Part shown: piece after piece, positions 1 through 64,000 of the stretch
Numbering within the stretch: position 1 is the stretch's first letter
Layout: every line of letters begins with the position of its first letter
Source of the DNA: Alphaproteobacteria bacterium
Lineage (GTDB): Bacteria > Pseudomonadota > Alphaproteobacteria > UBA2966
DNA length: 64,000 nucleotides
Direction: 5' to 3'
Assembly (NCBI GenBank): GCA_964291395.2
Contig: OZ219856.1
Coordinates: 1,120,001 to 1,184,000, forward strand
Program-made: the position numbers and the translations under genes
The notes under the pieces: model-generated
Told to the model about the DNA's origin: nothing
Seen by the model: the letters and a program-made list of their open reading frames with translations, nothing else
Database searches by the model: none

Positions 1-420
1 TACGAGGACATCGCGGATGAGTTGGCCAAAGGTGCTGAAGCGGCGATCGAAGCCGCCGGGGCCACCCACACACGTATCTGGGTGCCCGGCGCCCTGGAGA
101 TACCGATGGCGCTCCAGATGGCCATTCGCTCGATGGACGTGCCCGGCGTCCGACGCCGGTACGACGGTTTCGTCGCGTTGGGATGCGTCATACGAGGCGA
201 GACTTCGCATTACGACCATGTGTGTCGGGAGTGCATGCACGGCATTGCCCAACTGGGTACGGCCTGTTCCGTTGCGATCGGCAACGGCGTACTGACGTGT
301 GAAACCAGAGACCAGGCCTGGCGGCGTGCAGCCGTCGACGAAGGTGACAAGGGTGGCGCCGCCGTGCGCGCCGCGTTGCGCATGATAGACGTCGAGCGCG
401 AGTTGCTGCCGGAGCGATGA
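1..420 (+). CDS. ribH: 6,7-dimethyl-8-ribityllumazine synthase (5' truncated by window edge)
   Basis: Frame open from base 1 (YEDIADELAKGA...); VPGALEIP, ALGCVIRGETSHYDHV, GNGVLT motifs; directly upstream of nusB. Confidence 0.95.
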   Translation, partial: YEDIADELAKGAEAAIEAAGATHTRIWVPGALEIPMALQMAIRSMDVPGVRRRYDGFVALGCVIRGETSHYDHVCRECMHGIAQLGTACSVAIGNGVLTCETRDQAWRRAAVDEGDKGGAAVRAALRMIDVERELLPER

Positions 421-932
421 CCGCGTCACGCGCCGGCGACAACGCGCCGCCCGGCCCGCGGGGAATGGCCCGATTGTGCGCCGTGCAAGCGCTCTATCAA
501 ATCGAGATCAGTGGAACGAGTCACGGACTGGTCATCGACGAATTCATCGGATTTCGCATGAGCGGGGAAATCGGCGAGGGCTTGAGTGGGCAGGCCGACC
601 CGGACTTTTTTCGCGACGTCGTGTCCGGCGTGAATGCCCGGGACGCGGAAATCGTAAGCGCCGTAGGGGAGGCCCTGTCGGAAGGCTGGTCTTACGGGCG
701 TCTCGATGCGACGCTCCGTCAGATATTGCGAGCGGGAGCGTACGAGTTGATCGCCCGTGTCGACGTCCCGGCACGTGTCGTCATCGACGAGTATGTGGAA
801 TTGGCGAATGCGTTTTTCGAGGGTCCGGAACCGGGCTTCGTGAATGCGGTTCTCGATGGGCTGGGGCGCAAGTATCGGAGTGGGGAGATGGCTGCCGCCA
901 AGGATACACAGACAAGAGTCGGGCGAACGTGA
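417..932 (+). CDS. nusB: Transcription antitermination factor NusB
   Basis: ARLCAVQALYQ, ILRAGAYEL, VVIDEYVELA, GFVNAVLD; ribH-nusB-thiL synteny. Confidence 0.95.
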   Translation: MTASRAGDNAPPGPRGMARLCAVQALYQIEISGTSHGLVIDEFIGFRMSGEIGEGLSGQADPDFFRDVVSGVNARDAEIVSAVGEALSEGWSYGRLDATLRQILRAGAYELIARVDVPARVVIDEYVELANAFFEGPEPGFVNAVLDGLGRKYRSGEMAAAKDTQTRVGRT

Positions 933-1900
933 CGCGCCGCGGCGAATTCGGCGTCATCGATGAGCTGTTCGCTCCGCTCGCCAGGGGCAACCCGGCGGGG
1001 CTGGCCCTGACCGACGACGCGGCGCTCCTCGATGTCATACCGGGGCATGAGATCGTGGCGACAACGGACGCGCTGGTCGAGGGTGTTCATTTTCACGCTG
1101 ATGACGCCCCGGATCTGATCGGGCGCAAGCTTCTCAGAGTGAACCTGTCGGACCTCGCCGCCATGGGCGCGGAACCGTATGTCTATCTGCTCACCCTTGC
1201 CGTGCCTTCCGGATGCGGGGACACGTGGCTCGAGCGGTTTACCGGAGGCTTGGCACAAGATCAGCAGGAGTTCGATATTCACTTGGCGGGTGGCGATACC
1301 GTCTCGACCGAAGGGACTCTAGTCCTCTCTTTGACCGCGTTCGGTATCGTCCCTAGCGGCCAGGTGTTACGGAGATCCGCCGCGACGGAAGGCGAGGACC
1401 TTTGGACTTCGGGAACCATCGGTGACAGCGCACTGGCCCTCGAGGCGAAGCACGCCGGCCTCGAAGCGGCGGAAGTCGCCTTTCTGAGAGATCGTTACCT
1501 GCTGCCCCGGCCTCGTATTGCATTGGGTATTGCGTTACGTGGGGTCGCGAGCGCGTGCATCGATGTCTCGGATGGCTTGGTGGCCGATCTGGGTCACGTT
1601 TGTCGGAGTTCGGGCATCGGCGGCGAGGTGTGGACTACGAGCATTCCTCTCTCTCGGCCCGCGCGCGCCGTACTCGATGCTGATACCGAATTGATCCGGA
1701 CGGTCCTGGGTGGAGGTGACGATTACGAGTTGTTGTTTTGCGCGCCGCCCGAACGGCGAGAAGACATCGAGACGCTGGCCCAAGGTTGCGGCGTAGCGGT
1801 GACCCGGATTGGCCGGATGCATGATGGCGACGGGGTGGTCGTTCTTGATGCGAAAGGTGCCGAAATTTCTTTGACTTTCCATGGTTACACGCATTTTTGA
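929..1900 (+). CDS. thiL: Thiamine-monophosphate kinase
   Basis: GTG at 929 overlaps nusB stop; GEFGVI, DDAA, VNLSDLAAMGA, GGDT, IDVSDGL, GGDDYELLF, GYTHF. Confidence 0.93.
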   Translation: MTRRGEFGVIDELFAPLARGNPAGLALTDDAALLDVIPGHEIVATTDALVEGVHFHADDAPDLIGRKLLRVNLSDLAAMGAEPYVYLLTLAVPSGCGDTWLERFTGGLAQDQQEFDIHLAGGDTVSTEGTLVLSLTAFGIVPSGQVLRRSAATEGEDLWTSGTIGDSALALEAKHAGLEAAEVAFLRDRYLLPRPRIALGIALRGVASACIDVSDGLVADLGHVCRSSGIGGEVWTTSIPLSRPARAVLDADTELIRTVLGGGDDYELLFCAPPERREDIETLAQGCGVAVTRIGRMHDGDGVVVLDAKGAEISLTFHGYTHF

Positions 1901-2004
1901 TGATCTATGGATGCGGCCGGGACATATGATCGTGGACCTTACACATCCGGAACGCGACCGGCCCGGGCGCCGAGGTGGCGCCGCTGGTGCCACCGTAGGT
2001 TGCG

Positions 2005-3198
2005 ATGACGTCGATTAAATGGAACGTCGCCATTCTGGCGGCGTGTCAGGCGGTCTTGCTGACGGTCAATCTGTCGGTCATCGCGTTGGCAGGCTTGGTC
2101 GGTCATTCACTCGCCGAAAACAAGGCCTTGGCAACGTTGCCCGTGAGCACGTTCATCATCGGTGTCGCTCTTTCAACCATCCCGGCTTCCTACTGGATGC
2201 GCTTGGTCGGACGCCGGTTGGGGTTCATGAGTGGCGCGGCGGTCGGCATGCTGGGGGCCGCCGTGTGCTGTTACGCCGTCTACTCGATCGACTTCTGGCT
2301 CTACTGTGTGGGAACGCTCATGCTCGGAACCCAGAATGCCTTCGGCCAGCAGTATCGGTTCGCGGCCGCCGAGATTTCCACGCCCGAATTCAGAGCAAAG
2401 GCAATCTCGTGGGTTCTCGCCGCCGGAATCGTGGGCGGGGTTCTGGGACCGGAGAGTTCCAAATATACGAAGGATCTCTTCGCCCCCTACAGCTTTCTCG
2501 GAACCTATCTCGTGGTCATGGTTCTGTCGGGGATCGCGATTCTCCTGCTGACCCAGTTGCGAATTCCGAATCTGACGGCAGAGGAGCGAAAGGACAAAGG
2601 CCGACCCCTGTCGCAGATCGTTCGCCAGCCGGTCTTCTACGTGGCGGCCTTAGGCGCCATGGTGGGATACGCAGTCATGAACCTCGTCATGACCGCCGGA
2701 CCCTTGGCGATGGTCGCCTGCGGCATCTCCTACGGCAACACGATCTTCGTCGTCGAATGGCATGTCATTGGAATGTTTGCGCCTTCGTTCTTCACCGGTC
2801 ACCTGATTAACCGCTTTGGCGTGCTCAACATCATGACTGCCGGCGCGGCCTGCTTCTTCGCAGCCGTCGTCGCCGCGGTCACCGGCATCACGCTGCCCAA
2901 TTTTTGGGCTGCGTTGTTCCTCCTCGGCGTGGGGTGGAATTTCATGTTCGTCGGCGGAACGACGCTGTTGACGGAGAGTTACAGCCCGGCAGAGAAGGCG
3001 AAGACCCAGGGTCTCAACGATTTCATGGTATTCGGCTCGGTCGCCTGCGCGTCTCTTTCGTCGGGCGGCTTGATGCATCTGTCCGGATGGAACGCCGTGA
3101 ACGTGGGTGCGCTCCCGTTCCTCGCGATCGCGACGGCTGCGATCGTCTGGCTCCTGCTGAGGCGCCGCCGTCCAGCTGAGGCGAGCCAGTCAGCCTGA
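2005..3198 (+). CDS. MFS transporter
   Basis: About 12 hydrophobic segments, GRRLGF loop, QYRFAAAE, WHVIGMFAPSFFTG, GVGWNFMF. Confidence 0.88.
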   Translation: MTSIKWNVAILAACQAVLLTVNLSVIALAGLVGHSLAENKALATLPVSTFIIGVALSTIPASYWMRLVGRRLGFMSGAAVGMLGAAVCCYAVYSIDFWLYCVGTLMLGTQNAFGQQYRFAAAEISTPEFRAKAISWVLAAGIVGGVLGPESSKYTKDLFAPYSFLGTYLVVMVLSGIAILLLTQLRIPNLTAEERKDKGRPLSQIVRQPVFYVAALGAMVGYAVMNLVMTAGPLAMVACGISYGNTIFVVEWHVIGMFAPSFFTGHLINRFGVLNIMTAGAACFFAAVVAAVTGITLPNFWAALFLLGVGWNFMFVGGTTLLTESYSPAEKAKTQGLNDFMVFGSVACASLSSGGLMHLSGWNAVNVGALPFLAIATAAIVWLLLRRRRPAEASQSA

Positions 3199-3234
3199 AG
3201 CGCAGGCTGACAACTCGTTCACCGGTCGTTTTCC

Positions 3235-4443
3235 ATGCTCTTTGAACGGCTTCGATACGGTAGAATGGGCAGGAACGTGCTGATTCTGGCCACGTGTCAG
3301 GGTCTCCTGTTCAGTATCAACACAGCTTTTGCCATGGTGAGCGGACTGGTTGGTGCCACTCTGGCATCCGATCCATCTCTTGCCACCGTGCCGCTCGGGC
3401 TGTTCATCACGGGCGCGGCGCTTTCCACGTATCCTGCATCCCTGCTGATGGGCCGCATCGGTCGGCGATTGGGCTTCCTGATCGGTGCCGCCGTCGGTTT
3501 TTATGGTGGCGTTCTAGGTGCTTGGTCCGTCGCCGTGGGCAGCTTCGAGCTCCTCTGTTTCACCGGGCTGTTCATGGGCATCTACTTCGCCTTTGGCCAG
3601 TACTACCGGTTTGCAATCGCCGACGTGGCATCGGGGCCGCTCAAGCACCACGCCGTCTCCATCGTTCTCGCTGGCGGGGTGTTCAGCGGCGTTCTCGGAC
3701 CCTACAGCGCCGACTGGAGCCGCGACCTACTGGCGCCGCAGATCTTCATGGGCACTTACGCGGCGGTGTCGGCGTTGGCTTACCTGAAATTCCTTCTTCT
3801 TACCTTCATCGACATACCGGCGCCGCCAAAGGCGGCCCGGCGCCAGACCGGACGCCCCTTGGGTGAGATCGTCCGTCAACCGCGTTTCGTCATTGCGGCG
3901 ATCGCGGGCATGGTCAGTTGGGCCGCGATGAATCAGTTGATGATGGGAGCGCCGATCGCCATGCATATCTGCTCCTTGCCGTTTTCGGATGCGGCATTTG
4001 TCATGCAATGGCACAACTTCGCGATGTTCCTTCCGGGGTTCGCCGCCGGCGCGCTGATCAATAGGTACGGCGTCTACAACATGATGCTGTGGGGCGCACT
4101 GATGATGTTCGGATCGGTGGCGGCCGTAGTGACGGGGATCGACCTTTGGAATTTCTGGTGGGGCGGTTTCCTGGTCGGCACGGGTTGGTGCTTCCTGTTC
4201 GTGAGCGCGACGATACTTGTCACCGAGTGTTGCACCGTCGAAGAACAGTCCAAGACGCAGGGATTCAACGATTTCCTGGTTTTCTTCGCCCAGGCCGCCG
4301 GCACTTTTTCGTCCGGCATTCTTATCTACCAGGTTGGGTGGGCATCCGTGGGCTATACGTTGCTGCCCGTCATCTTGTTGACGGCGGTCGCCACGACTTG
4401 GCTGGCGTTCCGGGAGGGTACGCTCGCACCGGAGGTCCGTTAG
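3235..4443 (+). CDS. MFS transporter, tandem paralog of 2005..3198
   Basis: Same motif series (LATVP, GRRLGF, YYRFAIAD, WHNFAMFLP, KTQGFNDF). Confidence 0.88.
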   Translation: MLFERLRYGRMGRNVLILATCQGLLFSINTAFAMVSGLVGATLASDPSLATVPLGLFITGAALSTYPASLLMGRIGRRLGFLIGAAVGFYGGVLGAWSVAVGSFELLCFTGLFMGIYFAFGQYYRFAIADVASGPLKHHAVSIVLAGGVFSGVLGPYSADWSRDLLAPQIFMGTYAAVSALAYLKFLLLTFIDIPAPPKAARRQTGRPLGEIVRQPRFVIAAIAGMVSWAAMNQLMMGAPIAMHICSLPFSDAAFVMQWHNFAMFLPGFAAGALINRYGVYNMMLWGALMMFGSVAAVVTGIDLWNFWWGGFLVGTGWCFLFVSATILVTECCTVEEQSKTQGFNDFLVFFAQAAGTFSSGILIYQVGWASVGYTLLPVILLTAVATTWLAFREGTLAPEVR

Positions 4444-4604
4444 GGGACCTGAGTCTGAGGTTCGCCGTCGGCGTTCGTGTTGCGTTCGAATCCGCGCTCC
4501 CTTATGGTCCGCGCGGCCTGAACGAATGCCGCTGGTCGCGGCTTTGACGCTGCGGGGCGGACGGAGTCGCGGCGACCAAGTCACGGAAGAATTGGGAGAA
4601 ATTT

Positions 4605-6692
4605 GTGATGTCTGCGGAGCTTTGGTTCGTCTTGCTTTGTGGCGCGCTGGCAATTCTCTATGGCGTGTTCGCCAGCCGGTCGGTGCTGGCCGCAAGCCCG
4701 GGGAATGAACGTATGCAGGAGATCGCGGGTGCCGTCCAGGAAGGTGCCGGAGCCTATCTCAATCGGCAATACCGCACGATCGCCATCGTCGGTCTCGTGG
4801 TCTGTATCCTCGTTTTCATTTTCCTCGGCGTGTTTTCAGGCATCGGTTACCTGATCGGCGCCGTTTTCTCCGCCGCAACTGGGTACATCGGTATGAACGT
4901 TTCGGTGCGGGCCAACGTCAGAACGACCGAGGCTTCGCGACAGGGAATGCAGCAGGGACTGAACATCGCCTTCAAGGCGGGTGCCGTGACCGGCATGCTC
5001 GTTGCCGGGCTCGCGCTGCTCGCCGTGGCCGTTTACTACGCCGTGCTTCTCGCAGCGGGGATCGAGGGGCGCGAGATCATCAACGCGCTCATTTCCCTGG
5101 GTTTTGGAGCTTCGTTGATCTCGATCTTTGCGCGGCTGGGCGGCGGCATCTTCACCAAGGGCGCGGACGTCGGTGCCGACCTCGTTGGTAAGGTTGAGGC
5201 CGGGATCCCCGAGGACGACCCGCGCAACCCCGCAGTCATTGCGGACAATGTGGGCGATAATGTCGGCGACTGCGCGGGGATGGCCGCGGACCTGTTCGAG
5301 ACTTACGCGGTCACCGTTGTCGCCACCATGGTACTGGCCTGGATTTTCTTCGCGGGGGATGCCGTCACACAGGCGTCGATGATGCTCTATCCACTCGTCA
5401 TCGGGGGCGTATGCATCATCGCCTCCGTGATCGGGACATTCTTCGTCCGCCTCGGGTCGGGCCAGAACATCATGGCTGCGCTGTACAAGGGATTCCTGGT
5501 GGCGGCCGTCTTGTCGGCGATCGGATTCTACCCGGTGACGGATCATCTGATCGGGATGGACAACGCCTTCTCGGTCGGCGGCAGATCCGTCAGCGGCAAC
5601 GCTCTGTTCATTTGCAGCCTGGTGGGGTTGGTGGTCACGGGCCTCATCATCTGGGTCACTGAGTATTATACGGGCACCGATTTTCGTCCTGTTCGCAGCA
5701 TTGCCAACGCCTCGGAAACGGGCCATGGAACGAACGTCATTCAGGGCCTCGCCGTTTCGATGGAGGCGACGGGTCTGCCGGCCCTGATCATCTGCGCCGG
5801 TATCGTCGTCGCTTTCTCGCTGGCTGGATTGTTCGGCATCGCGATCGCCGTCACCGCCATGCTGGCGCTCGCCGGGATGGTGGTGGCGCTTGACGCATAC
5901 GGTCCGGTGACGGACAACGCCGGCGGGATCGCCGAAATGGCGGATCTCGATGCCGAGGTTCGAAAAACCACCGATGCGCTCGATGCCGTCGGCAATACCA
6001 CGAAGGCCGTGACCAAAGGCTACGCCATCGGTTCCGCGGGCTTGGCTGCGCTCGTCCTCTTTGCGGCGTACACCGAGGACCTCAAGGCGTTCTTCTCCGA
6101 CGTGGCCGTCGAATTCACCCTCTCGAACCCCTATGTCGTGGTGGGCCTCTTCGTCGGCGGGATGCTGCCCTACATGTTCGGCGCGCTGGCCATGACCGCC
6201 GTGGGGCGTGCGGCGGGTTCGGTGGTTCTCGAAGTCCGTCGCCAGTTCCAGGAAATCCCGGGAATCATGGAGGGCACCAGTAAACCCGAATACGCACGCG
6301 CCGTCGACATGCTGACGAGCGCGGCCATCAAGGAAATGGTGATTCCGTCGCTGCTCCCCGTGCTTGCGCCGATCGTGCTCTATGTCGTCATTCTCGTGAT
6401 CGCGGGCCAGGCGGAGGCCTTCGCAGCTGTAGGCGCGATGCTCATGGGTGTGATCGTGACCGGGTTGTTCGTCGCCATTTCGATGACCGCCGGGGGGGGC
6501 GCCTGGGACAACGCAAAGAAGTTCATCGAGGATGGTCATCATGGTGGAAAGGGGTCCGAGGCACACAAGGCGGCCGTGACGGGCGATACGGTCGGCGATC
6601 CCTACAAGGACACGGCTGGACCCGCTGTGAACCCGATGATCAAGATCACCAACATCGTCGCGTTGTTGTTGCTGGCGGCACTGGCGCACTAA
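4605..6692 (+). CDS. hppA: Membrane H+-translocating pyrophosphatase, probably K+-independent
   Basis: [49 protein letters not shown]; GNTTKA (Lys) is the K+-independent signature. Confidence 0.95.
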
Positions 6693-6694
6693 AG

Positions 6695-6737
6695 CGGTTC
6701 AAACGTAACTTGAACCGTCATGGCCCCGATGTCGGGG
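6695..6737. terminator. Hairpins between convergent hppA and bamE
   Basis: cggttcaa-N7-ttgaaccg (6695-6717) and ccccga-tg-tcgggg; no clear U-tract. Confidence 0.4.
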
Positions 6738-6742
6738 AGCGC

Positions 6743-7192
6743 CTATTCGTTCCCTTCTTCCCCGGTGAACCGTCCGAGGTTGCCGAATAGCTGCTGTACC
6801 AGACTCAACTGCTTGCCGCGCGTGGGCGTGACCCGCTCGTTCATCACGATCGTGCGGGCATCTTCGGTCTCGTAGCGCTTGACCTCGGCAACGGCACCCG
6901 AGTCGTCGAACTTGATGGCCACCACGCGTTGATCGACGATTTTCTTTTCGAAAAAGGCTAGGCGCTCGGTTTTCCGAGTGACGTAATACCAGGTATCGGT
7001 ACCAAACGTGGATACGTTCGAGGGTGAGCCGAGCACGTTCAGAACACTTCCCTTGTCGTCTACGCCGCTCTTGATCTCGGCGATCAGCACGTCGTCGATG
7101 AAATAGCCGCGGACGTTTTGCGTCGGCGTGCAGCCGGTGCCCAGCAGTCCCAACATTAGGCCGAACGTGAGGTATACGCGGACGGGTGACAT
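6743..7192 (-). CDS. bamE: Outer membrane protein assembly lipoprotein BamE (SmpA/OmlA)
   Basis: Lipobox-like LGTGC, VLNVLGSPS, WYYV, TPTRGKQLSLVQQLFGNLGR typical of alphaproteobacterial BamE. Confidence 0.88.
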   Translation of the reverse strand: MSPVRVYLTFGLMLGLLGTGCTPTQNVRGYFIDDVLIAEIKSGVDDKGSVLNVLGSPSNVSTFGTDTWYYVTRKTERLAFFEKKIVDQRVVAIKFDDSGAVAEVKRYETEDARTIVMNERVTPTRGKQLSLVQQLFGNLGRFTGEEGNE

Positions 7193-7316
7193 CTGAACGC
7201 TTCCTGCGACTCCGCCGACATTCCGGGGCGGTGTTCACCCTGCCGGCTACGGGTCGAGAACTTGCATCCGGTCGTCAAGTGTGTCAATCGGCTGCAAGTT
7301 CTGCGCAGGAGGTGGC

Positions 7317-7892
7317 GTGTTCGTCTTCAGTCGTCGAAAGAGGCGCGAGCGCGAGATCGCGCGGCGGTTATACGACCAGGTTGTCGGGCAGGCTAGGTCG
7401 CCGTCGTTCTACGTCGACGGGGGTGTCCCCGATACGGTCGATGGCAGGTTCGAGATGGTGGTGCTGCACACCTATCTCGTGGTCGGCAGGTTGATGGCGG
7501 GAGAGGATGAAGCCCAGCGAATCGCTCAATATCTGTTCGATACGATGATTACCGACATGGACCGGAGCCTGCGGGAGATGGGTGTTGGCGATCTGAGTGT
7601 TGGCAGGAAAGTCAAGGCGATGGCCGAGGCCTACTACGGGCGGTCTCGAGCCTACGATTCCGCGTTGGCGACCAGTGATGCCGATCTGTCCAGCACGTTG
7701 CGCCGGAATGTTTTCGGCACCATCCCTTCGGAAAGCGAGACGGAAAACGCCCTCGTCGATGGCATGACCCGCTACGTCACGGCGGTGTTGCGGAGGTTGC
7801 GGGAGCAGCCGGTCGAGGTGATAGCGGACGGCCGCGTTCGCTTTGTGGATTATTCCTTGATCAGCTCGGACCCAGAGAGATTTCATCGTTGA
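7317..7892 (+). CDS. Ubiquinol-cytochrome c chaperone (Cbp3/UQCC1-like)
   Basis: GVPDTVDGRFEMVVLH, DMDRSLREMGVGDLSVGRKVK; GTG start after GGAGG; conserved position opposite bamE. Confidence 0.88.
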   Translation: MFVFSRRKRREREIARRLYDQVVGQARSPSFYVDGGVPDTVDGRFEMVVLHTYLVVGRLMAGEDEAQRIAQYLFDTMITDMDRSLREMGVGDLSVGRKVKAMAEAYYGRSRAYDSALATSDADLSSTLRRNVFGTIPSESETENALVDGMTRYVTAVLRRLREQPVEVIADGRVRFVDYSLISSDPERFHR

Positions 7893-7987
7893 CCGGGGTC
7901 GGTGCTGGCCCTATTTTCGCGCCGCCACGGGCGCTCTCGCGTGAAAGCAGCACAACAATTGGCAATGTCCGCGCCCGAAACGCAAAC

Positions 7988-8527
7988 ATGAGCGTCGAGT
8001 CATCACCTGAATTCAGCCGGATTATCCGAGCCGATCAGCTTGCCGACCGGGACACGGAAATCGCGTTTCGATGTGAGCCGGCCGAACGCCGCCGGTTGGC
8101 AGATCGCTTTTCGCTCCTGGATCTCGAGCGGCTCGAAGCTCGAGTTTGGGCGCGCCGGGTCAATGGCACGTCGGTCGTGCGGGTGCGTGTCAATTTCGTC
8201 GCCGACGTGTTACAGTCCTGCGTCATTACGCTAGATTCCGTGGCGGCGCATATCGACGAGTGGTTCGAGCTTGAATACGTCCCCGGCGCTGATGTCGACG
8301 GGGGCAGGGAAGTGGTATTCGATCCTGAAGAAAACGATCCGCCCGAGCTGATGCAGGGTGGATCGTTCGATATCGGGGAGGCGATTTCAGAGCACTTGGC
8401 GTTGTCGCTGGATGACTATCCGAGGAAGCCGGGAACGGAGTTTACGGTTCACACCAAGCGCGCCGATGAAGGCGAACCGACGGACAGTCCGTTCGCAATC
8501 CTCAGAGACGGTCCCGCGAAGAATTAG
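7988..8527 (+). CDS. YceD/DUF177 family protein
   Basis: QSCVITL, DIGEAISEHLALSLDDYPRKPG, SPFAIL; upstream of rpmF. Confidence 0.85.
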   Translation: MSVESSPEFSRIIRADQLADRDTEIAFRCEPAERRRLADRFSLLDLERLEARVWARRVNGTSVVRVRVNFVADVLQSCVITLDSVAAHIDEWFELEYVPGADVDGGREVVFDPEENDPPELMQGGSFDIGEAISEHLALSLDDYPRKPGTEFTVHTKRADEGEPTDSPFAILRDGPAKN

Positions 8528-8576
8528 GCGTGCGATAGCCGCGCTTCCGGCGAACCGCTGACGAAAGACAGGAATC

Positions 8577-8762
8577 ATGGCAGTACCCAAGAAGAAGGTG
8601 TCGAAATCCAAGCGCAACATGAGGCGCTCCCACGACGCGTTGAAACCGTCCGCGTATGTGGAGTGTTCGAATTGCGGCGAGTACAAGCGTCCGCATCATG
8701 TGTGTCAGGCGTGCGGCTGCTACAACGATCGCGAGGTAACCGAGGCAGGCGGCACCATTTAG
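8577..8762 (+). CDS. rpmF: 50S ribosomal protein L32
   Basis: [19 protein letters not shown], CxxC...HHVCxxCG. Confidence 0.97.
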
Positions 8763-8794
8763 CGCTCAGAGCAGGCGTATCCCCGGGTTCCGCC

Positions 8795-9856
8795 GTGACG
8801 TCTTCCGTGTATATCGCTCTGGATGCTATGGGGGGTGACCATGCTCCCGAGATGGTCATTGAGGGGACCGAGATAGCGCGGTCCCAGCATTCTGACGCGC
8901 GATTCCTCCTCTTCGGCGACGAGAACCGAATCGCGCCCTACCTCGCGCGTTTTCGCCGCCTCGCCGAGGTCTGCGAAATTCGCCACACCGAGCAATCCAT
9001 CGCAGCCGATGAGAAGCCTGCACAGGCCTTGCGTCGAGGCCAGGAGTCGAGCATGCGTCTGGCCGTCGACGCCGTAAAGGAGGGCTTCGCCGGCGGCGTC
9101 GTATCCGCTGGCAATACCGGTGCTCTGATGGCCATCTCCAAGTTCGTTCTCAAAACGCAGCCGAGCATTGATCGCCCAGCCATGGTCTCGTTCTTCCCGA
9201 CGCGAAAGGGACGAACCGCCGTTCTCGACTTGGGCGCCAATGTCGAATGCAGTGCCGGCAATTTGGTTCAGTTTGCCGTCATGGGTGCCGCGTTCGCCCG
9301 AATCGAATTGGGTATCGACCGACCGACGGTGGGTTTGCTCAATGTCGGCGTGGAAGAGCTTAAGGGCAACGACACGGTCCGGTCCGCAGGGGAAGCCCTC
9401 CGCGACGTCGATTTCGGGTTCGAGTTCGCGGGGTTCATCGAAGGAAACGATATTTGTGAAGGCACTGTAGATGTCGTTGCTACGGACGGTTTCACGGGCA
9501 ACGCCGTATTGAAGACCCTCGAAGGCGGTTCGAGTATGTTCGTGGACTTCATGCGCCAAGCCTTTCAAAGCGGCATCCCCTCGAAGCTGGGTTACCTGCT
9601 GGCAAGACCCGCATTGCGGCTGATGAGGGCGAGGATCGATCCCCGCGCCTACAACGGCGCCGTGTTTGTCGGTCTCAACGGCATTTCCGTGAAGAGTCAC
9701 GGCGGCACTGACGGTGCCGGGTATGCCAACGCGATCGGTGTCGCGATCGATCTGGTTCGAGGCCGCTTTACCGAACGCATTCAGGCCGATCTCGAAAAGA
9801 GCTACGTTATTCCGCAGGAACTTGCGGACGAAGCGCCACAGGCGGCCGTTTCGTGA
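8795..9856 (+). CDS. plsX: Phosphate acyltransferase PlsX
   Basis: [37 protein letters not shown]; GTG at 8795 chosen as start. Confidence 0.95.
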
Positions 9857-10830
9857 CCTTCAGGCGTTCCCAAATCGCAGGCTGCGGGTCTTATCTTCCT
9901 GCCCGGGTGATGACCAACGACGAGATGGCGAAGATCGTCGACACCAGCGACGAATGGATTACGGCGCGCACGGGAATCAAGCGGCGGCACATCGCAGCCG
10001 ATGGCGAGAAGACGTCCGATCTTGCCATGCACGCGTCGACGGCCGCGCTCGTGGATGCCGGTGTTGCCGTCGGCGAACTCGACATGATCGTTTTGGCGAC
10101 CGCAACGCCCGATGAAACGTTTCCCGCGACGGCGACGCTCGTTCAGGCCCAACTCGGCATGACCCGGGGGTTCGCATTCGACGTCCAGGCGGTTTGTAGC
10201 GGTTTTGTCTATGCCATGGCGGTGGCCGACAATTTCTTGCGTGTGGGCCAGGCGGACACGGCGCTCGTGATCGGCGCCGAGACCTTTTCACGGATTCTCG
10301 ATTGGTCCGACCGCAGCACATGCGTCCTGTTTGGAGACGGCGCCGGGGCAGTCGTTCTCAAGTCTGCGGAGGGTAACGGTACCGCCGAAGATCGGGGGAT
10401 TCTCTCCACCCGACTTCACGCGGACGGCCGTAAACATGACATGCTTTATGTCGATGGCGGACCGTCTTCGACGCAAACCACGGGTCACCTCCGGATGCTT
10501 GGTAAGGAAGTATTCCGCCATGCGGTCACCAATCTCTCGAGCGTTGTCGATGAAACTCTGGAGGACGCGGGCCTGACGGCGAGCGAGCTCGACTGGATGG
10601 TGCCGCATCAGGCGAACAGGCGAATTCTCGAGGCCACGGCGAAGAAGCTCAAGCTTTCACCCGAGCGCGTGATCGTTACGATCCAGGATCATGCGAATAC
10701 ATCGGCGGCTTCCGTCCCGCTCGCCCTTGGCCAAGCGACCTCGGATGGCCGGATCAAGCGGGGTGACTTGGTCCTCATGGAGGCCATGGGTGGTGGCTTT
10801 ACCTGGGGTGCCTGCCTTGCGCGGTGGTAG
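9853..10830 (+). CDS. fabH: Beta-ketoacyl-ACP synthase III
   Basis: DTSDEWI, AVCSGF, PHQAN, ANTSAAS, GGGFTWG. Confidence 0.96.
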
Positions 10831-10945
10831 TGGACCGGAAGTCCGCTGCCGTGGACGGCAAAGAATGCCGGTTCCTAACCCACGGCGGTCTCTCTGTCTA
10901 GGCGACTCGATTGAGACTTAAAGGTCGGCCTACATCCCTTTGATA

Positions 10946-10974
10946 TTGACGGATTTCTTCGGCAACGCTACGGT
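10946..10974 (+). promoter_or_regulatory. Candidate sigma70 promoter for ihfA
   Basis: TTGACG-N17-TACGGT. Confidence 0.4.
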
Positions 10975-10998
10975 GATCCTTATCCAGCGGGGAAAGAC

Positions 10999-11307
10999 AT
11001 GGCGGGAAGAACGGTCACCCGAGCGCACCTGAGTGAAGCCGTCTACCAAGAGGTTGGACTGTCGCGCAACGAGTCCGCCGATTTGGTTGAAGTCGTCCTG
11101 AATCAGATCGCCGATCATTTGGTTACCGGTGAGACCGTGAAGATTTCTTCATTCGGCAGCTTTTATGTCCGACAGAAGGGCCGCCGGATCGGCCGCAACC
11201 CAAAAACGGGAGAGGAAGTGCCGATCCTGCCCCGCCGGGTTCTCGTTTTTCGACCGTCTCACGTCCTCAAGGATCGCATCAACCGCACCTTGTCACGCAG
11301 CGATTAG
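10999..11307 (+). CDS. ihfA: Integration host factor alpha
   Basis: [32 protein letters not shown]; fabH-ihfA-MerR synteny. Confidence 0.96.
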
Positions 11308-11317
11308 TCGACCGACG

Positions 11318-11728
11318 ATGGCGGACGCAGCGGAACGCAGCACCTCCCGGGCACGGCGCGCGACGAAATCGCCAAGCGCCTTTCGAACGATTTCCGAGGT
11401 CGCCGGCGAGTTGGAGGTCCCACAGCACGTCCTGCGATTCTGGGAAGGCAAGTTCAGTCAGGTGCGGCCGCTGAAGCGGGGCGGCGGCCGGCGCTACTAC
11501 CGGCCGGAAGACGTTGAATTGCTGAGGCGAATTCGGCGTTTGCTCTACAGCGAGGGCTACACCATTCGAGGCGTTCAAAAAGTGCTTCGCGAAGGGGCCA
11601 AACGCGGCGACAGCGCGGAAACCAACGGAGGCGATGGCGCTCTCAATGCCGAACAACGGCGGCTGCTTGAAGGTGTCGTCGACGAACTCGCCTCGCTTCG
11701 GGACATCCTCGCGCGTCGCAGGGTCTGA
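11318..11728 (+). CDS. MerR-family transcriptional regulator
   Basis: [36 protein letters not shown]. Confidence 0.92.
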
Positions 11729-11807
11729 CCCGTCGCCCGATGCCTTGACCGGACCTGCGTGGACGGGTATCCGTGGTACCGCATGTTGAGCAGAACGCAT
11801 AACTCGT

Positions 11808-11884
11808 CGGAGCGTAGCGCAGCCTGGTAGCGCACCACACTGGGGGTGTGGGGGTCGGAGGTTCAAATCCTCTCGCTCCGACCA
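11808..11884 (+). tRNA. tRNA-Pro (GGG)
   Basis: CGGAGCG/CGCTCCG acceptor stem, D-loop CCTGGTA, anticodon arm CCACA-CTGGGGG-TGTGG, GGTTCAAATCC T-arm, encoded CCA; TTGACC-N17-TATCCG upstream at 11745-11773. Confidence 0.96.
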
Positions 11885-11960
11885 TTTTCCTCTGCGATAT
11901 GAACCCTTCCGTTTTGCGTCCCCGAGACAGTCGGAACGCGTCCATGAGAGCGCGCGTCGT

Positions 11961-13319
11961 CTACGCCCACCTGGAGAGCAGCTCTTCCTTCATGGCCCTG
12001 ATGCGTTCCCCGATGGCTTGGTCGCGGGGCGGCCCCGGAGGCTCTTCCGCGGCCAAGACGATATCCGTCGCGCGGCGGCCCGCCTCGGCAACCAAAGCAC
12101 TGTCACCTTCGTTTCTGAGCGGAATCCGCAGGACCGAGTCGAACGTGTACGTCGCGCGGGCGTCCCAGCCGTTTTGCGGCGGGTGGAGGTCGGGCTCGGA
12201 CTCACCGCGCAACGCCCGCCGAAATTGACGGCGCATCATCATCACGCCCGTATCAGTCCAACCCGGATGCTCGCGCCCATGGTCGGGCAACGGTCCCTGG
12301 CTGACGAGCACTTCCCAGTCGCCCGGATTCCGCTGCATCTCTTCGTAGTCACGGTGCATGGTCTGTCCAGGCGCGAAGTCAACGATCTCCTTGCCGCATT
12401 CCTCGGGCTTGCCGAAGCCGTGCGGATCCAGCGCTTCGGAGAAGTGGCGATAACCAAAGATCATGCAGTGGTTGTCGTCGATCGGTACGGTCCAGCGGGT
12501 CAACGCCGATCCCGTGTAGAATTTCTCCGCGTCGCCCTGTTCGAAGAGGGCGCCGGCCTGGAAAAAGCCGGGCAACAACGCATGAATGCAGCGCACCCAT
12601 ACCAGGTCGTCGAGTCGGCGGCTGGTGACGTAGAGGCAACCGTGTCCGTTGTCGGTCTCCCGGAATTCGACCTCCGGCATCACGTCCATCCGGGGCGATA
12701 GCTGATACTGATTGTTCCGGCTGTGCAGGAAAACGATGTGGGCCGGATCCATGATGTTTTCCTGAACGTGCAACCAGTTGCACGAATGCCAGATCGAGTA
12801 CGGCACCAAATCGTCGTCCGGCTGGAGATAGGCGTCGTATATGGGAAACCTCGGTTTTCGATCGGGGGGACCCAAGTAGGCGAACACCAACCCGCGATAT
12901 TCCCGCACGGGATAGGCACCGTGGCGGAACGAGTCCTTCAACCGAGACTCCGGAGGCTCGCCCGGTGTGTCGAGAACTGCGCCGTCGACATCGAACAGCC
13001 AGCCGTGGTAGCAGCAGCGTAGGCCACGCTCCGACACGATGCCGTATTCGAGTGACGTGCCCCGATGCGGGCAGTGGCGATGGAGGACGCCCAACCGCCC
13101 GGACTTGTCACGGAACAGGACGAGGTCTTCGCCGAGATGCCGAACGGCCAACGGCAAATCGGTCAGTTCCGATGACAGACACACCGGATGCCAGAACTTT
13201 CGGAGATATTCTCCCGCTGCGGTGCCTGGACCCGTCTCGAGCAGTTCGTCGTCGTGCTTCTTGGGAAGTCCTGCCGAGAAATATCCGCCGTATGCCTGGC
13301 TTGGCGCCACTTCGCCCAT
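11961..13319 (-). CDS. Rieske non-heme iron oxygenase, phthalate dioxygenase/LigX-like alpha subunit
   Basis: CPHRG...CCYHGW Rieske motif; ENIMDPAHIVFLH mononuclear Fe motif. Confidence 0.9.
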   Translation of the reverse strand: MGEVAPSQAYGGYFSAGLPKKHDDELLETGPGTAAGEYLRKFWHPVCLSSELTDLPLAVRHLGEDLVLFRDKSGRLGVLHRHCPHRGTSLEYGIVSERGLRCCYHGWLFDVDGAVLDTPGEPPESRLKDSFRHGAYPVREYRGLVFAYLGPPDRKPRFPIYDAYLQPDDDLVPYSIWHSCNWLHVQENIMDPAHIVFLHSRNNQYQLSPRMDVMPEVEFRETDNGHGCLYVTSRRLDDLVWVRCIHALLPGFFQAGALFEQGDAEKFYTGSALTRWTVPIDDNHCMIFGYRHFSEALDPHGFGKPEECGKEIVDFAPGQTMHRDYEEMQRNPGDWEVLVSQGPLPDHGREHPGWTDTGVMMMRRQFRRALRGESEPDLHPPQNGWDARATYTFDSVLRIPLRNEGDSALVAEAGRRATDIVLAAEEPPGPPRDQAIGERIRAMKEELLSRWA

Positions 13320-13560
13320 ATGGGTTCCGACTCGCCGTCTGATCCTGTCGCCAGCGTAACCCACGATGGCATTCCGGGCAAAGCACCCGCCAGCCTTCCA
13401 AGGCGGTCCGATATTCAGACCGATCGAGCGTTGTCGCGAGGACCGCTAGCTGCCGTTGCATGAAGACACATTGAGGAAGTTTTGTTAACCGATTGTATAA
13501 AATGCGAAAAATGGCATTTCCACTGTTGCCATGCATCCTCGATCCGCAGATCATTTTCAC

Positions 13561-14304
13561 ATGTGGGCACCTGAGAGCCTCGTGATCGTCGCCGCGACCT
13601 TCTTGATCGCCGGCACCGTGAAAGGTGTGGTTGGCTTGGGTCTGCCGACTATTTCACTCGCCCTGTTGACGGCGGCATTCGGCCTCACGGAGGCGATGGC
13701 GTTGATGCTGATCCCGTCTTTTGTCACCAATGCTTGGCAGGGAATGGTTGGCGGCGCCTTATCCGAGATCCTGCGGCGGCTGTGGCCATTGCTGGTCGTC
13801 GCTTGTCTGGGCATTTGGATGGGGGCTGGGATCCTTGCGAAGTCGGATGCGCTTCTGCTCTCCGGGCTGCTCGGTGCTGTGCTGTGCCTCTACTCGTCGA
13901 TCAGTCTCACGTCGGTGCGGGTTCCGGCTCCGGGCGCACGTGAGAAATGGCTGTCGCCGGTCATCGGGTTGATCAATGGAACTCTGACAGGCCTTACGGG
14001 CTCGTTCGTCGTACCCGCTACGCTCTATTTGCAGGCCTTGGGGCTCGACCGCAATGTTTTGATCCAGGCCATGGGGGTGCTCTACACCGTTTCCACGGTC
14101 GCTTTGGGCATTGCGCTTGCGGGTAATCGATTGTTGCCCCAGGATTTGGGTGTCATTTCGGTGGTCGCGGTGCTTCCGGCGCTCGCCGGCATGGTGGTCG
14201 GCCAGCGCGTGCGCCAATCGTTGTCGGAGACCGCCTTCTGCAAGGTGTTCTTCAGCTCACTGCTGGTCCTCGGACTCTACATCATGGGCCGAGCGTTCAT
14301 TTGA
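13561..14304 (+). CDS. TauE/SafE family (sulfite exporter-like) membrane protein
   Basis: AGTVKGVVGLGLP, internal repeat GTLTGLTG, about 8 TM segments. Confidence 0.85.
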   Translation: MWAPESLVIVAATFLIAGTVKGVVGLGLPTISLALLTAAFGLTEAMALMLIPSFVTNAWQGMVGGALSEILRRLWPLLVVACLGIWMGAGILAKSDALLLSGLLGAVLCLYSSISLTSVRVPAPGAREKWLSPVIGLINGTLTGLTGSFVVPATLYLQALGLDRNVLIQAMGVLYTVSTVALGIALAGNRLLPQDLGVISVVAVLPALAGMVVGQRVRQSLSETAFCKVFFSSLLVLGLYIMGRAFI

Positions 14305-14568
14305 GGTAGACGGACTCTCGCGGCAACATGGGATCGGGTGCGCGCCCATGTATGTCGTGCAGATCGAGGACAATCGTCTTCACGAAGCCGTAATCGGCGA
14401 CGCCTATCTCGACGCGCCGCGCCGCGTTCCGTGAAAGTGCCGAGGCCTTTGGTTTACCGATGAATCCTTCGTGATGGCGCGCCGCCGCACCTGATCCCTC
14501 GGCATCGAGGATTGGCTCGGATGCAGACTGGAAATATCTGCGGACGGTCGTTATGACTGTTCCCCGTC

Positions 14569-15273
14569 ATGATGAACAAGATCGTCAACAGCCTCAGGGA
14601 GGCCATCGCCGACATTCACGATGGCGCCGTCATCCACGTCGGCGGCTTCGGGATGGCGGGCAGTCCGATCGACCTGCTCCACGCGTTGGCGGAGCAAGGC
14701 GCCAAGAACCTTACGATCGTCAGCAATAACGCGGGCGTCGGGCGGGTCGGCATCGCCAAGCTGTTGTCCACCGGGCAGGTCGGCAAGGTCGTGTGTTCGT
14801 TTCCGCGTCAGGAAAACTCGACGATCATCGACGATCTGCACCGCGAGGGAAGAATCGAGCTGGAATTGGTGCCACAAGGGACGTTGGCCGAGCGCATTCG
14901 GGCGGCCGGTGCCGGAATCGGCGGTTTTTACACGCCCACGTCCGTCGGCACTCCTCTGGCGGCGGGCAAGGAACGTCGCACATTCGACGGCAAGGAGTAC
15001 GTCTTGGAGCTCCCGATCCACGCCGATTTCGCGCTGGTCAAGGCAGAGCAGGCGGACCGCTGGGGGAATCTCGTTTACCACAAGGCGCAGCGGAATTTCG
15101 GGCCGCCGATGTGCATGGCAGCCAAAACCACCATCGTGCAGGTGCGGACCATCGTCGATCTGGGGGAGCTCGACCCCGAGATCATCGTGACGCCGAGCAT
15201 CTTCGTCGATCGGGTCGTCGCCGTGCCCAACCCGCTCAGCGAGCGCGAGCTGGTCGCCCAAGAAGGAGCATGA
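14569..15273 (+). CDS. pcaI: 3-oxoacid CoA-transferase subunit A (3-oxoadipate type)
   Basis: VGGFG, SNNAG, PQGTLAERIRAAGAGIGGFYTPT, GNLVY. Confidence 0.85.
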   Translation: MMNKIVNSLREAIADIHDGAVIHVGGFGMAGSPIDLLHALAEQGAKNLTIVSNNAGVGRVGIAKLLSTGQVGKVVCSFPRQENSTIIDDLHREGRIELELVPQGTLAERIRAAGAGIGGFYTPTSVGTPLAAGKERRTFDGKEYVLELPIHADFALVKAEQADRWGNLVYHKAQRNFGPPMCMAAKTTIVQVRTIVDLGELDPEIIVTPSIFVDRVVAVPNPLSERELVAQEGA

Positions 15274-15277
15274 AGAC

Positions 15278-15952
15278 ATGACGGAGCGTCTAGACCGAAC
15301 TCAGATCGCCTGGCGCGTGGGCCGGGACATTCCCGACGGTTCGTTCGTCAATCTTGGGATCGGTATGCCGGAATTGGTGGCGAATTATTTGCCGGAGGAT
15401 CGCGAGATCGTCTTCCAGAGCGAGAACGGCATTCTCGGCATGGGGCCGCGGCCCGAGGCGGGGGAGGAGGACGAGGAGCTCGTCAACGCCGGCAAGAAGC
15501 TGGTGACGCTGTTGCCCGGCGGGTCCTTTTTTCACCACGCCGACTCGTTCGCCATGATTCGCGGCGGCCATATCGATATTTGCGTCCTGGGTGCCTTCCA
15601 GGTGTCGAAGACGGGGGACCTCGCGAATTGGACGACGAGCATGGACGCGCTGCCGGGTGTCGGCGGCGCCATGGATCTCGTGGCTGGTTCGAAGCGTGTG
15701 TTCATCATGACGACGCACACGACAAAGAAGGGCGATCCCAAGATCGTCGAGGAGTGCACGCTGCCGCTCACGGGCAAGGAGTGCGTGTCCACCGTCTATT
15801 CGGATCTGGCGGTGATCGATTTCGGGCCTGACGGTCCGATCGTCCGAGAGAAGCTCGAGGACCTCGAATTCGACGAGCTTCAGGACAAGACCGGAGTGCC
15901 CTTGCGTTTGGCCAACGACTGGAAGCCCTTGCAGGCTCCGGCCCTCGATTAG
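15278..15952 (+). CDS. pcaJ: 3-oxoacid CoA-transferase subunit B
   Basis: VNLGIGMP, catalytic SENG, MIRGGHID, GGAMDL. Confidence 0.85.
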   Translation: MTERLDRTQIAWRVGRDIPDGSFVNLGIGMPELVANYLPEDREIVFQSENGILGMGPRPEAGEEDEELVNAGKKLVTLLPGGSFFHHADSFAMIRGGHIDICVLGAFQVSKTGDLANWTTSMDALPGVGGAMDLVAGSKRVFIMTTHTTKKGDPKIVEECTLPLTGKECVSTVYSDLAVIDFGPDGPIVREKLEDLEFDELQDKTGVPLRLANDWKPLQAPALD

Positions 15953-16123
15953 GATTGCCTTTTTCCGATTCAGACGGCGTCGGCCCGCGATTTCCCGCGC
16001 CGCCGCCGCGTTGACCGCGTCCCGCCGGAAGGGCCTCAGCGGGGCGGCTTTACCGGACCCGCTTTAGCGGCAAGAATAGGCGCTCCGACGAGATGCACAG
16101 GCCGGTAAAGGCAAGAGGTCGCC

Positions 16124-18559
16124 ATGGCCAGTGACAGGGCGAAGCCAAGTAGTTTGGGTGCTGAACCGGCGGAGAGCGGAGGGGCGGTCGAGCCGTCGTT
16201 CCGGAGTGCCCTCCCGCACTTCCTGCCGCTGGCGGTCTTCCCGCTGATCGTCAACGCCGCGATTCACGGCGGCTGGTGGATCGCGGCTCCCTTCGCCTTC
16301 TTCGCCCTTCCGGGGCCGCTGGATATCGCGTTCGGTGCTGACGAGCGAAACATGGATCCGGTCAAGACGCCGGAAAGCCGGCTGCTCTGGTATGAGCTGC
16401 CGGTTTGGGGATGGGCGTTCCTCTGGCCGGTGACGTTCGTATTCGTGCTCTGGCAAATCCTTGTCGCCGGCCATCTCGCGATCTGGGAAGCCGCTTTGAT
16501 GACCGTCGTGCTGGCCACCGAGGCCCAGGCGGTCTTCATCGTCGGTCACGAACTGGTCCACCGGCGCGCGACGTGGGAGCGGCGTCTGGGCGAGTTTCTG
16601 CTCGCGTCCGTCTCATACCCTCAGTACGCCACGGAGCATGTCTATATTCACCATGCTCTCGTCGGCACGCCGCTGGACGTGGGGTCCGCGCCCAAGGGCC
16701 AGAGCATCTGGCGGTATTTCCCCCGCGAAGTGGCGAGCAACCTACTCGGCGCCTGGAAGGTTGCGCGCGACCGGCTCGCGCGCCGCCGCTTGCCGGTCTG
16801 GCACCACACCAACCCGTTCTGGCGCTACGGCATCGAAACCGCCTTCTGGTACGCGTTGATCTATTGGCTGGGCGGTCCGTGGGCGATCCCGGTCTATGTC
16901 GTCATGTGCCTCGGCGTCGTCTTCTCGATGAAGATCAGCAACTATATCCAGCACTACGGTTTGCGCCGCGTCCGTCTGCCCAACGGCCGGTTCGAAAAGG
17001 TCCGGCCCCGTCATTCCTGGAGCACTGACTGCAGGTTCAGCAACTGGATGTTCTACAACATGCAGCGGCACCCGGACCATCATGCCGTGGCGAGCCGGCG
17101 CTACCCGCTGTTGCAGCACCACGCCGGGAACGAGTCGCCGCAACTGCCGGGAGGCTACGCCAAGATGTTCAATCTGGCCGTCCGTCCGAAACGCTGGTTC
17201 GAGACGATGGATCCCTTGGTCGACGGCTGGCGCGCGCGCTTCTATCCCGAGGTCGACGACTGGAGCGCCTACGACAGTCCGGTCTCCGCGGCGCGTCCGG
17301 AGGCCTTCGACGCGATCGTCGAGATCTTTGGCGCCGCGCCGCGCCTCGCCGCATGGATCGAACGCAACCCGGAACTGCTCGAGAGTCTCCAGGACAGGGA
17401 ATTCACCGACCTCGATCTCCCGGAGGGTTTCGGACCGGACCCGGAAACCGAGGCGGTCGCCCGACGGGGCCTGACGCGCCTCTACTGGACGCACGAGTTT
17501 GGCTCTTCCGAAATGAAGGAGCGGATCGCCGAGATCCCGGTTCAGGACGTGGACGACGCGGTAGACACCGTGCGGAACTGGTCGAACGACAAGGCGTTCC
17601 AGATCGGCATGCATACCTTGCGTGGCAACCTGTCGCCGGTCGAGGCGGGAACGGCGTTGTCCAACGTCGCCGAGGCCTCGATCTCCGCCGTGTTGTCGGC
17701 CGTCACGGAGGACTCCGCCCACAGGCGCGGACCGAGCGGTGAAGGCGGTGTCGCGGCAGTCGTTCTGGGCGAACTGGCCAGCGGGGAAGCGGCACCCGGC
17801 GCCGAGCTCGATGTCTTTTTCGTCTATGTAGGCGCCGCCGTCGATCGCAAAGCCCTGTGCCGGCGCTTCCGCGAAGCCCTGGCCGGTCTGTCCCGCGACA
17901 GCCTGCTGTTCGCCCCGATGCCGCGCGGCGCCGGTAAGGAGCGGGCCGCGTGGTCTCTCGACGATTTGGCGGACCATTGCCGGACTGGCGCGCTTCCGGA
18001 TCTGACTCGGACACGTCGTGTCTTCGAATTCGGCGAGTCGGGAATCGGAAGGCGGTTCGACGACGCACGGCGCGAAAGTCTTGCTCATGGGGCTGCTCGC
18101 GACGCGCTCATCGCGGAGTTGCGGGACGGGGCCGGGCGCGCGGTCGAACCGGGCCTCTCGTCTCTCGACGACATGCGGGGCGGCCTCCGGGATGTCGAGC
18201 GCGCCGCCCGGTTGCTGCGATTGACCCATACCGGAAACGACCCGGATGACCCGGCACCCACCGCCGCCTCGGTCTTCCGTGGCGCCGGTGCCGGGCGGCT
18301 CGCGGACGCCGCGACCCTGTGGCGCGGCCTGCGGGGCATTCTGCGGCTGGTCGGAGGGGACGGTTTCGCGGTTGAGGCAGCGGGTCCGAAGGTCAAGGCC
18401 GCCGTCGCGAGGGCCTGCGGGGCGGAAGATTTCGACGCGCTGACCGCCGCAGTCCGCGATACGGCCGCCTCCGCCTCCGCCGAAATCGATACCCTTGTCG
18501 GAAGGAATGTCTCCCCGGCTGGGAGCGACGCCGGTTCCGAAGCGTCCGGTCCGTCTTGA
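16124..18559 (+). CDS. AlkB-type membrane di-iron monooxygenase/desaturase fused to a GlnE adenylyltransferase-like domain
   Basis: N-half: TM helices plus HELVH, EHVYIHH, NYIQHYG, MQRHPDHH; C-half: GAAPRLAAWIERNPELLESL, VRNWSNDKAFQIG, ALSNVAEASI, VLGELASGEAAPGAELDVFFVY, RGGLRDVE resembling the GlnE C-terminal module. Confidence 0.78.
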   Translation: MASDRAKPSSLGAEPAESGGAVEPSFRSALPHFLPLAVFPLIVNAAIHGGWWIAAPFAFFALPGPLDIAFGADERNMDPVKTPESRLLWYELPVWGWAFLWPVTFVFVLWQILVAGHLAIWEAALMTVVLATEAQAVFIVGHELVHRRATWERRLGEFLLASVSYPQYATEHVYIHHALVGTPLDVGSAPKGQSIWRYFPREVASNLLGAWKVARDRLARRRLPVWHHTNPFWRYGIETAFWYALIYWLGGPWAIPVYVVMCLGVVFSMKISNYIQHYGLRRVRLPNGRFEKVRPRHSWSTDCRFSNWMFYNMQRHPDHHAVASRRYPLLQHHAGNESPQLPGGYAKMFNLAVRPKRWFETMDPLVDGWRARFYPEVDDWSAYDSPVSAARPEAFDAIVEIFGAAPRLAAWIERNPELLESLQDREFTDLDLPEGFGPDPETEAVARRGLTRLYWTHEFGSSEMKERIAEIPVQDVDDAVDTVRNWSNDKAFQIGMHTLRGNLSPVEAGTALSNVAEASISAVLSAVTEDSAHRRGPSGEGGVAAVVLGELASGEAAPGAELDVFFVYVGAAVDRKALCRRFREALAGLSRDSLLFAPMPRGAGKERAAWSLDDLADHCRTGALPDLTRTRRVFEFGESGIGRRFDDARRESLAHGAARDALIAELRDGAGRAVEPGLSSLDDMRGGLRDVERAARLLRLTHTGNDPDDPAPTAASVFRGAGAGRLADAATLWRGLRGILRLVGGDGFAVEAAGPKVKAAVARACGAEDFDALTAAVRDTAASASAEIDTLVGRNVSPAGSDAGSEASGPS

Positions 18560-20874
18560 GTCCGCCGGCGCACCTGCCGCGTGGAACCCTGAAGAAGGCC
18601 GCCGTCGCGGACCTCGGTACGATCGAGGTGCCGGTGCTGACGCCGCATTTCGAATTTCGATCGATCGAAGACGGGCAGGTGCTCCTGCTGTCCGAAACGT
18701 TCAACACGTTGCTCCATGGGCGGATCCTTTGCGATCTGCTGCCGCTGCTCGACGGCAGGCGCTCGCGGAACGACATCGTCTCCGCGCTTGCCGGTTCGCA
18801 TTCGGAGTCTGACGTTCTGACCGCGCTCGCCTCTCTCGCGGCCAAGGGCTACGTCGTCTCGGGCGAATACGCCATGGAACGGGGAGCGGCAGCGTTCTGG
18901 TCCTCCCTGGGCGCGTCGCCGCGCTGGGCCGAGGAACGCTTGGCGGCGGCGAGGGTGGCTGTCGTCGGCGACGACGGCCGTCTCGCCCGGCCGCTAGACG
19001 TCATGGGCGTGGACGTGGGTGCGGACAGCCCGACGCTCTCGGTCATCGTCTGCGTCGACTATCTCGACGAACGGCATGACGCCGTCAACCGGCGCCATAT
19101 CTCCTCCGGCGCACCGTGGATGGCGGTCAGGCCGAAGGGCGTGCAACCCCTCTTCGGCCCCGTCTTCCGGCCCGCGGAGCAGGGCCCGTGCTGGGCTTGT
19201 CTGGCCCACCGCCTGCGTGGCCACCAGGAGGTCCACACGTTCCTGCGCAACGTCGCCGGCGAAGACACCGCTTTTCTGCCCCGTGCCGCCGAGCCCGCCG
19301 TTGTGGACGCGGTATACGGCCTCGTCGCCACCGAAATCGCCAAGTGGCTGGTTCTCGAGGAGGCGGCGCCCCTTCACGAGCACGCGATCACGCTGGATGT
19401 GAGTCATCTGAAGGCCGAGCACCATGCCGTCATGCGCCGTCCGCAGTGTTCCGTCTGCGGCGACGAGGCATCGTATCGCACCGACCGGCCGGCACAGCCA
19501 GTGCGACTCCAACCGAGCCCGAAAGGCGTCTGCAACAGCGGCGGCGTGCGCTCGGTATCGCCGGAAGAGACTCTCACGCGGTATCGCCATTTGATCAGTC
19601 CCGTCAGTGGTATCGTGACCTGGGTTGCCCGCGCCACGGAGGAGACCGATCCCTGGCTGCACGTCCACTGGGCCGGTAGCAATCTGGCGCTCCGGATCAA
19701 GAATCTGAGCTCGCTCAGGCGCAGCCTGCGGAGCAAGAGCGCCGGCAAGGGGAGCACGGCGAGCCAATCGGAGGCGAGTGCGCTCTGCGAGGCGATCGAA
19801 CGCTATTCCAGTGCCTTCCACGGCGACGAAATTCGCCGCCGCCGGCGATTGTCAGACTTCGCGGCGGCGGGTGAGGCGGAGGCGGTCCACCCCAACGATG
19901 TCCAGCTCTTCAGCGGTCGGCAGCTGGATCATGCGGAGGAGATCAACGCCCGCGGCCATCCCTACAACGTTGTCCCGCCACGCTTCGACTCCGAGAGGAA
20001 TGTCGACTGGTCGCCCGTGTGGTCGCTCACGCAAGGCCGGCATCGTTATCTGCCTACGTCCATGCTCTACGGCATGACGCCGGAACAGCGCGGCGATTCT
20101 GGCCTCTGGGCGGACTCCAACGGCTGCGCTGCCGGCAACACGCTGGAGGAAGCCATCCTGCAGGGGTTTTTCGAGCTGGTAGAACGCGACGCCTTCGCCA
20201 TCTGGTGGTACAACCGGCTTCGCTTGCCCGAGGTGAATCTGGAAAGTTTCGGAGATTCCTACTTGGCGTCGGCCGCCGACTACTACCGCCGCCATCATCG
20301 CGACATGTGGGTGCTGGACGCGACCAGCGATCTCGGCATCCCCGCCTTCGTTGCGCTCTCGCGCCGCACCGACGTCGAGACGGAGGACATCATCTACGGT
20401 GCGGGCGCGCATTTGGACCCGCACGTCGCGGCGCTCCGCGCGGTGTGCGAGATGAACCAGTGTTTGACCTGGGTCCCCCGCCCCGGGGATGCTGCCGCGC
20501 GCTACGGCGTCGACGATCCGATGTGTCTTTGGTGGTGGAAGAACGCAACTCTCGCGGACCATCCTTGGCTGGCGCCGGCTCCAGGCTCCGCACCGCGCGG
20601 CAGGTCGGACTATCCGGTTCCCGTTACGGCGGACCTGCGGGAAGACGTGGAGCGCTGCCGTGCATTGGTGGAAGCCAGGGGCATGGAATTCCTGGTCCTC
20701 GACCAGACGAGGCCCGACGTCGGCATGCCGGTGGCGCGCGTGATCGTGCCCGGTCTGCGCCACTTCTGGGAACGCTTCGCGCCGGGACGCCTCTACGACG
20801 TGCCGGTTGAGATGGGGTGGCGGGACGGTCCGCTCGACGAAGCAGATCTCAATCCCGTTCCCGTCGTCGCGTGA
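18556..20874 (+). CDS. Fused E1-like/YcaO cyclodehydratase (TOMM/azoline-forming)
   Basis: GPCWACL, PQCSVCG, SAGKG, ALCEAIERYS, DSNGCAAGNTLEEAILQGFFELVERDA, Pro-rich C-terminus LNPVPVVA; TTG start overlaps upstream stop. Confidence 0.93.
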   Translation: MSPPAHLPRGTLKKAAVADLGTIEVPVLTPHFEFRSIEDGQVLLLSETFNTLLHGRILCDLLPLLDGRRSRNDIVSALAGSHSESDVLTALASLAAKGYVVSGEYAMERGAAAFWSSLGASPRWAEERLAAARVAVVGDDGRLARPLDVMGVDVGADSPTLSVIVCVDYLDERHDAVNRRHISSGAPWMAVRPKGVQPLFGPVFRPAEQGPCWACLAHRLRGHQEVHTFLRNVAGEDTAFLPRAAEPAVVDAVYGLVATEIAKWLVLEEAAPLHEHAITLDVSHLKAEHHAVMRRPQCSVCGDEASYRTDRPAQPVRLQPSPKGVCNSGGVRSVSPEETLTRYRHLISPVSGIVTWVARATEETDPWLHVHWAGSNLALRIKNLSSLRRSLRSKSAGKGSTASQSEASALCEAIERYSSAFHGDEIRRRRRLSDFAAAGEAEAVHPNDVQLFSGRQLDHAEEINARGHPYNVVPPRFDSERNVDWSPVWSLTQGRHRYLPTSMLYGMTPEQRGDSGLWADSNGCAAGNTLEEAILQGFFELVERDAFAIWWYNRLRLPEVNLESFGDSYLASAADYYRRHHRDMWVLDATSDLGIPAFVALSRRTDVETEDIIYGAGAHLDPHVAALRAVCEMNQCLTWVPRPGDAAARYGVDDPMCLWWWKNATLADHPWLAPAPGSAPRGRSDYPVPVTADLREDVERCRALVEARGMEFLVLDQTRPDVGMPVARVIVPGLRHFWERFAPGRLYDVPVEMGWRDGPLDEADLNPVPVVA

Positions 20875-20889
20875 GATGCTGTTGACCAG

Positions 20890-21130
20890 CCTCCACTGAC
20901 TGGTCCGGTTCGAGTCGGCCTGCGTCGTGGTCGGCTGAGGCGGCCTCGTCCTTGTCGTCGGCATTGGCACTGGGCACGTGGGTGAACTCGGCCTTGAACT
21001 CGTCCCGGGGCATGTCCATCACCCGGTCGTGGACCGAGCTGCCCTCGTCCAGCGCGGCGTTGGTGAGCGCCTGGTCGTCCATGTTGGTCTGGAACGCCGC
21101 GCTGTCCGGCGGCGTCGTAGAGTTGAAACG
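20890..21130 (-). pseudogene. Unassigned coding remnant
   Basis: Minus-strand stretch with G/C-rich third positions (DSAAFQTNMDDQALTNAALDEGSSVHDRVMDMPRDEFKAEFTHVP) but no convincing start or end; limits approximate. Confidence 0.35.
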
Positions 21131-21218
21131 TGGTCCCCGGCGCCTGTTTCGCTCCGGTGCCAGTTCCTCGGACGGCGGGTGGCAAGGCGCGTAGCCCAGA
21201 GCCGGGTGAGGGATATCC

Positions 21219-21974
21219 TTAGTGCGCAAAGCGCTTCATGCCACCGTCCACGTACATGACGGAGCCCGAGATCATGCGGGCCTTCGGCGAGGCCACGAAG
21301 GCCACGAGATTGCCGACATCGTCCGGATCTCCGAATTCCCCGGCCGGGATGTGCTGCGCGGCAAAGGCGAGCTCGTCGTCCACCGTCGGGTAGCCCCGCT
21401 TGTTCTGCTCCGAATGGATACGTCCGGGAATGATGCAGTTCGACGTCACCCCGTCCTTGGAGTGCTCGCGCGATAGGCCTTTGGACCAAGCCTGCACGGC
21501 CGCGTTGGCGCACGTCGCGGCGTTGATGCCGAACGGCTCCATGGTCCCCGTGACGTTGATGATTCGTCCGTACTTGCGCTCGATCATGCCGGGAAGAAAC
21601 ACGTCCGAAACGCGCCGGGCCGCCCACCATTTCAGGTTCATGATATCGATCCAAACCTGCTCGTCGGTGCCGATCGGGGCCAGAACCATGGCGCCGGCGT
21701 TGTTCACCAGGATGTCGAGTTGGCCGTACCCATCGTCGACCGCCTTCTTGAGAGTCGCGGCCGCGTCGTCGGCCATGATGTCCTGTTTGACCACCAGCGG
21801 GCGCTCGTGGCCGGTCGACTCGATCTCATCCGCGACACCTTCGAGCAGATCGTCGCGGCGGGCAGTGATGATCAACCTGCACCCCTCTTCCGCAAGCACC
21901 CGCGCGATTCCCGTCCCGATGCCGATGCTGGCCCCCGTGACAAGGGCAACCTTACCTTCGATCTGTAGATCCAT
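21219..21974 (-). CDS. SDR family oxidoreductase
   Basis: TGASIGIG, LVNNAG, PGRIHSE, VDGG; catalytic YxxxK not evident. Confidence 0.85.
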   Translation of the reverse strand: MDLQIEGKVALVTGASIGIGTGIARVLAEEGCRLIITARRDDLLEGVADEIESTGHERPLVVKQDIMADDAAATLKKAVDDGYGQLDILVNNAGAMVLAPIGTDEQVWIDIMNLKWWAARRVSDVFLPGMIERKYGRIINVTGTMEPFGINAATCANAAVQAWSKGLSREHSKDGVTSNCIIPGRIHSEQNKRGYPTVDDELAFAAQHIPAGEFGDPDDVGNLVAFVASPKARMISGSVMYVDGGMKRFAH

Positions 21975-22089
21975 ACGTGATCTCCCTGAGCGTTACGCAG
22001 TCTCGAAACCCACCTGGGCAAGGTCGCGAAACGAAACGTCGAGAGGCATGACTCCGGCCGGCGGACCGCCAATCCGCATGAGTCGAGCT

Positions 22090-22983
22090 CTATTTGTCCA
22101 CGGCTTCGAGGAACCCATTGACGACGTCCTGGCTGACGTCGACGGTGTGCTCGGCCCCCGGGAACGCGCCGCTCCGAACTTCGGAAACGAATTCCTTGAA
22201 CGCCGCAACGCGCACCTTCTGCATTTCCTGGCGCATGGCGTAGAGGTCGCAGTACTGTTTGGCGTGGCGCGGGAACGGCGGTTTGCCGTCCCCCAGCAGA
22301 TCCTGGGCGAAAAGGAACTGGATGTCGCCGCCGGATCCCGATCCGATCGATGACGTCACCAGCGTCGTGCGTTTCGAGAGTTCCCGCATGATCGGCGCCG
22401 GAATCACTTCGCACTCAACGCCCCAGGCACCGGCGTTCTCGAGATCCTTAATGTCCCGATGGATTTGCAGTGCCTCTTCTACCGTCTTGCCCACTGCGCG
22501 CAGGCCGCCCGTCCAGGTGCTCTTCCGAGGAACCAACCCGACATGACTCTGAACGGGAATGCCGGCCGCAGCCACCGTCTCGATGAATTCGAGACTCCAT
22601 TGGCACATGATCGAGTCGGCATCCCCCTCCATGGCATCGAAGGCGGCACGTAACGCTTCGGTCTTGCTGGCGTAAGACGTCAACTTTAGGGCGTAGGTCA
22701 TGAACGTATGGGGTGCCGCCCGGCGGCGTTCAAGCGTGGACTGAGGAGCCTTGGGATCGAACCGCAGCTTCATGGTATCGATCCCCGCCTCTTCTGCTGC
22801 CGCGGCCTCCTCCGGCAAATCCGGGTTGGTCTCGACGAGCTGCCGCACGCCCTTGAGGTCTCGGAGGTCCTTGATCGTGTAGTTGCGCAGGCCATAGGCC
22901 CCGGTCATGGACACGATCCTTTTGAGGGGCCGATCGCCAGTAACTGGCGGAGGCACGACAGGATCGCGATCAAATGGCGCCAT
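22090..22983 (-). CDS. PanB-like (ketopantoate hydroxymethyltransferase family), divergent
   Basis: GIPVQSHVGLVP, GGLRAVGK, ENAGAWGVECEVIP, SIGSG, DLLG; canonical VGDS segment absent. Confidence 0.75.
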   Translation of the reverse strand: MAPFDRDPVVPPPVTGDRPLKRIVSMTGAYGLRNYTIKDLRDLKGVRQLVETNPDLPEEAAAAEEAGIDTMKLRFDPKAPQSTLERRRAAPHTFMTYALKLTSYASKTEALRAAFDAMEGDADSIMCQWSLEFIETVAAAGIPVQSHVGLVPRKSTWTGGLRAVGKTVEEALQIHRDIKDLENAGAWGVECEVIPAPIMRELSKRTTLVTSSIGSGSGGDIQFLFAQDLLGDGKPPFPRHAKQYCDLYAMRQEMQKVRVAAFKEFVSEVRSGAFPGAEHTVDVSQDVVNGFLEAVDK

Positions 22984-23367
22984 GGACTTCTCCCTCGTTC
23001 CGGGCCGATGTATTTCCGTAGACAGAGTAACAGGTCAACCGGCAGTCCTCAGACGGCTCCTCCCAATCCCCGACAAAGCTAACAGGATGGAAATTTTACC
23101 GCGAATCCGGCTTCAGCCGTCATGACAGGCCGTGGTCCTCTCTTGATCTCGAAGGTTCCCGTGGGGTCTTCCTGCAGGGTGACCCCCACGCCACGCATCA
23201 GGCGGCTCAATGCAGTGCGCCGACCTCTTGACCGGTTTCGCGACAGTACACGCTTGCGACCTAATTATCCGCGCGCCAGCTCATCGAACCATTTTGAGAC
23301 ATCCCGCGGATCGCCGTCGGCGGCCCGCACCAGCCCATCGAAGTGCCGTGCGAGGCTGCGCACGAGT

Positions 23368-23582
23368 TTGGATACGAAACGGCGCACCCTAGTCAAGACA
23401 GCCGTCTGGCAACTCATGGGCCTCGCCGTCATGTCGCTGATCGGTTGGGTGTTCACTGGCTCGGGGACACAGAGCGGCGCGATCGCCGTCACGGAACGAT
23501 CTGCGGGTTTGTCATCTATTTCCTCAATGAGCGTGCGTGGTCTCGAGTGCGTTGGGGACAGCCCCACCGAATAGACGACTGA
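23368..23582 (+). pseudogene. DUF2061-like small membrane protein, frameshifted
   Basis: LDTKRRTLVKTAVWQLMGLAVMSLIGWVFTGS in one frame continues as GTICGFVIYFLNERAWSRVRWG in another. Confidence 0.7.
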
Positions 23583-23985
23583 TGCCGCTGGAACCGGCGG
23601 GCCGCCTCGACCCCCATGACGCGCTCGGACCCTGAGCTTCGATATTGGTGAGGTCGTCGGAACGCCGCAGGGCATGGACGGACTGTATGTTCACGACCCG
23701 AGCGGCAGCCAGGTTTTCTATTCGCAGCGCGATGCTCTGATCGGCGTCGGCGTCGCGCCCGCTTGCATATGCGAGGACCTGGCCTCGGGACGACCGGTCG
23801 GGCCCAGGGCCGGGCTGGCGCTTGCTGGAGGGGGAGAAAACAACCTGAACGACGAATGGGATGATTGGTACAAACCGTTCCCGGAAGATCGCCACGGTGG
23901 TAGGCTGGAGCCGGCCCTTGGCGAGGCGCGTCTGGGGTAGAGGTCCTCTCCTTCATGAGGAGGCCCGGCGATACGATGGACCGCG

Positions 23986-24300
23986 ATGAGCCTCTCCCTC
24001 CACTACAACCCGAACTGTCCGGTTTGCACGCGCCGCGCTTCGCTCACGGCGAAACTGGATTGGTTGCGGGCTATCGATCTGCGCACGGACGACTCCCCGC
24101 TTGGCGAAGTTCCGGCGGGCGAGATCGTCGTCGTCGATAGGCAGGAAAATCGCGTGTTCACGGGGGTCTATGCAACTCGCAAGGTGTGCTTGCGGCTCCC
24201 GTTGCTCTTCTTCTACGGACTGCTGCTGTTCGTACCGCTCGCCCGAAAACTGGTCGGAAAGTCGAGTCCGGGGCGCAATGGAGATGCCTGCGAGGTCTGA
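23986..24300 (+). CDS. DCC1/DUF393-like thiol-disulfide oxidoreductase
   Basis: N-terminal YNPNCPVC, LDW, then GVYA...LP pattern. Confidence 0.65.
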   Translation: MSLSLHYNPNCPVCTRRASLTAKLDWLRAIDLRTDDSPLGEVPAGEIVVVDRQENRVFTGVYATRKVCLRLPLLFFYGLLLFVPLARKLVGKSSPGRNGDACEV

Positions 24301-24688
24301 GGCAATCGTCCTGCTGGTCGTCGCTGCGCTGCATCTGATCGTGGGGATGGTCCACCACTACGCGCATGTTATCGCGGGTGTTCAGAACACCACGCTTGAG
24401 CTGCTGTTCATCCTGCTCGTGGTCGCAATCGCGCCCTGGGCGGCTGTGTATGTCGTGTGGAAGCGGAACCTTCGAACCGGTGCGGCCTTGTTCTCCCTGT
24501 CGATGGCCGCCTCGTTTCTCTTCGGCTACTTGCTTCACTTCGTCATCGACAGCCCCGACCATCATGCGAAGGTCATGAAGATACACATGGGCGTCTTCTT
24601 CCACTCGGCCGTCGGTCTCGCGCTGGTGGAATTCGCCGGGCTCGTCTTTGGGTCGTACTTCTTTCTTCGCGATTTCAACGAATCCTGA
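24284..24688 (+). CDS. Small His-rich membrane protein (about 4 TM)
   Basis: Hydrophobic helices with HLIVGMVHHYAH and HFVIDSPDHH; overlaps the upstream gene. Confidence 0.6.
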   Translation: MPARSEAIVLLVVAALHLIVGMVHHYAHVIAGVQNTTLELLFILLVVAIAPWAAVYVVWKRNLRTGAALFSLSMAASFLFGYLLHFVIDSPDHHAKVMKIHMGVFFHSAVGLALVEFAGLVFGSYFFLRDFNES

Positions 24689-24910
24689 GGAGCATCATCA
24701 CTCCAACGTAAAGGAAAATATGTAACCTTCCTGGGAGGGGAGGATGTCTCGATCTTTCCTCTTTGCTGCTCCACGATCGTCAAGCTCGCTCGACGGCGGA
24801 TTGAGGGCAATGGGTGCAGTGTACAGAAACGCGGCGGACGTGGAGAGGCTCAGGGAGGTCCTCTTGAAGCCGCTCTGAGGACTGGGGCCTTGATGACCAG
24901 CGCGAATCCG

Positions 24911-24940
24911 TTGACATCGCGTCCCAGCGGACCATATCTT
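24911..24940 (+). promoter_or_regulatory. Candidate sigma70 promoter for the MMPL/RiPP export genes
   Basis: TTGACA-N18-TATCTT about 250 bp upstream of the MMPL gene. Confidence 0.45.
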
Positions 24941-25188
24941 GCCCCTGCATTGGCCTTCAGTCTGTGTTGCCGCGGAAGGTGGGTGCCTTGATCAACCTTG
25001 ATTCGGACTCAATGGGTTCGGAGCACGTGGTCTGAATTGGACTGCTCCCGGCGTAGTGGGGTTCCGCGCGGTGAGTTGGCGTGTTCGCTACTTTGCCATA
25101 AGGCTTCGAATGCAATGAAGCTTGGCGCGCCGCTTGCCCCCAAGGGCGTTCGTAACTAGTGGCTCCAAGTCCTGTGGACAAGCGCGGC

Positions 25189-27513
25189 ATGGCAAGAGAG
25201 CAATTCGCAACGCGATTTGTCGAACGGGTGCTCGCGGCCCGTCGGCTGGTCATCTTGACCACGCTGTTCTTGGTTGCGATCGCGTCGAGCGGTATTGCTC
25301 TGCTCGAATTCTCTGCCAACTACCGCATCTTCTTCGACGAAGACAATCCGCAGCTTCTAGCGCTGGAAGCGCTGGAGAATACCTATGGGAAGAACGAAAA
25401 CATCGTATTCCTGGTTGTTCCGGACGATGGTGACGCCACGTCGCAAAGCGCACTCTCGGCCGCCGTCTGGCTTACGGAAGCCGCCTGGCAGACACCATAT
25501 TCGAGGCGCGTCGACTCGCTCGCCAATTTTCAATACACGACCGCCGACGGCGATGATTTGTATGTGCGGGATCTTGTTGATCCACAAGAACTGACCCGAG
25601 CCGAGGCGCGGTCGCGAATCCGTGCCGCCGCTTTGTCCGACCCGCGTATCGCAAGCAGTATTCTAGCCCTAAATGGTGATGTCAGCGTTGTAAACGTTAC
25701 GGTTGAACTGCCGGAAGAGGGCCTGTTGGACGCCGTGGCCGAAGTTGCCGAATTCGCCAGATCGGTCGCTGCGGAGGCAGAAGAACGATTTCCCGACATA
25801 GACCTCCGCATCGTCGGCACGGTCATGATCAACCAAACCTTTTTAGAAGCCTCGATCAGCAGCCAGATGATCTTCCTGCCTGCAAGCCTTCTCCTCATGG
25901 CCTTGGTTCTTGGCGTCCTCACCCGGGGCTGGGCGGGGGTGGTGGCGACTGGGTTTGTCATCGTCTTTTCCATTCTCACGTCGGTGGGCCTGGGCGTATG
26001 GGTCGGTTTACCCTTTTCTCCGCCCATCTCGCCGGCACCGACCATCGTGTTGATGATTGTCGTGGCGAACTGCGTCCACCTATTGGTGGCTTTGCAGCAG
26101 CGTCTGCGTGCTGGGGATTCCAAGCACGATGCCATCGTCGAATCCGTCAGGCTCAACCTGCATCCGGTGTTTCTGGCGAGCCTCACGACGGCGCTTGGAT
26201 TCTTGAGTATGAACTTTTCCGAAGTACCGCCCTATCGTCATCTCGGTAACTTCGTCGCTTTCGGTATCGCCGCCTCCTTCATTCTCTCCGTCACCTTTCT
26301 GCCGGCCCTGCTTTCGCTTCTCCCGATTCGTGCCGCAAAGGACCGACGGCTCCGCGGACCCACAATGAATCTCTTGGCGGATTCTGTGCTGCGCTACAGA
26401 AAGGCGCTAATTTGGGGATGGTTGGCGATTGTGCCCGTGATGATTCTGGCCATTCCGCGCAACGAGCTTAATGATGTCCTGGTTCATTTCTTCGATGAGG
26501 GCGTTGAGTTTCGGCAGGATACGGATTTCATGGACGAGCGCTTGAGCGGCAATACCCTGCTCGAATACTCGTTGGAAGCATCTACCGAGGGCGGTGTCAC
26601 CGACCCCCTTTTCCTCGCTCAGGTTTCGAACTTCGCCGACTGGTACCGTGAGCAGCCCCCTGTACGCCACGTGGCGGTCATCACCGATACCTTTCGGCAA
26701 CTCAACAAGAGCATGCATGGCGACGACCCGACCGCCTACCGGATTCCGGAAAGCAAAGAGTTGGCGGCACAATACCTGTTGCTTTACGAGCTCTCGCTTC
26801 CGCAGGGTCTGGACCTGAACAATCAGATCGACAGATCTAGATCGGCCACGCGAGTGACGATATCGGCGGAGACACTTGATTCACAAGAGGTGCTCGAACT
26901 GAACGCGCGTGCCGAGGCCTGGCTAAAGGAAAACGCGCCGCATGTAGCCGGCGTCAACAGCACCGGTCCCGCGGCGCTGTTCGCCTACATCGGGCAGCGC
27001 AACATCCGCGCCATGCTGGTCGGGACAATGGTCGTGCTCCTGGCCATTTCCGCGATTCTTCTCTTCGCCTTGCGATCACTGCGGCTGGGCTTGATAAGCA
27101 TCGTTCCCAATTTGGTTCCCGCCGTGCTGGGCTTCGGCGTCTGGGGATTGACGGTCGGACAGGTAGGACTCTCGCTATCTGTCGTGGTGGCCATGACCGT
27201 AGGCATCGTTGTGGACGATACGGTACATTTCCTCAGCAAGTATCGCCGTGCGCGGCGTGAATACGGCCAGGGCCCCGAAGAAGCGGTGCGTCACGCTTTT
27301 GATACGGCTGGCCGGGCCCTGGTCACGACGACGGTCGTGCTGGTGGCTGGATTCTTGATATTCGTGTTTTCGCCGTTCGTTCCCACCGCGCAGGTTGGGG
27401 TCTTGACCGCGATGATTATTGCCTTTGCGCTCGTTGCCGACCTGACGCTCCTGCCGGCGCTGTTGACGACGGTGGACCGGACTTCCGCGGAGCGGGCCGC
27501 GCTTGCGACCTGA
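25189..27513 (+). CDS. MMPL/RND-family transporter
   Basis: Two repeats of TM + periplasmic loop + 5 TM; LASLTTALGFLS, GIVVDDTVHF, DLTLLPALL. Confidence 0.9.
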   Translation: MAREQFATRFVERVLAARRLVILTTLFLVAIASSGIALLEFSANYRIFFDEDNPQLLALEALENTYGKNENIVFLVVPDDGDATSQSALSAAVWLTEAAWQTPYSRRVDSLANFQYTTADGDDLYVRDLVDPQELTRAEARSRIRAAALSDPRIASSILALNGDVSVVNVTVELPEEGLLDAVAEVAEFARSVAAEAEERFPDIDLRIVGTVMINQTFLEASISSQMIFLPASLLLMALVLGVLTRGWAGVVATGFVIVFSILTSVGLGVWVGLPFSPPISPAPTIVLMIVVANCVHLLVALQQRLRAGDSKHDAIVESVRLNLHPVFLASLTTALGFLSMNFSEVPPYRHLGNFVAFGIAASFILSVTFLPALLSLLPIRAAKDRRLRGPTMNLLADSVLRYRKALIWGWLAIVPVMILAIPRNELNDVLVHFFDEGVEFRQDTDFMDERLSGNTLLEYSLEASTEGGVTDPLFLAQVSNFADWYREQPPVRHVAVITDTFRQLNKSMHGDDPTAYRIPESKELAAQYLLLYELSLPQGLDLNNQIDRSRSATRVTISAETLDSQEVLELNARAEAWLKENAPHVAGVNSTGPAALFAYIGQRNIRAMLVGTMVVLLAISAILLFALRSLRLGLISIVPNLVPAVLGFGVWGLTVGQVGLSLSVVVAMTVGIVVDDTVHFLSKYRRARREYGQGPEEAVRHAFDTAGRALVTTTVVLVAGFLIFVFSPFVPTAQVGVLTAMIIAFALVADLTLLPALLTTVDRTSAERAALAT

Positions 27514-27665
27514 TCTGCCGCCTTTTCGAGCGTGATCGTGAGAAATGCAAACTATCCGAGCCTTTCCTGGTCGACAGTGCATATGACCTCCCAAACCTTC
27601 ACTCGAGCCGAATGAGATTTTCCTTGTCCTTGCTTGATCATCTCTAGGGGCGGATACGCACGGTC

Positions 27666-28217
27666 ATGTTCAATAGTCCGTTTGACTCATTTCACAATAC
27701 CGTTGCCGAAGCAAAGGAAGAGCGTGAACAACTCGACCGGCTGCTGACGATTTCCACACCGCGGGAGCGTCTGCTTGTCGCCGTCATCGCTCTCTTGTTG
27801 TTCGTCCTCGCGGCATGGCTCTTCTTTGGCAACGTAGCCCGTAGCGTTGCGGTTGACGGCGTACTGGTCGAGCTTGGCGCAAACTTGTCCGAGGGCAATC
27901 GGACCGTGCAAGCCCTCGTCTGGGTGGAGAGCGATGTCGCGCCGCACATCGAGGCTGGCATGCCGGCGGTAATAGAGCTAGCCATGACGGATGGGGAGGC
28001 GGACACGCTTGACGGAGAGGTCGACACGATTGCCGCCGTACCCTTGTCCGAGGGGCTAGCAGAATTCGGGTCCGCGGCCCCAGTGTCCGTTTACCGCGTC
28101 GATATCGCGCTCGATGAAGGCCTAGATATTGCTTCCCTTGCGGGTAGGAAATGCCGGATCGTCATCGAACTCGGCAGGCAATCTCCGGTCGCACTTTTCA
28201 GAATGAGGCGATCGTAA
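27666..28217 (+). CDS. Short NHLM-system secretion (HlyD/MFP-like) protein
   Basis: EQLDRLLTISTPRE + single TM and C-terminal CRIVIELGRQSPVALF; upstream of the NHLM ABC pair. Confidence 0.65.
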   Translation: MFNSPFDSFHNTVAEAKEEREQLDRLLTISTPRERLLVAVIALLLFVLAAWLFFGNVARSVAVDGVLVELGANLSEGNRTVQALVWVESDVAPHIEAGMPAVIELAMTDGEADTLDGEVDTIAAVPLSEGLAEFGSAAPVSVYRVDIALDEGLDIASLAGRKCRIVIELGRQSPVALFRMRRS

Positions 28218-28218
28218 A

Positions 28219-30429
28219 ATGCGGCCGGGCGCTTCCAACAAGGCAAGCGACAAGGCCGTATCGGAACTCTCGAAACGAAGGGTAATCACGCCAATTCTGT
28301 TGCAGATGCACGCGACAGAATGTGGTGCCGCCTGCCTCGGCAGCATACTGGCCTACTTCGGGCGCTGGGTGCCGCTTACCGAATTGCGCGAAAAGTGCGA
28401 GGTGAGCCGAGACGGTAGCAGCGCCGCGAGCATCTTACGCGCCTCCAGACACTATGGTCTCGAATGCAGCGGACTCAGCGTACGCGCCGATCAACTGGAA
28501 AAGCTGCAGTTACCTCTGATTGTGTTCTGGCAATTCAGCCATTTCGTCGTCCTCGAAGGGCTCGATGGCCGTAATTATTATCTCAATGACCCGGCCACGG
28601 GGCGACGCAAGCTTTCCGCCGAAGAATTCAACAGGGGCTACAGCGGAATTGCGCTGCGATTCAAGCGCGGCGCCGAATTCAAGCCCGGCGGCGAGTGGCC
28701 CGGCTTGTTCGAGCAATTGAGCACCTTGCTCACCGGATCATGGAGTGTGCTTGCCGGGGCGATTGCATGCGCATTCATGTTGACGTTACTGGCACTTGTG
28801 GTTCCCGCATCCCTCAGTGTCTTCGTGGACAACGTCCTGGAAGAGCATGGGCCCTGGGGCGGATTGGTGGCGGCCCTGCTTGGCGGCGGTATCCTGGTAT
28901 ACGTCCTGTCCTTGCTCAAGCACCGATTTCTGCAGCGGCTCGCAATCCGGATTTCGGTGATTGGCTACAACCGAGGCTTGTCGCGGCTGCTGCGGTTGCC
29001 GGTGGAGTTTTTTGAATACAGGTTGGTCGGCGATTTGACTGATCGAGTCTCGTCCGTCGACAGAATCGCGAAGAATCTGACGGACCAGTTTCTTGTCCTC
29101 GTTGTCGACATGGCAATGAGCGCGGTGTTGCTCGTCGCGATGTTGACCTACGATGTCCTGCTCACGCTGATTGTGCTGTTGCTGGCCCTTCTGCACGGAG
29201 TACTGGCCTACTTCCTCAACGCGCTCCGGGCCGTTCGAAGCCAGGCGATGAGGCGCGAACAGGGATTGTTGATCGGCGTCGGCATGCAGATGTTGAGTCA
29301 TGCGGACAACCTGCGCATGACGGGATCGGATGACCGGTTTTTTTCGCGCTGGAGTGGTCAGCAGGCTCGCGAACTGCATGCGCGCCAGCTCTATGCCGAA
29401 CTGGCCTCCGTCAATACCGCCCTTCCGGGCCTGGTCGCCGCGCTGCGAAGCGCGGCGATCTTGGGCATCGGGGCAAGTATGGTCATGACTGGAGAAATGA
29501 CCCTGGGGGCGCTGGTTGGGATCTATATCTTGGCAGAGATGTTTCTGGCGCCTATCGGGCGCTTTTTGGAGTTCGCCGACAAACGCCACGCGCTCGAAAC
29601 CGATTTGCAACGACTGGAAGACATCTCCAAAGCCGCTGAAGACCCCGCTTTCGGCCGCCGAAGTCGGGAATCGGAGTCGATCCCCACGTTCAACGGCCGG
29701 CTCCAACTTGCAGGTCAACTCGAACTGAGAAACGTCACCTTCGGTTTCAACAAGAGCCGACCGCCTCTGATAAAGGACTTCAACCTCGTGATAAAGCCGG
29801 GGCAGCGGGTTGCCGTGGTCGGTCCCAGCGGTTCCGGCAAGTCGACCTTGGCGCGTCTGGTTTCAGGAATCTATCAGCCTTGGTCAGGCGAAATCCTGCT
29901 TGATGGCTATCCTCGGGATGAGATTCCCGAGGAAGTGCTGCGGCGGTCCATTTCCATGGTGGATCAGGAAGTCGTGCTCTTTTCTGCGTCTCTGCGCGAC
30001 AACATCACGTTGTGGAACCCGGCTGTTCCGGATGAAGTCATCATCGCCGCGACGCGAGATGCCCGCATCCATGACGAAATCCTGCATAGGCCCCTCGGAT
30101 ATTCGACCCTCGTCGAGGAAGGCGGGGCGAATTTCAGCGGCGGCCAGCGGCAACGGCTGGAAATCGCCCGTGCGCTGGTGGGCAATCCGACAGTGCTCGT
30201 TCTGGACGAGGCGACCAGCGCCCTTGATGCCGCGACAGAGGAATATGTCGACGATGCCTTGCGGCGTCGCGGTGTCACCTGCCTGATCCTGGCGCACCGG
30301 CTGAGCACCGTGCGGGATTGCGACGAAATTATCGTGCTCGACAAAGGTGACGAGGTGCAGCGCGGCACGCACGACGAGTTGATCGCGGATCGGGATGGCA
30401 CGTATTACAAGCTGGTCAAGTCAGGCTGA
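28219..30429 (+). CDS. NHLP/NHLM export ABC transporter with C39 peptidase domain
   Basis: LQMHATECGAACL (Cys), SHFVVL (His), TM domain, GPSGSGKST, FSGGQRQR, LVLDEATSALD. Confidence 0.93.
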   Translation: MRPGASNKASDKAVSELSKRRVITPILLQMHATECGAACLGSILAYFGRWVPLTELREKCEVSRDGSSAASILRASRHYGLECSGLSVRADQLEKLQLPLIVFWQFSHFVVLEGLDGRNYYLNDPATGRRKLSAEEFNRGYSGIALRFKRGAEFKPGGEWPGLFEQLSTLLTGSWSVLAGAIACAFMLTLLALVVPASLSVFVDNVLEEHGPWGGLVAALLGGGILVYVLSLLKHRFLQRLAIRISVIGYNRGLSRLLRLPVEFFEYRLVGDLTDRVSSVDRIAKNLTDQFLVLVVDMAMSAVLLVAMLTYDVLLTLIVLLLALLHGVLAYFLNALRAVRSQAMRREQGLLIGVGMQMLSHADNLRMTGSDDRFFSRWSGQQARELHARQLYAELASVNTALPGLVAALRSAAILGIGASMVMTGEMTLGALVGIYILAEMFLAPIGRFLEFADKRHALETDLQRLEDISKAAEDPAFGRRSRESESIPTFNGRLQLAGQLELRNVTFGFNKSRPPLIKDFNLVIKPGQRVAVVGPSGSGKSTLARLVSGIYQPWSGEILLDGYPRDEIPEEVLRRSISMVDQEVVLFSASLRDNITLWNPAVPDEVIIAATRDARIHDEILHRPLGYSTLVEEGGANFSGGQRQRLEIARALVGNPTVLVLDEATSALDAATEEYVDDALRRRGVTCLILAHRLSTVRDCDEIIVLDKGDEVQRGTHDELIADRDGTYYKLVKSG

Positions 30430-33371
30430 TGCAGGACACAAGGCCGGAATACGCATCGATAGCCGAACTCGCCGCTCGCTCCGGTACATCCGTGCCCTGC
30501 GCCGGCAACTTGCCGGTGAAACTCGACGACCCGGATGGTGTCTGGTTCATTGACCGGGGCGCCGTCGATCTGTTCTTGGTCGAATTCAAGGACGGGGTGG
30601 AGCAGGCGCCGCCGCAGCACCTGCTGCGCCGCGAATCAGGCAGGTTGCTGCCGGGTGTCGCACCAGACGAACAGGGCGATGACAAAGACACTACGCTCAG
30701 CCTGATAGCCAAAGGATTGCCGGGTACCCTTCTGAAGCGCCTGCCGGCATCCTTGCTGTCCGAGATCCATCCAACGGAACTGGCGGAACAGACCGATACT
30801 TGGCTGACCGCCATTACCGACACGCTTTCGCGTTTCGTAGGCCGCATTCCGCGTCCGACTGCGCTGGCCGAACCCGGTCTGACCCGGACTCTGGCCCCTT
30901 GTACGCTATCCGTACGGCGCGGCGTGGTGTGGGTATCCGAACCGTCGCGCGGCGCAAGCCTGTTCATGGATATGGTCGATCAGGCGGAACTGGCCGAGGC
31001 GAGCGGTCCGCACGAAGCCGTGATACCGCTGACGCGGACAAGCTGGCTCACCTTGCTCGACGAGGCAACAGTTTCAGGCAAGTCAACCGAAACACTGGCG
31101 GAGCAAGGCATGCTACTGCCGGCGCTTGCTTCCTTTCACGCGGTTGCTTTCGCCTTGGAACGCCTTAACCGTCGACTGGCCGTGGTCGATGATGCGAATC
31201 TCGAACGCGCTCGGATATCCAGCCGCCGCAAGGCCGAAAAAGCTGCCCGACAGCGGCTTTTCAATATCTATGACCACCCGATTGACCGGGATGCCGACGT
31301 CGAGGACACAGCTCTGGCGGATGCCCTGCACATCATCGGCCGCCATCAAGGAATCGATTTCAGGATTCCAGTACGCTCGGGACCTTCCGATTCTCCGGTC
31401 GGCCTCGTCGACGTTCTTGACGCGTCAGGTGTGCGCGCTCGGCGCGTGCGATTCAAGGCCGAGGGCAACTGGTGGCGCGGCGACAGCAACGCGATGCTGG
31501 CATTCCGCGCCAAGGACGGCCGGCCCGTTGCGCTGCTGCCGGGAATGTTCGGGCGCTACCGGGAAATCGACCCGGTCAGTAGGCGCAGTGTCCGGATTAC
31601 GGCGGATCGCGCCGACGCGCTGGAGGAAGAAGCTTGGATGTTCTATCGGCCATTACCGTCGGGGAACGTGAAGCCGTTAGACCTGCTGGGTATCGCCCTG
31701 CATGGATCGGCCCCGGATCTGGCGCGGCTGGTGATTGCCGGGCTTCCGGGCGGCCTGATCAAACTGCTGCCGGCACTCGCGCTTGGATTCGTTGCGAATC
31801 ATATAATGGCGGGCGGAAGCGTCGGAGCGCTCTATGCCGTGGCCGTGACGCTGGCGGGGTTTGGCCTGCTCGGCGCACTGCTTCACCTGCTTCAAAGCAC
31901 GGCGATGATGCGGCTCGAGGGGCGCTCGGCGTCGCGGGTCGAAGCCGCCTTCTGGGACCGCCTCATGCGCCTTCCGCCAAGCATTCTGCACCGTCAACCA
32001 GCCGGCGATCTGGCCATGTCGGGAATGACGTTCCAGAATCTTCGCGATGGCATGCAGGGAGTCGTCGCCGATAGCCTGCTATCAATGGTTTTTCTGCTTC
32101 CGGTTTTTGGTGTCATCTTCTTCTACGATGCAACCCTCGGAGTCATCGCCCTCGTCTTCAGCTTGGCTTCGCTGCTGGTTACCGTAGCCTTGGGGTTGTG
32201 TCAGATTTCACCTTATGGGCGGATGATCGGCGCGGTACGTCGCGTAGCCGGCCGGCTGTTTCAGATCGTGGGCGGTATCGTCAAGCTGCGCGTGGAAAAC
32301 GCGGAAGGGTCGGCTTTCGCTATCTGGGCGCGGGATTATCGCGAGCAGAAACGCGCGGAGCTCGAACTGGGCGCGCTTGAGGGACATTCGCGGGCATTCG
32401 GTGCCGCGCTCCCCTTTCTTGCCGGTGGGGTAATACTGTTCGTGGTGGTAACGGTGGGAGATCGGAACCTCCCGGTCGGCGATTTCCTCGTCGTTTACAC
32501 CGTCTTTATCGTTTTCCAGGCCGCCATCGCCCGGCTCGGCGAGTCCTTCGGCACCATTGCCGCCATGCTGCCGGCGTTCGATCAGATGCGCCCGCTGCTC
32601 GCTGCAGTTCCTGAAACCGAGGTCGAAGGAGAGCCGGTCGAACGTCTGGGCGGCGAAATTCTGTTCGACCACGTTTCCTTTCGGTACGATCCCGACGGGC
32701 CGTTGATCCTCGACGATGTCACGATTCGCGCCGGTCCCGGCGAATTCGTCGCGATTGCCGGCGAGTCCGGTGCCGGCAAGAGCACCCTGTTCCGGCTCGC
32801 GCTTGGAATCGACCGGCCATCCGCTGGCGCGGTGTATTACGACGGACGCGATCTGAGACACCTGAACCTGAAGCAAGTGCGCCGGAAAATCGGCGCGGTT
32901 CCCCAGTCAGTGCGGCTCCATCCCCAGGATCTCTGGGACAATATCGTCGCGCACCACGAGGAAACGACCACCGGGGAAGTATGGCAGGCGGCCCGAGCCG
33001 CTGGGATCGAACGTGAAATCAAGGCCATGCCCATGGGCATGATGACGATGGTCGGGGCGAGCGGGGCTGTCTTGTCAGGCGGCGAGAGTCAGCGCGTCAC
33101 CATCGCCCGCTCGCTGATCGGCAGCCCGCGAATTATGCTGTTTGACGAGGCAACCAACTGGCTCGATAACGAAAGCCAAGCCGAGGTCATGCAGAACCTA
33201 GCCCTCCTGACCTCCACCCGGATCGTTATTGCACACCGCCTGTCCACGCTGGAACAGGCTGACCGCATCTACGTGATGCAAGCTGGAAAGGTCGTGCAAA
33301 GCGGCTCCTTCAACAAACTCATGGAGGTCGACGGGGTATTCAGAGAACTGGTCAGAAGGCAGGTCGCTTGA
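30429..33371 (+). CDS. NHLM-system ABC transporter permease/ATPase, peptidase-less partner
   Basis: Long N-terminal extension, ASGVRARRV, WWRGD, GESGAGKST, LSGGESQR, FDEATNWLD. Confidence 0.9.
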   Translation: MQDTRPEYASIAELAARSGTSVPCAGNLPVKLDDPDGVWFIDRGAVDLFLVEFKDGVEQAPPQHLLRRESGRLLPGVAPDEQGDDKDTTLSLIAKGLPGTLLKRLPASLLSEIHPTELAEQTDTWLTAITDTLSRFVGRIPRPTALAEPGLTRTLAPCTLSVRRGVVWVSEPSRGASLFMDMVDQAELAEASGPHEAVIPLTRTSWLTLLDEATVSGKSTETLAEQGMLLPALASFHAVAFALERLNRRLAVVDDANLERARISSRRKAEKAARQRLFNIYDHPIDRDADVEDTALADALHIIGRHQGIDFRIPVRSGPSDSPVGLVDVLDASGVRARRVRFKAEGNWWRGDSNAMLAFRAKDGRPVALLPGMFGRYREIDPVSRRSVRITADRADALEEEAWMFYRPLPSGNVKPLDLLGIALHGSAPDLARLVIAGLPGGLIKLLPALALGFVANHIMAGGSVGALYAVAVTLAGFGLLGALLHLLQSTAMMRLEGRSASRVEAAFWDRLMRLPPSILHRQPAGDLAMSGMTFQNLRDGMQGVVADSLLSMVFLLPVFGVIFFYDATLGVIALVFSLASLLVTVALGLCQISPYGRMIGAVRRVAGRLFQIVGGIVKLRVENAEGSAFAIWARDYREQKRAELELGALEGHSRAFGAALPFLAGGVILFVVVTVGDRNLPVGDFLVVYTVFIVFQAAIARLGESFGTIAAMLPAFDQMRPLLAAVPETEVEGEPVERLGGEILFDHVSFRYDPDGPLILDDVTIRAGPGEFVAIAGESGAGKSTLFRLALGIDRPSAGAVYYDGRDLRHLNLKQVRRKIGAVPQSVRLHPQDLWDNIVAHHEETTTGEVWQAARAAGIEREIKAMPMGMMTMVGASGAVLSGGESQRVTIARSLIGSPRIMLFDEATNWLDNESQAEVMQNLALLTSTRIVIAHRLSTLEQADRIYVMQAGKVVQSGSFNKLMEVDGVFRELVRRQVA

Positions 33372-33553
33372 GCCGGATCCGTTAATCACCGAGTGTTACG
33401 GAACACGAGGCTCGTATTGCCGTTCGGAGGTCGTACCTCCAGGGTGCCTTCGCGACCCTCCTTGGACCGTTTGCTTGACTTGGCTTGTGGTTAGGTACTG
33501 TTTGCAGCCCCAATTTTCCGCTCGACCGCTAATCCGCAAGATACAAGACACCG

Positions 33554-34855
33554 ATGAAAGACCCCATCAACGCGACGGAACGCCTCCTCTCGAGAGCCGG
33601 GGAAGACAGCGCGTTTCGCGCGCGACTGCTCGCGAATCCGAAAGATGCAATAGAACGGGAATTCGGCTTGACGCTGGCCGAGGGCCACGAGATTCACGTG
33701 CACGAAGAAACCGATACCGCGACGCATGTCGTGCTTCCGCCGAGGAGTAAGCTCAGCGCGGAAGAACGGAAGGCGGCGATAACCGGCGCAGCCTCACTCG
33801 AGTTTCTCAAGAAGACAATGTACGATCCCGCACCTCCGATTCGCCCCCCCGGCCCGAAACCGATAACTGCCCGGGTGAGCGCCGTTACGCCCGAGACACT
33901 TGCCAAAGCGGGTAGAGAAAGCATCCGCCGCGGTCTCGTTTTCCTGGAATCCACTATCGACGAAAACGGGGCTTGGCACTGCATCCGGTTCAATGTGGCC
34001 GACCCGGACATTCCACGGCATTTCGAAAAACCCCCCTTTGTTTCGGCTCTCTGCGTACTTGCCCTCGAAAGTTGCGATGAAGCACGGGCCAAGGCCATGT
34101 GCGCCCGTACCAAGGCGTATCTTGCCGACACCATCGAATATCCCGGATTGTGGCGCTACTACCGTCATCTGCCCCAGGATCTTGACAGCACCACGCTCTG
34201 TTCACTCGCCATTGGGACTCACCCCTGGATTTTGCTGGAAAGGAACGTTCCGCGAATATTGGCGAATCGCGACGAGGAAGGTCGTTTCACGACCTGGGTG
34301 CTGGAGGAAGACGAACCCAATGTCGTGTCGACCTTTCGTCTCGAAGCGGACCCCATAGTCAATGCGAATGTCATCGCTTACCTTGGCGACCACCCCGAAA
34401 CCAAGGATGCCCAACGATGGTTGGAAACTTTGATTACCGAAGGCAGCCTTGAGGGATCGTCTAAATGGTATCCCGACACGGTTACGATCTACTATGCAAC
34501 TGCCCGTGCCATGATTCGCGCGCAGCCCGCCCTTGATCAACTACGCCCGATACTTGCGGATCGTATCCTGGGCTTGCGCGACGAGAAGGGAGAATTCGGC
34601 AACATCCTTCAGACCGCTCAAGCAGTGTCGGCGCTCTACAATATTGGAAGGCCTGAAAGCATCGACGCGAAATGCCAAGTGGAAAGGTTCATAGGCTCGC
34701 AACGTGAGGACGGTAGCTGGCCGGAGCTTCTCGCGTTTGGCGACCAATCGTTAAAGTGGGGCGCGATAGGGCGGATAGGGCATGGCTCTGAAGCCGTGAC
34801 CTCTGCGTTTTGCATCGAAGCTTTGGAGCGTCTCGTCGAAATCTTGAAGGCCTGA
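33554..34855 (+). CDS. NHLP leader domain fused to a prenyltransferase/squalene-cyclase-type (class II terpene cyclase-like) domain
   Basis: aa 1-79 colinear with the precursor leader; QW-like motifs RRGLVFLESTIDENGAW and FIGSQREDGSW; GLWRYY...PQDLDST. Confidence 0.75.
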   Translation: MKDPINATERLLSRAGEDSAFRARLLANPKDAIEREFGLTLAEGHEIHVHEETDTATHVVLPPRSKLSAEERKAAITGAASLEFLKKTMYDPAPPIRPPGPKPITARVSAVTPETLAKAGRESIRRGLVFLESTIDENGAWHCIRFNVADPDIPRHFEKPPFVSALCVLALESCDEARAKAMCARTKAYLADTIEYPGLWRYYRHLPQDLDSTTLCSLAIGTHPWILLERNVPRILANRDEEGRFTTWVLEEDEPNVVSTFRLEADPIVNANVIAYLGDHPETKDAQRWLETLITEGSLEGSSKWYPDTVTIYYATARAMIRAQPALDQLRPILADRILGLRDEKGEFGNILQTAQAVSALYNIGRPESIDAKCQVERFIGSQREDGSWPELLAFGDQSLKWGAIGRIGHGSEAVTSAFCIEALERLVEILKA

Positions 34856-34919
34856 AGGATAGGCATGTTACCTTTTCCGATGGCACCAAGAATTTCGACA
34901 TAAGCGAGCAGAAGTCCAA

Positions 34920-35096
34920 TGATCCTCCTCCATTGGATCGGTCCACCTTTAGGTCGTGGAACGAGGAGAACCAAGGGTGGCAAGGAAGCGTTACAAGCCG
35001 GGGGAGATCGTCAGCCTGTTGCGGCAGGCTGAGGTTCTGCACGGCCAGGGTTTGTCGACGGCGGCGGGATCACGTACCGGCTTGGCGGCATGGTAG
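34920..35096 (+). mobile_element. IS3-family remnant (left end plus truncated orfA)
   Basis: TGATCCTCCTCC... terminus-like sequence, then GTG at 34977: MARKRYKPGEIVSLLRQAEVLHGQGLS, stop after 39 codons; no orfB. Confidence 0.75.
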
Positions 35097-35205
35097 CTGT
35101 AGGGAGATACGGTAATTTCGTGGGACCGGCAGCGAGGGGCGCTTTGCTCCGCCTGATGACCGTCCATTCTCCAGTCGCCATTGAAACGTTCTGCATGAAG
35201 GTGTC

Positions 35206-35670
35206 ATGACCGTACGCTTCGAACCGCTTCTGACGATCCAGGTCGGCATCGACTACACCGACAAGATCGGAGAGACGCCGTACGGCTGGCGTCGCAACGA
35301 CGCCGTAAATGGCCATTTTGAGGGACCCAAGTTGCGGGGACGCGTCCTGCCGGGCAGTGACGACTGGTTGCTCGTGCGGCGTGACGGGACGTTCAACCCT
35401 CATTGCCGCATGCTGCTGGAAACGGACGATTCCGAACACATCATCATGACATACACCGGTGTCCGGCACGCCACCCAGGATGTGCTGGATCGGCAGGAAC
35501 GTGGCGAACCGGTCGACCCGGGCGAGGTTTATCACCGTATCACGCCTCTGTTCGAAACGGCGTCCGAAAAGTACGACTGGCTCAACAGGATCATCACCGT
35601 GGGCCGGGGTCAGCGTATTTTGAAGGACGGTCACAGCGTTCCCATTTACGATATCTTTCAGGTGCTGTAG
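35206..35670 (+). CDS. DUF3237 (UPF0311) protein
   Basis: GETPYGWRR, GHFEGPKLRGRVLPGSDDW, YHRITPLFET, YDWLN. Confidence 0.85.
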   Translation: MTVRFEPLLTIQVGIDYTDKIGETPYGWRRNDAVNGHFEGPKLRGRVLPGSDDWLLVRRDGTFNPHCRMLLETDDSEHIIMTYTGVRHATQDVLDRQERGEPVDPGEVYHRITPLFETASEKYDWLNRIITVGRGQRILKDGHSVPIYDIFQVL

Positions 35671-35726
35671 CTGGTGCCTTCGTCGCGTAGCGAGAGCATT
35701 TCCGAGAACATTCCCTACAAATCGCC

Positions 35727-36185
35727 ATGTCCGAGATGGAAGCCGAACTGTTGATGAAGTTGACGTTGGAAGGAGTGACGCTTCGGGACGTGGGAGCGAC
35801 ACCGAGAGGTGAGCGGCAGTTCGTCACCATCGGCGGCGGGCGCTTCGAGGGGCCGGACATGCGGGGTACGGTGATGCCGGGCGGCAGCGATTGGATGACC
35901 GGGCGCGGAAGCGGATCCGCGGTGATGAACGGTCGGCTCACGCTCCGGACTGATGACGGCCACACCATCGGTATGCGCTATCGCGGCGCCATGGACGGCC
36001 CGCCGGATGTACTCGCCCGGCACGCGCGGGGCGAACCGGTCGGCGAATCGGAATATTACTTGAGGTTCGCTACCTACTTCGAAGCGACCTTGTACAAATA
36101 CGGTTGGCTCAATCACTTGATCGCCATTGGAGTCGGCTACCGCGAAGTAGCGGGTCCGGTCTACGACGTGTACCGCGTCCTCTAG
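35727..36185 (+). CDS. DUF3237 (UPF0311) protein, tandem paralog
   Basis: GATPRGER, GGRFEG, PGGSDW, LRTDDG, YGWLN. Confidence 0.85.
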   Translation: MSEMEAELLMKLTLEGVTLRDVGATPRGERQFVTIGGGRFEGPDMRGTVMPGGSDWMTGRGSGSAVMNGRLTLRTDDGHTIGMRYRGAMDGPPDVLARHARGEPVGESEYYLRFATYFEATLYKYGWLNHLIAIGVGYREVAGPVYDVYRVL

Positions 36186-36289
36186 CGGAGCGCGGAGAGA
36201 CACATCGAAGAGAATCCCTGCCGCGTAAGGTTAGTGGGCCAGCCGGTTGTCTACTCGAAAAGCGGTCCAGGAATGTTCGAAGGTGCGCC

Positions 36290-37165
36290 ATGAAGGAACA
36301 GGTCACATTCTACAGTGAAGGAACCGAACTCGCCGGGGATATCTATCTGCCCGATACTTCAGCAGAAGCGCCACGGCCCGGGATCGTACTGTTGGGCGGC
36401 TACACCTACGTCAAGGAGGTGCATGGGCCCGATTTCGCCGAGCGTGTCGTCGATGCGGGATATGCCGCTATCGCCTTCGACTACAAAGGTTGGGGCAGCA
36501 GCGACGGTCCCTCGAACCGGTTGGATCCCCACGGCCGCGTCTGGGATGCGCACGCGGCCCTGACCGTTCTGGCGCAGCGCGACGACGTCGACGCGGAACG
36601 CATCGGCGTTCTGGGCTGGAGTTACGGGGGTGCCACCGCCGTGTGGCTTGCCGCAATCGACCCGCGTATCCGCTGCGTCTCCGCCCTGATCACGGTCGGC
36701 AACGGGCGTCGCTGGATGGAAAGTGTTCGTTCGGCGGAAGAAATCGATGTCCTGCACGCCCGCGCCGATGAAGACCGGATCCGCCGGGTTCGAACCGGCG
36801 AATCGGAACGCGCGCCAATACCGACGATCCTCCAAATGAGTGCACACGAGCGCGAGCTGCTGGATAATGCTCGCGCGAGGGAAGGGGTCGAGCCCGGCCT
36901 CATTCCCCTTGAGTTCATCGACGAGACCTTGGCGTTCAATCCCGAGTGGGTCGTCGACAAGATTGCACCGCGGCCCGTGCTGTTAGTCGCCACCGAGAAC
37001 GACGGCGTCACGCCTCCCGAGGACAGCCGAATCCTTTATGAGCGGGCCGGTGAACCGAAAAAGTTCGTGATGATTCCCGATTGCGGGCACTTCGAATTCT
37101 ATTCCGGAGCTCCATTCGATCAGGCGATGAAGGAATGCGTCGACTGGTTTGACGCGCATCTGTGA
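36290..37165 (+). CDS. Alpha/beta hydrolase
   Basis: FDYKGWGSSDG, nucleophile elbow GWSYGG, DGVTP, GHFEFY. Confidence 0.88.
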   Translation: MKEQVTFYSEGTELAGDIYLPDTSAEAPRPGIVLLGGYTYVKEVHGPDFAERVVDAGYAAIAFDYKGWGSSDGPSNRLDPHGRVWDAHAALTVLAQRDDVDAERIGVLGWSYGGATAVWLAAIDPRIRCVSALITVGNGRRWMESVRSAEEIDVLHARADEDRIRRVRTGESERAPIPTILQMSAHERELLDNARAREGVEPGLIPLEFIDETLAFNPEWVVDKIAPRPVLLVATENDGVTPPEDSRILYERAGEPKKFVMIPDCGHFEFYSGAPFDQAMKECVDWFDAHL

Positions 37166-37211
37166 GGAGCCGCGCGGCGGGGTCCGGTGGCGGCGGCCGC
37201 GGGCGGGCATC

Positions 37212-38198
37212 TCAACGGATATCCGAAGTGATCTTGCCGAGCTGGCGGATGGTGTTCAGGACCTTTTCCTGCTCCATGCCCGGCCACTGGACACGGCAGA
37301 TTAGGTGGTTGAATCCGAGCTCCTCCTTGTAGCGCAGTATCTGGTCCTTCACGGATTCCGGATCCCCGATGAAGAAGCTTTCGCGCACGAGCTGGTCGAA
37401 AATCGAACCGGTCCCGGTGTCCTGCAGGCCCCACGCCCCGTAGAATCCGTATTTGTAGCCCAGTGGTCCCGCAGCTTCCTCGAGTGCCTCGGCATTGGTC
37501 GCGCCGATGTGACATTCACGCGTCAGAGGAAGCTCACTCGGAAACGGCTTGCCTGCCGCTGCCAGCTCGGCGCGATACATCGGCATCTGGCGCTCCAGCA
37601 ACTCGAACGAAGCGTTGAAGGGCGGCACCCAGGAATCGCCGATGCGGGCGGCGCGGCGCACTGCCGGGTCTACGTGCGCCGCAACCCAGATCGGTGGATG
37701 CGGCGTCTGCAGCGGCCTGAGGCCGACGCCTAGGCCGTCCACCGTGTAGTGCTTGCCGCGATGCGTGACCAAGTCCTGGGACATCAGTTTCCGGAGGAGT
37801 TCCACCCCTTCACTGAGCCGCGATGCCCGTTCCCCGAGCGGAATACCGAATGCGTTGAACTCCTCTTCCCGATAACCGAGGCTCACGCACAGCACGTACC
37901 GGCCGCCCGTGAGGAGGTCCATTGTCACCGTTTCCTCGGCGACCTCTACCGGGTTTCTGAGTGGAAGCACGACAGTGTTGGGGCCGATGGTCATGTCACC
38001 GGCCTCGGTGATCAAGCGTGGTAGAAGCTGGTGCGGGGAAATGAACTGCATTGGCCCGACGAGCCAGTGCCCGCCGGTCCAGAGCGACGCAAACCCGCTG
38101 TCGCGCGCAACGCGAACCTGCTCGATGAGATTTTCGAGCACGCCCGTCGGAGCGATGTCTTCCTTGAAGTGATTGAGGACGTAAAGGCCAATTTTCAT
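37212..38198 (-). CDS. LLM-class flavin-dependent oxidoreductase
   Basis: MKIGL, GFASLW, LPLRNPVEVAE, LGYREEEF, PHPPIWVAA, RRAARIGD; ATG at 38198 chosen as start. Confidence 0.88.
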   Translation of the reverse strand: MKIGLYVLNHFKEDIAPTGVLENLIEQVRVARDSGFASLWTGGHWLVGPMQFISPHQLLPRLITEAGDMTIGPNTVVLPLRNPVEVAEETVTMDLLTGGRYVLCVSLGYREEEFNAFGIPLGERASRLSEGVELLRKLMSQDLVTHRGKHYTVDGLGVGLRPLQTPHPPIWVAAHVDPAVRRAARIGDSWVPPFNASFELLERQMPMYRAELAAAGKPFPSELPLTRECHIGATNAEALEEAAGPLGYKYGFYGAWGLQDTGTGSIFDQLVRESFFIGDPESVKDQILRYKEELGFNHLICRVQWPGMEQEKVLNTIRQLGKITSDIR

Positions 38199-38368
38199 GC
38201 CTCTTCTGGCTCCCCTTGCGGGTTTTGTCAGGCCGCATCCTATCCCGAGACTATGGTGCGGTCCCATGTCCAGGCAAGCGAAACACATCCATCGACAGTG
38301 GCGGGAATATGTACCAGCGCGGCGGCGTAAAGGTGCGCCGAGAGCGGCTCTGCCTGAGCCGGTAGCTC

Positions 38369-38581
38369 GCGCTTGTCGAAGCCAGGGGGCTGGAGTTCCT
38401 GGTGCTGGACCAGACCCGGACCCGACATCGGCATGCCTGTGGTGCGAGTCATCATACCGGGCATGCATCATTGTTGGGCAGGAGTCGCGGCTGGACACCT
38501 GTACGATCTGCCAGTCAGCATGGCCGCCGCAAGCACCCTCTCGGTGAAGCCGATTTGAATCCCGCACCTGTAGTCGCGTAA
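38369..38581 (+). pseudogene. 3' remnant of a second YcaO cyclodehydratase, two frameshifts
   Basis: ALVEARGLEFLVLDQTR / PDIGMPVVRVIIPGMHHCW...LYDLPV / GEADLNPAPVVA* matches the C-terminus of 18556..20874. Confidence 0.9.
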
Positions 38582-38590
38582 AGAGACGAT

Positions 38591-39709
38591 ATGGATATTG
38601 ACGAGGCAGTCGCACTTACCCAGGACCGTCTCGCCGAAGAAGCCGGCACCATGGGTGAGTTGCTCGGGCACTTTCGAAATGGGATTTCGCCGATTCTCAT
38701 CGGAGACCCGGAATGGGAACGCATACTCGAATGTGCCAGGAAACTTCCAGTTACAATGGGTGCCCTTCCATTCGGCTTTGAACTGCCGCTGCATGAACGC
38801 AGGCCAGAGGCGGATTTCGGCGTCTCCCTGGCGAGCGGAACCAGAACGGCGGCGTTTTTCCGGGAGCGCGCGAGGACCGACAAGACGGATGAGACCGCGA
38901 GGTCGATCGCTCGGCTGTTCAGACAAATGGATGCCGAAAAATCACCTCTGCGTGAAATTGTCGGCCGCAAGGTGATGCTGGAATATGACATCGGCTCGGC
39001 CCGGGACGGTGAATGTTCGCATCCGGGAGTGTTCCTGCGGCCCGGCGAACGCCCGATCATCGGCGCCCGTGGTCAGGTGCATGATGTCGGTATGGCGGTC
39101 GACGCGCTCGTTTCCTGCGTAGGCTGGGAGAGGAATGACGCCGAGCGGGAGAATGTCGAACGAGTCTACCTAGCGCAGCCGGGAGATACGCGCATGGATT
39201 CGTTCGGTGTGTTCCCGTCTCGCTCGCGGGCAATCCGCTTGGCGATCATGGGCTTCAGGGCGCAGCAGGAAATATGTGCCTATCTCGAAAGCACGGGTTG
39301 GCCGGGTCAGATCTCGGCCGTCGACTCTGTGATTTCACGTTTCAAGGAACGCGTGAATATCGTCAGGACTGGAGCGAATATTGATGTGCGGGGAGAGGGT
39401 GTCGGTCCGACGCTCGGCCTTACGCTCATCGTCAAGCAGAGATATACAAAGGATTCACGTTATTGGCTCGACGGCCTGACCGATTGGGATCCGTTTTTGG
39501 AAGCCCTGAGCCATGAGGATTTTGTAGTTCCGGAGAAGCTTGCGGCGCTTGCTGGCTGGGTTTCGAAACCGACAACGCTTTTTGCGAAATCTGGGCGTTA
39601 TGTATTGCTACGTGGCATTCACCACATAAAGCTGGTTATATCTGGAAATCGGCTTCGAAAAGCCAAGGCCTATGTGTTCATGGTGCTTTCCGGAGCAGTT
39701 TCCTTCTGA
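38591..39709 (+). CDS. RiPP-associated protein, candidate ABBA-fold prenyltransferase
   Basis: FGFELPL, ADFGVS, MLEYD, IRLAI, YLESTGWPG, HHIKLV, terminal KAKAY; between ycaO remnant and precursor. ORF is solid, function is inferred. Confidence 0.55.
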   Translation: MDIDEAVALTQDRLAEEAGTMGELLGHFRNGISPILIGDPEWERILECARKLPVTMGALPFGFELPLHERRPEADFGVSLASGTRTAAFFRERARTDKTDETARSIARLFRQMDAEKSPLREIVGRKVMLEYDIGSARDGECSHPGVFLRPGERPIIGARGQVHDVGMAVDALVSCVGWERNDAERENVERVYLAQPGDTRMDSFGVFPSRSRAIRLAIMGFRAQQEICAYLESTGWPGQISAVDSVISRFKERVNIVRTGANIDVRGEGVGPTLGLTLIVKQRYTKDSRYWLDGLTDWDPFLEALSHEDFVVPEKLAALAGWVSKPTTLFAKSGRYVLLRGIHHIKLVISGNRLRKAKAYVFMVLSGAVSF

Positions 39710-39774
39710 CATCGCCCCGCCCGCGTCTTCGGGCTCATCGCGCCTTCGTCGTCGCTCAACAGGGGAACAAGGCA

Positions 39775-39803
39775 TTGCGTTTTGCGGCATGGTCGCGTAT
39801 CGT
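39775..39803 (+). promoter_or_regulatory. Candidate dedicated promoter for the precursor gene
   Basis: TTGCGT-N17-TATCGT; AAGGAGA ribosome-binding site before ATG 39850. Confidence 0.45.
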
Positions 39804-39849
39804 CCCCCGTTAGAGAGGTGTCCATCGCGTTGGAACGAAGGAGATCGTT

Positions 39850-40101
39850 ATGAGAAGTGGCGATGAGATGCTGAAGCAAATCGTCGAGAAATCCGCCTTG
39901 GACGCGGAATTTAGGCAACAGCTTCTTGCGGATCCAAAGACTACCATCAGTCAGGAATTGGACATTACGATTCCCGAATCCATGACGATCAAGGTCCATG
40001 AGAGCGACATGCAGACGGTGCATCTCGCGTTGCCGCCGGATCCGAACATCACCGAGGAGCAACTCGAAGCTATCTCAGCCGGGCTTTGCTGCTGCTGGTA
40101 A
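39850..40101 (+). CDS. srpE: NHLP-leader (proteusin) RiPP precursor, core LCCCW
   Basis: DAEFRQQLLADPK, VHE, HLALPP, ITEEQLEAISAG leader end, 5-residue core; symbol from recalled sponge srp clusters. Confidence 0.92.
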   Translation: MRSGDEMLKQIVEKSALDAEFRQQLLADPKTTISQELDITIPESMTIKVHESDMQTVHLALPPDPNITEEQLEAISAGLCCCW

Positions 40102-40129
40102 ACCCCAATAGCCGGCGCGTAGCCGGTCA

Positions 40130-40156
40130 AGATGCGGAATAACCCAATCCGCATCT
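40130..40156 (+). terminator. Stem-loop after the precursor gene
   Basis: Perfect 9-bp inverted repeat agatgcgga-N9-tccgcatct; weak U-tract. Confidence 0.55.
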
Positions 40157-40331
40157 ATGTATAGCTTGAACTGATCCTCTGTTCCCGAGCGGGAGCAGGG
40201 CGGGATTCGGTATGTGCGTTCGGGGCTGATATCAATAGGGGACCGATCCGGAGAACACCTGGAGCACATAGGCCTTGGCTTTTCGAAGCTGATTCATTCA
40301 ATGCGACACGTCCATCACGAGACCTGTGCGG

Positions 40332-41204
40332 ATGTTCCCTGACCGCGGAACCGCCGAAAAATGGATTATCGGCCAAGGCTGGACGAAGGGTTTCCCATGC
40401 CCCCAGGGCGCTTCGTTCAGTGTCCTGGTTCTGGCGCTGGCATGCTTTTGCTTGCCGACCGCACATGCCCTTGCCCAAGAAGAAACGCCGGAGGACAAAG
40501 GCCTAAGGATTGCGCGCGAATCAAGCGCCCGCAACGACGGCTTCGGGGATTTCACCGCTGGATTGACGATGTTGCTGCGCGATCGGCACGGTCGGGAGAG
40601 CGTCCGTAAGATGCGCTTCAAGGTGCTGGAGGTGTCGGGGGACGGCGACAAGAGCCTGTTCGTGTTCGATCAGCCGCAAGACGTGCGGCGAACTGCGCTC
40701 TTGACCCACGCTCACATCAACACTGAGGACGACCAGTGGCTGTATCTGCCGGCCCTGAAAAGAGTGAAGCGCATCAGCGCTTCGAGGCGTTCAGGGTCAT
40801 TCATGGGAAGCGAGTTTTCGTACGAAGATATGAGTCCTCCGGAGGTGGAGGAATACACCCACAAATATCTTCGTGACGAGCCCTGCGGCGAACTCACCTG
40901 TACGGTGACCGAGCAAGTCCCCTTGGATAAGAAATCCGGATACAGCCGCAAGATCGTTTGGCAGGATACAGGCGAGCTTCGAGTCTGGAAGATGGAGCTT
41001 TACGACCGAAGGGGCTCGCACTTGAAGACGCTCACTTTTGCGGCCTATCGCCAATATCTGGATCAATACTGGCGGGCAGGAAAACAGACGATGGTGAATC
41101 ATCTGACCGGCGCGAGCACGGTGCTTCGCTGGACCGATTTTCGGTTCCGCACCAATCTCGATGACAGCGAATTCACCCACACGGCACTTCGACGCGTGCG
41201 CTGA
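40332..41204 (+). CDS. Outer membrane lipoprotein-sorting (LolA-like) protein
   Basis: Signal-like segment, DDQWLYLPALKRVKRIS, SFMGSEFSYEDM; start uncertain. Confidence 0.85.
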   Translation: MFPDRGTAEKWIIGQGWTKGFPCPQGASFSVLVLALACFCLPTAHALAQEETPEDKGLRIARESSARNDGFGDFTAGLTMLLRDRHGRESVRKMRFKVLEVSGDGDKSLFVFDQPQDVRRTALLTHAHINTEDDQWLYLPALKRVKRISASRRSGSFMGSEFSYEDMSPPEVEEYTHKYLRDEPCGELTCTVTEQVPLDKKSGYSRKIVWQDTGELRVWKMELYDRRGSHLKTLTFAAYRQYLDQYWRAGKQTMVNHLTGASTVLRWTDFRFRTNLDDSEFTHTALRRVR

Positions 41205-42433
41205 TGCGCTTCGGCGGCGCAATTGCGGCCCTCGTGCTCATGGGTGCCGTAGGTGCCGAGGCGCAGACTCTTGATTTTTCGGGCGACCTGAGCCTGCAGG
41301 CGCGATGGTATCCGCAATCGCCGGCCTTCCCGGGTCAGCGTTCAGGCACCGGCGGGCTGGTCTTTGAGCCGACGCTTTACGGGGAGGTCGCACAAAAAAC
41401 CAGCTTCACCCTGACCCCGCTTTATCGATACGACAGCGCCGATTCGCGGCGCACGCATGCGGACCTGCGCGAGGCCTACCTGCTGATGTATGGAGACTGG
41501 GGCGAGAATTCCTGGGAGTTTCGGCTGGGATTTGATCGCGTTTTCTGGGGCGTGGCCGAGCTGCACAACCTCGTGGATATCGTCAACCAATTGGACCTCG
41601 TCGAGCACCCGCGCAATCGACCCAAACTTGGTCAGCCTATGGCGTACCTGACGATTTCCGGTGACTGGGGCGTCGCTGAATCGTTCCTGCTGCCGTATCA
41701 TCGTAAGCGCACGTTTCCGGGGCGTTCCGGGCGCCTCCGGTCGGCCCGCACGATCGACGAGAACGCCTTGTACGAGAGTGGTGCCGAAGAACGCCATGTG
41801 GATTTTGCGGTTCGCTACAGCCACGGCGTGGGCGTGCTTGATTTCGGCCTGAGTGCCTTTGTTGGAACGAGTCGCGAACCCTTGTTTCTTGCCAGCCATC
41901 AATCCGAGCCGTTGTCGGCAGGTGACGCGCCCTTGATCCCGTACTACGAGCAGATTCGGCAATTCGGGATCGACGCGCAAGTCACGACTGGGCCTTGGCT
42001 TTACAAGATGGAAGCCATTCGCCGTAGCGGAGCGCGCAATCTCCTGGGCCAGGAGGAGGATTACCGCGCCTTCATCTTCGGCTTGGAACACATTCTCTAC
42101 GGCCTGTTTGGTTCCCCAACGGACTTGACCTTGCTCGCCGAGTGGCACTACGACGACCGCGGACGCCGTGCTACAAGTGTCTGGGAGAACGACCTGTTCA
42201 TCGCGGGCTTCCTTGCGTTCAACGATGTGCAGGGCACCGAGCTCGTGGCAAGCGTCCTGGGTGACTTCCGCCATGAATATCGTGCGTTGAACCTGGAACT
42301 GAAACGCCGCCTGACGGATAGTTGGTCGATGCGCTTGGAAATGATCGCGAACCTAAGCGTGGACCCGCGGGATCTGACCTACGATGGACGGCGCGATAGC
42401 TTCCTGGGCGGGGAACTCACGTTCAGATTCTGA
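41204..42433 (+). CDS. Outer membrane beta-barrel protein
   Basis: Signal peptide (AEA-Q), DLREAY, VFWGVAE...DIVNQ, C-terminal LTFRF; coupled to the LolA-like gene. Confidence 0.75.
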   Translation: MRFGGAIAALVLMGAVGAEAQTLDFSGDLSLQARWYPQSPAFPGQRSGTGGLVFEPTLYGEVAQKTSFTLTPLYRYDSADSRRTHADLREAYLLMYGDWGENSWEFRLGFDRVFWGVAELHNLVDIVNQLDLVEHPRNRPKLGQPMAYLTISGDWGVAESFLLPYHRKRTFPGRSGRLRSARTIDENALYESGAEERHVDFAVRYSHGVGVLDFGLSAFVGTSREPLFLASHQSEPLSAGDAPLIPYYEQIRQFGIDAQVTTGPWLYKMEAIRRSGARNLLGQEEDYRAFIFGLEHILYGLFGSPTDLTLLAEWHYDDRGRRATSVWENDLFIAGFLAFNDVQGTELVASVLGDFRHEYRALNLELKRRLTDSWSMRLEMIANLSVDPRDLTYDGRRDSFLGGELTFRF

Positions 42434-42591
42434 TGCCGTTCGTGGCTGGCGTTGGACCGCTCGAATTCAGCACTTGACGCCCCCGCCCGGTGAGGCCGGA
42501 CGGGCTTGCCGACGCAAAATGGTCCGAGGAGTATCGGAGATGAGCGCTCCAAGAAGGGGTAATCGACCGACACTAGTGGAAGTCATGTGGG

Positions 42592-43866
42592 GTGATGTTG
42601 CCGGACGGTAAATCCTTACGGAAGATCGCAGTTGTTGGGCGAGGAACCGCAGGATCCCTGGCGGCCGCCAGCGTGACGCATCTTCACCCCGACAGCGACC
42701 ACGAGCTACACCACATATATGATTCGCGCATCCCGGTCATCGGAGTGGGCGAAGGCAGTTGGCCGAGCCTGGTTCGGCAATTGCAGCAACTGACGAATTT
42801 GCCCCATGAAGCCGTCCAGCAGCGTTTGAAGGGAACTCGTAAGTACGGCGTTGCATTCGAGGGATGGGGTCGGCGCAATCGAGAATTCACCCACTACTTC
42901 ACGCCGCAACAGGTGTCTTACGCCTACCACCTATCCGCCGACTTGATGGCGGACTTGCTGCACGAAGGTACGCGCGCACGCCACATCGACGCGAATGTGC
43001 TCGATATCACCAAGGTGGAGGGCGGTGCGCAGGTGAGATTCGAGGGCCTAGCGCCGGAACTCTACGACTTGGTCTTCGATGCCCGCGGGTTTCCCAAAGA
43101 GCTTCATCCCGACCGGCACATCAACATGTCTTTCATCCCCACCAATACAGCCGTCATCCGCCGCTGCCCGGCAATAATCGAGGAAGAGGAGGATGGGCCG
43201 GTTCTGCAACATACATACACCCGTGCGGTTGCGCGTCCGCACGGTTGGGTATTCGTTATTCCGCTTACAGTACACACCTCCTACGGGTACATCTTCAACC
43301 GCGATGTATCCAGCCTTGCCGAAGTCGAATCGGACTTTGACGCATTCCTTGAATCCGATGGCGTATCGGAATTCGAGCAACGCGCCGTCATTCCGTTTCC
43401 CAATTTTGTCCACCGTCAGATGTACGATGGCGCGGTGGCCCGCATTGGCAATGCGGCGGCCTTCATGGAGCCTCTCGAAGCAACGGCGATCGTATCTGCC
43501 CAGTTACAGATCGGGATGGTTCTCCACATACGTCTTAACCGTTCGGTAGAGAATCTTGAGCGCGACGCGCCGGTGGTCAATCGATTTCTCATCAACAACA
43601 TGCTCTGCTACGGCCTGTTCGTCGGTTGGCATTATTCCTGTGGCTCCAAGTACGACAGCGAATTCTGGCGTCGCGCTCGAGACTACGCCTGGCCACAACA
43701 CCGTAAGGCAGCGGACCCCGAGGTGGTGGGGTGCGCCGCGCTCCGTAAATTCGACGAAATGATCGAACTGATGAACCGGTCGGTCATCGACAAAGCGGAC
43801 TGGGATCGCATGTGCGCGGTCCCTCTCACCAGTTATGCCCAGATGTCTCAGGGTCTCGGCTGCTAG
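42592..43866 (+). CDS. srpI: Flavin-dependent tryptophan/peptide halogenase
   Basis: GRGTAG, IGVGEG, candidate catalytic Lys in GTRKYGV, GWVFVIP, FMEPLEAT; precursor ends in Trp; symbol from recall. Confidence 0.85.
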   Translation: MMLPDGKSLRKIAVVGRGTAGSLAAASVTHLHPDSDHELHHIYDSRIPVIGVGEGSWPSLVRQLQQLTNLPHEAVQQRLKGTRKYGVAFEGWGRRNREFTHYFTPQQVSYAYHLSADLMADLLHEGTRARHIDANVLDITKVEGGAQVRFEGLAPELYDLVFDARGFPKELHPDRHINMSFIPTNTAVIRRCPAIIEEEEDGPVLQHTYTRAVARPHGWVFVIPLTVHTSYGYIFNRDVSSLAEVESDFDAFLESDGVSEFEQRAVIPFPNFVHRQMYDGAVARIGNAAAFMEPLEATAIVSAQLQIGMVLHIRLNRSVENLERDAPVVNRFLINNMLCYGLFVGWHYSCGSKYDSEFWRRARDYAWPQHRKAADPEVVGCAALRKFDEMIELMNRSVIDKADWDRMCAVPLTSYAQMSQGLGC

Positions 43867-43923
43867 CCCCGGTCTCGGAACGTTTCAACAGAGGTTCGCT
43901 TGCAATAGCTCCTTGGGACGGGA

Positions 43924-43943
43924 CCGCCCCGCTTCAGGGGCGG
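43924..43943 (+). terminator. GC hairpin after the halogenase gene
   Basis: ccgcccc-gcttca-ggggcgg; no U-tract. Confidence 0.3.
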
Positions 43944-44163
43944 CAACCCATCAACATTCATGGGCGCAGGCCACAACGCCCGAAGCCGCCGCGCTGGGTT
44001 CGCCTCCAGCCACGAGAACGGGGGCGCGCCTTCGCCTGCACCCGCATGGGTGCGTCAGTGAGGGCGGCGCTTCGCGTTTTGCGTCGTGCGGGCGGCTGCG
44101 TTAAACAAAGGCCGCCGGGTCGCGCGCGGGTGCCGCGCGGCACCCTCCAATTGGTAGAGAACG

Positions 44164-45336
44164 ATGAAGATCACCGATGTCGAGGCGATCGCTCTCGCGG
44201 TACCGATGGAGAAACGGATCGCGGCACCGATCAGCATCCCGCGTGCCGACGAAGTGGCCGGCGTCGTCTTCAGGGAATACCGGTCGGTCCTGGTCCGCAT
44301 CCACACGGACGATGGAATCTCGGGTGTCGGGGAATGCATGACGCGCCTGTCGGGGACGGCGCTCCGCGATATCGTGCACTACGTGAAACCGCTGCTGACC
44401 GGCAAGGACCCGCGTGACGTGGAGTATCTTTGGGATCTGCTGTGGTCGGTCATGATCAACCGCGGGCACCACAAGGGATTTTACCCCGAAGCGATGGCGG
44501 GCATCGATACCGCGTTGTGGGACATCTGGGGCAAGTCCACAGGCGTGCCGGTCTGGCGGCTGCTCGGGGGAAAGACCAATCCGAAGATTTGGTGCTACGC
44601 GTCGTCGTTGCGGCTGCGCGACATCGCCATCCTGCGCGATGAAATCGACCAGCACAAGGACAACGGTTTCGACGCCATGAAGATCAAGATCGGCAAGGAT
44701 CCCATGAACTGGCGGCAGGAAATCAAGACGGTCGAACGGATCAGGGCGCATGCGGGTGACGGCATCACCCTGATGGCGGATGCCAACTGCGGCTATGCGC
44801 ATGATGTCAAGACGGCGTTGCAGGTCGGCCGCGCTCTCGAGGCACTGGACCTCTTTTGGTACGAGGAACCTCTCGCGCCGGACGATATCGACGGGTACGC
44901 CTATCTGAAGGCGAATCTGGGCATCCGTATCGCGACCGGCGAGGCCGATTTCAACCGCTTCAGCTTCGCCCGCTTCTTCAAGCGCGACGCCATCGATATC
45001 GTTCAACATGATGCCGCCCGCGCGGGCGGAATAACGGAGGCGCGGAAGATTGCCGACATGGCGTCGGCGTTTCACGTCCGGTACGCACCGCACACGGGAA
45101 GTTCGTCGAACGTCATCAACACCGTGTCGTTGCATCTGGCGACCTACGCGCCGAACTTCCTGATCTACGAGTACATGCAGAGCGACTGGAACAGGGAACA
45201 GCACAATCCGCTGCATTGGGACCTGTGCGAGATGCCGATCAAGTCGTTCAAGGACAGTCGCCTCGAAATCGAGGATCGGCCGGGACTCGGCATTGAATTG
45301 AACGAGGACGTCATCCGGAAGTACCGGCTTCCATAG
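44164..45336 (+). CDS. Mandelate racemase/muconate lactonizing enzyme family
   Basis: GIDTALWDIWGK, KIKIG, MADAN, WYEEP, ATGE, PGLGIE. Confidence 0.92.
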   Translation: MKITDVEAIALAVPMEKRIAAPISIPRADEVAGVVFREYRSVLVRIHTDDGISGVGECMTRLSGTALRDIVHYVKPLLTGKDPRDVEYLWDLLWSVMINRGHHKGFYPEAMAGIDTALWDIWGKSTGVPVWRLLGGKTNPKIWCYASSLRLRDIAILRDEIDQHKDNGFDAMKIKIGKDPMNWRQEIKTVERIRAHAGDGITLMADANCGYAHDVKTALQVGRALEALDLFWYEEPLAPDDIDGYAYLKANLGIRIATGEADFNRFSFARFFKRDAIDIVQHDAARAGGITEARKIADMASAFHVRYAPHTGSSSNVINTVSLHLATYAPNFLIYEYMQSDWNREQHNPLHWDLCEMPIKSFKDSRLEIEDRPGLGIELNEDVIRKYRLP

Positions 45337-45386
45337 CGTCGGCGTCATCGCATGGAACAACGGCAACATGGGGTTCACGGCACCCG

Positions 45387-47483
45387 ATGAACAGACCAAC
45401 CCGCCCCGTCCAAATCGCCTTCGACATCGGCGGCACGTTCACCGACTTCGTGCTCCAGGACTCCGCGAACGGCGGCATGCGCTTCTGGAAGGTGCCAAGC
45501 ACCCCGGACGATCCCAGCCGCGCCGTTCTCTCCGGGCTGTCCGATCTTCTTGAAGAGACGGGGGTCGAGGGTCGAGACGTCGACGTGATCCTTCATGCGA
45601 CGACGGTGGCCACGAATGCCATCATCGAGCGCAAGGGACCGCGGACCGCCTTCATCACGACCCGGGGGTTCCGCGACATCATCATCATGGGCCGGCAGAA
45701 ACGGTACGATACCTTCGACGTCTATCTGACCAAGCCGGTACCGCTGGTCGACCGGAAGGACGTGTTCGAGGTGGACGAACGGGTCGACGTCTACGGAGAA
45801 ACCGTGAAGTCCGTCGATCCCGCCAGCGTCGAGAGCGTCGTCGATGCGATCACGGACGGCGGCTACGAGTCGGCGGCGGTGGCCTTCATCCACGCTTACG
45901 CGGACGGCAGCCACGAGCGTGTGGTGCGTGACGGCATCGCGGCCAGACACCCGGACATGCCCATCTCGCTGTCTTCCGAAGTCTCGCCCAAGATGCGCGA
46001 GTTCGAGCGGTTCAGCACCACGCTGGCGAATGCCTACGTAAAGCCCGTCGTCGACCGCTATCTCGGCAATCTCGAAGGAGCGCTGAAGGAACGCGGAATC
46101 GAGAGCGACATCTTCATCATGCAGTCGAACGCCGGCCTTGTGCCGCCGGAGCTCGCCCGCGACATGCCGATCCGCATCGTGGAGTCTGGCCCCGCCGCCG
46201 GAGTCATGATGTGCGGGGTCATCGGCCGCGAGGAAGGCAGGCGGAACCTGCTTACGTTCGATATGGGCGGCACGACGGCAAAGCTCGGCGCGATCGACGG
46301 CGGCGAGCCCGCTGTCATGGCGACCTTCGAAGTGGCCATGATCAACTGCCGTCCGGGAAGCGGGATTCCCCTCAACATCTCGGCCGTGGAGCTCTTGGAA
46401 ATTGGCGCGGGGGGCGGCAGTATCGCGCGGACGAATCTCGGACTCATCGCTGTCGGACCGGAAAGTGCGGGTGCGGACCCCGGTCCCATCTGCTACGGCC
46501 AGGGCGGTACCGAGCCCACCGTGACGGACGCCAATCTGGTTCTCGGCTATCTCAACCCCGACTACTTCAACGGCGGCGCCATGTCGCTCGATCGTGCCGC
46601 GGCGGAGGAGGGCATTCACCGGGTCATCGCCGACCCGCTCGGCCTCACCTCGGGCGAGGCGGCCTGGGGAGTTCACACCGTCGCAAACGCCAACATGGAG
46701 CGTGCCATGCGCGTCGTCTCGGTTGAGAGGGGGCGCGACCCCCGTGATTATACGCTGGTGTCGTTCGGGGGCGCCGGGCCCGTCCATACCACGCGCATTG
46801 CCCGAACCCTGGGAATACCCGAGATCATCATTCCCTACGGCGCTGGCGTTGGATCGGCCGTGGGCTTGTTGGAAGCGGACAGCAAGATCGACGCGACGCT
46901 CACGCGCGTCATCCGAATCCGGCCGGATGCAGCGGCTGACATCGCCGCCGTCTATGAACAGCTCGAAACCCGCGTCCAGGCCGATTTGGTCCGGTTGGGC
47001 AGGGCTGAGGAGCCAAAGTGGTCGCGTTACGCCTACATGCGCTACGTCGGACAGGGATACGAGCGCAAGGTCGATCTTCCCGACGGTCCCATCCGCGAGG
47101 ATTATCCCGACAAGATCAGCGAGGTGTTCGTGGAAAGCTATCTGCGGAACTATGGATTCACCGATCCCGATGCCGAGATCGAGGCCATAGACTGGTACCT
47201 CGTGGCGACCGTTCCCAGCAACTACGACGCGCTGCACCGGTTCGAAAGCGTCGGGAAGGCGGGCGAGAGCCCCGTCGTCGGCAGGCGCCGGGCCTACTTC
47301 CCGGAACTGGATGGGTTTGCCGAATGCGACGTGGTCGACCGTTACCGGCTGCGGGACGGCGATACGTTCGAAGGTCCGGCGATCGTGGAGGAGCGGGAGT
47401 CCACGACGGTCGTCCTTCCGGGCGACGAGGTGACGATCAGCCCGTCGGGACATATGATCGTCGAGGTTGGATACGAGGATTGA
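45387..47483 (+). CDS. Hydantoinase/oxoprolinase subunit A
   Basis: DIGGTFTD, HATTVATNA, ESGPAAG, DMGGTT, SAGADPGPICY. Confidence 0.93.
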   Translation: MNRPTRPVQIAFDIGGTFTDFVLQDSANGGMRFWKVPSTPDDPSRAVLSGLSDLLEETGVEGRDVDVILHATTVATNAIIERKGPRTAFITTRGFRDIIIMGRQKRYDTFDVYLTKPVPLVDRKDVFEVDERVDVYGETVKSVDPASVESVVDAITDGGYESAAVAFIHAYADGSHERVVRDGIAARHPDMPISLSSEVSPKMREFERFSTTLANAYVKPVVDRYLGNLEGALKERGIESDIFIMQSNAGLVPPELARDMPIRIVESGPAAGVMMCGVIGREEGRRNLLTFDMGGTTAKLGAIDGGEPAVMATFEVAMINCRPGSGIPLNISAVELLEIGAGGGSIARTNLGLIAVGPESAGADPGPICYGQGGTEPTVTDANLVLGYLNPDYFNGGAMSLDRAAAEEGIHRVIADPLGLTSGEAAWGVHTVANANMERAMRVVSVERGRDPRDYTLVSFGGAGPVHTTRIARTLGIPEIIIPYGAGVGSAVGLLEADSKIDATLTRVIRIRPDAAADIAAVYEQLETRVQADLVRLGRAEEPKWSRYAYMRYVGQGYERKVDLPDGPIREDYPDKISEVFVESYLRNYGFTDPDAEIEAIDWYLVATVPSNYDALHRFESVGKAGESPVVGRRRAYFPELDGFAECDVVDRYRLRDGDTFEGPAIVEERESTTVVLPGDEVTISPSGHMIVEVGYED

Positions 47484-47489
47484 GCTGAC

Positions 47490-49178
47490 ATGACCGAAGC
47501 GACGCGCAGCAATCAGCCGGTCGACCCCATCACGCTTTCCGTGATCTGGGGCGGCTTCGTCTCCATCGCCGAAGAGATGGGTACGACCCTGCGGCAGACG
47601 GCCTTCTCCGATGCCGTGCGCGAGGGGGACGATTTCTCGACGGCAATCTTCGATCGCCGGGGGCGCATGCTGGCCCAAGGCAACTTCACGCCGGGGCACC
47701 TCGGCTCCATGCCCCACGTCGTGCGGTCGGTGATGGAGTACTTCCCGGAAGAGGCGCTGAAGCCCGGAGACGCGGTCCTGGTGAACGACTCCGCCATTGG
47801 TTCGGGCCACTACCCCGACTGCTTCATCGTCATGCCGGTCTGGTTCGAGAACCACGTCGTCGGATACGCCACGGACATCTGTCATCACGCGGATATGGGC
47901 GGTGCGGTGCCGGGCTCTCAGGCGATCATGGGCGTCACCGAGGCCTATCAGGAAGGGTTGCGCATCCTGCCCGTCAAGATCATGCGCGACGGAGAATTCT
48001 GCGAAGACATCATGCGCATCATCCTCGGCAACGTGCGCGTGCCGAACAAAGTGGGCGGTGATCTCCGGGCACAGGCCAACGCCAACTACGTGGGCTCGCA
48101 GCGGCTGATCCGCATGTACGAGCAGTACGGCGAGGACCTGATGGAGGCGGCGATCGAGGAGATCCTGGACCGCTCCGAGCGGCGCATCCGCGACCTCATT
48201 CGCCAGATGCCCGAAGGTGTTTACGAATTCGAGGACTTTTTCGACGACAGCGGACCGGATACGCAGCCGATACGTGTCCACGTGCAAATGGAGATCAAGG
48301 ACGGTGGCATCACCGCCGATTTCTCCAAGAGCTCCGATCAGGTCCCGGCCGGCATGAATTGCTACAAGACGTTCACCCAGTGCTGGCTGTACTTTATCGT
48401 CAAGGCCTACACCGATGCGCTTCTGCCGCAGAACGACGGAGTTATTCGCGCCCTTGAGGTTCGCGGCCGCGAAGGGTCCGCATTCAACCCGGTCTATCCC
48501 GCGCCATCAGGCGGACGAGCCGTGGCGCAGATTCGCATCTATGAGGCAATGAACGGCATCCTCGCCAAGCTTCTCCCCGATCGTGCGATGGCGGCGTTTT
48601 CCCACTGGACCAATATCCAGATGGGTGGCGTCGACGATCGAACGGGTGAGCCGTTCATCCTCTATGACGTCGTGTTCGCGGGTTACGGCGGCCAGGCGAT
48701 GAAGGACGGGATCGAGGCGATGAGCCCGGTGATGAACTGCCCGAATATTCCCGTCGAGGTACACGAAGCGCATAACCCCGTTCTCATTCACCGGGTTGAG
48801 TTCATTCCCGACTCGGCGGGTCCCGGCAAATTCCGTGGCGGCTGCGGATTGCGCAAGGACATCGAGCTTCGCACCGACTCGGCGACGCTCAACCTGCTCG
48901 GCGACCGTCACAAGTTCGAACCCTACGGGCTCAGCGGTGGTGGCAGCGGCAAGCTCGCCGAGACGGTCCTCAATCCGGATGGCGAGGCGGAACCGATGAG
49001 CTCGAAGGAGCGGCGCGCGTTGAAGCGCGGCGATATCGTCAGTGTTCGCCTGTCCGGCGCCGGCGGGTTTGGCCCGGCCGCCGAACGCGATCCCGCCGCC
49101 GTCGAACGGGATATCACCGAGGGATACGTCACGCCGGAGGGCGCGCAGGAAGCGTACGGTTGGTCGCCCAGTTCATAA
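47490..49178 (+). CDS. Hydantoinase B/oxoprolinase subunit
   Basis: EEMGTTLRQTAFS, HHADMGGAVPGS, QEGLRILP, DSAGPGKFRGG, GAGGFG. Confidence 0.93.
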   Translation: MTEATRSNQPVDPITLSVIWGGFVSIAEEMGTTLRQTAFSDAVREGDDFSTAIFDRRGRMLAQGNFTPGHLGSMPHVVRSVMEYFPEEALKPGDAVLVNDSAIGSGHYPDCFIVMPVWFENHVVGYATDICHHADMGGAVPGSQAIMGVTEAYQEGLRILPVKIMRDGEFCEDIMRIILGNVRVPNKVGGDLRAQANANYVGSQRLIRMYEQYGEDLMEAAIEEILDRSERRIRDLIRQMPEGVYEFEDFFDDSGPDTQPIRVHVQMEIKDGGITADFSKSSDQVPAGMNCYKTFTQCWLYFIVKAYTDALLPQNDGVIRALEVRGREGSAFNPVYPAPSGGRAVAQIRIYEAMNGILAKLLPDRAMAAFSHWTNIQMGGVDDRTGEPFILYDVVFAGYGGQAMKDGIEAMSPVMNCPNIPVEVHEAHNPVLIHRVEFIPDSAGPGKFRGGCGLRKDIELRTDSATLNLLGDRHKFEPYGLSGGGSGKLAETVLNPDGEAEPMSSKERRALKRGDIVSVRLSGAGGFGPAAERDPAAVERDITEGYVTPEGAQEAYGWSPSS

Positions 49179-49232
49179 CCAACTCACGCGACCGAATTCT
49201 CGGATGTCTGGCCGGGAAAGGAAAATCCCAAG

Positions 49233-50042
49233 GTGACCAGTGTCTTGCTGACGGGAGCGGCCGGCCGTATCGGGCCAACCATCCGGGATGGTCTTCGCGG
49301 CCGCTGCTCCCTGCTGCGGGTTTCGCATCATAGCCTCGACCGCCTTGGAGCGGCTGCCCCCGGCGAAGAGCTGAACCAAGCCGACCTCTGCAGTCTCGCC
49401 GACATGGAGGCTGCGATGGAAGGGATTGACGTCGTGGTCCATATGGGCGGACGGGGAACGGAGGCGGAGTGGGAGGTCATTCATGAGAAGAATATCGTCG
49501 GAACCTACAACGTGTTCGAGGCGGCGCGCCGGCAGAAGGTTCGGCGGGTGATCTACGCGAGTTCACACCACGCCGTCGGCTTCTATCGCCGCTCGAATAC
49601 CCTCGATCTCAACGTGGCGCCGCGGCCGGATGGCCCGTATGGCGTCTCCAAGGTGTTCGGTGAGGCGCTCGGCCGCATGTACGCGGACAAACATGGAATG
49701 AGCGTTGTATCATTGCGGATTGGAGCGTTCAGACAGAAGCCCGAGGATATCCGTCATCTCAGCGTCTGGCTGAGTCCGAGGGACTGTCTACAGCTCATCA
49801 TCAAATGCATTGAGGCTCAGGATCTCCACTACGCCGTCATCTACGGCATATCCAACAATACGCGTTCGATATGGGATAACTCCGGCGCGGCTCTGATCGG
49901 TTACAAGCCGGAAGACGACGCCGAAGTTTACCTTGAGGAGGTGCTCCAGAAGGGGACACCCGAGGGAGACATCGCGGCCGTGTTTCACGGCGGCCATTTC
50001 TGCCAGATGGATTTCGACGGAGATTCCTCTCGCATCGATTAG
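49233..50042 (+). CDS. NAD-dependent epimerase/dehydrogenase (uronate dehydrogenase-like)
   Basis: TGAAGRIG, ASSHHAVG, PYGVSK, WLSPRD. Confidence 0.85.
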   Translation: MTSVLLTGAAGRIGPTIRDGLRGRCSLLRVSHHSLDRLGAAAPGEELNQADLCSLADMEAAMEGIDVVVHMGGRGTEAEWEVIHEKNIVGTYNVFEAARRQKVRRVIYASSHHAVGFYRRSNTLDLNVAPRPDGPYGVSKVFGEALGRMYADKHGMSVVSLRIGAFRQKPEDIRHLSVWLSPRDCLQLIIKCIEAQDLHYAVIYGISNNTRSIWDNSGAALIGYKPEDDAEVYLEEVLQKGTPEGDIAAVFHGGHFCQMDFDGDSSRID

Positions 50043-50181
50043 AACTGCGGGAATTCCAGCGCTGAGAGGCGGCCGAGCGGCACGACCTGCAAGCGTTTCC
50101 GTGATGCCGTGGACCATTGACGGTGCCGTAATCCGGCAATAAGCATCGGCCGATGCGCTTTCGATACAGAGAGGCAACCGC

Positions 50182-51333
50182 ATGAGGAGCAGTCAGGCCG
50201 AGAGCATGGAGGCGACGATTCCTCCACTGTTCGAGCCTTACGAGATCCGGGGGCTTGATTTGATCAACCGGGTCGTCGTCGCGCCGATGGGCCAGTACGC
50301 TTGCGACGACGGCATGCCCAACGATTGGCAACTCGTGCACCTGGGAAGCCGCGCCATCGGCGGCGCCGGGCTCGTCATCGCCGAAATGTGCAACGTGGCG
50401 CCGGAAGGCCGGGTCACCCCGCGTTGCTCGGGACTCTACAAGGACGAGCACGTCGCGCCGTGGAAGCGCGTGGTTGACTTCGTGCACGAGCATTCGGACG
50501 CCAAGATCGGCATTCAGCTCGGTCACGCAGGGCGCAAGGGTGCGACCAAGGTGATGTGGGAGGGCCAGAACCAGTCGGTGGAAGAAGGTGGCTGGCCGCT
50601 GCTGTCCGCGTCGGCCATCGCCTACTCGAACGAGAGCACCGTGCCCCAGGCTCTGGACCGGGAACTGATGGACATGGTGCTCGGGCAATATCGGCGGGCG
50701 GCCCAACGAGCGCTCGAGGCCGGTTTCGACATGCTGGAGCTGCACGGCGCGCACGGCTACCTTCCCTCGAGCTTCATCTCGCCTATCTCCAACCGGCGGG
50801 AGGACGAGTATGGCGGCAGTCTCGAGAACCGCATGCGCTTTCCCCTCAAGATGGTGGATGCCGTCCGCAGGGTCATGCCCGACGACATGCCCTTCGGCAT
50901 CAAGATCTCGGCGAGCGATCTGACCGACGGCGGCAACGAGATCGATGACGGCATCGAGATCGCCCGCATGCTCAAGGAACACGGTGGCGTCGACTACATC
51001 TGCCCCTCGGGTGGGGGCATCGTGCCGTGGGGCGGGCAGCCGCGCCCCCGGCCGAAGGGGTTCGCCGAATATGCTCACCGGATTCGCCGCGAGGTCGGCA
51101 TCCCCACCATGGCCGTCGGCAACATCAACACGGTGGAAGAAGTGAACTCCGTGCTTGAGAATGGCGACGCCGATCTCGTGGCGTTGGCTCGCGGGCACCT
51201 GCGCGATCCTTACTGGACACTGCACGCGGGATTGGAGCTCGAATACGATGGGCAGCCTTGGCCCGACCGCTACTTCACTGTGCCGCGCCTGGCCAAGCTG
51301 AAACGCGGGAATCCCGACGCCGACGGCCAATAG
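50182..51333 (+). CDS. NADH:flavin oxidoreductase (Old Yellow Enzyme family)
   Basis: NRVVVAPM, QLGHAGRK, ELHGAHGYL, DEYGGSLENRMRF. Confidence 0.92.
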   Translation: MRSSQAESMEATIPPLFEPYEIRGLDLINRVVVAPMGQYACDDGMPNDWQLVHLGSRAIGGAGLVIAEMCNVAPEGRVTPRCSGLYKDEHVAPWKRVVDFVHEHSDAKIGIQLGHAGRKGATKVMWEGQNQSVEEGGWPLLSASAIAYSNESTVPQALDRELMDMVLGQYRRAAQRALEAGFDMLELHGAHGYLPSSFISPISNRREDEYGGSLENRMRFPLKMVDAVRRVMPDDMPFGIKISASDLTDGGNEIDDGIEIARMLKEHGGVDYICPSGGGIVPWGGQPRPRPKGFAEYAHRIRREVGIPTMAVGNINTVEEVNSVLENGDADLVALARGHLRDPYWTLHAGLELEYDGQPWPDRYFTVPRLAKLKRGNPDADGQ

Positions 51334-51359
51334 GCTTGACGCCGCGATGGACGAGCTCC

Positions 51360-51800
51360 ATGGCTAGGGTCCCGGCGGTCGATCCCTGCGTCGCCAGCGT
51401 CCTGAAGACCTATCCCTGCGCCGTGCGTTCCAGGATCCTCGAGTTGCGAGAACTCATCTACGAGACGGCGGCGTCGACCGAGGGAGTCGGTCCACTGACC
51501 GAGACGCTGAAATGGGGCGAACCCGCGTATCTGACGGAAAAGAGCGGGAGCGGGACGACGATACGAATCGCCTGGAAGGCCAAAACGCCCGAACGGTACG
51601 GCATGTACTTCCACTGCCAGACCAGGCTCGTGGATACCTTCCGCGGCCTGTTTCCCGATGCCTTCACCTTCGAGGGCAACCGCGCCATCGTTTTCGACCG
51701 ATCCGATCCGGTGCCGACAGGGCCGCTCTCCCACTGTGTCGCGATGGCGTTGACCTACCATCGCAGGAAGGCCTCCCCGGGACGGGAAACGAGCGCGTAG
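51360..51800 (+). CDS. DUF1801 (YdhG-like) protein
   Basis: ETLKWGEPAY, YFHCQT, FEGNRAI, ALTYH. Confidence 0.8.
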   Translation: MARVPAVDPCVASVLKTYPCAVRSRILELRELIYETAASTEGVGPLTETLKWGEPAYLTEKSGSGTTIRIAWKAKTPERYGMYFHCQTRLVDTFRGLFPDAFTFEGNRAIVFDRSDPVPTGPLSHCVAMALTYHRRKASPGRETSA

Positions 51801-51803
51801 GTC

Positions 51804-52310
51804 ATGGACTTGACCTATCGCTCCCCCAAGACCGAGGTCCGGGAAAGTCCCATTCACGGCAAGGGCCTGTTCACCCGCGAGCCCGTCTCCGCCGGCGAGA
51901 TCGTCGCCGTGAAGGGCGGCCATATCGTGGACAGGGAAACCTGGCAGGAGATCGAGACGGAACTTGGATCTGCCGAGATCCAGGTTACCGAGGACTTGTT
52001 TATCGCGCCCGTTCGCCAGGACCACCGAGACGGCAGCATGCTCTTCATCAATCATTCCTGCGATCCCAACATCGGGCCACAGGGGCAGATCGTCTTCGCC
52101 GCCATGCGCGACATCGAGGCCGGTGAGGAGCTTACCCACGACTGGGCGACGACCGACGATCTCGACTACGAGATCGCCTGCAATTGCGGCGCGGTGCGTT
52201 GCCGCGGAAGGGTCACGGGCAAGGACTGGATGAAGCCCGAGCTGCAGGAGAAGTACGCGGGCTGGTTCTGCTGGTTCCTCCAGCGCAAGATCGACGAAGA
52301 ACAGAATTGA
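51804..52310 (+). CDS. SET-domain protein with post-SET zinc motif
   Basis: SPIHGKGLF, FINHSCDPN, RDIEAGEELTHDW, CNCGAVRCRG. Confidence 0.9.
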   Translation: MDLTYRSPKTEVRESPIHGKGLFTREPVSAGEIVAVKGGHIVDRETWQEIETELGSAEIQVTEDLFIAPVRQDHRDGSMLFINHSCDPNIGPQGQIVFAAMRDIEAGEELTHDWATTDDLDYEIACNCGAVRCRGRVTGKDWMKPELQEKYAGWFCWFLQRKIDEEQN

Positions 52311-52334
52311 GCCGGACCTCGGGTCCGACCCCGG

Positions 52335-53063
52335 TTACATCAGCGCGCCGGAATTGAGACTGGAGCCGCCGCAGACGAACAGCGTCTGGCCGGTGATGAA
52401 CTCGGACTCCGCTTGCATGAAGAAGGCGACCGCGTGGGCGACATCCTCGGGCTTGCCGAATCGTCCCACCGCGAGGCTCGAGACGCGGGCGTCGCGCTTC
52501 TCGCTCCCCGGCGGATGATTCCTGGTGAACATGGGCGTCTCGATGGGGCCCGGCGCCACGGCGTTGACGGTGATCCCGTAGGTCCCGAGCTCCAGCGTCC
52601 AGGCCCGCGTAAAGCCGATCACGCCTGCCTTGGCCGCCGTGTAGACGGAGCGGTCCTTGAGAATGCCTTGCACCAACTCCGAAGAGATATTGACGATACG
52701 GCCGAACCCTTGCGCCTTCATCGACGGCAGCACGGCCTGGGCGCACTGGAACGGCGCCGTCATGTTGAGTTGAACGAAGTCGGCATAGTCCCGGTCCGTA
52801 ATCTCCCCGAGCGGTATGGGTCGAACCTGACCCACGTTGTTGACGAGGCCGTTGAACTGGTATCGGTCCGTGACGTCCTTCAGGAATTCGCTGGCGGCAC
52901 CGTGATCCCCGAGATCGGCGGCGAGGAAGTCGCCGGGGAAGGTGTCCTCCGGCTCGGACCGGGCCACGCCGACCACGCGGTGGCCGTCCCGCGCGAGGCG
53001 TTCGGCACACGCACGGCCGATCCCTTTGCTGGCACCCGTGACAAGGGTCACACGTTCGTTCAT
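52335..53063 (-). CDS. SDR family oxidoreductase
   Basis: TGASKGIG, NNVG, YTAAK, VAPGPIET. Confidence 0.92.
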   Translation of the reverse strand: MNERVTLVTGASKGIGRACAERLARDGHRVVGVARSEPEDTFPGDFLAADLGDHGAASEFLKDVTDRYQFNGLVNNVGQVRPIPLGEITDRDYADFVQLNMTAPFQCAQAVLPSMKAQGFGRIVNISSELVQGILKDRSVYTAAKAGVIGFTRAWTLELGTYGITVNAVAPGPIETPMFTRNHPPGSEKRDARVSSLAVGRFGKPEDVAHAVAFFMQAESEFITGQTLFVCGGSSLNSGALM

Positions 53064-53171
53064 TCCGTAACGTCCCCCCATGTCTTACACTGCGGACGAA
53101 GTCCCGGCGGGCAAGCCTACGGGGTTGCGCGCCGAGGGAGCAATCGCCAAAGGCACGGCCACGAATCGCCG

Positions 53172-53483
53172 ATGCACGCACCATTGCCAGAGGCCTACAA
53201 ACGTCCACCCTATCGCCGTTCGTGGACCGAAGCGTGGTTGCGTCTCGGCGTTACTGGGACCCTGATTACGGCCCTCGCTGTATCCATCCACTTCACGTTG
53301 GTGGCGAGCGATATGGTACCCAACGAGGACCCGGATTATTGGCGCCTACGCTTCCTCTGGTGGAGCGTCGTCGTGATGGTCATCGTGGGGCTGCGCGGTC
53401 TGGCCTGGGTCTTCGACGCCCTGGTCCCCAGCCGCACGCCGTACGGGCGCACCGCAAGCTATCGGACCGTCCACGATATCTAG
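53172..53483 (+). CDS. Small hypothetical membrane protein (2 TM)
   Basis: Two hydrophobic segments in the gap between the SDR genes; no family recognised. Confidence 0.45.
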   Translation: MHAPLPEAYKRPPYRRSWTEAWLRLGVTGTLITALAVSIHFTLVASDMVPNEDPDYWRLRFLWWSVVVMVIVGLRGLAWVFDALVPSRTPYGRTASYRTVHDI

Positions 53484-53626
53484 CCCGCACGAGCGTCGCG
53501 CCCAGGCGTTCGATACGCGGCGGGCGGGCGCCTGGGCGCGACCCGAAGGGCGGCGCTCTCCGGCCTACAGAGTGCGTCAAACCGCTCGCCCGATGACCGT
53601 CCACGATATGCGGGCTAGGCTCGGCT

Positions 53627-54358
53627 CTAAAGAGGTCCCGTCCCGCCGAGACCCGAACCGCCGTCGACGAACAGGGTCTGGCCGGTCACCCAACTCGTTT
53701 CCTCCGACATGAAGAAGGCGACTGCATTTGCGATGTCTTCGGGCTCTCCGATGCGGCCTACCGCGATCTTGGCGAGTTTGGCGTTTCGCAGTTCGCTGCC
53801 GACTGGGTTGCGCCGGGTGAACATCTCCGTCTCCACGGGTCCGGGCGCGACGTTGTTCACGGTGATCCCGTAAGGACCCAGTTCATAGGACCAGGTGCGG
53901 GCCACGGCATGGAGGCCCGCCTTCGCCGCCGTATATCCCGTGCGGTTGAAATGTCCGAGGACGAGCTCGCTCGAAATGTTGACGATGCGGCCGAATCCCT
54001 CCTGCTTCATTTGGGGGACGCAGGCTTGCACGGTCTGTACCGTGCTCGTCAGGTTGATCTGGATCTCGGTGTCAAAGTCGTCGAGGTCATAGTCCTCGAC
54101 CGGTTGGTGACTGGCGAAGCCGACGTTGTTAACGATGCCGTTGATGGTGTGCCGGCACGTGAGTCCGGCCAACGCGTGTGATAGAGCCCTGCGATCGGTC
54201 AGATCGACCTCCAGGAGCTCGCCGGGAAAGCTCTCGTCTGTCCTGTTGCGAGCAATGCCGATGATGTTATGGCCTTGGCGGGACAGGAGCTCCGTGCAGG
54301 CGCGGCCGATGCCGCGCGTGGCGCCGGTGATCAGCGTGGTACGGTCATGGGCAGCCAT
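53627..54358 (-). CDS. SDR family oxidoreductase, paralog of 52335..53063
   Basis: TGATRGIG, GRIVNISSELV, YTAAK, ELGPYGITVN. Confidence 0.92.
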   Translation of the reverse strand: MAAHDRTTLITGATRGIGRACTELLSRQGHNIIGIARNRTDESFPGELLEVDLTDRRALSHALAGLTCRHTINGIVNNVGFASHQPVEDYDLDDFDTEIQINLTSTVQTVQACVPQMKQEGFGRIVNISSELVLGHFNRTGYTAAKAGLHAVARTWSYELGPYGITVNNVAPGPVETEMFTRRNPVGSELRNAKLAKIAVGRIGEPEDIANAVAFFMSEETSWVTGQTLFVDGGSGLGGTGPL

Positions 54359-54591
54359 GCTTCATGCCTTAGTTCGCCGCATCCGGCGGTCCGGACAGGC
54401 CGCGTCGGGTGTTTTCTGACATGAAACTTTTTTTCCTCTCAGGAATATTGACATGTCGGATGCCTGGAGCGAAGGTTGCATAATTTCACGGAAAGAGGTG
54501 GCGTGACCAGCAGAGGCCATCCTCCGGTACGCTGGTCGTGTGGACCGGTTGGGCTCTGTACACCGGAAAGAGAGCGCGGAGAGGAAAAGGA

Positions 54592-55947
54592 ATGAGCATC
54601 GACGTCGAGGTGCCGAGCGGTAATTTCAGAGGATACGACCTCAACACCCGGTCGTTTCAGGAGCCGGACGACGAACTGACGAAGATCGGTCCCGGCACCC
54701 CCTGCGGGGAGTATCTGCGGCGCTACTGGCACCCCATCGCCATGACCGAACAGATCGACGAGTTCCCGCTCCGAATCAGGCGGTTCGGGGAGGATCTGGT
54801 CCTCTTTCGCGACAAGTCTGGCCAGTACGGCTGCCTTCATCTCCATTGCAGTCACCGCAACACGTCGCTGGAATTCGGCATCATCGAGCGGAAGGGGATC
54901 CGCTGCTGCTATCACGGCTGGCTCTACGACGTCGACGGCACCATCCTGGAGACGCCTGGCGAACCCGTGGACAGCAAGATCAAGGACCGCGTCGCTCACG
55001 GCGCATATCCGACGATCGAATACCGGGGTTTGGTGTTCACCTACTTTGGTCCTCCGGACGAGATGCCGACGTTCCCGTTCCTTGATCACATGGATCTCGG
55101 CCCCGGGGACGAGATGGTGCCGTTCCTCATTCCCAATCCGTGCAATTGGCTTCAGACCTACGAGAATTCGTTCGATCCTCACCATACCGTTCATCTGCAT
55201 ACGCGCGTGTCGGGCACCCAGTTCACGGACGAGTTCGCCGTACATCCGGAGTTCGAGATCTTCGAACGCCCCTACGGCTATTTCTACACCAACGCCCGCC
55301 GGGTCGAGGACAAGGTATGGATTCGGTTCCATGACCACCTGCCGCCCAACTTCTCGCAGAACGGCAGCATGTTCCCGGACGCCAAGAGGAACGCCTATTT
55401 CCTCAAGGCGGGCCTGACCCGGTGGGTGGTGCCGGTCGATGACGAGAACAACATCACCATCGCATGGCGACACTTCATCGACGGCTACGATCCCTTCGGC
55501 CTCGGCGACAAGTCGAAGTGTGGATACAACTCCGTCGATTTCTATGGCCAGACCGACGAGCTGCCCTACGAGGAACGACAGCGCAAGCCCGGCGACTACG
55601 AGGCCTGGGTGGGGCAGGGCGCCGTCAGTATCCACAAGGCGGAGAACCTCGGCGAGACCGACAAAGGCGTCGCCATGGCGCGGCGCCATCACCGGGAACA
55701 GATCCGGGCCCTGCAGAAGGGTGAACGACTGCCGCAGCCGACCGATCTCGGCCTGCCGGTGCCTCTCTACGGCGGCGACTCGGTGTTGACCATCCCCAGG
55801 AGCGACGAGGACGACCGCAAGACGGTCCGCGAAGTCTGCCATGGCGTGGCTGCGATCTACATGGAAGGCGACAAATACTCGGGCGACGATCGCGAGGAGT
55901 TCATCGTCAGGAGTTTGAAGAATCTCGAAGAGACTTGGCGGGACTAG
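54592..55947 (+). CDS. Rieske non-heme iron oxygenase alpha subunit
   Basis: CSHR...CCYHGW; ENSFDPHHTVHLH. Confidence 0.9.
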   Translation: MSIDVEVPSGNFRGYDLNTRSFQEPDDELTKIGPGTPCGEYLRRYWHPIAMTEQIDEFPLRIRRFGEDLVLFRDKSGQYGCLHLHCSHRNTSLEFGIIERKGIRCCYHGWLYDVDGTILETPGEPVDSKIKDRVAHGAYPTIEYRGLVFTYFGPPDEMPTFPFLDHMDLGPGDEMVPFLIPNPCNWLQTYENSFDPHHTVHLHTRVSGTQFTDEFAVHPEFEIFERPYGYFYTNARRVEDKVWIRFHDHLPPNFSQNGSMFPDAKRNAYFLKAGLTRWVVPVDDENNITIAWRHFIDGYDPFGLGDKSKCGYNSVDFYGQTDELPYEERQRKPGDYEAWVGQGAVSIHKAENLGETDKGVAMARRHHREQIRALQKGERLPQPTDLGLPVPLYGGDSVLTIPRSDEDDRKTVREVCHGVAAIYMEGDKYSGDDREEFIVRSLKNLEETWRD

Positions 55948-56014
55948 CCGAGACTAGCCGAGATGAGGCTCCCGCGCTGAGCGGACCATCCCGACCGGAC
56001 CGGGGCCCGCCGTT

Positions 56015-56767
56015 CTAGGCGGCGCGCTTTCGGGGACGCGGCGAGACCCGTTGTGGGCGGGTGTTCTTCTCCGGCTGAACGGTCAGCGGAAAGTCGTCGA
56101 TCGGACGCTGGGCGAATTTCGCTTCCGCCTTCTCGATGTCCATCTTGTGACCGACGACGTGGCGCTCGTTGCCGCCGATCGTGGGATCGATCGCGTTCCG
56201 CCCCTTGCGTTGCCGGGTATCCGGCTCGAACGTCTCCGGCTCGAGCCCGTGGACGTTGAAGTTGAGGAATACGGTCGGCTCGGTTTCCGCGGCGAACCAA
56301 TGGACGTTGCGGTGGAACTCGGAGGTCTGCATCGTGTCGCCGACTTCGTGCACGCCGTCGAATACCGGCATCAACAACACCGAGTCGTCGGTGATTCGCG
56401 CCAGCCGCTCGTATTCCCGTGCCCGCATGCGGCCGGCCATCACCAACTGCGTGGAAACGTGGTTGAAATGATAGTGCGGCGGATGGGCCGTGTTGGGCTC
56501 CAGGTAGATGAGCTGCAGGGTGAAATCCCGGGTCTTCTTGATCTCCCGCCAGAGGATACGGTCGCGCCGGTTGGCGAGACAGTCCTCGATATGGGGGCCG
56601 AGCCGGGTCCACAGGTCGGCCCCGCGGTATGTACTCAGCACCTCCCTTTGGAACTGCGGAACCGTAAGCTCGCGCCGGCCGAGGCGGGTGATCAGCCCGC
56701 GGATCGCCTTCACGGTGGGAGAACGCCATTCGGACACATCCGTTCTGAAACCGGCCATGCGGTTCAC
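56015..56767 (-). CDS. Hypothetical protein with cupin-like His motif
   Basis: HPPHYHFNH...GRMRAREY...NVHWF. Confidence 0.55.
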   Translation of the reverse strand: MNRMAGFRTDVSEWRSPTVKAIRGLITRLGRRELTVPQFQREVLSTYRGADLWTRLGPHIEDCLANRRDRILWREIKKTRDFTLQLIYLEPNTAHPPHYHFNHVSTQLVMAGRMRAREYERLARITDDSVLLMPVFDGVHEVGDTMQTSEFHRNVHWFAAETEPTVFLNFNVHGLEPETFEPDTRQRKGRNAIDPTIGGNERHVVGHKMDIEKAEAKFAQRPIDDFPLTVQPEKNTRPQRVSPRPRKRAA

Positions 56768-57008
56768 TCCGATCGGTTCATTTCCGCAAGGATATCACGA
56801 GAGCCCCGATGTCCCGACTCCTTGGTTTTCCCTCAAGAAGACCCTGTTGACACATCCGGCAAGACGATCCCGACGGCACCTGTCATGGACCCGGTATCCC
56901 GGACGCCAGTGGTCACCGGGTGATCGGGCGGCTATATAGTGTCGCGGAGCGGTCGCGCACGCCGGGGCAGGGGCGCGGCGGTGCGGGAGACGAGCAGGAG
57001 GCGTTCCA

Positions 57009-58367
57009 ATGACGATTAGGGTTCACGAGCCGTCCGGCGACTATCGGGGATACGACAAGACCGGTGTCATCTCCCTTCCGCCGGAGGACCTGCTGCACCG
57101 CGTGGGGCCCGGCACTCCCTGCGGAGAATACCTGCGCCGCTTCTGGCATCCCGTTTTCCTCGGCTCGATGCTCAAGGATCTGCCCGTACGCATTCGCCGC
57201 CTGGGTGAGGACCTCGTCATCTTCCGGGACGGCTCGGGCCGCCTCGGTCTCGTGCACGCCAACTGCAGCCACCGCAACACGTCCCTCGAATACGGCATCA
57301 TCGAAGAAAAGGGCATTCGCTGCTGCTATCACGGTTGGCATTACGATGTGGACGGCACGATCCTCGAGACGCCGGGTGAGCCCGACGCCAGCAAGATCAA
57401 GGAACGAATCGCCCATGGCGCCTATCCCGTCGTGGAGGTGGAAGGCTTGATCTTCGCCTACATGGGACCCGTCGAGAAGATTCCGCCGTTCCCCCTGTTC
57501 GACACCATGAGCCTTCCCGGCGACGAGATGGTGCCGGCGATGATTCCCAATCCCTGCAATTGGCAGCAGATCGCCGAAAACTCCATCGATCCCTATCACG
57601 TGGTGTTCCTGCATTCCCGCGTGAGCGGGATCCAGTTCCAGAACGAATTCCAGTTGATGCCGGTGTTCGACTACTTCGAGCGTCCCAACGGCGTTTTCTA
57701 TACCAGCGCCCGCCGTGTCGACGACAAGGTCTGGATCCGCGTGCACGATCACCTGATCCCCAACTTCTCCCAAAACGGCGGGATGTTCACGCAAGGCGAT
57801 CAGGAAGAGCTCTATTTCGCCCGGGCGGGCCTGACCCGTTGGATCGTGCCCGTGGACGACGAGAATTCCCTCTACGTCGCCTACCGTCATTTCAACGAGG
57901 AAACGGACCCGCTCGGCCTCGGCGACAAGGACAAGGTCGGCTGGAACTCGATCGATTTCTATGGTCAGACCGGGGAGCGAACCTACGAAGAGGCACAAAA
58001 GGGCCCAAGCGACTACGAGGCCTGGGTGGGGCAGGGCGCCATCACCGTCCACGACCGTGAGAATCTTGCGTACACGGACCAGGGCGTCTCGATGTACCGG
58101 CAACGGCTGCGCAACGCCATCCAACGGCTGCAGGCGGGAGAGGAGCCCATGCAGCCGTCCGATCTCGGCCTGCCCATCCCGACCTACGCGGGGGATACCA
58201 TCCTTCGGATACCCAAAAGCAATGCGGACGATCGCGCGCTGCGGTCCGAGGTTTCCAGGAAGGTGGCCGAGATTTTCCGCAGCGGCGACGAGCTCGTGGG
58301 CGAGGAACGTCGCCAGCACATCAAGCGACGGCTCCGCGACCTGGACGATCGCCGTGGCGGGGGATAG
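57009..58367 (+). CDS. Rieske non-heme iron oxygenase alpha subunit, close paralog of 54592..55947
   Basis: CSHR...CCYHGW; ENSIDPYHVVFLH; shared DFYGQT, DYEAWVGQG. Confidence 0.9.
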   Translation: MTIRVHEPSGDYRGYDKTGVISLPPEDLLHRVGPGTPCGEYLRRFWHPVFLGSMLKDLPVRIRRLGEDLVIFRDGSGRLGLVHANCSHRNTSLEYGIIEEKGIRCCYHGWHYDVDGTILETPGEPDASKIKERIAHGAYPVVEVEGLIFAYMGPVEKIPPFPLFDTMSLPGDEMVPAMIPNPCNWQQIAENSIDPYHVVFLHSRVSGIQFQNEFQLMPVFDYFERPNGVFYTSARRVDDKVWIRVHDHLIPNFSQNGGMFTQGDQEELYFARAGLTRWIVPVDDENSLYVAYRHFNEETDPLGLGDKDKVGWNSIDFYGQTGERTYEEAQKGPSDYEAWVGQGAITVHDRENLAYTDQGVSMYRQRLRNAIQRLQAGEEPMQPSDLGLPIPTYAGDTILRIPKSNADDRALRSEVSRKVAEIFRSGDELVGEERRQHIKRRLRDLDDRRGGG

Positions 58368-58408
58368 GCGTCGGACCTGGGACCAGACGCGCAACGAAGG
58401 GGACTGAC

Positions 58409-58582
58409 ATGATCGACAGGTACAGCAAGATCGTCCTGACGGTGATTGCAGCGGCGCTGTGCGCGCTGGTGCTCCAAAACGCTACGACCCCCGCGGAGGC
58501 CGTGGGACGAGACTGTGGGGAGAGATTCGATCCCTGCTACGTCAAAGTACAGGGGAGTGTAAGTGTCAAGCCCCTGCACTAG
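58409..58582 (+). CDS. 57-aa secreted or membrane-anchored small protein (not in ORF track)
   Basis: GAAGGGG RBS; MIDRYSKIVLTVIAAALCALVLQNATTPAEAVGRDCGERFDPCYVKVQGSVSVKPLH. Confidence 0.7.
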   Translation: MIDRYSKIVLTVIAAALCALVLQNATTPAEAVGRDCGERFDPCYVKVQGSVSVKPLH

Positions 58583-58885
58583 GACATTCCGTTTCGTCTT
58601 GATGCGAGGAAGCGCCCGCTTGCGTTGCCGAACAGGAGGAATAGAATTGCGCCGCGTTCGGTTTCGGAGCCCGGTCGGCGATCAAATCGTGCTTGGCGCG
58701 AACAAACCCGCGCCAGTACAATTGGGAAACGATTCGGGTGGCCTTGCGCCGGACCATCCCGATCACGAGCGACACACGAAGGGAGGTTGGACCGGGATCT
58801 CCGCGGGGCGGCGGGCGGTCGACACGGACATCATCGTCTCTGACGACACGGAGCCGAGCATCCGCGGGAATACGGGCAAGGACGT

Positions 58886-59740
58886 ATGAAGGCTCGCTGG
58901 GACCTCATACTCGTACCGTCGTTCGTCCTGAGCTTCGTGCTCATGGCGGCGTCTCAGATCATTTTCCTGCGCGCGAGCTTCTACAAGGACCTGGGGCTGG
59001 GGCGCCAGGGCGAGGACATCGTCTTCACCAACTACGGCCGGTTCTTCACGGACGAGTTCTATCTCAACGTGCTCTGGTTGACGATCCAGGTGTCGTTCCT
59101 GGCCATGCTGTTTACCCTGGTGTTCGGCTTTCCGGTCGCCTACATGATCGCGCGGCTGCGCTCCCGCTGGGCGATGGTCCTCCTGGCGGGGATCGTGATC
59201 TCGACCTTCATCACGATCGTGATCAAGGTGTTCGGCATCTACATCATGTTCTCGGCCAGCGGCATCGTGAATCAGACGTTGATGGGGCTCGGCATTCTCG
59301 ACAAGCCGTGGACGGTGATCGGCAACGAAGCCGGCGTGGTGGTCGGCCTCATGCATTTCACGCTGGGGTTCGGCGTGCTCGTCCTGTACAGCGTCGTGCA
59401 GACCATACCGCGGTCCCTCGAGGAGGCCGCCCAGATCCACGGTTCCAATCGCTGGCGGGTGTGGGCCCGCGTGATCATTCCGTTGAGCCTGCCCGGGGTC
59501 ACGGTTTCCGCCCTGATGATCTTCAACATGTGCATGGGCGCCTTCACTTCGGCCGCCCTGCTCGGCGGCGGGCGCGTCTTCACGCTGCCCGTGCTGATCC
59601 AGCGCGTGGTGATCATGGAGGTGAAGTACTCCATGGGGGGAACGTTGGCGGCCGTCCTGTTGATCTCCGTGCTGCTGATCAATCTGCTTTCGATCTATCT
59701 GATGACGCGCATGCGCAGGCAAAGGCTGGTGATCACATGA
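58886..59740 (+). CDS. ABC transporter permease (PotB-like)
   Basis: GFPVAY, EAA loop SLEEAAQIHGS, PLSLPG. Confidence 0.88.
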   Translation: MKARWDLILVPSFVLSFVLMAASQIIFLRASFYKDLGLGRQGEDIVFTNYGRFFTDEFYLNVLWLTIQVSFLAMLFTLVFGFPVAYMIARLRSRWAMVLLAGIVISTFITIVIKVFGIYIMFSASGIVNQTLMGLGILDKPWTVIGNEAGVVVGLMHFTLGFGVLVLYSVVQTIPRSLEEAAQIHGSNRWRVWARVIIPLSLPGVTVSALMIFNMCMGAFTSAALLGGGRVFTLPVLIQRVVIMEVKYSMGGTLAAVLLISVLLINLLSIYLMTRMRRQRLVIT

Positions 59741-60636
59741 CGGCTTCGACACCGCTGGCGACCACGGCCTCGAACGGCACCCGACCGCAGCCCCAGCGGC
59801 GGCCCGGGTTCCATTTCCCACTCGCCAAGGTTTCGTTCTACGGATTCTGCAGTCTCTCGTACATCTTCCTTCTGTCGCCCCTGGTCGTCGTCATCGGTGC
59901 GTCCCTTCACCGGGGGTCGCGTTACACGGTGGTCAAATTCCCGCCGGAAGAGCTCTCGCTCTATTGGTACACGCAGATCCCGGACGCTCACTGGGAAGCG
60001 CTGACGTTGAGCTTCAGCCTGGCATTCATGGCGTCCATTCTGGCTTGCATCGTCGGCATACCCGCCGCGCTGGGCCTGGTTCGGAGCAACCTTCCCGTCA
60101 AGGGTCTGTTCTCCTCGATCTTCCGGGCGCCCCTGCAGATTCCGTCGATCGTCACCGGCGTCGCCTTCCTGCAAATGTACTATCTGTTCGGCGACCTCAC
60201 GGGCATCTACGTGAACGGCACCTTTGCCGGCTTGCTGCTGGGACACCTGTTCGTCGGCATCCCCTATGTCGTGGGGACCGTCGGCGCCGTTCTGCAGCGT
60301 TTCGATACACGCCTCGAGGAGGCGGCGCTGAGTCTCGGGGCCGGCCGCATCACCACGTTCCGCCGGGTGACGCTTCCCGTCATCATGCCGGGCGTGTACG
60401 CTGGCGGGCTCTACGCCTTCATGGTCTCCTTCGGCGACGTGCCGATCTCGATCTTCCTGTCGGCGCCCGGGTTCGTCACTTTCCCGGTCGAGCTCTTCTA
60501 TGGAATGGAGAACGACTTCAACCCGTCCGTGCTCGCCTCGTCGACACTCGTCATCCTGTTTTCGCTCGGCCTGCTGCTGCTCATGCAGCGCATCGTCGGG
60601 CTCGAGAATCTGTTGCGCTCCGGTGGTGGCTCGTGA
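59737..60636 (+). CDS. ABC transporter permease (PotC-like)
   Basis: FPPEELSLYWY, LEEAALSLGA, VTLPVIMPG; ATG overlaps upstream stop. Confidence 0.88.
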   Translation: MTASTPLATTASNGTRPQPQRRPGFHFPLAKVSFYGFCSLSYIFLLSPLVVVIGASLHRGSRYTVVKFPPEELSLYWYTQIPDAHWEALTLSFSLAFMASILACIVGIPAALGLVRSNLPVKGLFSSIFRAPLQIPSIVTGVAFLQMYYLFGDLTGIYVNGTFAGLLLGHLFVGIPYVVGTVGAVLQRFDTRLEEAALSLGAGRITTFRRVTLPVIMPGVYAGGLYAFMVSFGDVPISIFLSAPGFVTFPVELFYGMENDFNPSVLASSTLVILFSLGLLLLMQRIVGLENLLRSGGGS

Positions 60637-60769
60637 GATCCGCCCCGCGGCGCAAACTGTAAGGCGGAGCCAGGCTCGTGCGGCCTCGCTGGTACGCGTT
60701 GCGTGGTAGGAAGGGCAAGCCTTCCGCGAGTACGAGAGCAAACCCATGATTGGGGAGGAGGAAGTCTAC

Positions 60770-61858
60770 ATGCATAGCTTGTTGAAACTATCGGCCGTGG
60801 CCGCGGCTGCCGGCGTCCTCATGATGACGGCGTCCGGTCCCGCCGCCGCCGGCGACCTGGACGGTCAGGACATCAAAGTCTGCACGTGGGGCGGGTCGTG
60901 GCGCGACATTCAGCGCGACAATGTCGTCACCAATCCGGGCGGTTTGGAGGAACGGGGTGCCACGGTCACGTTCGTGACCGGCAGTCCTCAGGACAATATG
61001 GCCAAGCTCATCGCGGCACGCGGTCAGCCGGTTTGCGACGTCATCGAGATTCTCGATGCCACGTGGGACCAGATGGTCGAACTCGACTTCGTCGTCGACG
61101 AACTGGACTTCAGCCTGCTTCCGAATGCCAAGCACCTGGCGGACTGGCAGATCGGCAAGAACTTCACCGGCTCCTGGTTCACCCAGGAAGGCATTTGCTA
61201 CAACGCCGAGAAATTCGCGGAGCACGGCATTCCCACGCCGACCACCTACAAGGACCTGATCCATCCGAAGCTCGAAGGCCTGATCCAGATTCCCGACATC
61301 ACCTCGGGCGGCGGCTTGGCCAACTTCGGCGGCATCGTGAAGGCGGCGGGCGGCGACGAGAACAACGTCAAGCCGGGCCTCGACCTCATCAACGCGATGA
61401 ATGTCAAGAAGTTCTGGAAGCGCGGCAGCGAAGGCGTCACCCTGCTGGAGAACGGCGACATCTGGGCGCTCATCTCGCACGTGGGATGGTGCATGCGCGG
61501 CCACAAGGCCGGACAGACCTATCTCAAGTTCGTGCACCCGATCATCGACGACGAGCATGTCGGGGTGAACAAGTTCGGGTTCCTCAGCATCGTCAAGAAC
61601 AGTCCCATGGAGGTTCGCGCCGCGGCGCATGCCTACATCAACGGGTATCTCGACGAGGAGACCCAGTTCCAGATGTCCTCTCGTGCCGGCACGATCCCGG
61701 TGAACGTCAACGCGCAGGCGCGCCTGGCCGAGGATCCCGTGCTTGCCGAGATGGCCGTGCTCGACGCGGAGGGCATCGCCATGGAGTATCGCGTCAAGTA
61801 CAAGGGCATCGATATCACGACCTGGAACGATCAGTGGAACCGCGCCGTCACCCAGTAG
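60770..61858 (+). CDS. ABC substrate-binding protein (PotD-like family)
   Basis: Signal peptide, TWGGSW, GICYN, PTTYKDL, WNDQWNR. Confidence 0.85.
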   Translation: MHSLLKLSAVAAAAGVLMMTASGPAAAGDLDGQDIKVCTWGGSWRDIQRDNVVTNPGGLEERGATVTFVTGSPQDNMAKLIAARGQPVCDVIEILDATWDQMVELDFVVDELDFSLLPNAKHLADWQIGKNFTGSWFTQEGICYNAEKFAEHGIPTPTTYKDLIHPKLEGLIQIPDITSGGGLANFGGIVKAAGGDENNVKPGLDLINAMNVKKFWKRGSEGVTLLENGDIWALISHVGWCMRGHKAGQTYLKFVHPIIDDEHVGVNKFGFLSIVKNSPMEVRAAAHAYINGYLDEETQFQMSSRAGTIPVNVNAQARLAEDPVLAEMAVLDAEGIAMEYRVKYKGIDITTWNDQWNRAVTQ

Positions 61859-61901
61859 GGCGATAGGCGGTTTCAAGCGTTAAGGACGGAGGAAGATCCA
61901 T

Positions 61902-62966
61902 ATGTCACGCGTCAACCTCGAACGGGTGGTCAAGCACTACGGGAGCGTCGTCGCGCTCCAGGAGATGGATCTTGAGATTCAGGAGGGTGAGTTTCTGACC
62001 CTTCTGGGTCCCTCCGGATGCGGGAAAACGACGACGTTGCGTCTCGTTGCCGGGTTCATCGAGCCCACCCAGGGCACGATCTACCTCGGCAACGACGACG
62101 TGACGTACGTCCCCCCGCAGAAGCGGGAAATCGGCATGGTCTTCCAGGACTATGCCCTGTTCCCGCACATGACGATCGCGGACAACATTGGCTTCGGCCT
62201 CAAGGAGCGTGGCGCCGGCAAGGAGGAGATCAGGAATCGCGTTGGCGAGTTGCTGGATCTGATTCATCTGCCCGGCGTCGAGGACCGCTATCCCGCCGAG
62301 CTCAGCGGCGGCCAGGCGCAGCGTGTCGCCGTGGCGCGGGCCGTGGCCTATGCGCCGCGCGTGCTCCTGATGGACGAGCCTCTCGGAGCGCTCGATCTCA
62401 AGCTTCGCGAGGCCATGCAGATTGAGCTTCGGCGCATTCAGCAGGAATTGAAGATCACGACGGTTTACGTCACCCACGACCAGGGTGAGGCGATGAACAT
62501 GTCCGACCGGATCGTGGTCATGAACCTCGGCCTGATCGAGCAGACGGGCAACGCCGAAGACATCTACAACAACCCGCGGACCAAGTTCGTCGCCGATTTC
62601 ATCGGCTCGATCAACTTCCTGCCGGCCACGATCGTAGGTGAAGAGGGAGAATGGACGGTTGCCGAAACGGTTGGGACGAGGGTCAAGGTGCCGAAAAGCG
62701 ACGCCTCCTCGTCGTCGGGTGAGGTGGCCATCGCCTTGCGGCCGGAACGTCTGGAACTGGTCGCCAACGGCGGTGACGGTATAAACATCGTGCCGGGCAC
62801 GATCTCCAACAAGATCTTCAACGGCAACCTCATGCGCGTTTTCGTAGATGTGGGCGCCGACGAGCCCGTCGTGGTCGAGCTTCCGCCCGCAGAGGTCCAC
62901 AGCGAGACAGGCGATTCGGTGAGCATCGGGTGGGCGCCGCAAAACGGCCAGGTTCTGACGGAATAG
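61902..62966 (+). CDS. ABC ATP-binding protein (PotA-like)
   Basis: GPSGCGKTT, FQDYALFPHM, LSGGQ, DEPLGALD, TOBE-like tail. Confidence 0.92.
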   Translation: MSRVNLERVVKHYGSVVALQEMDLEIQEGEFLTLLGPSGCGKTTTLRLVAGFIEPTQGTIYLGNDDVTYVPPQKREIGMVFQDYALFPHMTIADNIGFGLKERGAGKEEIRNRVGELLDLIHLPGVEDRYPAELSGGQAQRVAVARAVAYAPRVLLMDEPLGALDLKLREAMQIELRRIQQELKITTVYVTHDQGEAMNMSDRIVVMNLGLIEQTGNAEDIYNNPRTKFVADFIGSINFLPATIVGEEGEWTVAETVGTRVKVPKSDASSSSGEVAIALRPERLELVANGGDGINIVPGTISNKIFNGNLMRVFVDVGADEPVVVELPPAEVHSETGDSVSIGWAPQNGQVLTE

Positions 62967-63057
62967 TACTGTCGGGTGCCACGCTCTCCGGTTCGAGAGG
63001 GTATCTCGGGCCTGCCCGGACTGTCGCGCGGGTCGCAACAACGGATAGGGAGGTTCC

Positions 63058-63678
63058 ATGGTGGAGCAACGGGTCACGGTGAATCCGGGCGTCGTGGATT
63101 GGTCCGGTGAGAACCCTGGCATCTATCTGCGCGATGTCGATGACGGTCCGTGGGTGACTTTGGCCGTCTTTTTCCGGGTGACGATGTCTCCGTACGGCGG
63201 CGGTCACGCGATGCTGGTGCTCGACGAGCCCGATACCGGCAAGGGTTGGCCGGACGTTCGCAATTTCATCGTTAACGACAACGAGGAACTGACGCGTTAC
63301 CTGATTCGGGATTATGTCTCCGGATTCCCGTCGTTCCGCGACAAGCCGGGCCTGGAGGCGATGACTTATGTGCCTCTCGAGAGCGTGGCGTGCGCGGGCG
63401 ATCCGCAAACCGAATATTCGGAGACGGTGACGGCGGAGGGCCTGACCGCCACCATGACTTGGTCCGACACCATGGAGCCCATGGCGGTCGAGGTGACCCC
63501 GGAAACTTCCGCAACCGGCAAGCACGACATGTACAGCCTGTTCTTCGAGGCCAAGGAGGCGAAAATCGAAGTCAACAGCGAACGCCTCTCTGGAAATGTG
63601 TCGACCCGTCAGTTTTTCGGGAAAACCATGAGCACGGCCTTCCTGGCCTTTTCCGAGACCTGGGTGCGGCCGGCCTAG
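63058..63678 (+). CDS. Hypothetical protein
   Basis: GGAGG RBS, 206-aa ORF, paralog immediately downstream. Confidence 0.75.
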   Translation: MVEQRVTVNPGVVDWSGENPGIYLRDVDDGPWVTLAVFFRVTMSPYGGGHAMLVLDEPDTGKGWPDVRNFIVNDNEELTRYLIRDYVSGFPSFRDKPGLEAMTYVPLESVACAGDPQTEYSETVTAEGLTATMTWSDTMEPMAVEVTPETSATGKHDMYSLFFEAKEAKIEVNSERLSGNVSTRQFFGKTMSTAFLAFSETWVRPA

Positions 63679-63729
63679 CCGAGCCGGGACTGCAGCGGAC
63701 CCGCTAAGAAACCCGAGGGAGGAACTCAG

Positions 63730-64000
63730 ATGCCGTTGTCGACGCCGGTCAATCCGGGAAAGATTTGGTGGTCGGGCGACAATCCCGGGATGCTGTTGAA
63801 GGAATCCGAGGATGGGCCGTGGACGGCCATGACCCTGTTCTTCCGGATCGTGTACACGCCGGCGGGCCGGGGAAACGCGCTGTTCCTTTACGAGCAACCG
63901 AACTCCGGCGAAAGCCTTCCCAATGCCTACAACGTCGTACTGCACGACAATGAGGACATGGCCCGTTGGCTGGCCGAGAATTTCGTGGCCCGTCTCCCCG
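63730..64000 (+). CDS. Hypothetical protein, paralog of 63058..63678 (3' truncated by window edge)
   Basis: MPLSTPVNPGKIWWSGDNPGMLL...DGPWTAMTLFFR vs VNPGVVDWSGENPGIYL...DGPWVTLAVFFR. Confidence 0.75.
   Translation, partial: MPLSTPVNPGKIWWSGDNPGMLLKESEDGPWTAMTLFFRIVYTPAGRGNALFLYEQPNSGESLPNAYNVVLHDNEDMARWLAENFVARLP

What the first reader, a model, noticed from the sequence alone, without database searches (positions are those of the whole stretch)
16124..18559. AlkB-type di-iron enzyme fused to a GlnE adenylyltransferase-like domain, coupled to ycaO
Seen: all four AlkB histidine boxes, with Gln replacing the usual Glu in NYxEHYG (NYIQHYG), joined in frame to a region following the GlnE C-terminal module. 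Its nucleotidyltransferase motif is degenerate (GELASGEAAPGAELD vs GKLGGxELxxxSDLD). The stop overlaps the ycaO start (TTGA). Established: AlkB fusions I know of are to rubredoxin or ferredoxin/reductase, not GlnE. No rubredoxin gene is in the window. Inference: a tailoring hydroxylase/desaturase whose GlnE-derived domain serves substrate binding, regulation or nucleotidyl transfer.
Basis: partly seen in the sequence, partly recalled or inferred. Interest (0 to 1): 0.85.

Follow-up and report, generated by a model that had tools for sequence, protein, structure and literature searches.

The report
AlkB–dead-GlnE oxidase of srp cluster
A real, widely shared gene joins a membrane iron oxidase to an inactivated copy of a nitrogen-regulation enzyme domain, and it is an unstudied core part of a known peptide-antibiotic-like gene cluster that sponge bacteria of many phyla share.

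Summary
ORF 16124-18559 (811 aa) is an AlkB-type membrane di-iron domain joined in frame to a domain derived from the adenylyltransferase (AT) half of GlnE. Its stop overlaps a YcaO gene.

It is neither an artefact nor unique. 502 stretches in species-representative genomes encode a relative. The best 80 (60-75% identical) are labelled with at least six phyla or classes.

The window holds a split copy of the published srp (sponge-derived RiPP proteusin) cluster: precursor SrpE with core LCCCW (39850-40101), YcaO SrpC, an SrpI-like tryptophan halogenase and NHLP-type exporters. The fusion gene sits directly upstream of the YcaO in 69 of 80 loci.

All nine iron-binding histidines are invariant. 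The one carboxylate ligand of AlkB is always Gln. The nucleotidyltransferase Asp residues are not conserved, so nucleotidyl transfer is unlikely.

The dead GlnE-like module forms one clade derived from GlnE AT domains. It also occurs on divergent AlkB-like proteins and on RND pumps outside RiPP clusters.

Best reading: an oxidative tailoring enzyme of the YcaO-modified core, with a non-catalytic cytoplasmic module. The chemistry is untested. The papers I could read call these genes 'unknown function'. The founding srp paper was not available.

The parts
16124..18559 (+). The fusion gene (called AG here), 811 aa. AlkB-type di-iron membrane domain (about residues 25-365), highly conserved junction (366-460) and GlnE-AT-derived domain (about 461-800).
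   Evidence: An AAGAGG sequence lies 6 nt before the ATG.
16484..17170 (+). Pfam FA_desaturase match (residues 121-349) holding the four His boxes. Q276 is at 16949-16951.
   Evidence: The nine ligand histidines, H297 and Q276 are 80/80.
17219..17503 (+). Junction segment (residues 366-460), including the EFTDLDLP motif. This is the most conserved part of the protein.
   Evidence: Median identity to the window is 80%, against 70% for the AlkB part and 55% for the rest. It aligns with the start of the AT half of the genome's own GlnE paralogue.
17765..17821 (+). Degenerate nucleotidyltransferase motif LGELASGEAAPGAELDVFF (residues 548-566).
   Evidence: G549 77/80, A552 79/80 and S553 79/80. 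Position 561 is A43/E14/G7/P4/T3/S3. Position 563 is D49/E16/N7/H4/R3/K1. Alignment to 3k7d.
18556..20874 (+). SrpC-type cyclodehydratase: winged helix, E1-like (TIGR03882) and YcaO/SagD (TIGR03604) domains. The only YcaO in the genome.
25159..27513 (+). MMPL/HAE3 (HpnN-like) RND exporter of the cluster.
   Evidence: Found in 39 of 80 loci.
27666..28217 (+). Short HlyD-like protein with a weak match to the NHLP secretion protein.
   Evidence: Found in 39 of 80 loci.
28219..30429 (+). NHLP-family export ABC transporter with a C39 peptidase domain.
   Evidence: Found in 56 of 80 loci.
30429..33371 (+). Second NHLP export ABC subunit.
   Evidence: Found in 55 of 80 loci.
33554..34855 (+). 433-aa protein: NHLP-leader-like N-terminus fused to a domain with weak squalene-hopene-cyclase likeness.
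   Evidence: Found in 61 of 80 loci. It lies upstream of AG on the same strand in 39 loci, with a gap of at most 521 nt in 37 of them.
38591..39709 (+). Conserved 372-aa protein of no known family. In other genomes it directly follows the YcaO.
   Evidence: No Pfam or NCBIfam match. Found in 58 of 80 loci.
39850..40101 (+). SrpE precursor, 83 aa: NHLP leader and core LCCCW after ...AISAG.
   Evidence: The LCCCW core of srp is named in passages.
40326..42433 (+). LolA-like protein (40326-41204) and DUF1302-like protein (41204-42433).
   Evidence: Found in 22 and 15 of 80 loci.
42592..43866 (+). Flavin-dependent tryptophan halogenase, SrpI-like.
   Evidence: Pfam Trp_halogenase E 3e-43. The only such gene in the genome. 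Found in 39 of 80 loci.

Best explanation
The gene is a genuine, conserved core component of the srp proteusin gene cluster. It is most likely the cluster's oxidative tailoring enzyme.

Shown here:
- It is a single protein made of a six-helix AlkB-type membrane di-iron domain and a cytoplasmic domain descended from the AT half of GlnE.
- The metal site is under strict selection, but the Glu ligand of AlkB is always Gln.
- The nucleotidyltransferase catalytic residues have decayed.
- The gene travels with the SrpC YcaO gene across phyla.

Inferred: the enzyme sits in the inner membrane next to SrpC. It oxidises the very hydrophobic, heterocyclised L-C-C-C core of SrpE while or after SrpC makes the thiazolines.

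My committed guess is dehydrogenation of thiazoline to thiazole (-2 Da per ring). The second choice is hydroxylation (+16 Da) of the Leu side chain or a ring.

The dead GlnE-like module would act as a non-catalytic, strongly acidic cytoplasmic cap or adaptor on the basic face of the AlkB domain. That role is general to this AlkB subfamily and was not invented for RiPPs. Electrons must come from a carrier other than rubredoxin.
For: Fusion real and widespread.
- 884 proteins at E<=1e-3. All 120 listed are 781-829 aa with PF00487, and 107 of them also carry PF03710.
- 502 relatives in species genomes.
- Contigs of three studies bridge the junction.

Cluster membership.
- tblastn of window genes against the 80 best loci finds YcaO in 69, SrpE in 61, the NHLP-fusion protein in 61, the 372-aa protein in 58, the ABC/C39 transporter in 56, the second ABC subunit in 55 and the halogenase in 39.
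- The commonest gene order puts AG directly before the YcaO. The median gap is 38 nt, and it is at most 100 nt in 50 of 69.
- Of 10 genomes without a YcaO in the flanks, 9 have an SrpC orthologue elsewhere.
- Chosen by SrpE instead of AG, both other SrpE-bearing genomes in a 401-genome class sample have AG at 69-70%.
- One AG copy without SrpE carries an internal stop.

Active oxidase, dead transferase.
- Residue counts are, and the alignment to 3k7d is.
- The Glu is an Fe2 ligand lying 3.2 A from the substrate methyl in FtAlkB (PMC10113152).
- A water takes that place in the desaturase SCD1 (PMC10110569).

No other oxidase.
- No further gene family occurs in more than 12 of 80 loci.
- No SagB-type dehydrogenase match was found in the genome.

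Core logic. AG is kept whether the core ends in W, GV/GL/GI/GW, L or G, and whether or not a halogenase is present. L-[C/S]-C-C is constant.

Context from papers. SrpC alone is poorly active and could not be purified (PMC10286304). Another paper calls the remaining proteusin-cluster genes 'genes of unknown function' (PMC11832590).
Against:
[quoted passage not shown] So it is not needed for cyclodehydration.
- Divergent AlkB plus GlnE-like proteins (3 loci) and RND plus GlnE-like fusions (1 locus) have no YcaO or NHLP gene within about 9-10 kb. The architecture is therefore older than its RiPP use, and the ancestral substrate was probably not a peptide.
- In FtAlkB the substrate tunnel opens into the membrane. 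A leader-bound peptide would be an unusual substrate.
- The cluster also holds hydrophobe-export genes (HpnN-like RND, LolA-like, DUF1302-like), which would equally fit a lipid substrate.
- No electron donor was identified.
- One genome with AG had no SrpC match with my query (G052).
Confidence: 0.5

Rival explanations
1. The enzyme acts on a lipid or other hydrophobic non-peptide molecule. This could be a membrane lipid remodelled for self-protection, or a lipid or terpenoid partner that is exported or joined with the peptide. It does not touch the SrpE core.
For: - AlkB relatives take substrates from the membrane.
- Divergent family members lie in non-RiPP neighbourhoods.
- The cluster carries an HpnN-like RND pump, LolA-like and DUF1302-like proteins, and a protein with weak squalene-hopene-cyclase likeness.
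Against: - When the cluster is rearranged, AG stays with the YcaO (69 of 80 loci) and not with the export block. The window itself shows this.
- It is the only candidate oxidase in a cluster that lacks an azoline dehydrogenase.
Confidence: 0.22
2. The GlnE-derived domain is a sensor. It keeps binding of a nucleotide, glutamine or a PII protein, and it switches the membrane enzyme (and, in the RND fusions, the pump) according to nitrogen or energy state.
For: - The G-D-L-A-S-x-E part of the phosphate-binding loop stays conserved (G549 77/80, A552 79/80, S553 79/80, E555 77/80) although the catalytic Asp residues are lost.
- The same module is fused to two unrelated kinds of membrane protein.
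- GlnE is controlled by PII and glutamine (recalled textbook knowledge, not tested here).
Against: - No binding test was possible.
- The best-conserved part is the junction next to the AlkB domain, not the nucleotide loop.
- In 4 of 5 AG-bearing genomes of other phyla no other GlnE-like gene was found at E<=1e-8, so no GlnE system is present there. That says nothing about PII.
Confidence: 0.15
3. The C-terminal domain is an active nucleotidyltransferase that AMPylates the peptide or a partner protein.
For: The fold family and the Pfam GlnE match. In the window's own copy the motif reads E-L-D, which could in principle bind a metal.
Against: - Position 561 is Ala in 43 of 80 and acidic in only 14.
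- Position 563 is non-acidic in 15 of 80.
- The third Asp (in 'VDARLRP' of 3k7d) aligns with a gap or Ala.
- A catalytic site would not drift like this while the iron site is invariant.
Confidence: 0.04
4. The fusion is an assembly or gene-calling artefact, or a decaying pseudogene.
For: The genome bin has 9% estimated contamination. One related run shows a 1-nt insertion at 18355 in one contig.
Against: - Hundreds of full-length orthologues exist, many on complete chromosomes.
- Catalytic histidines are invariant.
- Independent contigs bridge the junction.
Confidence: 0.01

Closest known systems
AlkB alkane 1-monooxygenase, including natural AlkB-rubredoxin fusions (FtAlkB-G, PDB 8f6t; 8sbb)
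   Same: - Same fold family by profile (E 3e-61).
- Same four His boxes and nine His ligands, and six hydrophobic stretches.
- A domain is fused at the cytoplasmic C-terminus.
- Four of the six Arg residues of the rubredoxin-docking patch are kept and one is Lys.
   Different: - The Fe2-ligand Glu is Gln in 80/80.
- The fused domain is not an electron carrier.
- No rubredoxin match in the genome.
- Arg169 is Tyr in 79/80.
- The gene sits in a RiPP cluster, not in an alkane-degradation operon.
- The review of AlkB partners lists only rubredoxin and ferredoxin/reductase fusions (passages of PMC8918992).
GlnE, glutamine synthetase adenylyltransferase, C-terminal AT domain (PDB 3k7d)
   Same: - Homologous over about 290 residues (E 9e-15).
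- 40% identical over residues 388-794 to the AT half of one of the genome's two GlnE paralogues.
- In a quick tree the module is nested among GlnE AT domains.
   Different: - Only one of the two GlnE modules is present.
- The catalytic Asp residues are not conserved.
- The score is far below the NCBIfam equivalog cut-off.
- It is attached to a membrane enzyme.
srp (sponge-derived RiPP proteusin) gene clusters: SrpE, SrpC, SrpI (Nguyen et al. 2021, known to me only through citing papers)
   Same: The window has SrpE with core LCCCW, an SrpC-type YcaO, an SrpI-like halogenase and NHLP exporters. The cluster is shared across phyla in sponge-associated genomes.
   Different: - In this genome the cluster is split. 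AG and the YcaO lie about 17 kb upstream of the gap between the NHLP-fusion gene and the 372-aa gene, where they sit elsewhere. Four unrelated genes fill that gap.
- In the passages I could read, nothing is said about the role of the AlkB/GlnE-like gene.
FMN-dependent azoline dehydrogenase (SagB/McbC type) of thiazole/oxazole peptide pathways
   Same: Proposed same job (azoline to azole) and the same habit of being encoded next to the cyclodehydratase.
   Different: It is an unrelated protein: soluble, flavin-dependent, nitroreductase fold. The functional analogy is an inference only. No SagB-type match was found in the genome.
Stearoyl-CoA desaturase SCD1
   Same: An all-histidine di-iron site without a carboxylate ligand. 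A water sits where AlkB has Glu (PMC10110569).
   Different: Different fold within the superfamily, and an acyl-CoA substrate. The likeness concerns only the metal site.

Membership tests
AlkB-type alkane monooxygenase (membrane FADS-like superfamily) | Profile match to the family and to solved AlkB structures | tested here: met
   PF00487 E 5e-26. 8f6t E 3e-61 and 8sbb E 7e-49 over about 310 residues.
AlkB-type alkane monooxygenase (membrane FADS-like superfamily) | Nine conserved iron-binding histidines in four motifs | tested here: met
   H142, H146, H172, H176, H177, H277, H316, H319 and H320 are each 80/80. The ligand list comes from PMC10113152.
AlkB-type alkane monooxygenase (membrane FADS-like superfamily) | Conserved Glu of NYxEHYG (Fe2 ligand, next to the substrate) | tested here: not met
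   Gln in 80/80. Among 12 more distant fusion-family members with a recognisable motif, 8 have Gln and 4 have Glu.
AlkB-type alkane monooxygenase (membrane FADS-like superfamily) | Rubredoxin as electron donor (fused or encoded in the genome) | tested here: not met
   No PF00301 match in G000, which is 98.1% complete. The control rang in 7 of 14 genomes.
AlkB-type alkane monooxygenase (membrane FADS-like superfamily) | Terminal hydroxylation of alkanes | not testable with these tools
   No assay was possible. The genomic context is a RiPP cluster, not alkane catabolism.
GlnE (glutamine synthetase adenylyltransferase) | Two tandem nucleotidyltransferase modules (AR and AT), about 950 aa | tested here: not met
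   Only the AT-like module is present, at residues about 388-794. NCBIfam scores 75 bits against a cut-off of 724.
GlnE (glutamine synthetase adenylyltransferase) | Catalytic G-x(n)-D-x-D plus a third Asp | tested here: not met
   Position 561 is A43/E14/G7/P4/T3/S3. Position 563 is D49/E16/N7/H4/R3/K1. The third Asp aligns with a gap or Ala.
GlnE (glutamine synthetase adenylyltransferase) | Homology of the domain to GlnE AT domains | tested here: met
   PF03710 36.2 bits above the cut-off of 24. 3k7d E 9e-15. Nested among AT domains in a quick tree, with the clade of 28 membrane-fused modules at SH-aLRT 100.
srp proteusin gene cluster | NHLP precursor with core LCCCW | tested here: met
   Window 39850-40101 ends ...AISAGLCCCW. 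TIGR03793 scores 66.7 bits against a cut-off of 50.9. The core is named.
srp proteusin gene cluster | SrpC-type fused E1-like/YcaO cyclodehydratase and SrpI-type tryptophan halogenase | tested here: met
   TIGR03882 and TIGR03604 above their cut-offs. Trp_halogenase E 3e-43. Orthology to the published SrpC and SrpI was not checked against their sequences, which I did not have.
srp proteusin gene cluster | The fusion gene co-localises with these genes across genomes | tested here: met
   YcaO in 69/80 loci, SrpE in 61/80 and halogenase in 39/80. 9 of 10 remaining genomes have SrpC elsewhere.

The most novel reading that the evidence does not exclude
This would be the first membrane-embedded AlkB-type di-iron enzyme that tailors a ribosomal peptide. 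It would work as the obligate membrane partner of the SrpC cyclodehydratase and oxidise the thiazolines (or the Leu) of the LCCC core. That would explain why SrpC alone behaves poorly.

Its catalytically dead GlnE module would belong to an undescribed class of cytoplasmic adaptor domains. These arose once from the AT half of GlnE and were then welded onto different membrane proteins (AlkB-like oxidases and RND pumps).
Probability: 0.35. Interest if true: 0.8.

Novelty: new variant of a known kind. Interest (0 to 1): 0.6.

Why it matters
The srp clusters are among the most widely shared and most highly transcribed biosynthetic clusters of sponge microbiomes (passages). Their final product and ecological role are still unknown.

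In the passages I read, experiments cover only the precursor, the YcaO and the brominase. SrpC alone was reported to be hard to handle.

This gene is the only other clearly enzymatic, strictly conserved member next to the YcaO. Knowing what it does is probably needed to obtain the true product.

For enzymology, an AlkB-type site in which the single carboxylate is always an amide is a natural experiment. It bears on what steers these all-histidine di-iron centres toward hydroxylation or desaturation.

For protein evolution, the work shows a regulatory enzyme half (GlnE AT) that lost catalysis and became a module on membrane proteins.

Tried and rejected
I therefore could not test whether the C-terminal module docks on SrpE, SrpC or its own AlkB face.
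- The protein atlas did not hold the window protein. For the stored homologue P0017 it returned only its own cluster and no structure.

Stand-alone forms of the C-terminal module. The 'shorter' search gave 70 short proteins, nearly all singletons covering only parts of the query. I read them as fragments, not as a stand-alone family.

Literature.
- The founding srp paper (Nguyen et al. 2021) is not held under its PMC id, DOI or PubMed id. I cannot say how it names or annotates this gene. Its text, figures and supplements may already show the gene.
- Term look-ups in PMC12455567, PMC12426817 and 10.64898/2026.08.03.742642 found none of the terms sought that bear on this gene.
- No listed paper in the library search combined AlkB/desaturase terms with proteusin, NHLP or YcaO terms.
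- None of the listed papers combined AlkB with GlnE.

Other negative or weak results.
- The promoter/terminator scan around the two genes gave nothing above chance.
- I considered mapping srp gene letters onto the gene order and dropped it. The halogenase position did not fit the letter I by simple counting.
- The careful tree search did not finish in the time allowed, so only the quick tree is reported.
- RNA-library contigs (X19) cover parts of both genes. This does not show transcription, because DNA can be present in such libraries.
- Uncovered stretches mean nothing.
Full report
WHAT IS THERE

The ORF 16124-18559 (+) is open and encodes 811 aa. Pfam finds FA_desaturase at residues 121-349 (E 5e-26) and GlnE at 462-571 (36.2 bits, cut-off 24). 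NCBIfam GlnE equivalogs match only their C-terminal half and score far below cut-off.

A profile of 14 family members hits the solved AlkB structures 8f6t (E 3e-61) and 8sbb. It also hits the E. coli GlnE adenylylation domain 3k7d (E 9e-15).

The next ORF, 18556-20874, is a winged-helix, E1-like and YcaO cyclodehydratase. It is the only YcaO in the genome. The TGA of the first gene overlaps a TTG of the second.

That includes the Gln in NYIQHYG, the degenerate GELASGEAAPGAELD motif and the lack of a rubredoxin. None was found in the whole 98.1%-complete genome.

IT IS NOT UNIQUE

A word-seeded search found 884 proteins at E<=1e-3. All 120 listed are 781-829 aa and carry PF00487, and 107 of them also carry PF03710.

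A scan of one genome per species found 502 stretches encoding a relative. The best 80 are 60-75% identical. By my count of their record titles they are:
- 44 Alphaproteobacteria
- 17 Gammaproteobacteria
- 11 Acidobacteria-type (Bryobacterales, Terriglobia, Vicinamibacterales)
- 3 Deltaproteobacteria/Syntrophobacterales
- 2 Nitrospirales
- 2 Nitrospinota
- 1 Binatia

Several titles carry sponge-related names. By contrast, only 1 of 5 other genomes of the window's own genus has the gene.

Near-identical DNA occurs in runs of 15 studies, many labelled sponge metagenome. Contigs of three runs bridge the domain junction, and contigs of two runs bridge the boundary to the YcaO gene.

THE CLUSTER

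The genome's best NHLP-leader matches lie in this window.
- ORF 39850-40101 is an 83-aa NHLP precursor ending ...AISAGLCCCW.
- ORFs at 28219-33371 are the two NHLP-type export ABC subunits, one with a C39 peptidase domain.
- ORF 42592-43866 is a tryptophan halogenase.

Passages of three papers identify exactly this set as the srp (sponge-derived RiPP proteusin) cluster (10.1101/2023.06.09.544420; PMC10858898; PMC10286304):
- precursor SrpE with core LCCCW
- YcaO SrpC, which makes three thiazolines
- SrpI, which brominates the C-terminal Trp

Within 10-kb flanks of the fusion gene in the 80 loci, tblastn with the window's genes finds:
- YcaO in 69
- SrpE in 61
- the NHLP-fused 433-aa protein in 61
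- the 372-aa unknown protein in 58
- the ABC/C39 transporter in 56 and the second ABC subunit in 55
- the MMPL pump in 39
- the halogenase in 39
- the LolA-like protein in 22 and the DUF1302-like protein in 15

The commonest order (8 loci) is: MMPL, HlyD-like, C39-ABC, ABC, NHLP-fusion, AG, YcaO, 372-aa protein, SrpE (opposite strand), LolA-like, DUF1302-like, halogenase.

AG is followed by the YcaO on the same strand in 69 loci. The median gap is 38 nt, at most 100 nt in 50 loci and zero or negative in 7.

Of 10 genomes with no YcaO in the flanks, 9 have an SrpC orthologue elsewhere. One locus (L078) ends at a contig end and was not examined.

I also selected genomes by SrpE rather than by AG. 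In a 401-genome sample of the class, the only two other genomes with an SrpE orthologue both have AG at 69-70%. A further AG copy (67%) in a genome without SrpE carries an internal TGA and has no srp genes around it.

In this window the cluster is split. AG and the YcaO (GC 0.66-0.68) lie about 17 kb upstream of the position they hold elsewhere. Four unrelated genes (two DUF3237, a hydrolase, a luciferase-like monooxygenase) fill that place.

THE TWO DOMAINS

I aligned the window protein with 79 locus proteins. One locus gave no usable ORF and was dropped.
- The nine histidines aligned to FtAlkB's nine iron ligands, plus H297, are 80/80. Gln276 is also 80/80.
- In FtAlkB the aligned Glu coordinates Fe2 and lies 3.2 A from the substrate methyl (PMC10113152).
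- The other structure paper notes that the desaturase SCD1 has a water at that place. It suggests such differences may steer reactivity (PMC10110569).
- The rubredoxin-docking Arg residues of FtAlkB are mostly kept: R148 78/80, R153 78/80, R220 75/80, R289 77/80. Position 292 is Lys or Arg in 75 of 80, and Arg169 has become Tyr in 79/80.

The transferase site is not kept.
- The first Asp of DxD is Ala 43, Glu 14, Gly 7, Pro 4, Thr 3, Ser 3.
- The second is Asp 49, Glu 16, Asn 7, His 4, Arg 3, Lys 1.
- The third Asp of GlnE aligns with a gap or Ala.

The best-conserved stretch of the whole protein is the junction at residues 366-460. Its median identity is 80%, against 70% for the AlkB part and 55% for the rest. 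The C-terminal half has net charge -21 and the AlkB half +10.

ORIGIN AND SPREAD OF THE MODULE

The genome has two full-length GlnE paralogues. The AT half of one is 40% identical to residues 388-794.

In four of five AG-bearing genomes of other phyla, AG is the only GlnE-like match at E<=1e-8.

A full scan of 1.84 billion representatives with the C-terminal 431 aa gave 677 hits at E<=1e-3.
- All eight representatives of about 800 aa that I checked (26-44% identical) are also FA_desaturase fusions.
- Of the two other representatives checked, P0221 (1525 aa) is an AcrB-type RND pump with the module at its C-terminus. P0218 (782 aa) holds the C-terminal part of an AcrB-type pump followed by the same module, and may be a fragment.
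- P0237 (1521 aa) matches at the same C-terminal position, but I did not scan it against Pfam.

In a quick tree all 28 membrane-fused modules form one group (SH-aLRT 100). This was IQ-TREE with SH-aLRT support only, and the careful search did not finish. The group is nested among GlnE AT domains. Its nearest rows are the window genome's own paralogue and P0211. RND-fused modules form one clade (100), and the srp proteins form one side of a branch (91) inside the AlkB-fused set.

The one RND-fusion locus examined follows a HlyD-type adaptor gene and has no RiPP genes within 10 kb. Three divergent AlkB-fusion loci likewise have no YcaO or NHLP gene within about 9 kb. Among 12 divergent members with a recognisable motif, 8 have Gln and 4 have Glu at the ligand position.

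READING

Three points stand on evidence:
- The fusion is real.
- It is a core srp gene.
- It has a conserved iron site and a decayed transferase site.

That it oxidises the SrpC-modified SrpE core is inference. The grounds are:
- its operon partnership with the YcaO
- its retention with every core variant: LCCCW 41, LCCCG[V/L/I/W] 6, LSCCL 2 and LSCCG 1 among 50 readable neighbouring precursors (a 51st hit, in L079, is cut off by the locus end and gave no core), plus LCCCG, LCCCL and LSCCL in metagenome loci
- its retention with or without a halogenase
- the absence of any other conserved oxidase (no further family in more than 12 of 80 loci)
- the absence of a SagB-type dehydrogenase match in the genome

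I prefer thiazoline-to-thiazole dehydrogenation because the carboxylate-free site resembles that of a desaturase. Hydroxylation is the second choice.

The wider family outside RiPP clusters argues that the C-terminal module is a general accessory of this AlkB subfamily (a cap, adaptor or sensor). It is probably not a purpose-built leader-binding domain. The same finding keeps a lipid substrate as a serious rival.

NOVELTY

The cluster is published. In the passages I could read, only SrpE, SrpC and SrpI are treated. One paper speaks of 'several genes of unknown function' in LCCC-type proteusin clusters (PMC11832590).

The review of AlkB electron partners lists rubredoxin and ferredoxin/reductase fusions only (PMC8918992).

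Library searches found no listed paper joining AlkB/desaturase terms with proteusin, NHLP or YcaO terms, and none joining AlkB with GlnE.

The founding paper and all supplements were out of reach, so the gene may be drawn or named there.

I rate it a new variant of a known kind.

Noticed in passing
window 33554-34855 (+): A 433-aa protein has an N-terminus that is an NHLP-leader-like domain (TIGR03793, 48.4 bits, just under the cut-off). The rest has weak squalene-hopene-cyclase likeness. It is present in 61 of 80 loci and usually lies directly upstream of the fusion gene. Whether it is a 'protein-sized precursor' or a leader-mimicking enzyme is open.
   Followed up: partly
window 38591-39709 (+): A 372-aa protein with no Pfam or NCBIfam match. 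It is present in 58 of 80 loci, and in most loci printed it starts about 13 nt after the YcaO gene. In this window it is separated from the YcaO.
   Followed up: partly
window 34900-38600 and 20900-25100: The srp cluster is split in this genome. Two DUF3237 genes, an alpha/beta hydrolase and a luciferase-like monooxygenase occupy the place where AG and the YcaO sit in other genomes. An SDR, a PanB-like gene and a DCC1-like gene separate the two blocks. The AG-YcaO block has higher GC (0.66-0.68) than the export block (0.585-0.63). Its proteins are also more distant from the other loci (median 63-66% against 73-88%).
   Followed up: partly
P0221, P0237, P0218; L123:6785-11359: AcrB-type RND pumps carry the same degenerate GlnE-AT-like module at their C-terminus. 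L123 lies after a HlyD-type adaptor gene with no RiPP genes nearby. I found no description of such fusions, but I did not search the literature for them specifically.
   Followed up: partly
L002 (G000 contig 3) and L003 (G000 contig 1): The genome has two full-length GlnE paralogues, with open frames of 1017 and 996 aa. Both have intact motifs in both halves. The contig-3 copy is the closest full-length relative of the fused module in this genome.
   Followed up: partly
L022, L023, L041, L049, L051, L056 and others: A cluster variant has cores LCCCG[V/L/I] or LSCCL and no halogenase. It carries an extra methyltransferase-like ORF (12 loci). Seven loci carry an FAD-linked oxidase-like ORF.
   Followed up: no
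L136 (G347) and L137 (G110): Shorter relatives (606-635 aa) match only residues about 8-558 at 37-38% identity. That covers the AlkB part and the conserved junction, without the rest of the GlnE-like domain. They lie in housekeeping-like neighbourhoods.
   Followed up: partly
window 18355: One contig of run X7 has an extra G behind 18355, inside the C-terminal tail of the fusion gene. This may be a strain variant or an assembly error.
   Followed up: no
window 11808-11884 (+): A tRNA-Pro (GGG) lies 4 kb upstream of the AG-YcaO block. I did not test whether it marks an insertion site.
   Followed up: no

Follow-up and report, generated by a model that had tools for sequence, protein, structure and literature searches.

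Results

On the plus strand of the window (the whole stretch of DNA analysed here, 64,000 nucleotides), an open reading frame at 38591-39709 (372 aa, ATG start, taken from the ORF list) encodes an ABBA (PT-barrel) fold protein that is a putative peptide prenyltransferase. The cluster genes listed next are on the same strand. Domain searches placed a fusion of a desaturase-type (fatty-acid) domain with a GlnE-like nucleotidyltransferase (811 aa) at 16124-18559, an MMPL/RND-type transporter at 25159-27513, a conserved 183-aa ORF of no known family at 27666-28217 and a LolA-like protein at 40326-41204; a DUF1302-like protein at 41204-42433 is a weak match that lies under the Pfam cut-off. A SrpC-like YcaO cyclodehydratase carrying a winged-helix domain at its N-terminus is encoded at 18556-20874 (PF02624, E 8.5e-97), and NHLP-type export is represented by a C39-peptidase ABC transporter (28219-30429; TIGR03796, 844 bits) and a second ABC subunit (30429-33371; TIGR03797, 681 bits). 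At 33554-34855 lies a fusion of an NHLP leader with an MstE-like class II terpene cyclase-like domain, assigned from a family match, the fold and a motif. The SrpE-like NHLP (proteusin) precursor of 83 aa follows the ABBA-fold gene at 39850-40101 (TIGR03793, 66.7 bits), and a SrpI-like flavin-dependent Trp halogenase of 424 aa is found at 42592-43866 (PF04820, E 3.2e-43); the PDB relatives of the latter are Trp halogenases.

The precursor ends in ...NITEEQLEAISAG followed by LCCCW, its C-terminal end reading ...NITEEQLEAISAGLCCCW. The set that defines srp, namely an NHLP precursor with an LCCCW core, a YcaO enzyme and a flavin-dependent Trp halogenase, is present in full, and because the LCCCW precursor, the YcaO enzyme and the Trp brominase occur together, the window carries the known srp cluster of sponge microbiomes. 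That the cluster has already been described as srp was overlooked in the earlier note on this DNA, which was made from the sequence alone. The first description is that of Nguyen et al. (JACS 2021), known to us via the available portions of PMC10858898, PMC10286304 and bioRxiv 10.1101/2023.06.09.544420. As stated in the available text of PMC10858898 and PMC10286304, LCCCW is the SrpE core, the YcaO enzyme SrpC turns its three Cys into thiazolines and SrpI brominates the C-terminal Trp; cyclodehydration and bromination were the only modifications in the co-expression work, and the product was called cryptic. Recombinant SrpC on its own was poorly active and hard to purify, according to the same portion of PMC10286304. 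The bioRxiv text, as far as available, reports high transcription, across phyla in sponges, of a precursor gene of 252 bp that encodes an ITEEQL motif, and counts srp among the biosynthetic clusters of sponge microbiomes that are most widespread and most strongly transcribed (10.1101/2023.06.09.544420). The srp product and its role were still termed cryptic in a 2025 review.

In the available portions of these three srp papers (PMC10858898, PMC10286304, bioRxiv 10.1101/2023.06.09.544420) functions are stated for SrpC, SrpE and SrpI only and none for the ABBA-fold gene, and our literature search, outside whose scope lay the original report of Nguyen et al. (JACS 2021), returned no paper giving the gene a role. 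From gene order we infer that it is probably 'SrpD', because in the commonest arrangement of related loci it sits between the YcaO gene (SrpC) and the precursor gene (SrpE).

The ORF at 38591-39709 is a real gene. A word-indexed protein search returned 995 homologues of its product at E<=1e-3; the 120 matches listed are 82-98% identical to it and nearly all 370-374 aa long, and since these relatives have the same length, the start codon is confirmed. Across 148 random pairs drawn from 81 srp-type copies of the gene the median dN/dS is 0.19. An exhaustive search over 50%-identity representatives matched 581 clusters at E<=1e-3, 243 at E<=1e-10 and 93 at E<=1e-30. Pfam and NCBIfam assigned the protein to 0 families, and judged by its homologues the gene belongs to a large family without a Pfam model. 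A scan for promoters and terminators around the gene found none that exceeded chance level. Upstream, a 24-bp overlap with a minus-strand LLM ORF (37212-38615) was considered but not accepted as genuine: that ORF matches Pfam only from its residue 140 onward, so its true start is probably at lower window coordinates, and the overlap would therefore vanish.

The earlier note had proposed an ABBA-barrel prenyltransferase at this position, quoting a series of short motifs, and both the ORF and every quoted string are found in the translation: FGFELPL at residues 61-67, ADFG at 74-77, MLEYD at 129-133, IRL at 215-217, IDV at 264-266, LGL at 275-277, HIKLV at 345-349 and KAKAY at 357-361. The last of these had been called terminal, whereas 11 residues follow it before the C-terminus. 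To place the motifs within the family we used an alignment (A1) of the query with the 90 near-full-length sequences among the best 150 of the 581 representatives, giving 91 rows at 25-62% identity. The motifs, with the basic residues that had been assigned to strands, hold the best-conserved positions of the family in these 91 sequences. The conserved fractions are 0.90 for E64, 0.91 for D75, 0.86 for E131, 0.85 for Y132, 0.92 for D133, 0.93 for R216, 0.86 for D265, 0.90 for G276, 0.98 for H345, 0.91 for K347, 0.89 for K359 and 0.92 for Y361; R211, R213 and K316 are also among the best-kept positions, and the whole best-kept set is retained in 76-98% of the 91 rows.

Next, we built an AlphaFold2 model of the protein on alignment A1. 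Its mean pLDDT is 95.8 and its pTM 0.93, with 345 of the 372 residues at 90 or above. DSSP assigned helices at the N-terminus and then five strand pairs (61-66/75-81, 127-132/146-149, 201-207/215-222, 259-267/270-280 and 325-332/335-351), two helices between successive pairs, and an extra C-terminal strand at 354-368, in good agreement with the alternating strand and helix pattern that had been read from the letters. R211, R213, R216, H345, K347, K359 and Y361, together with E64, D75, E131, D133 and D265, lie on or beside these strands and are 76-98% kept. Foldseek against the PDB gave 79 matches at E<=1e-3, the best being EpzP (E 2.2e-6), and every one of the best 40 of the 79 is an ABBA aromatic or peptide prenyltransferase, including EpzP, PatF, NphB/Orf2, FamD1, IptA, AmbP1, AmbP3, DMATS1, CloQ, AtaPT, AuraA, PagF and LimF. 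These matches are distant (query-normalised TM-score 0.36-0.53, rmsd 6-11 Å, 7-13% identity), with a probability of 1.00 and 357-453 aligned columns. Of 30 named neighbours returned by a protein-language-model search, a method independent of Foldseek, 12 fell in Trp_DMAT clusters with scores of at least 0.9, and PTase_Orf2 clusters were also among the nearest named neighbours (0.88). Neither the protein nor its relatives matched Pfam PF11991 (Trp_DMAT) or PF11468 (PTase_Orf2), the Pfam prenyltransferase models found no match among the 91 members of A1 even at E<=1, and PDB sequence and profile searches with the protein returned chance-level matches and no ABBA enzyme. Taken from the model, then, the fold proposed in the earlier note is borne out by five alpha-beta-beta-alpha units and by the make-up of the best 40 matches, and the protein almost certainly has the ABBA fold. 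In known ABBA enzymes the barrel is lined by diphosphate-binding Lys, Arg and Tyr residues, along with an acidic residue acting as base or metal ligand. The fold alone is no proof of activity, because PatF, one of the top fold matches, is reportedly an inactive member of its family.

We then surveyed the surroundings of the gene in species-representative genomes with a closer alignment (A2), taking the best 80 of 430 matching stretches (76-86% identical); all locus counts given here refer to these 80, and co-occurrence was counted within +-10 kb at 55% identity or more. The titles of the metagenome-assembled genomes (MAGs) among them name Acidobacteria/Bryobacterales, Alpha-, Gamma- and Deltaproteobacteria, Binatia, Gemmatimonadota, Opitutales, Rhodothermales and others. 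ABC2 accompanies the gene in 67 of the 80 loci, the cyclase fusion and the YcaO gene in 66 each, a SrpE-like precursor in 60 (a count from which cross-matches to the cyclase's own NHLP domain are left out), the desaturase fusion in 52, ABC1 in 45, the 183-aa ORF in 42, the LolA-like gene in 35, the MMPL gene in 28, the halogenase in 23 and the DUF1302-like gene in 12. The arrangement seen most often is cyclase fusion, desaturase fusion, YcaO, ABBA-fold gene, precursor, MMPL, ABC2, ABC1. The YcaO gene lies directly upstream of the ABBA-fold gene, across a gap of 10-26 bp, in 58/80 loci, and the cyclase fusion does so in only 16/80; the precursor lies within 1 kb downstream in 56/80, on the opposite strand in 56/56. 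The ABBA-fold gene is thus a conserved core gene of the srp cluster. We note that the closest partner gene in most related loci is YcaO and not the cyclase, which had gone unremarked in the earlier note. The window genes at 35206-38615 are found in 0/80 loci except for one distant hydrolase match, and because their counterparts are missing from the 80 loci, they are an insertion. Neither the window nor the conserved gene set was found to hold an isoprenyl diphosphate synthase gene. A complex prediction for the ABBA-fold protein and the precursor reached a median score of 0.21 (mark 0.32), which speaks neither for nor against binding.

The cyclase fusion carries an NHLP leader of its own at residues 7-78 (TIGR03793), a feature that the earlier note had overlooked. 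Over 70 aa it is 33% identical to the leader of the precursor (E 9e-14), and the two stay in register as far as G78. The non-leader part yielded a moderate model (pLDDT 66, pTM 0.64) from a shallow alignment, for which Foldseek gave 31 matches at E<=1e-3 with monodomain class II terpene cyclases on top: the small SHC-like 8pak/8paj, MstE, drimenol and drimenyl-diphosphate synthases, and SHC. A sequence profile of the protein likewise matched drimenol synthase in the PDB (E 2.3e-5), and the invariant D209-L-D211-S-T aligns with D-L-D-T-T of that enzyme; DLDST/DLDTT is what we take to be the class II terpene cyclase acid motif. The earlier note had read the 38591 and 33554 genes as a split version of the prenyltransferase-cyclase fusions that it cited from cyanobacterial RiPP clusters and that act on Trp. 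Such fusions do exist, NctPC being one (PMC13290415, in the portion available). The class II terpene-cyclase-like domain and its co-occurrence with the ABBA-fold gene in 66/80 loci agree with the split version, in which prenyl transfer itself is a prediction. By analogy, the split prenyltransferase/cyclase reading of the two genes is plausible, because a fused ABBA-prenyltransferase/MstE-like-cyclase acting on Trp, NctPC, has been published.

Finally, we asked which residue of the precursor might accept an isoprenoid. Three core types were seen: LCCCW, WCCCGQ/N and MCCCGI. A paralogue of the ABBA-fold gene (51% identical) accompanies the second precursor type, with the core WCCCGQ/N and one Trp, so that both precursor types beside copies of the ABBA-fold gene (LCCCW and WCCCGQ/N) contain exactly one Trp each. 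The MCCCGI type has no Trp, and in the examined part of three loci no ABBA-fold paralogue was seen near it. Since each precursor type that adjoins a copy of the gene has one Trp, Trp is our tentative choice of acceptor. An active ABBA prenyltransferase might instead modify the srp peptide elsewhere, at the C-terminal carboxylate, at a Cys thiol or thiazoline, or at the N-terminus after leader cleavage. CCC is the sole core element common to all three types, the position of Trp shifts between them and Trp is missing from MCCCGI; moreover, muscoride-like linear, azole-containing cyanobactins carry prenyl groups at their termini. We nevertheless consider a non-Trp acceptor unlikely. Besides the single Trp of both adjoining precursor types, NctPC and all characterised trans-IDS-like peptide prenyltransferases target Trp according to the available text of PMC13290415, as does MppC according to that of PMC12715784, and all three Cys of the srp core are reported to be cyclodehydrated in the portions of PMC10858898 and PMC10286304 at hand.

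Discussion

The ABBA-fold gene of the srp cluster adds a new member, recognised by no Pfam model, to a known kind of enzyme within a known cluster. We think it fairly probable that its product is an active peptide prenyltransferase. With similar assurance we favour the reading in which this product is a soluble ABBA (PT-barrel) enzyme and prenylates the srp precursor, the cyclase acting later. An isoprenyl diphosphate would be held inside the barrel by R211/R213/R216, H345/K347 and K359/Y361, with the acidic E64, D75, E131/D133 and D265 acting as base, as metal ligands or as both. The precursor would then be alkylated on its core while the leader is still attached, the indole of its single Trp being the most likely site. 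Alkylation would take place in the cytoplasm, before the C39 ABC transporter removes the leader and exports the peptide, and it is this location and the logic of export that suggest leader dependence of the enzyme. The protein encoded at 33554-34855, as the split counterpart of the cyclase unit of NctPC, could then protonate and cyclise the attached chain. Of the earlier interpretation as a whole, the ABBA fold, the existence of Trp-directed fusions and the cyclase-like partner have stood, whereas prenyl transfer, its donor and Trp83 as acceptor continue to be predictions.

The ABBA-fold protein could also be catalytically silent, with a task such as precursor binding or delivery of the precursor to the YcaO enzyme. 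Its tight coupling to YcaO (the 10-26 bp gap in 58/80 of the best 80 of 430 loci) accords with such a role, PatF is among its best fold matches, and the poor activity and difficult purification of SrpC alone would fit a missing partner (PMC10286304, in its available portion). Yet the charged and Tyr strand residues are kept in about 86-98% of the 91 sequences, as for an active site, the YcaO protein already has an N-terminal winged-helix domain of its own, and the terpene-cyclase-like partner would be left without a substrate, which together make a silent protein very unlikely. Least probable of all is an ABBA enzyme that prenylates a small molecule, or performs other barrel chemistry, and is tied to the cluster by co-transfer only: most solved ABBA fold matches do act on small aromatics (phenazines, naphthalenes, indoles, diketopiperazines) and a SrpE-like precursor is missing within the examined stretch in 20 of the best 80 of 430 loci, but the gene stands in an operon-like string with YcaO and the cyclase fusion, the precursor adjoins it in 56 of the 80, and the conserved gene set lacks genes for a small aromatic substrate.

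If the ABBA-fold protein is indeed an active peptide prenyltransferase, it would be a stand-alone and probably leader-guided one, from a family without a Pfam model, and it would share a short substrate with the SrpI brominase, which is already used for peptide derivatisation. The conserved prenyltransferase-fold and terpene-cyclase-like genes predict an isoprenoid, possibly cyclised, on the mature srp peptide. Such an isoprenoid, if present, would explain the lipid-type export genes; a lipidated product would be in keeping with the MMPL, LolA-like and DUF1302-like genes. For the cryptic product of a cluster described in 2021 this makes a testable prediction, with mass shifts and bromine isotope patterns to seek. 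A fuller proposal, which we regard as quite unlikely to hold in every detail, is that the srp product is a brominated tris-thiazoline pentapeptide on whose Trp a long isoprenoid chain is placed and cyclised to a polycyclic terpene by the split pair; the leader-tagged, precursor-like cyclase would be cleaved by the C39 peptidase at the conserved G78-A79 and exported, the last step would be extracytoplasmic, and the product would be passed to the MMPL, LolA-like and DUF1302-like proteins.

Compared with srp as published, the window shares the LCCCW core, the ITEEQL leader motif, the 252-bp precursor gene, the YcaO enzyme and the Trp halogenase, and like published srp the related loci come from many phyla of sponge-associated MAGs. 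The window differs in that its cluster is broken up by inserted genes and in that its precursor is on the same strand as the ABBA-fold gene, versus the opposite strand in 56/56 related loci. With PagF, LimF, PatF, NphB, CloQ, EpzP, DMATS1 and AtaPT the protein shares the barrel fold over its whole length. It is unlike the cyanobactin F-family and the classical ABBA/DMATS enzymes in its identity of only 7-13%, in lacking a match to PF11991 or PF11468, and in having some 58 additional N-terminal helical residues before the first strand; the cyanobactin prenyltransferases, moreover, work without a leader (PMC12715784, available portion). PalQ prenylates a C-terminal Trp as well, with a different fold, according to the part of its source at hand.

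The substrate of NctPC is reportedly a cyanobacterial proteusin, i.e. one with an NHLP leader like the srp precursor. In the available text of PMC13290415, which gives Hubrich et al. (Chem 2024) as its source, NctPC consists of an ABBA-fold P domain and an MstE-like cyclase domain and transfers geranylgeranyl onto Trp before cyclisation; the products of such fused enzymes are termed terpene-RiPP hybrids in a second paper. The srp pair resembles NctPC, by its description, in combining an ABBA unit of low similarity to the cyanobactin enzymes with an MstE-like cyclase unit and a Trp-containing RiPP core. Unlike in the fused NctPC, the srp units are encoded separately, with 3.7 kb between them in the window, and they are distinct ORFs in all 66 of the 66 loci that have both (best 80 of 430). 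In line with this, no fused prenyltransferase-cyclase relative was found among proteins of 652-2000 aa, which is weak evidence, and the eight longest relatives of the ABBA-fold protein (404-540 aa) have no extra Pfam domain. The srp system further differs in that its cyclase bears its own NHLP leader and in that its core, a tris-Cys peptide of 5 residues, undergoes cyclodehydration and bromination as well.

A second comparison is with MppC, described in the available portion of PMC12715784 as a leader-dependent ABBA enzyme that geranylates Trp of a Nif11-leader lanthipeptide. It differs from srp in its substrate, a Nif11-leader lanthipeptide macrocycle, to which GPP is joined at indole C5. By that description the likeness lies in a soluble ABBA-type enzyme encoded in a RiPP cluster whose leader is long and structured and which also has a Trp brominase; MppC modifies Trp with the leader still attached, and the same order would apply to srp.

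Results

The putative peptide prenyltransferase gene of the srp cluster (the ABBA gene, 38591-39709, + strand) is arranged differently in the window from its counterparts among the best 80 of the 430 loci encoding a relative. Here it shares its strand with the NHLP precursor gene (39850-40101), whereas the precursor lies on the opposite strand in all 56 of the 56 related loci where it is found at most 1 kb downstream. Likewise, the distance from the YcaO gene (18556-20874) to the ABBA gene is 18 kb in the window, compared with 10-26 bp in 58 of the 80 related loci. The 35206-38615 segment, which separates the ABBA gene from the cyclase fusion, carries two DUF3237 genes, a luciferase-like monooxygenase gene and an alpha/beta hydrolase gene, the top NCBIfam match of which is a below-cut-off UilS-type lactonase. 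Since a search of the 80 related loci for these genes yielded nothing save one distant hydrolase match, the segment looks like an insertion into the srp cluster.

The cyclase fusion itself (33554-34855, + strand), in which a MstE-like class II terpene-cyclase-like domain follows the leader, is an enzyme-sized protein bearing an NHLP leader. This leader aligns in register with that of the precursor as far as the invariant G78-A79, which occupies the same position as the precursor's AG|L cleavage site. The C39 ABC transporter could cleave and export the fusion; alternatively, the leader could serve for docking onto partner enzymes.

A second fusion (16124-18559, + strand) joins a fatty-acid-desaturase-type domain and a GlnE-like nucleotidyltransferase region in one 811-aa protein, and is kept in 52 of the 80 related loci. 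If it acts as a membrane di-iron enzyme, a lipidic substrate would suit it. The scanned ORFs of the window included no flavin azoline dehydrogenase. The MMPL-type transporter gene (25159-27513) and the LolA-like and DUF1302-like genes (40326-42433) recur in related loci, and together they look like a route carrying a hydrophobic product across the envelope.

Related loci also encode second precursor types, with WCCCGQ/N and MCCCGI cores (L038, 14767-20777; L039, 14950-20937; L054, 14678-14932; L056, 14890-15144; L064, 13872-14126). In L038 and L039 the WCCCG-type precursor is accompanied by its own MMPL gene and an ABBA paralogue (51% identical), with two methyltransferase genes lying between the members of this group in L038. 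The precursor core is LCCSW rather than LCCCW in L036 (11244-11495, - strand), and the L002 precursor (11243-11519, - strand) is split over two reading frames, owing to a frameshift or else to an error in the assembly.

Discussion

Although the ABBA gene copies of these loci come from MAGs of many different phyla, their median dS is only 0.75 (148 random pairs of 81 copies), and protein identity is 76-86% among the best 80 of the 430 loci. Such low dS and high identity across phyla are in agreement with the horizontal spread already reported for srp clusters.
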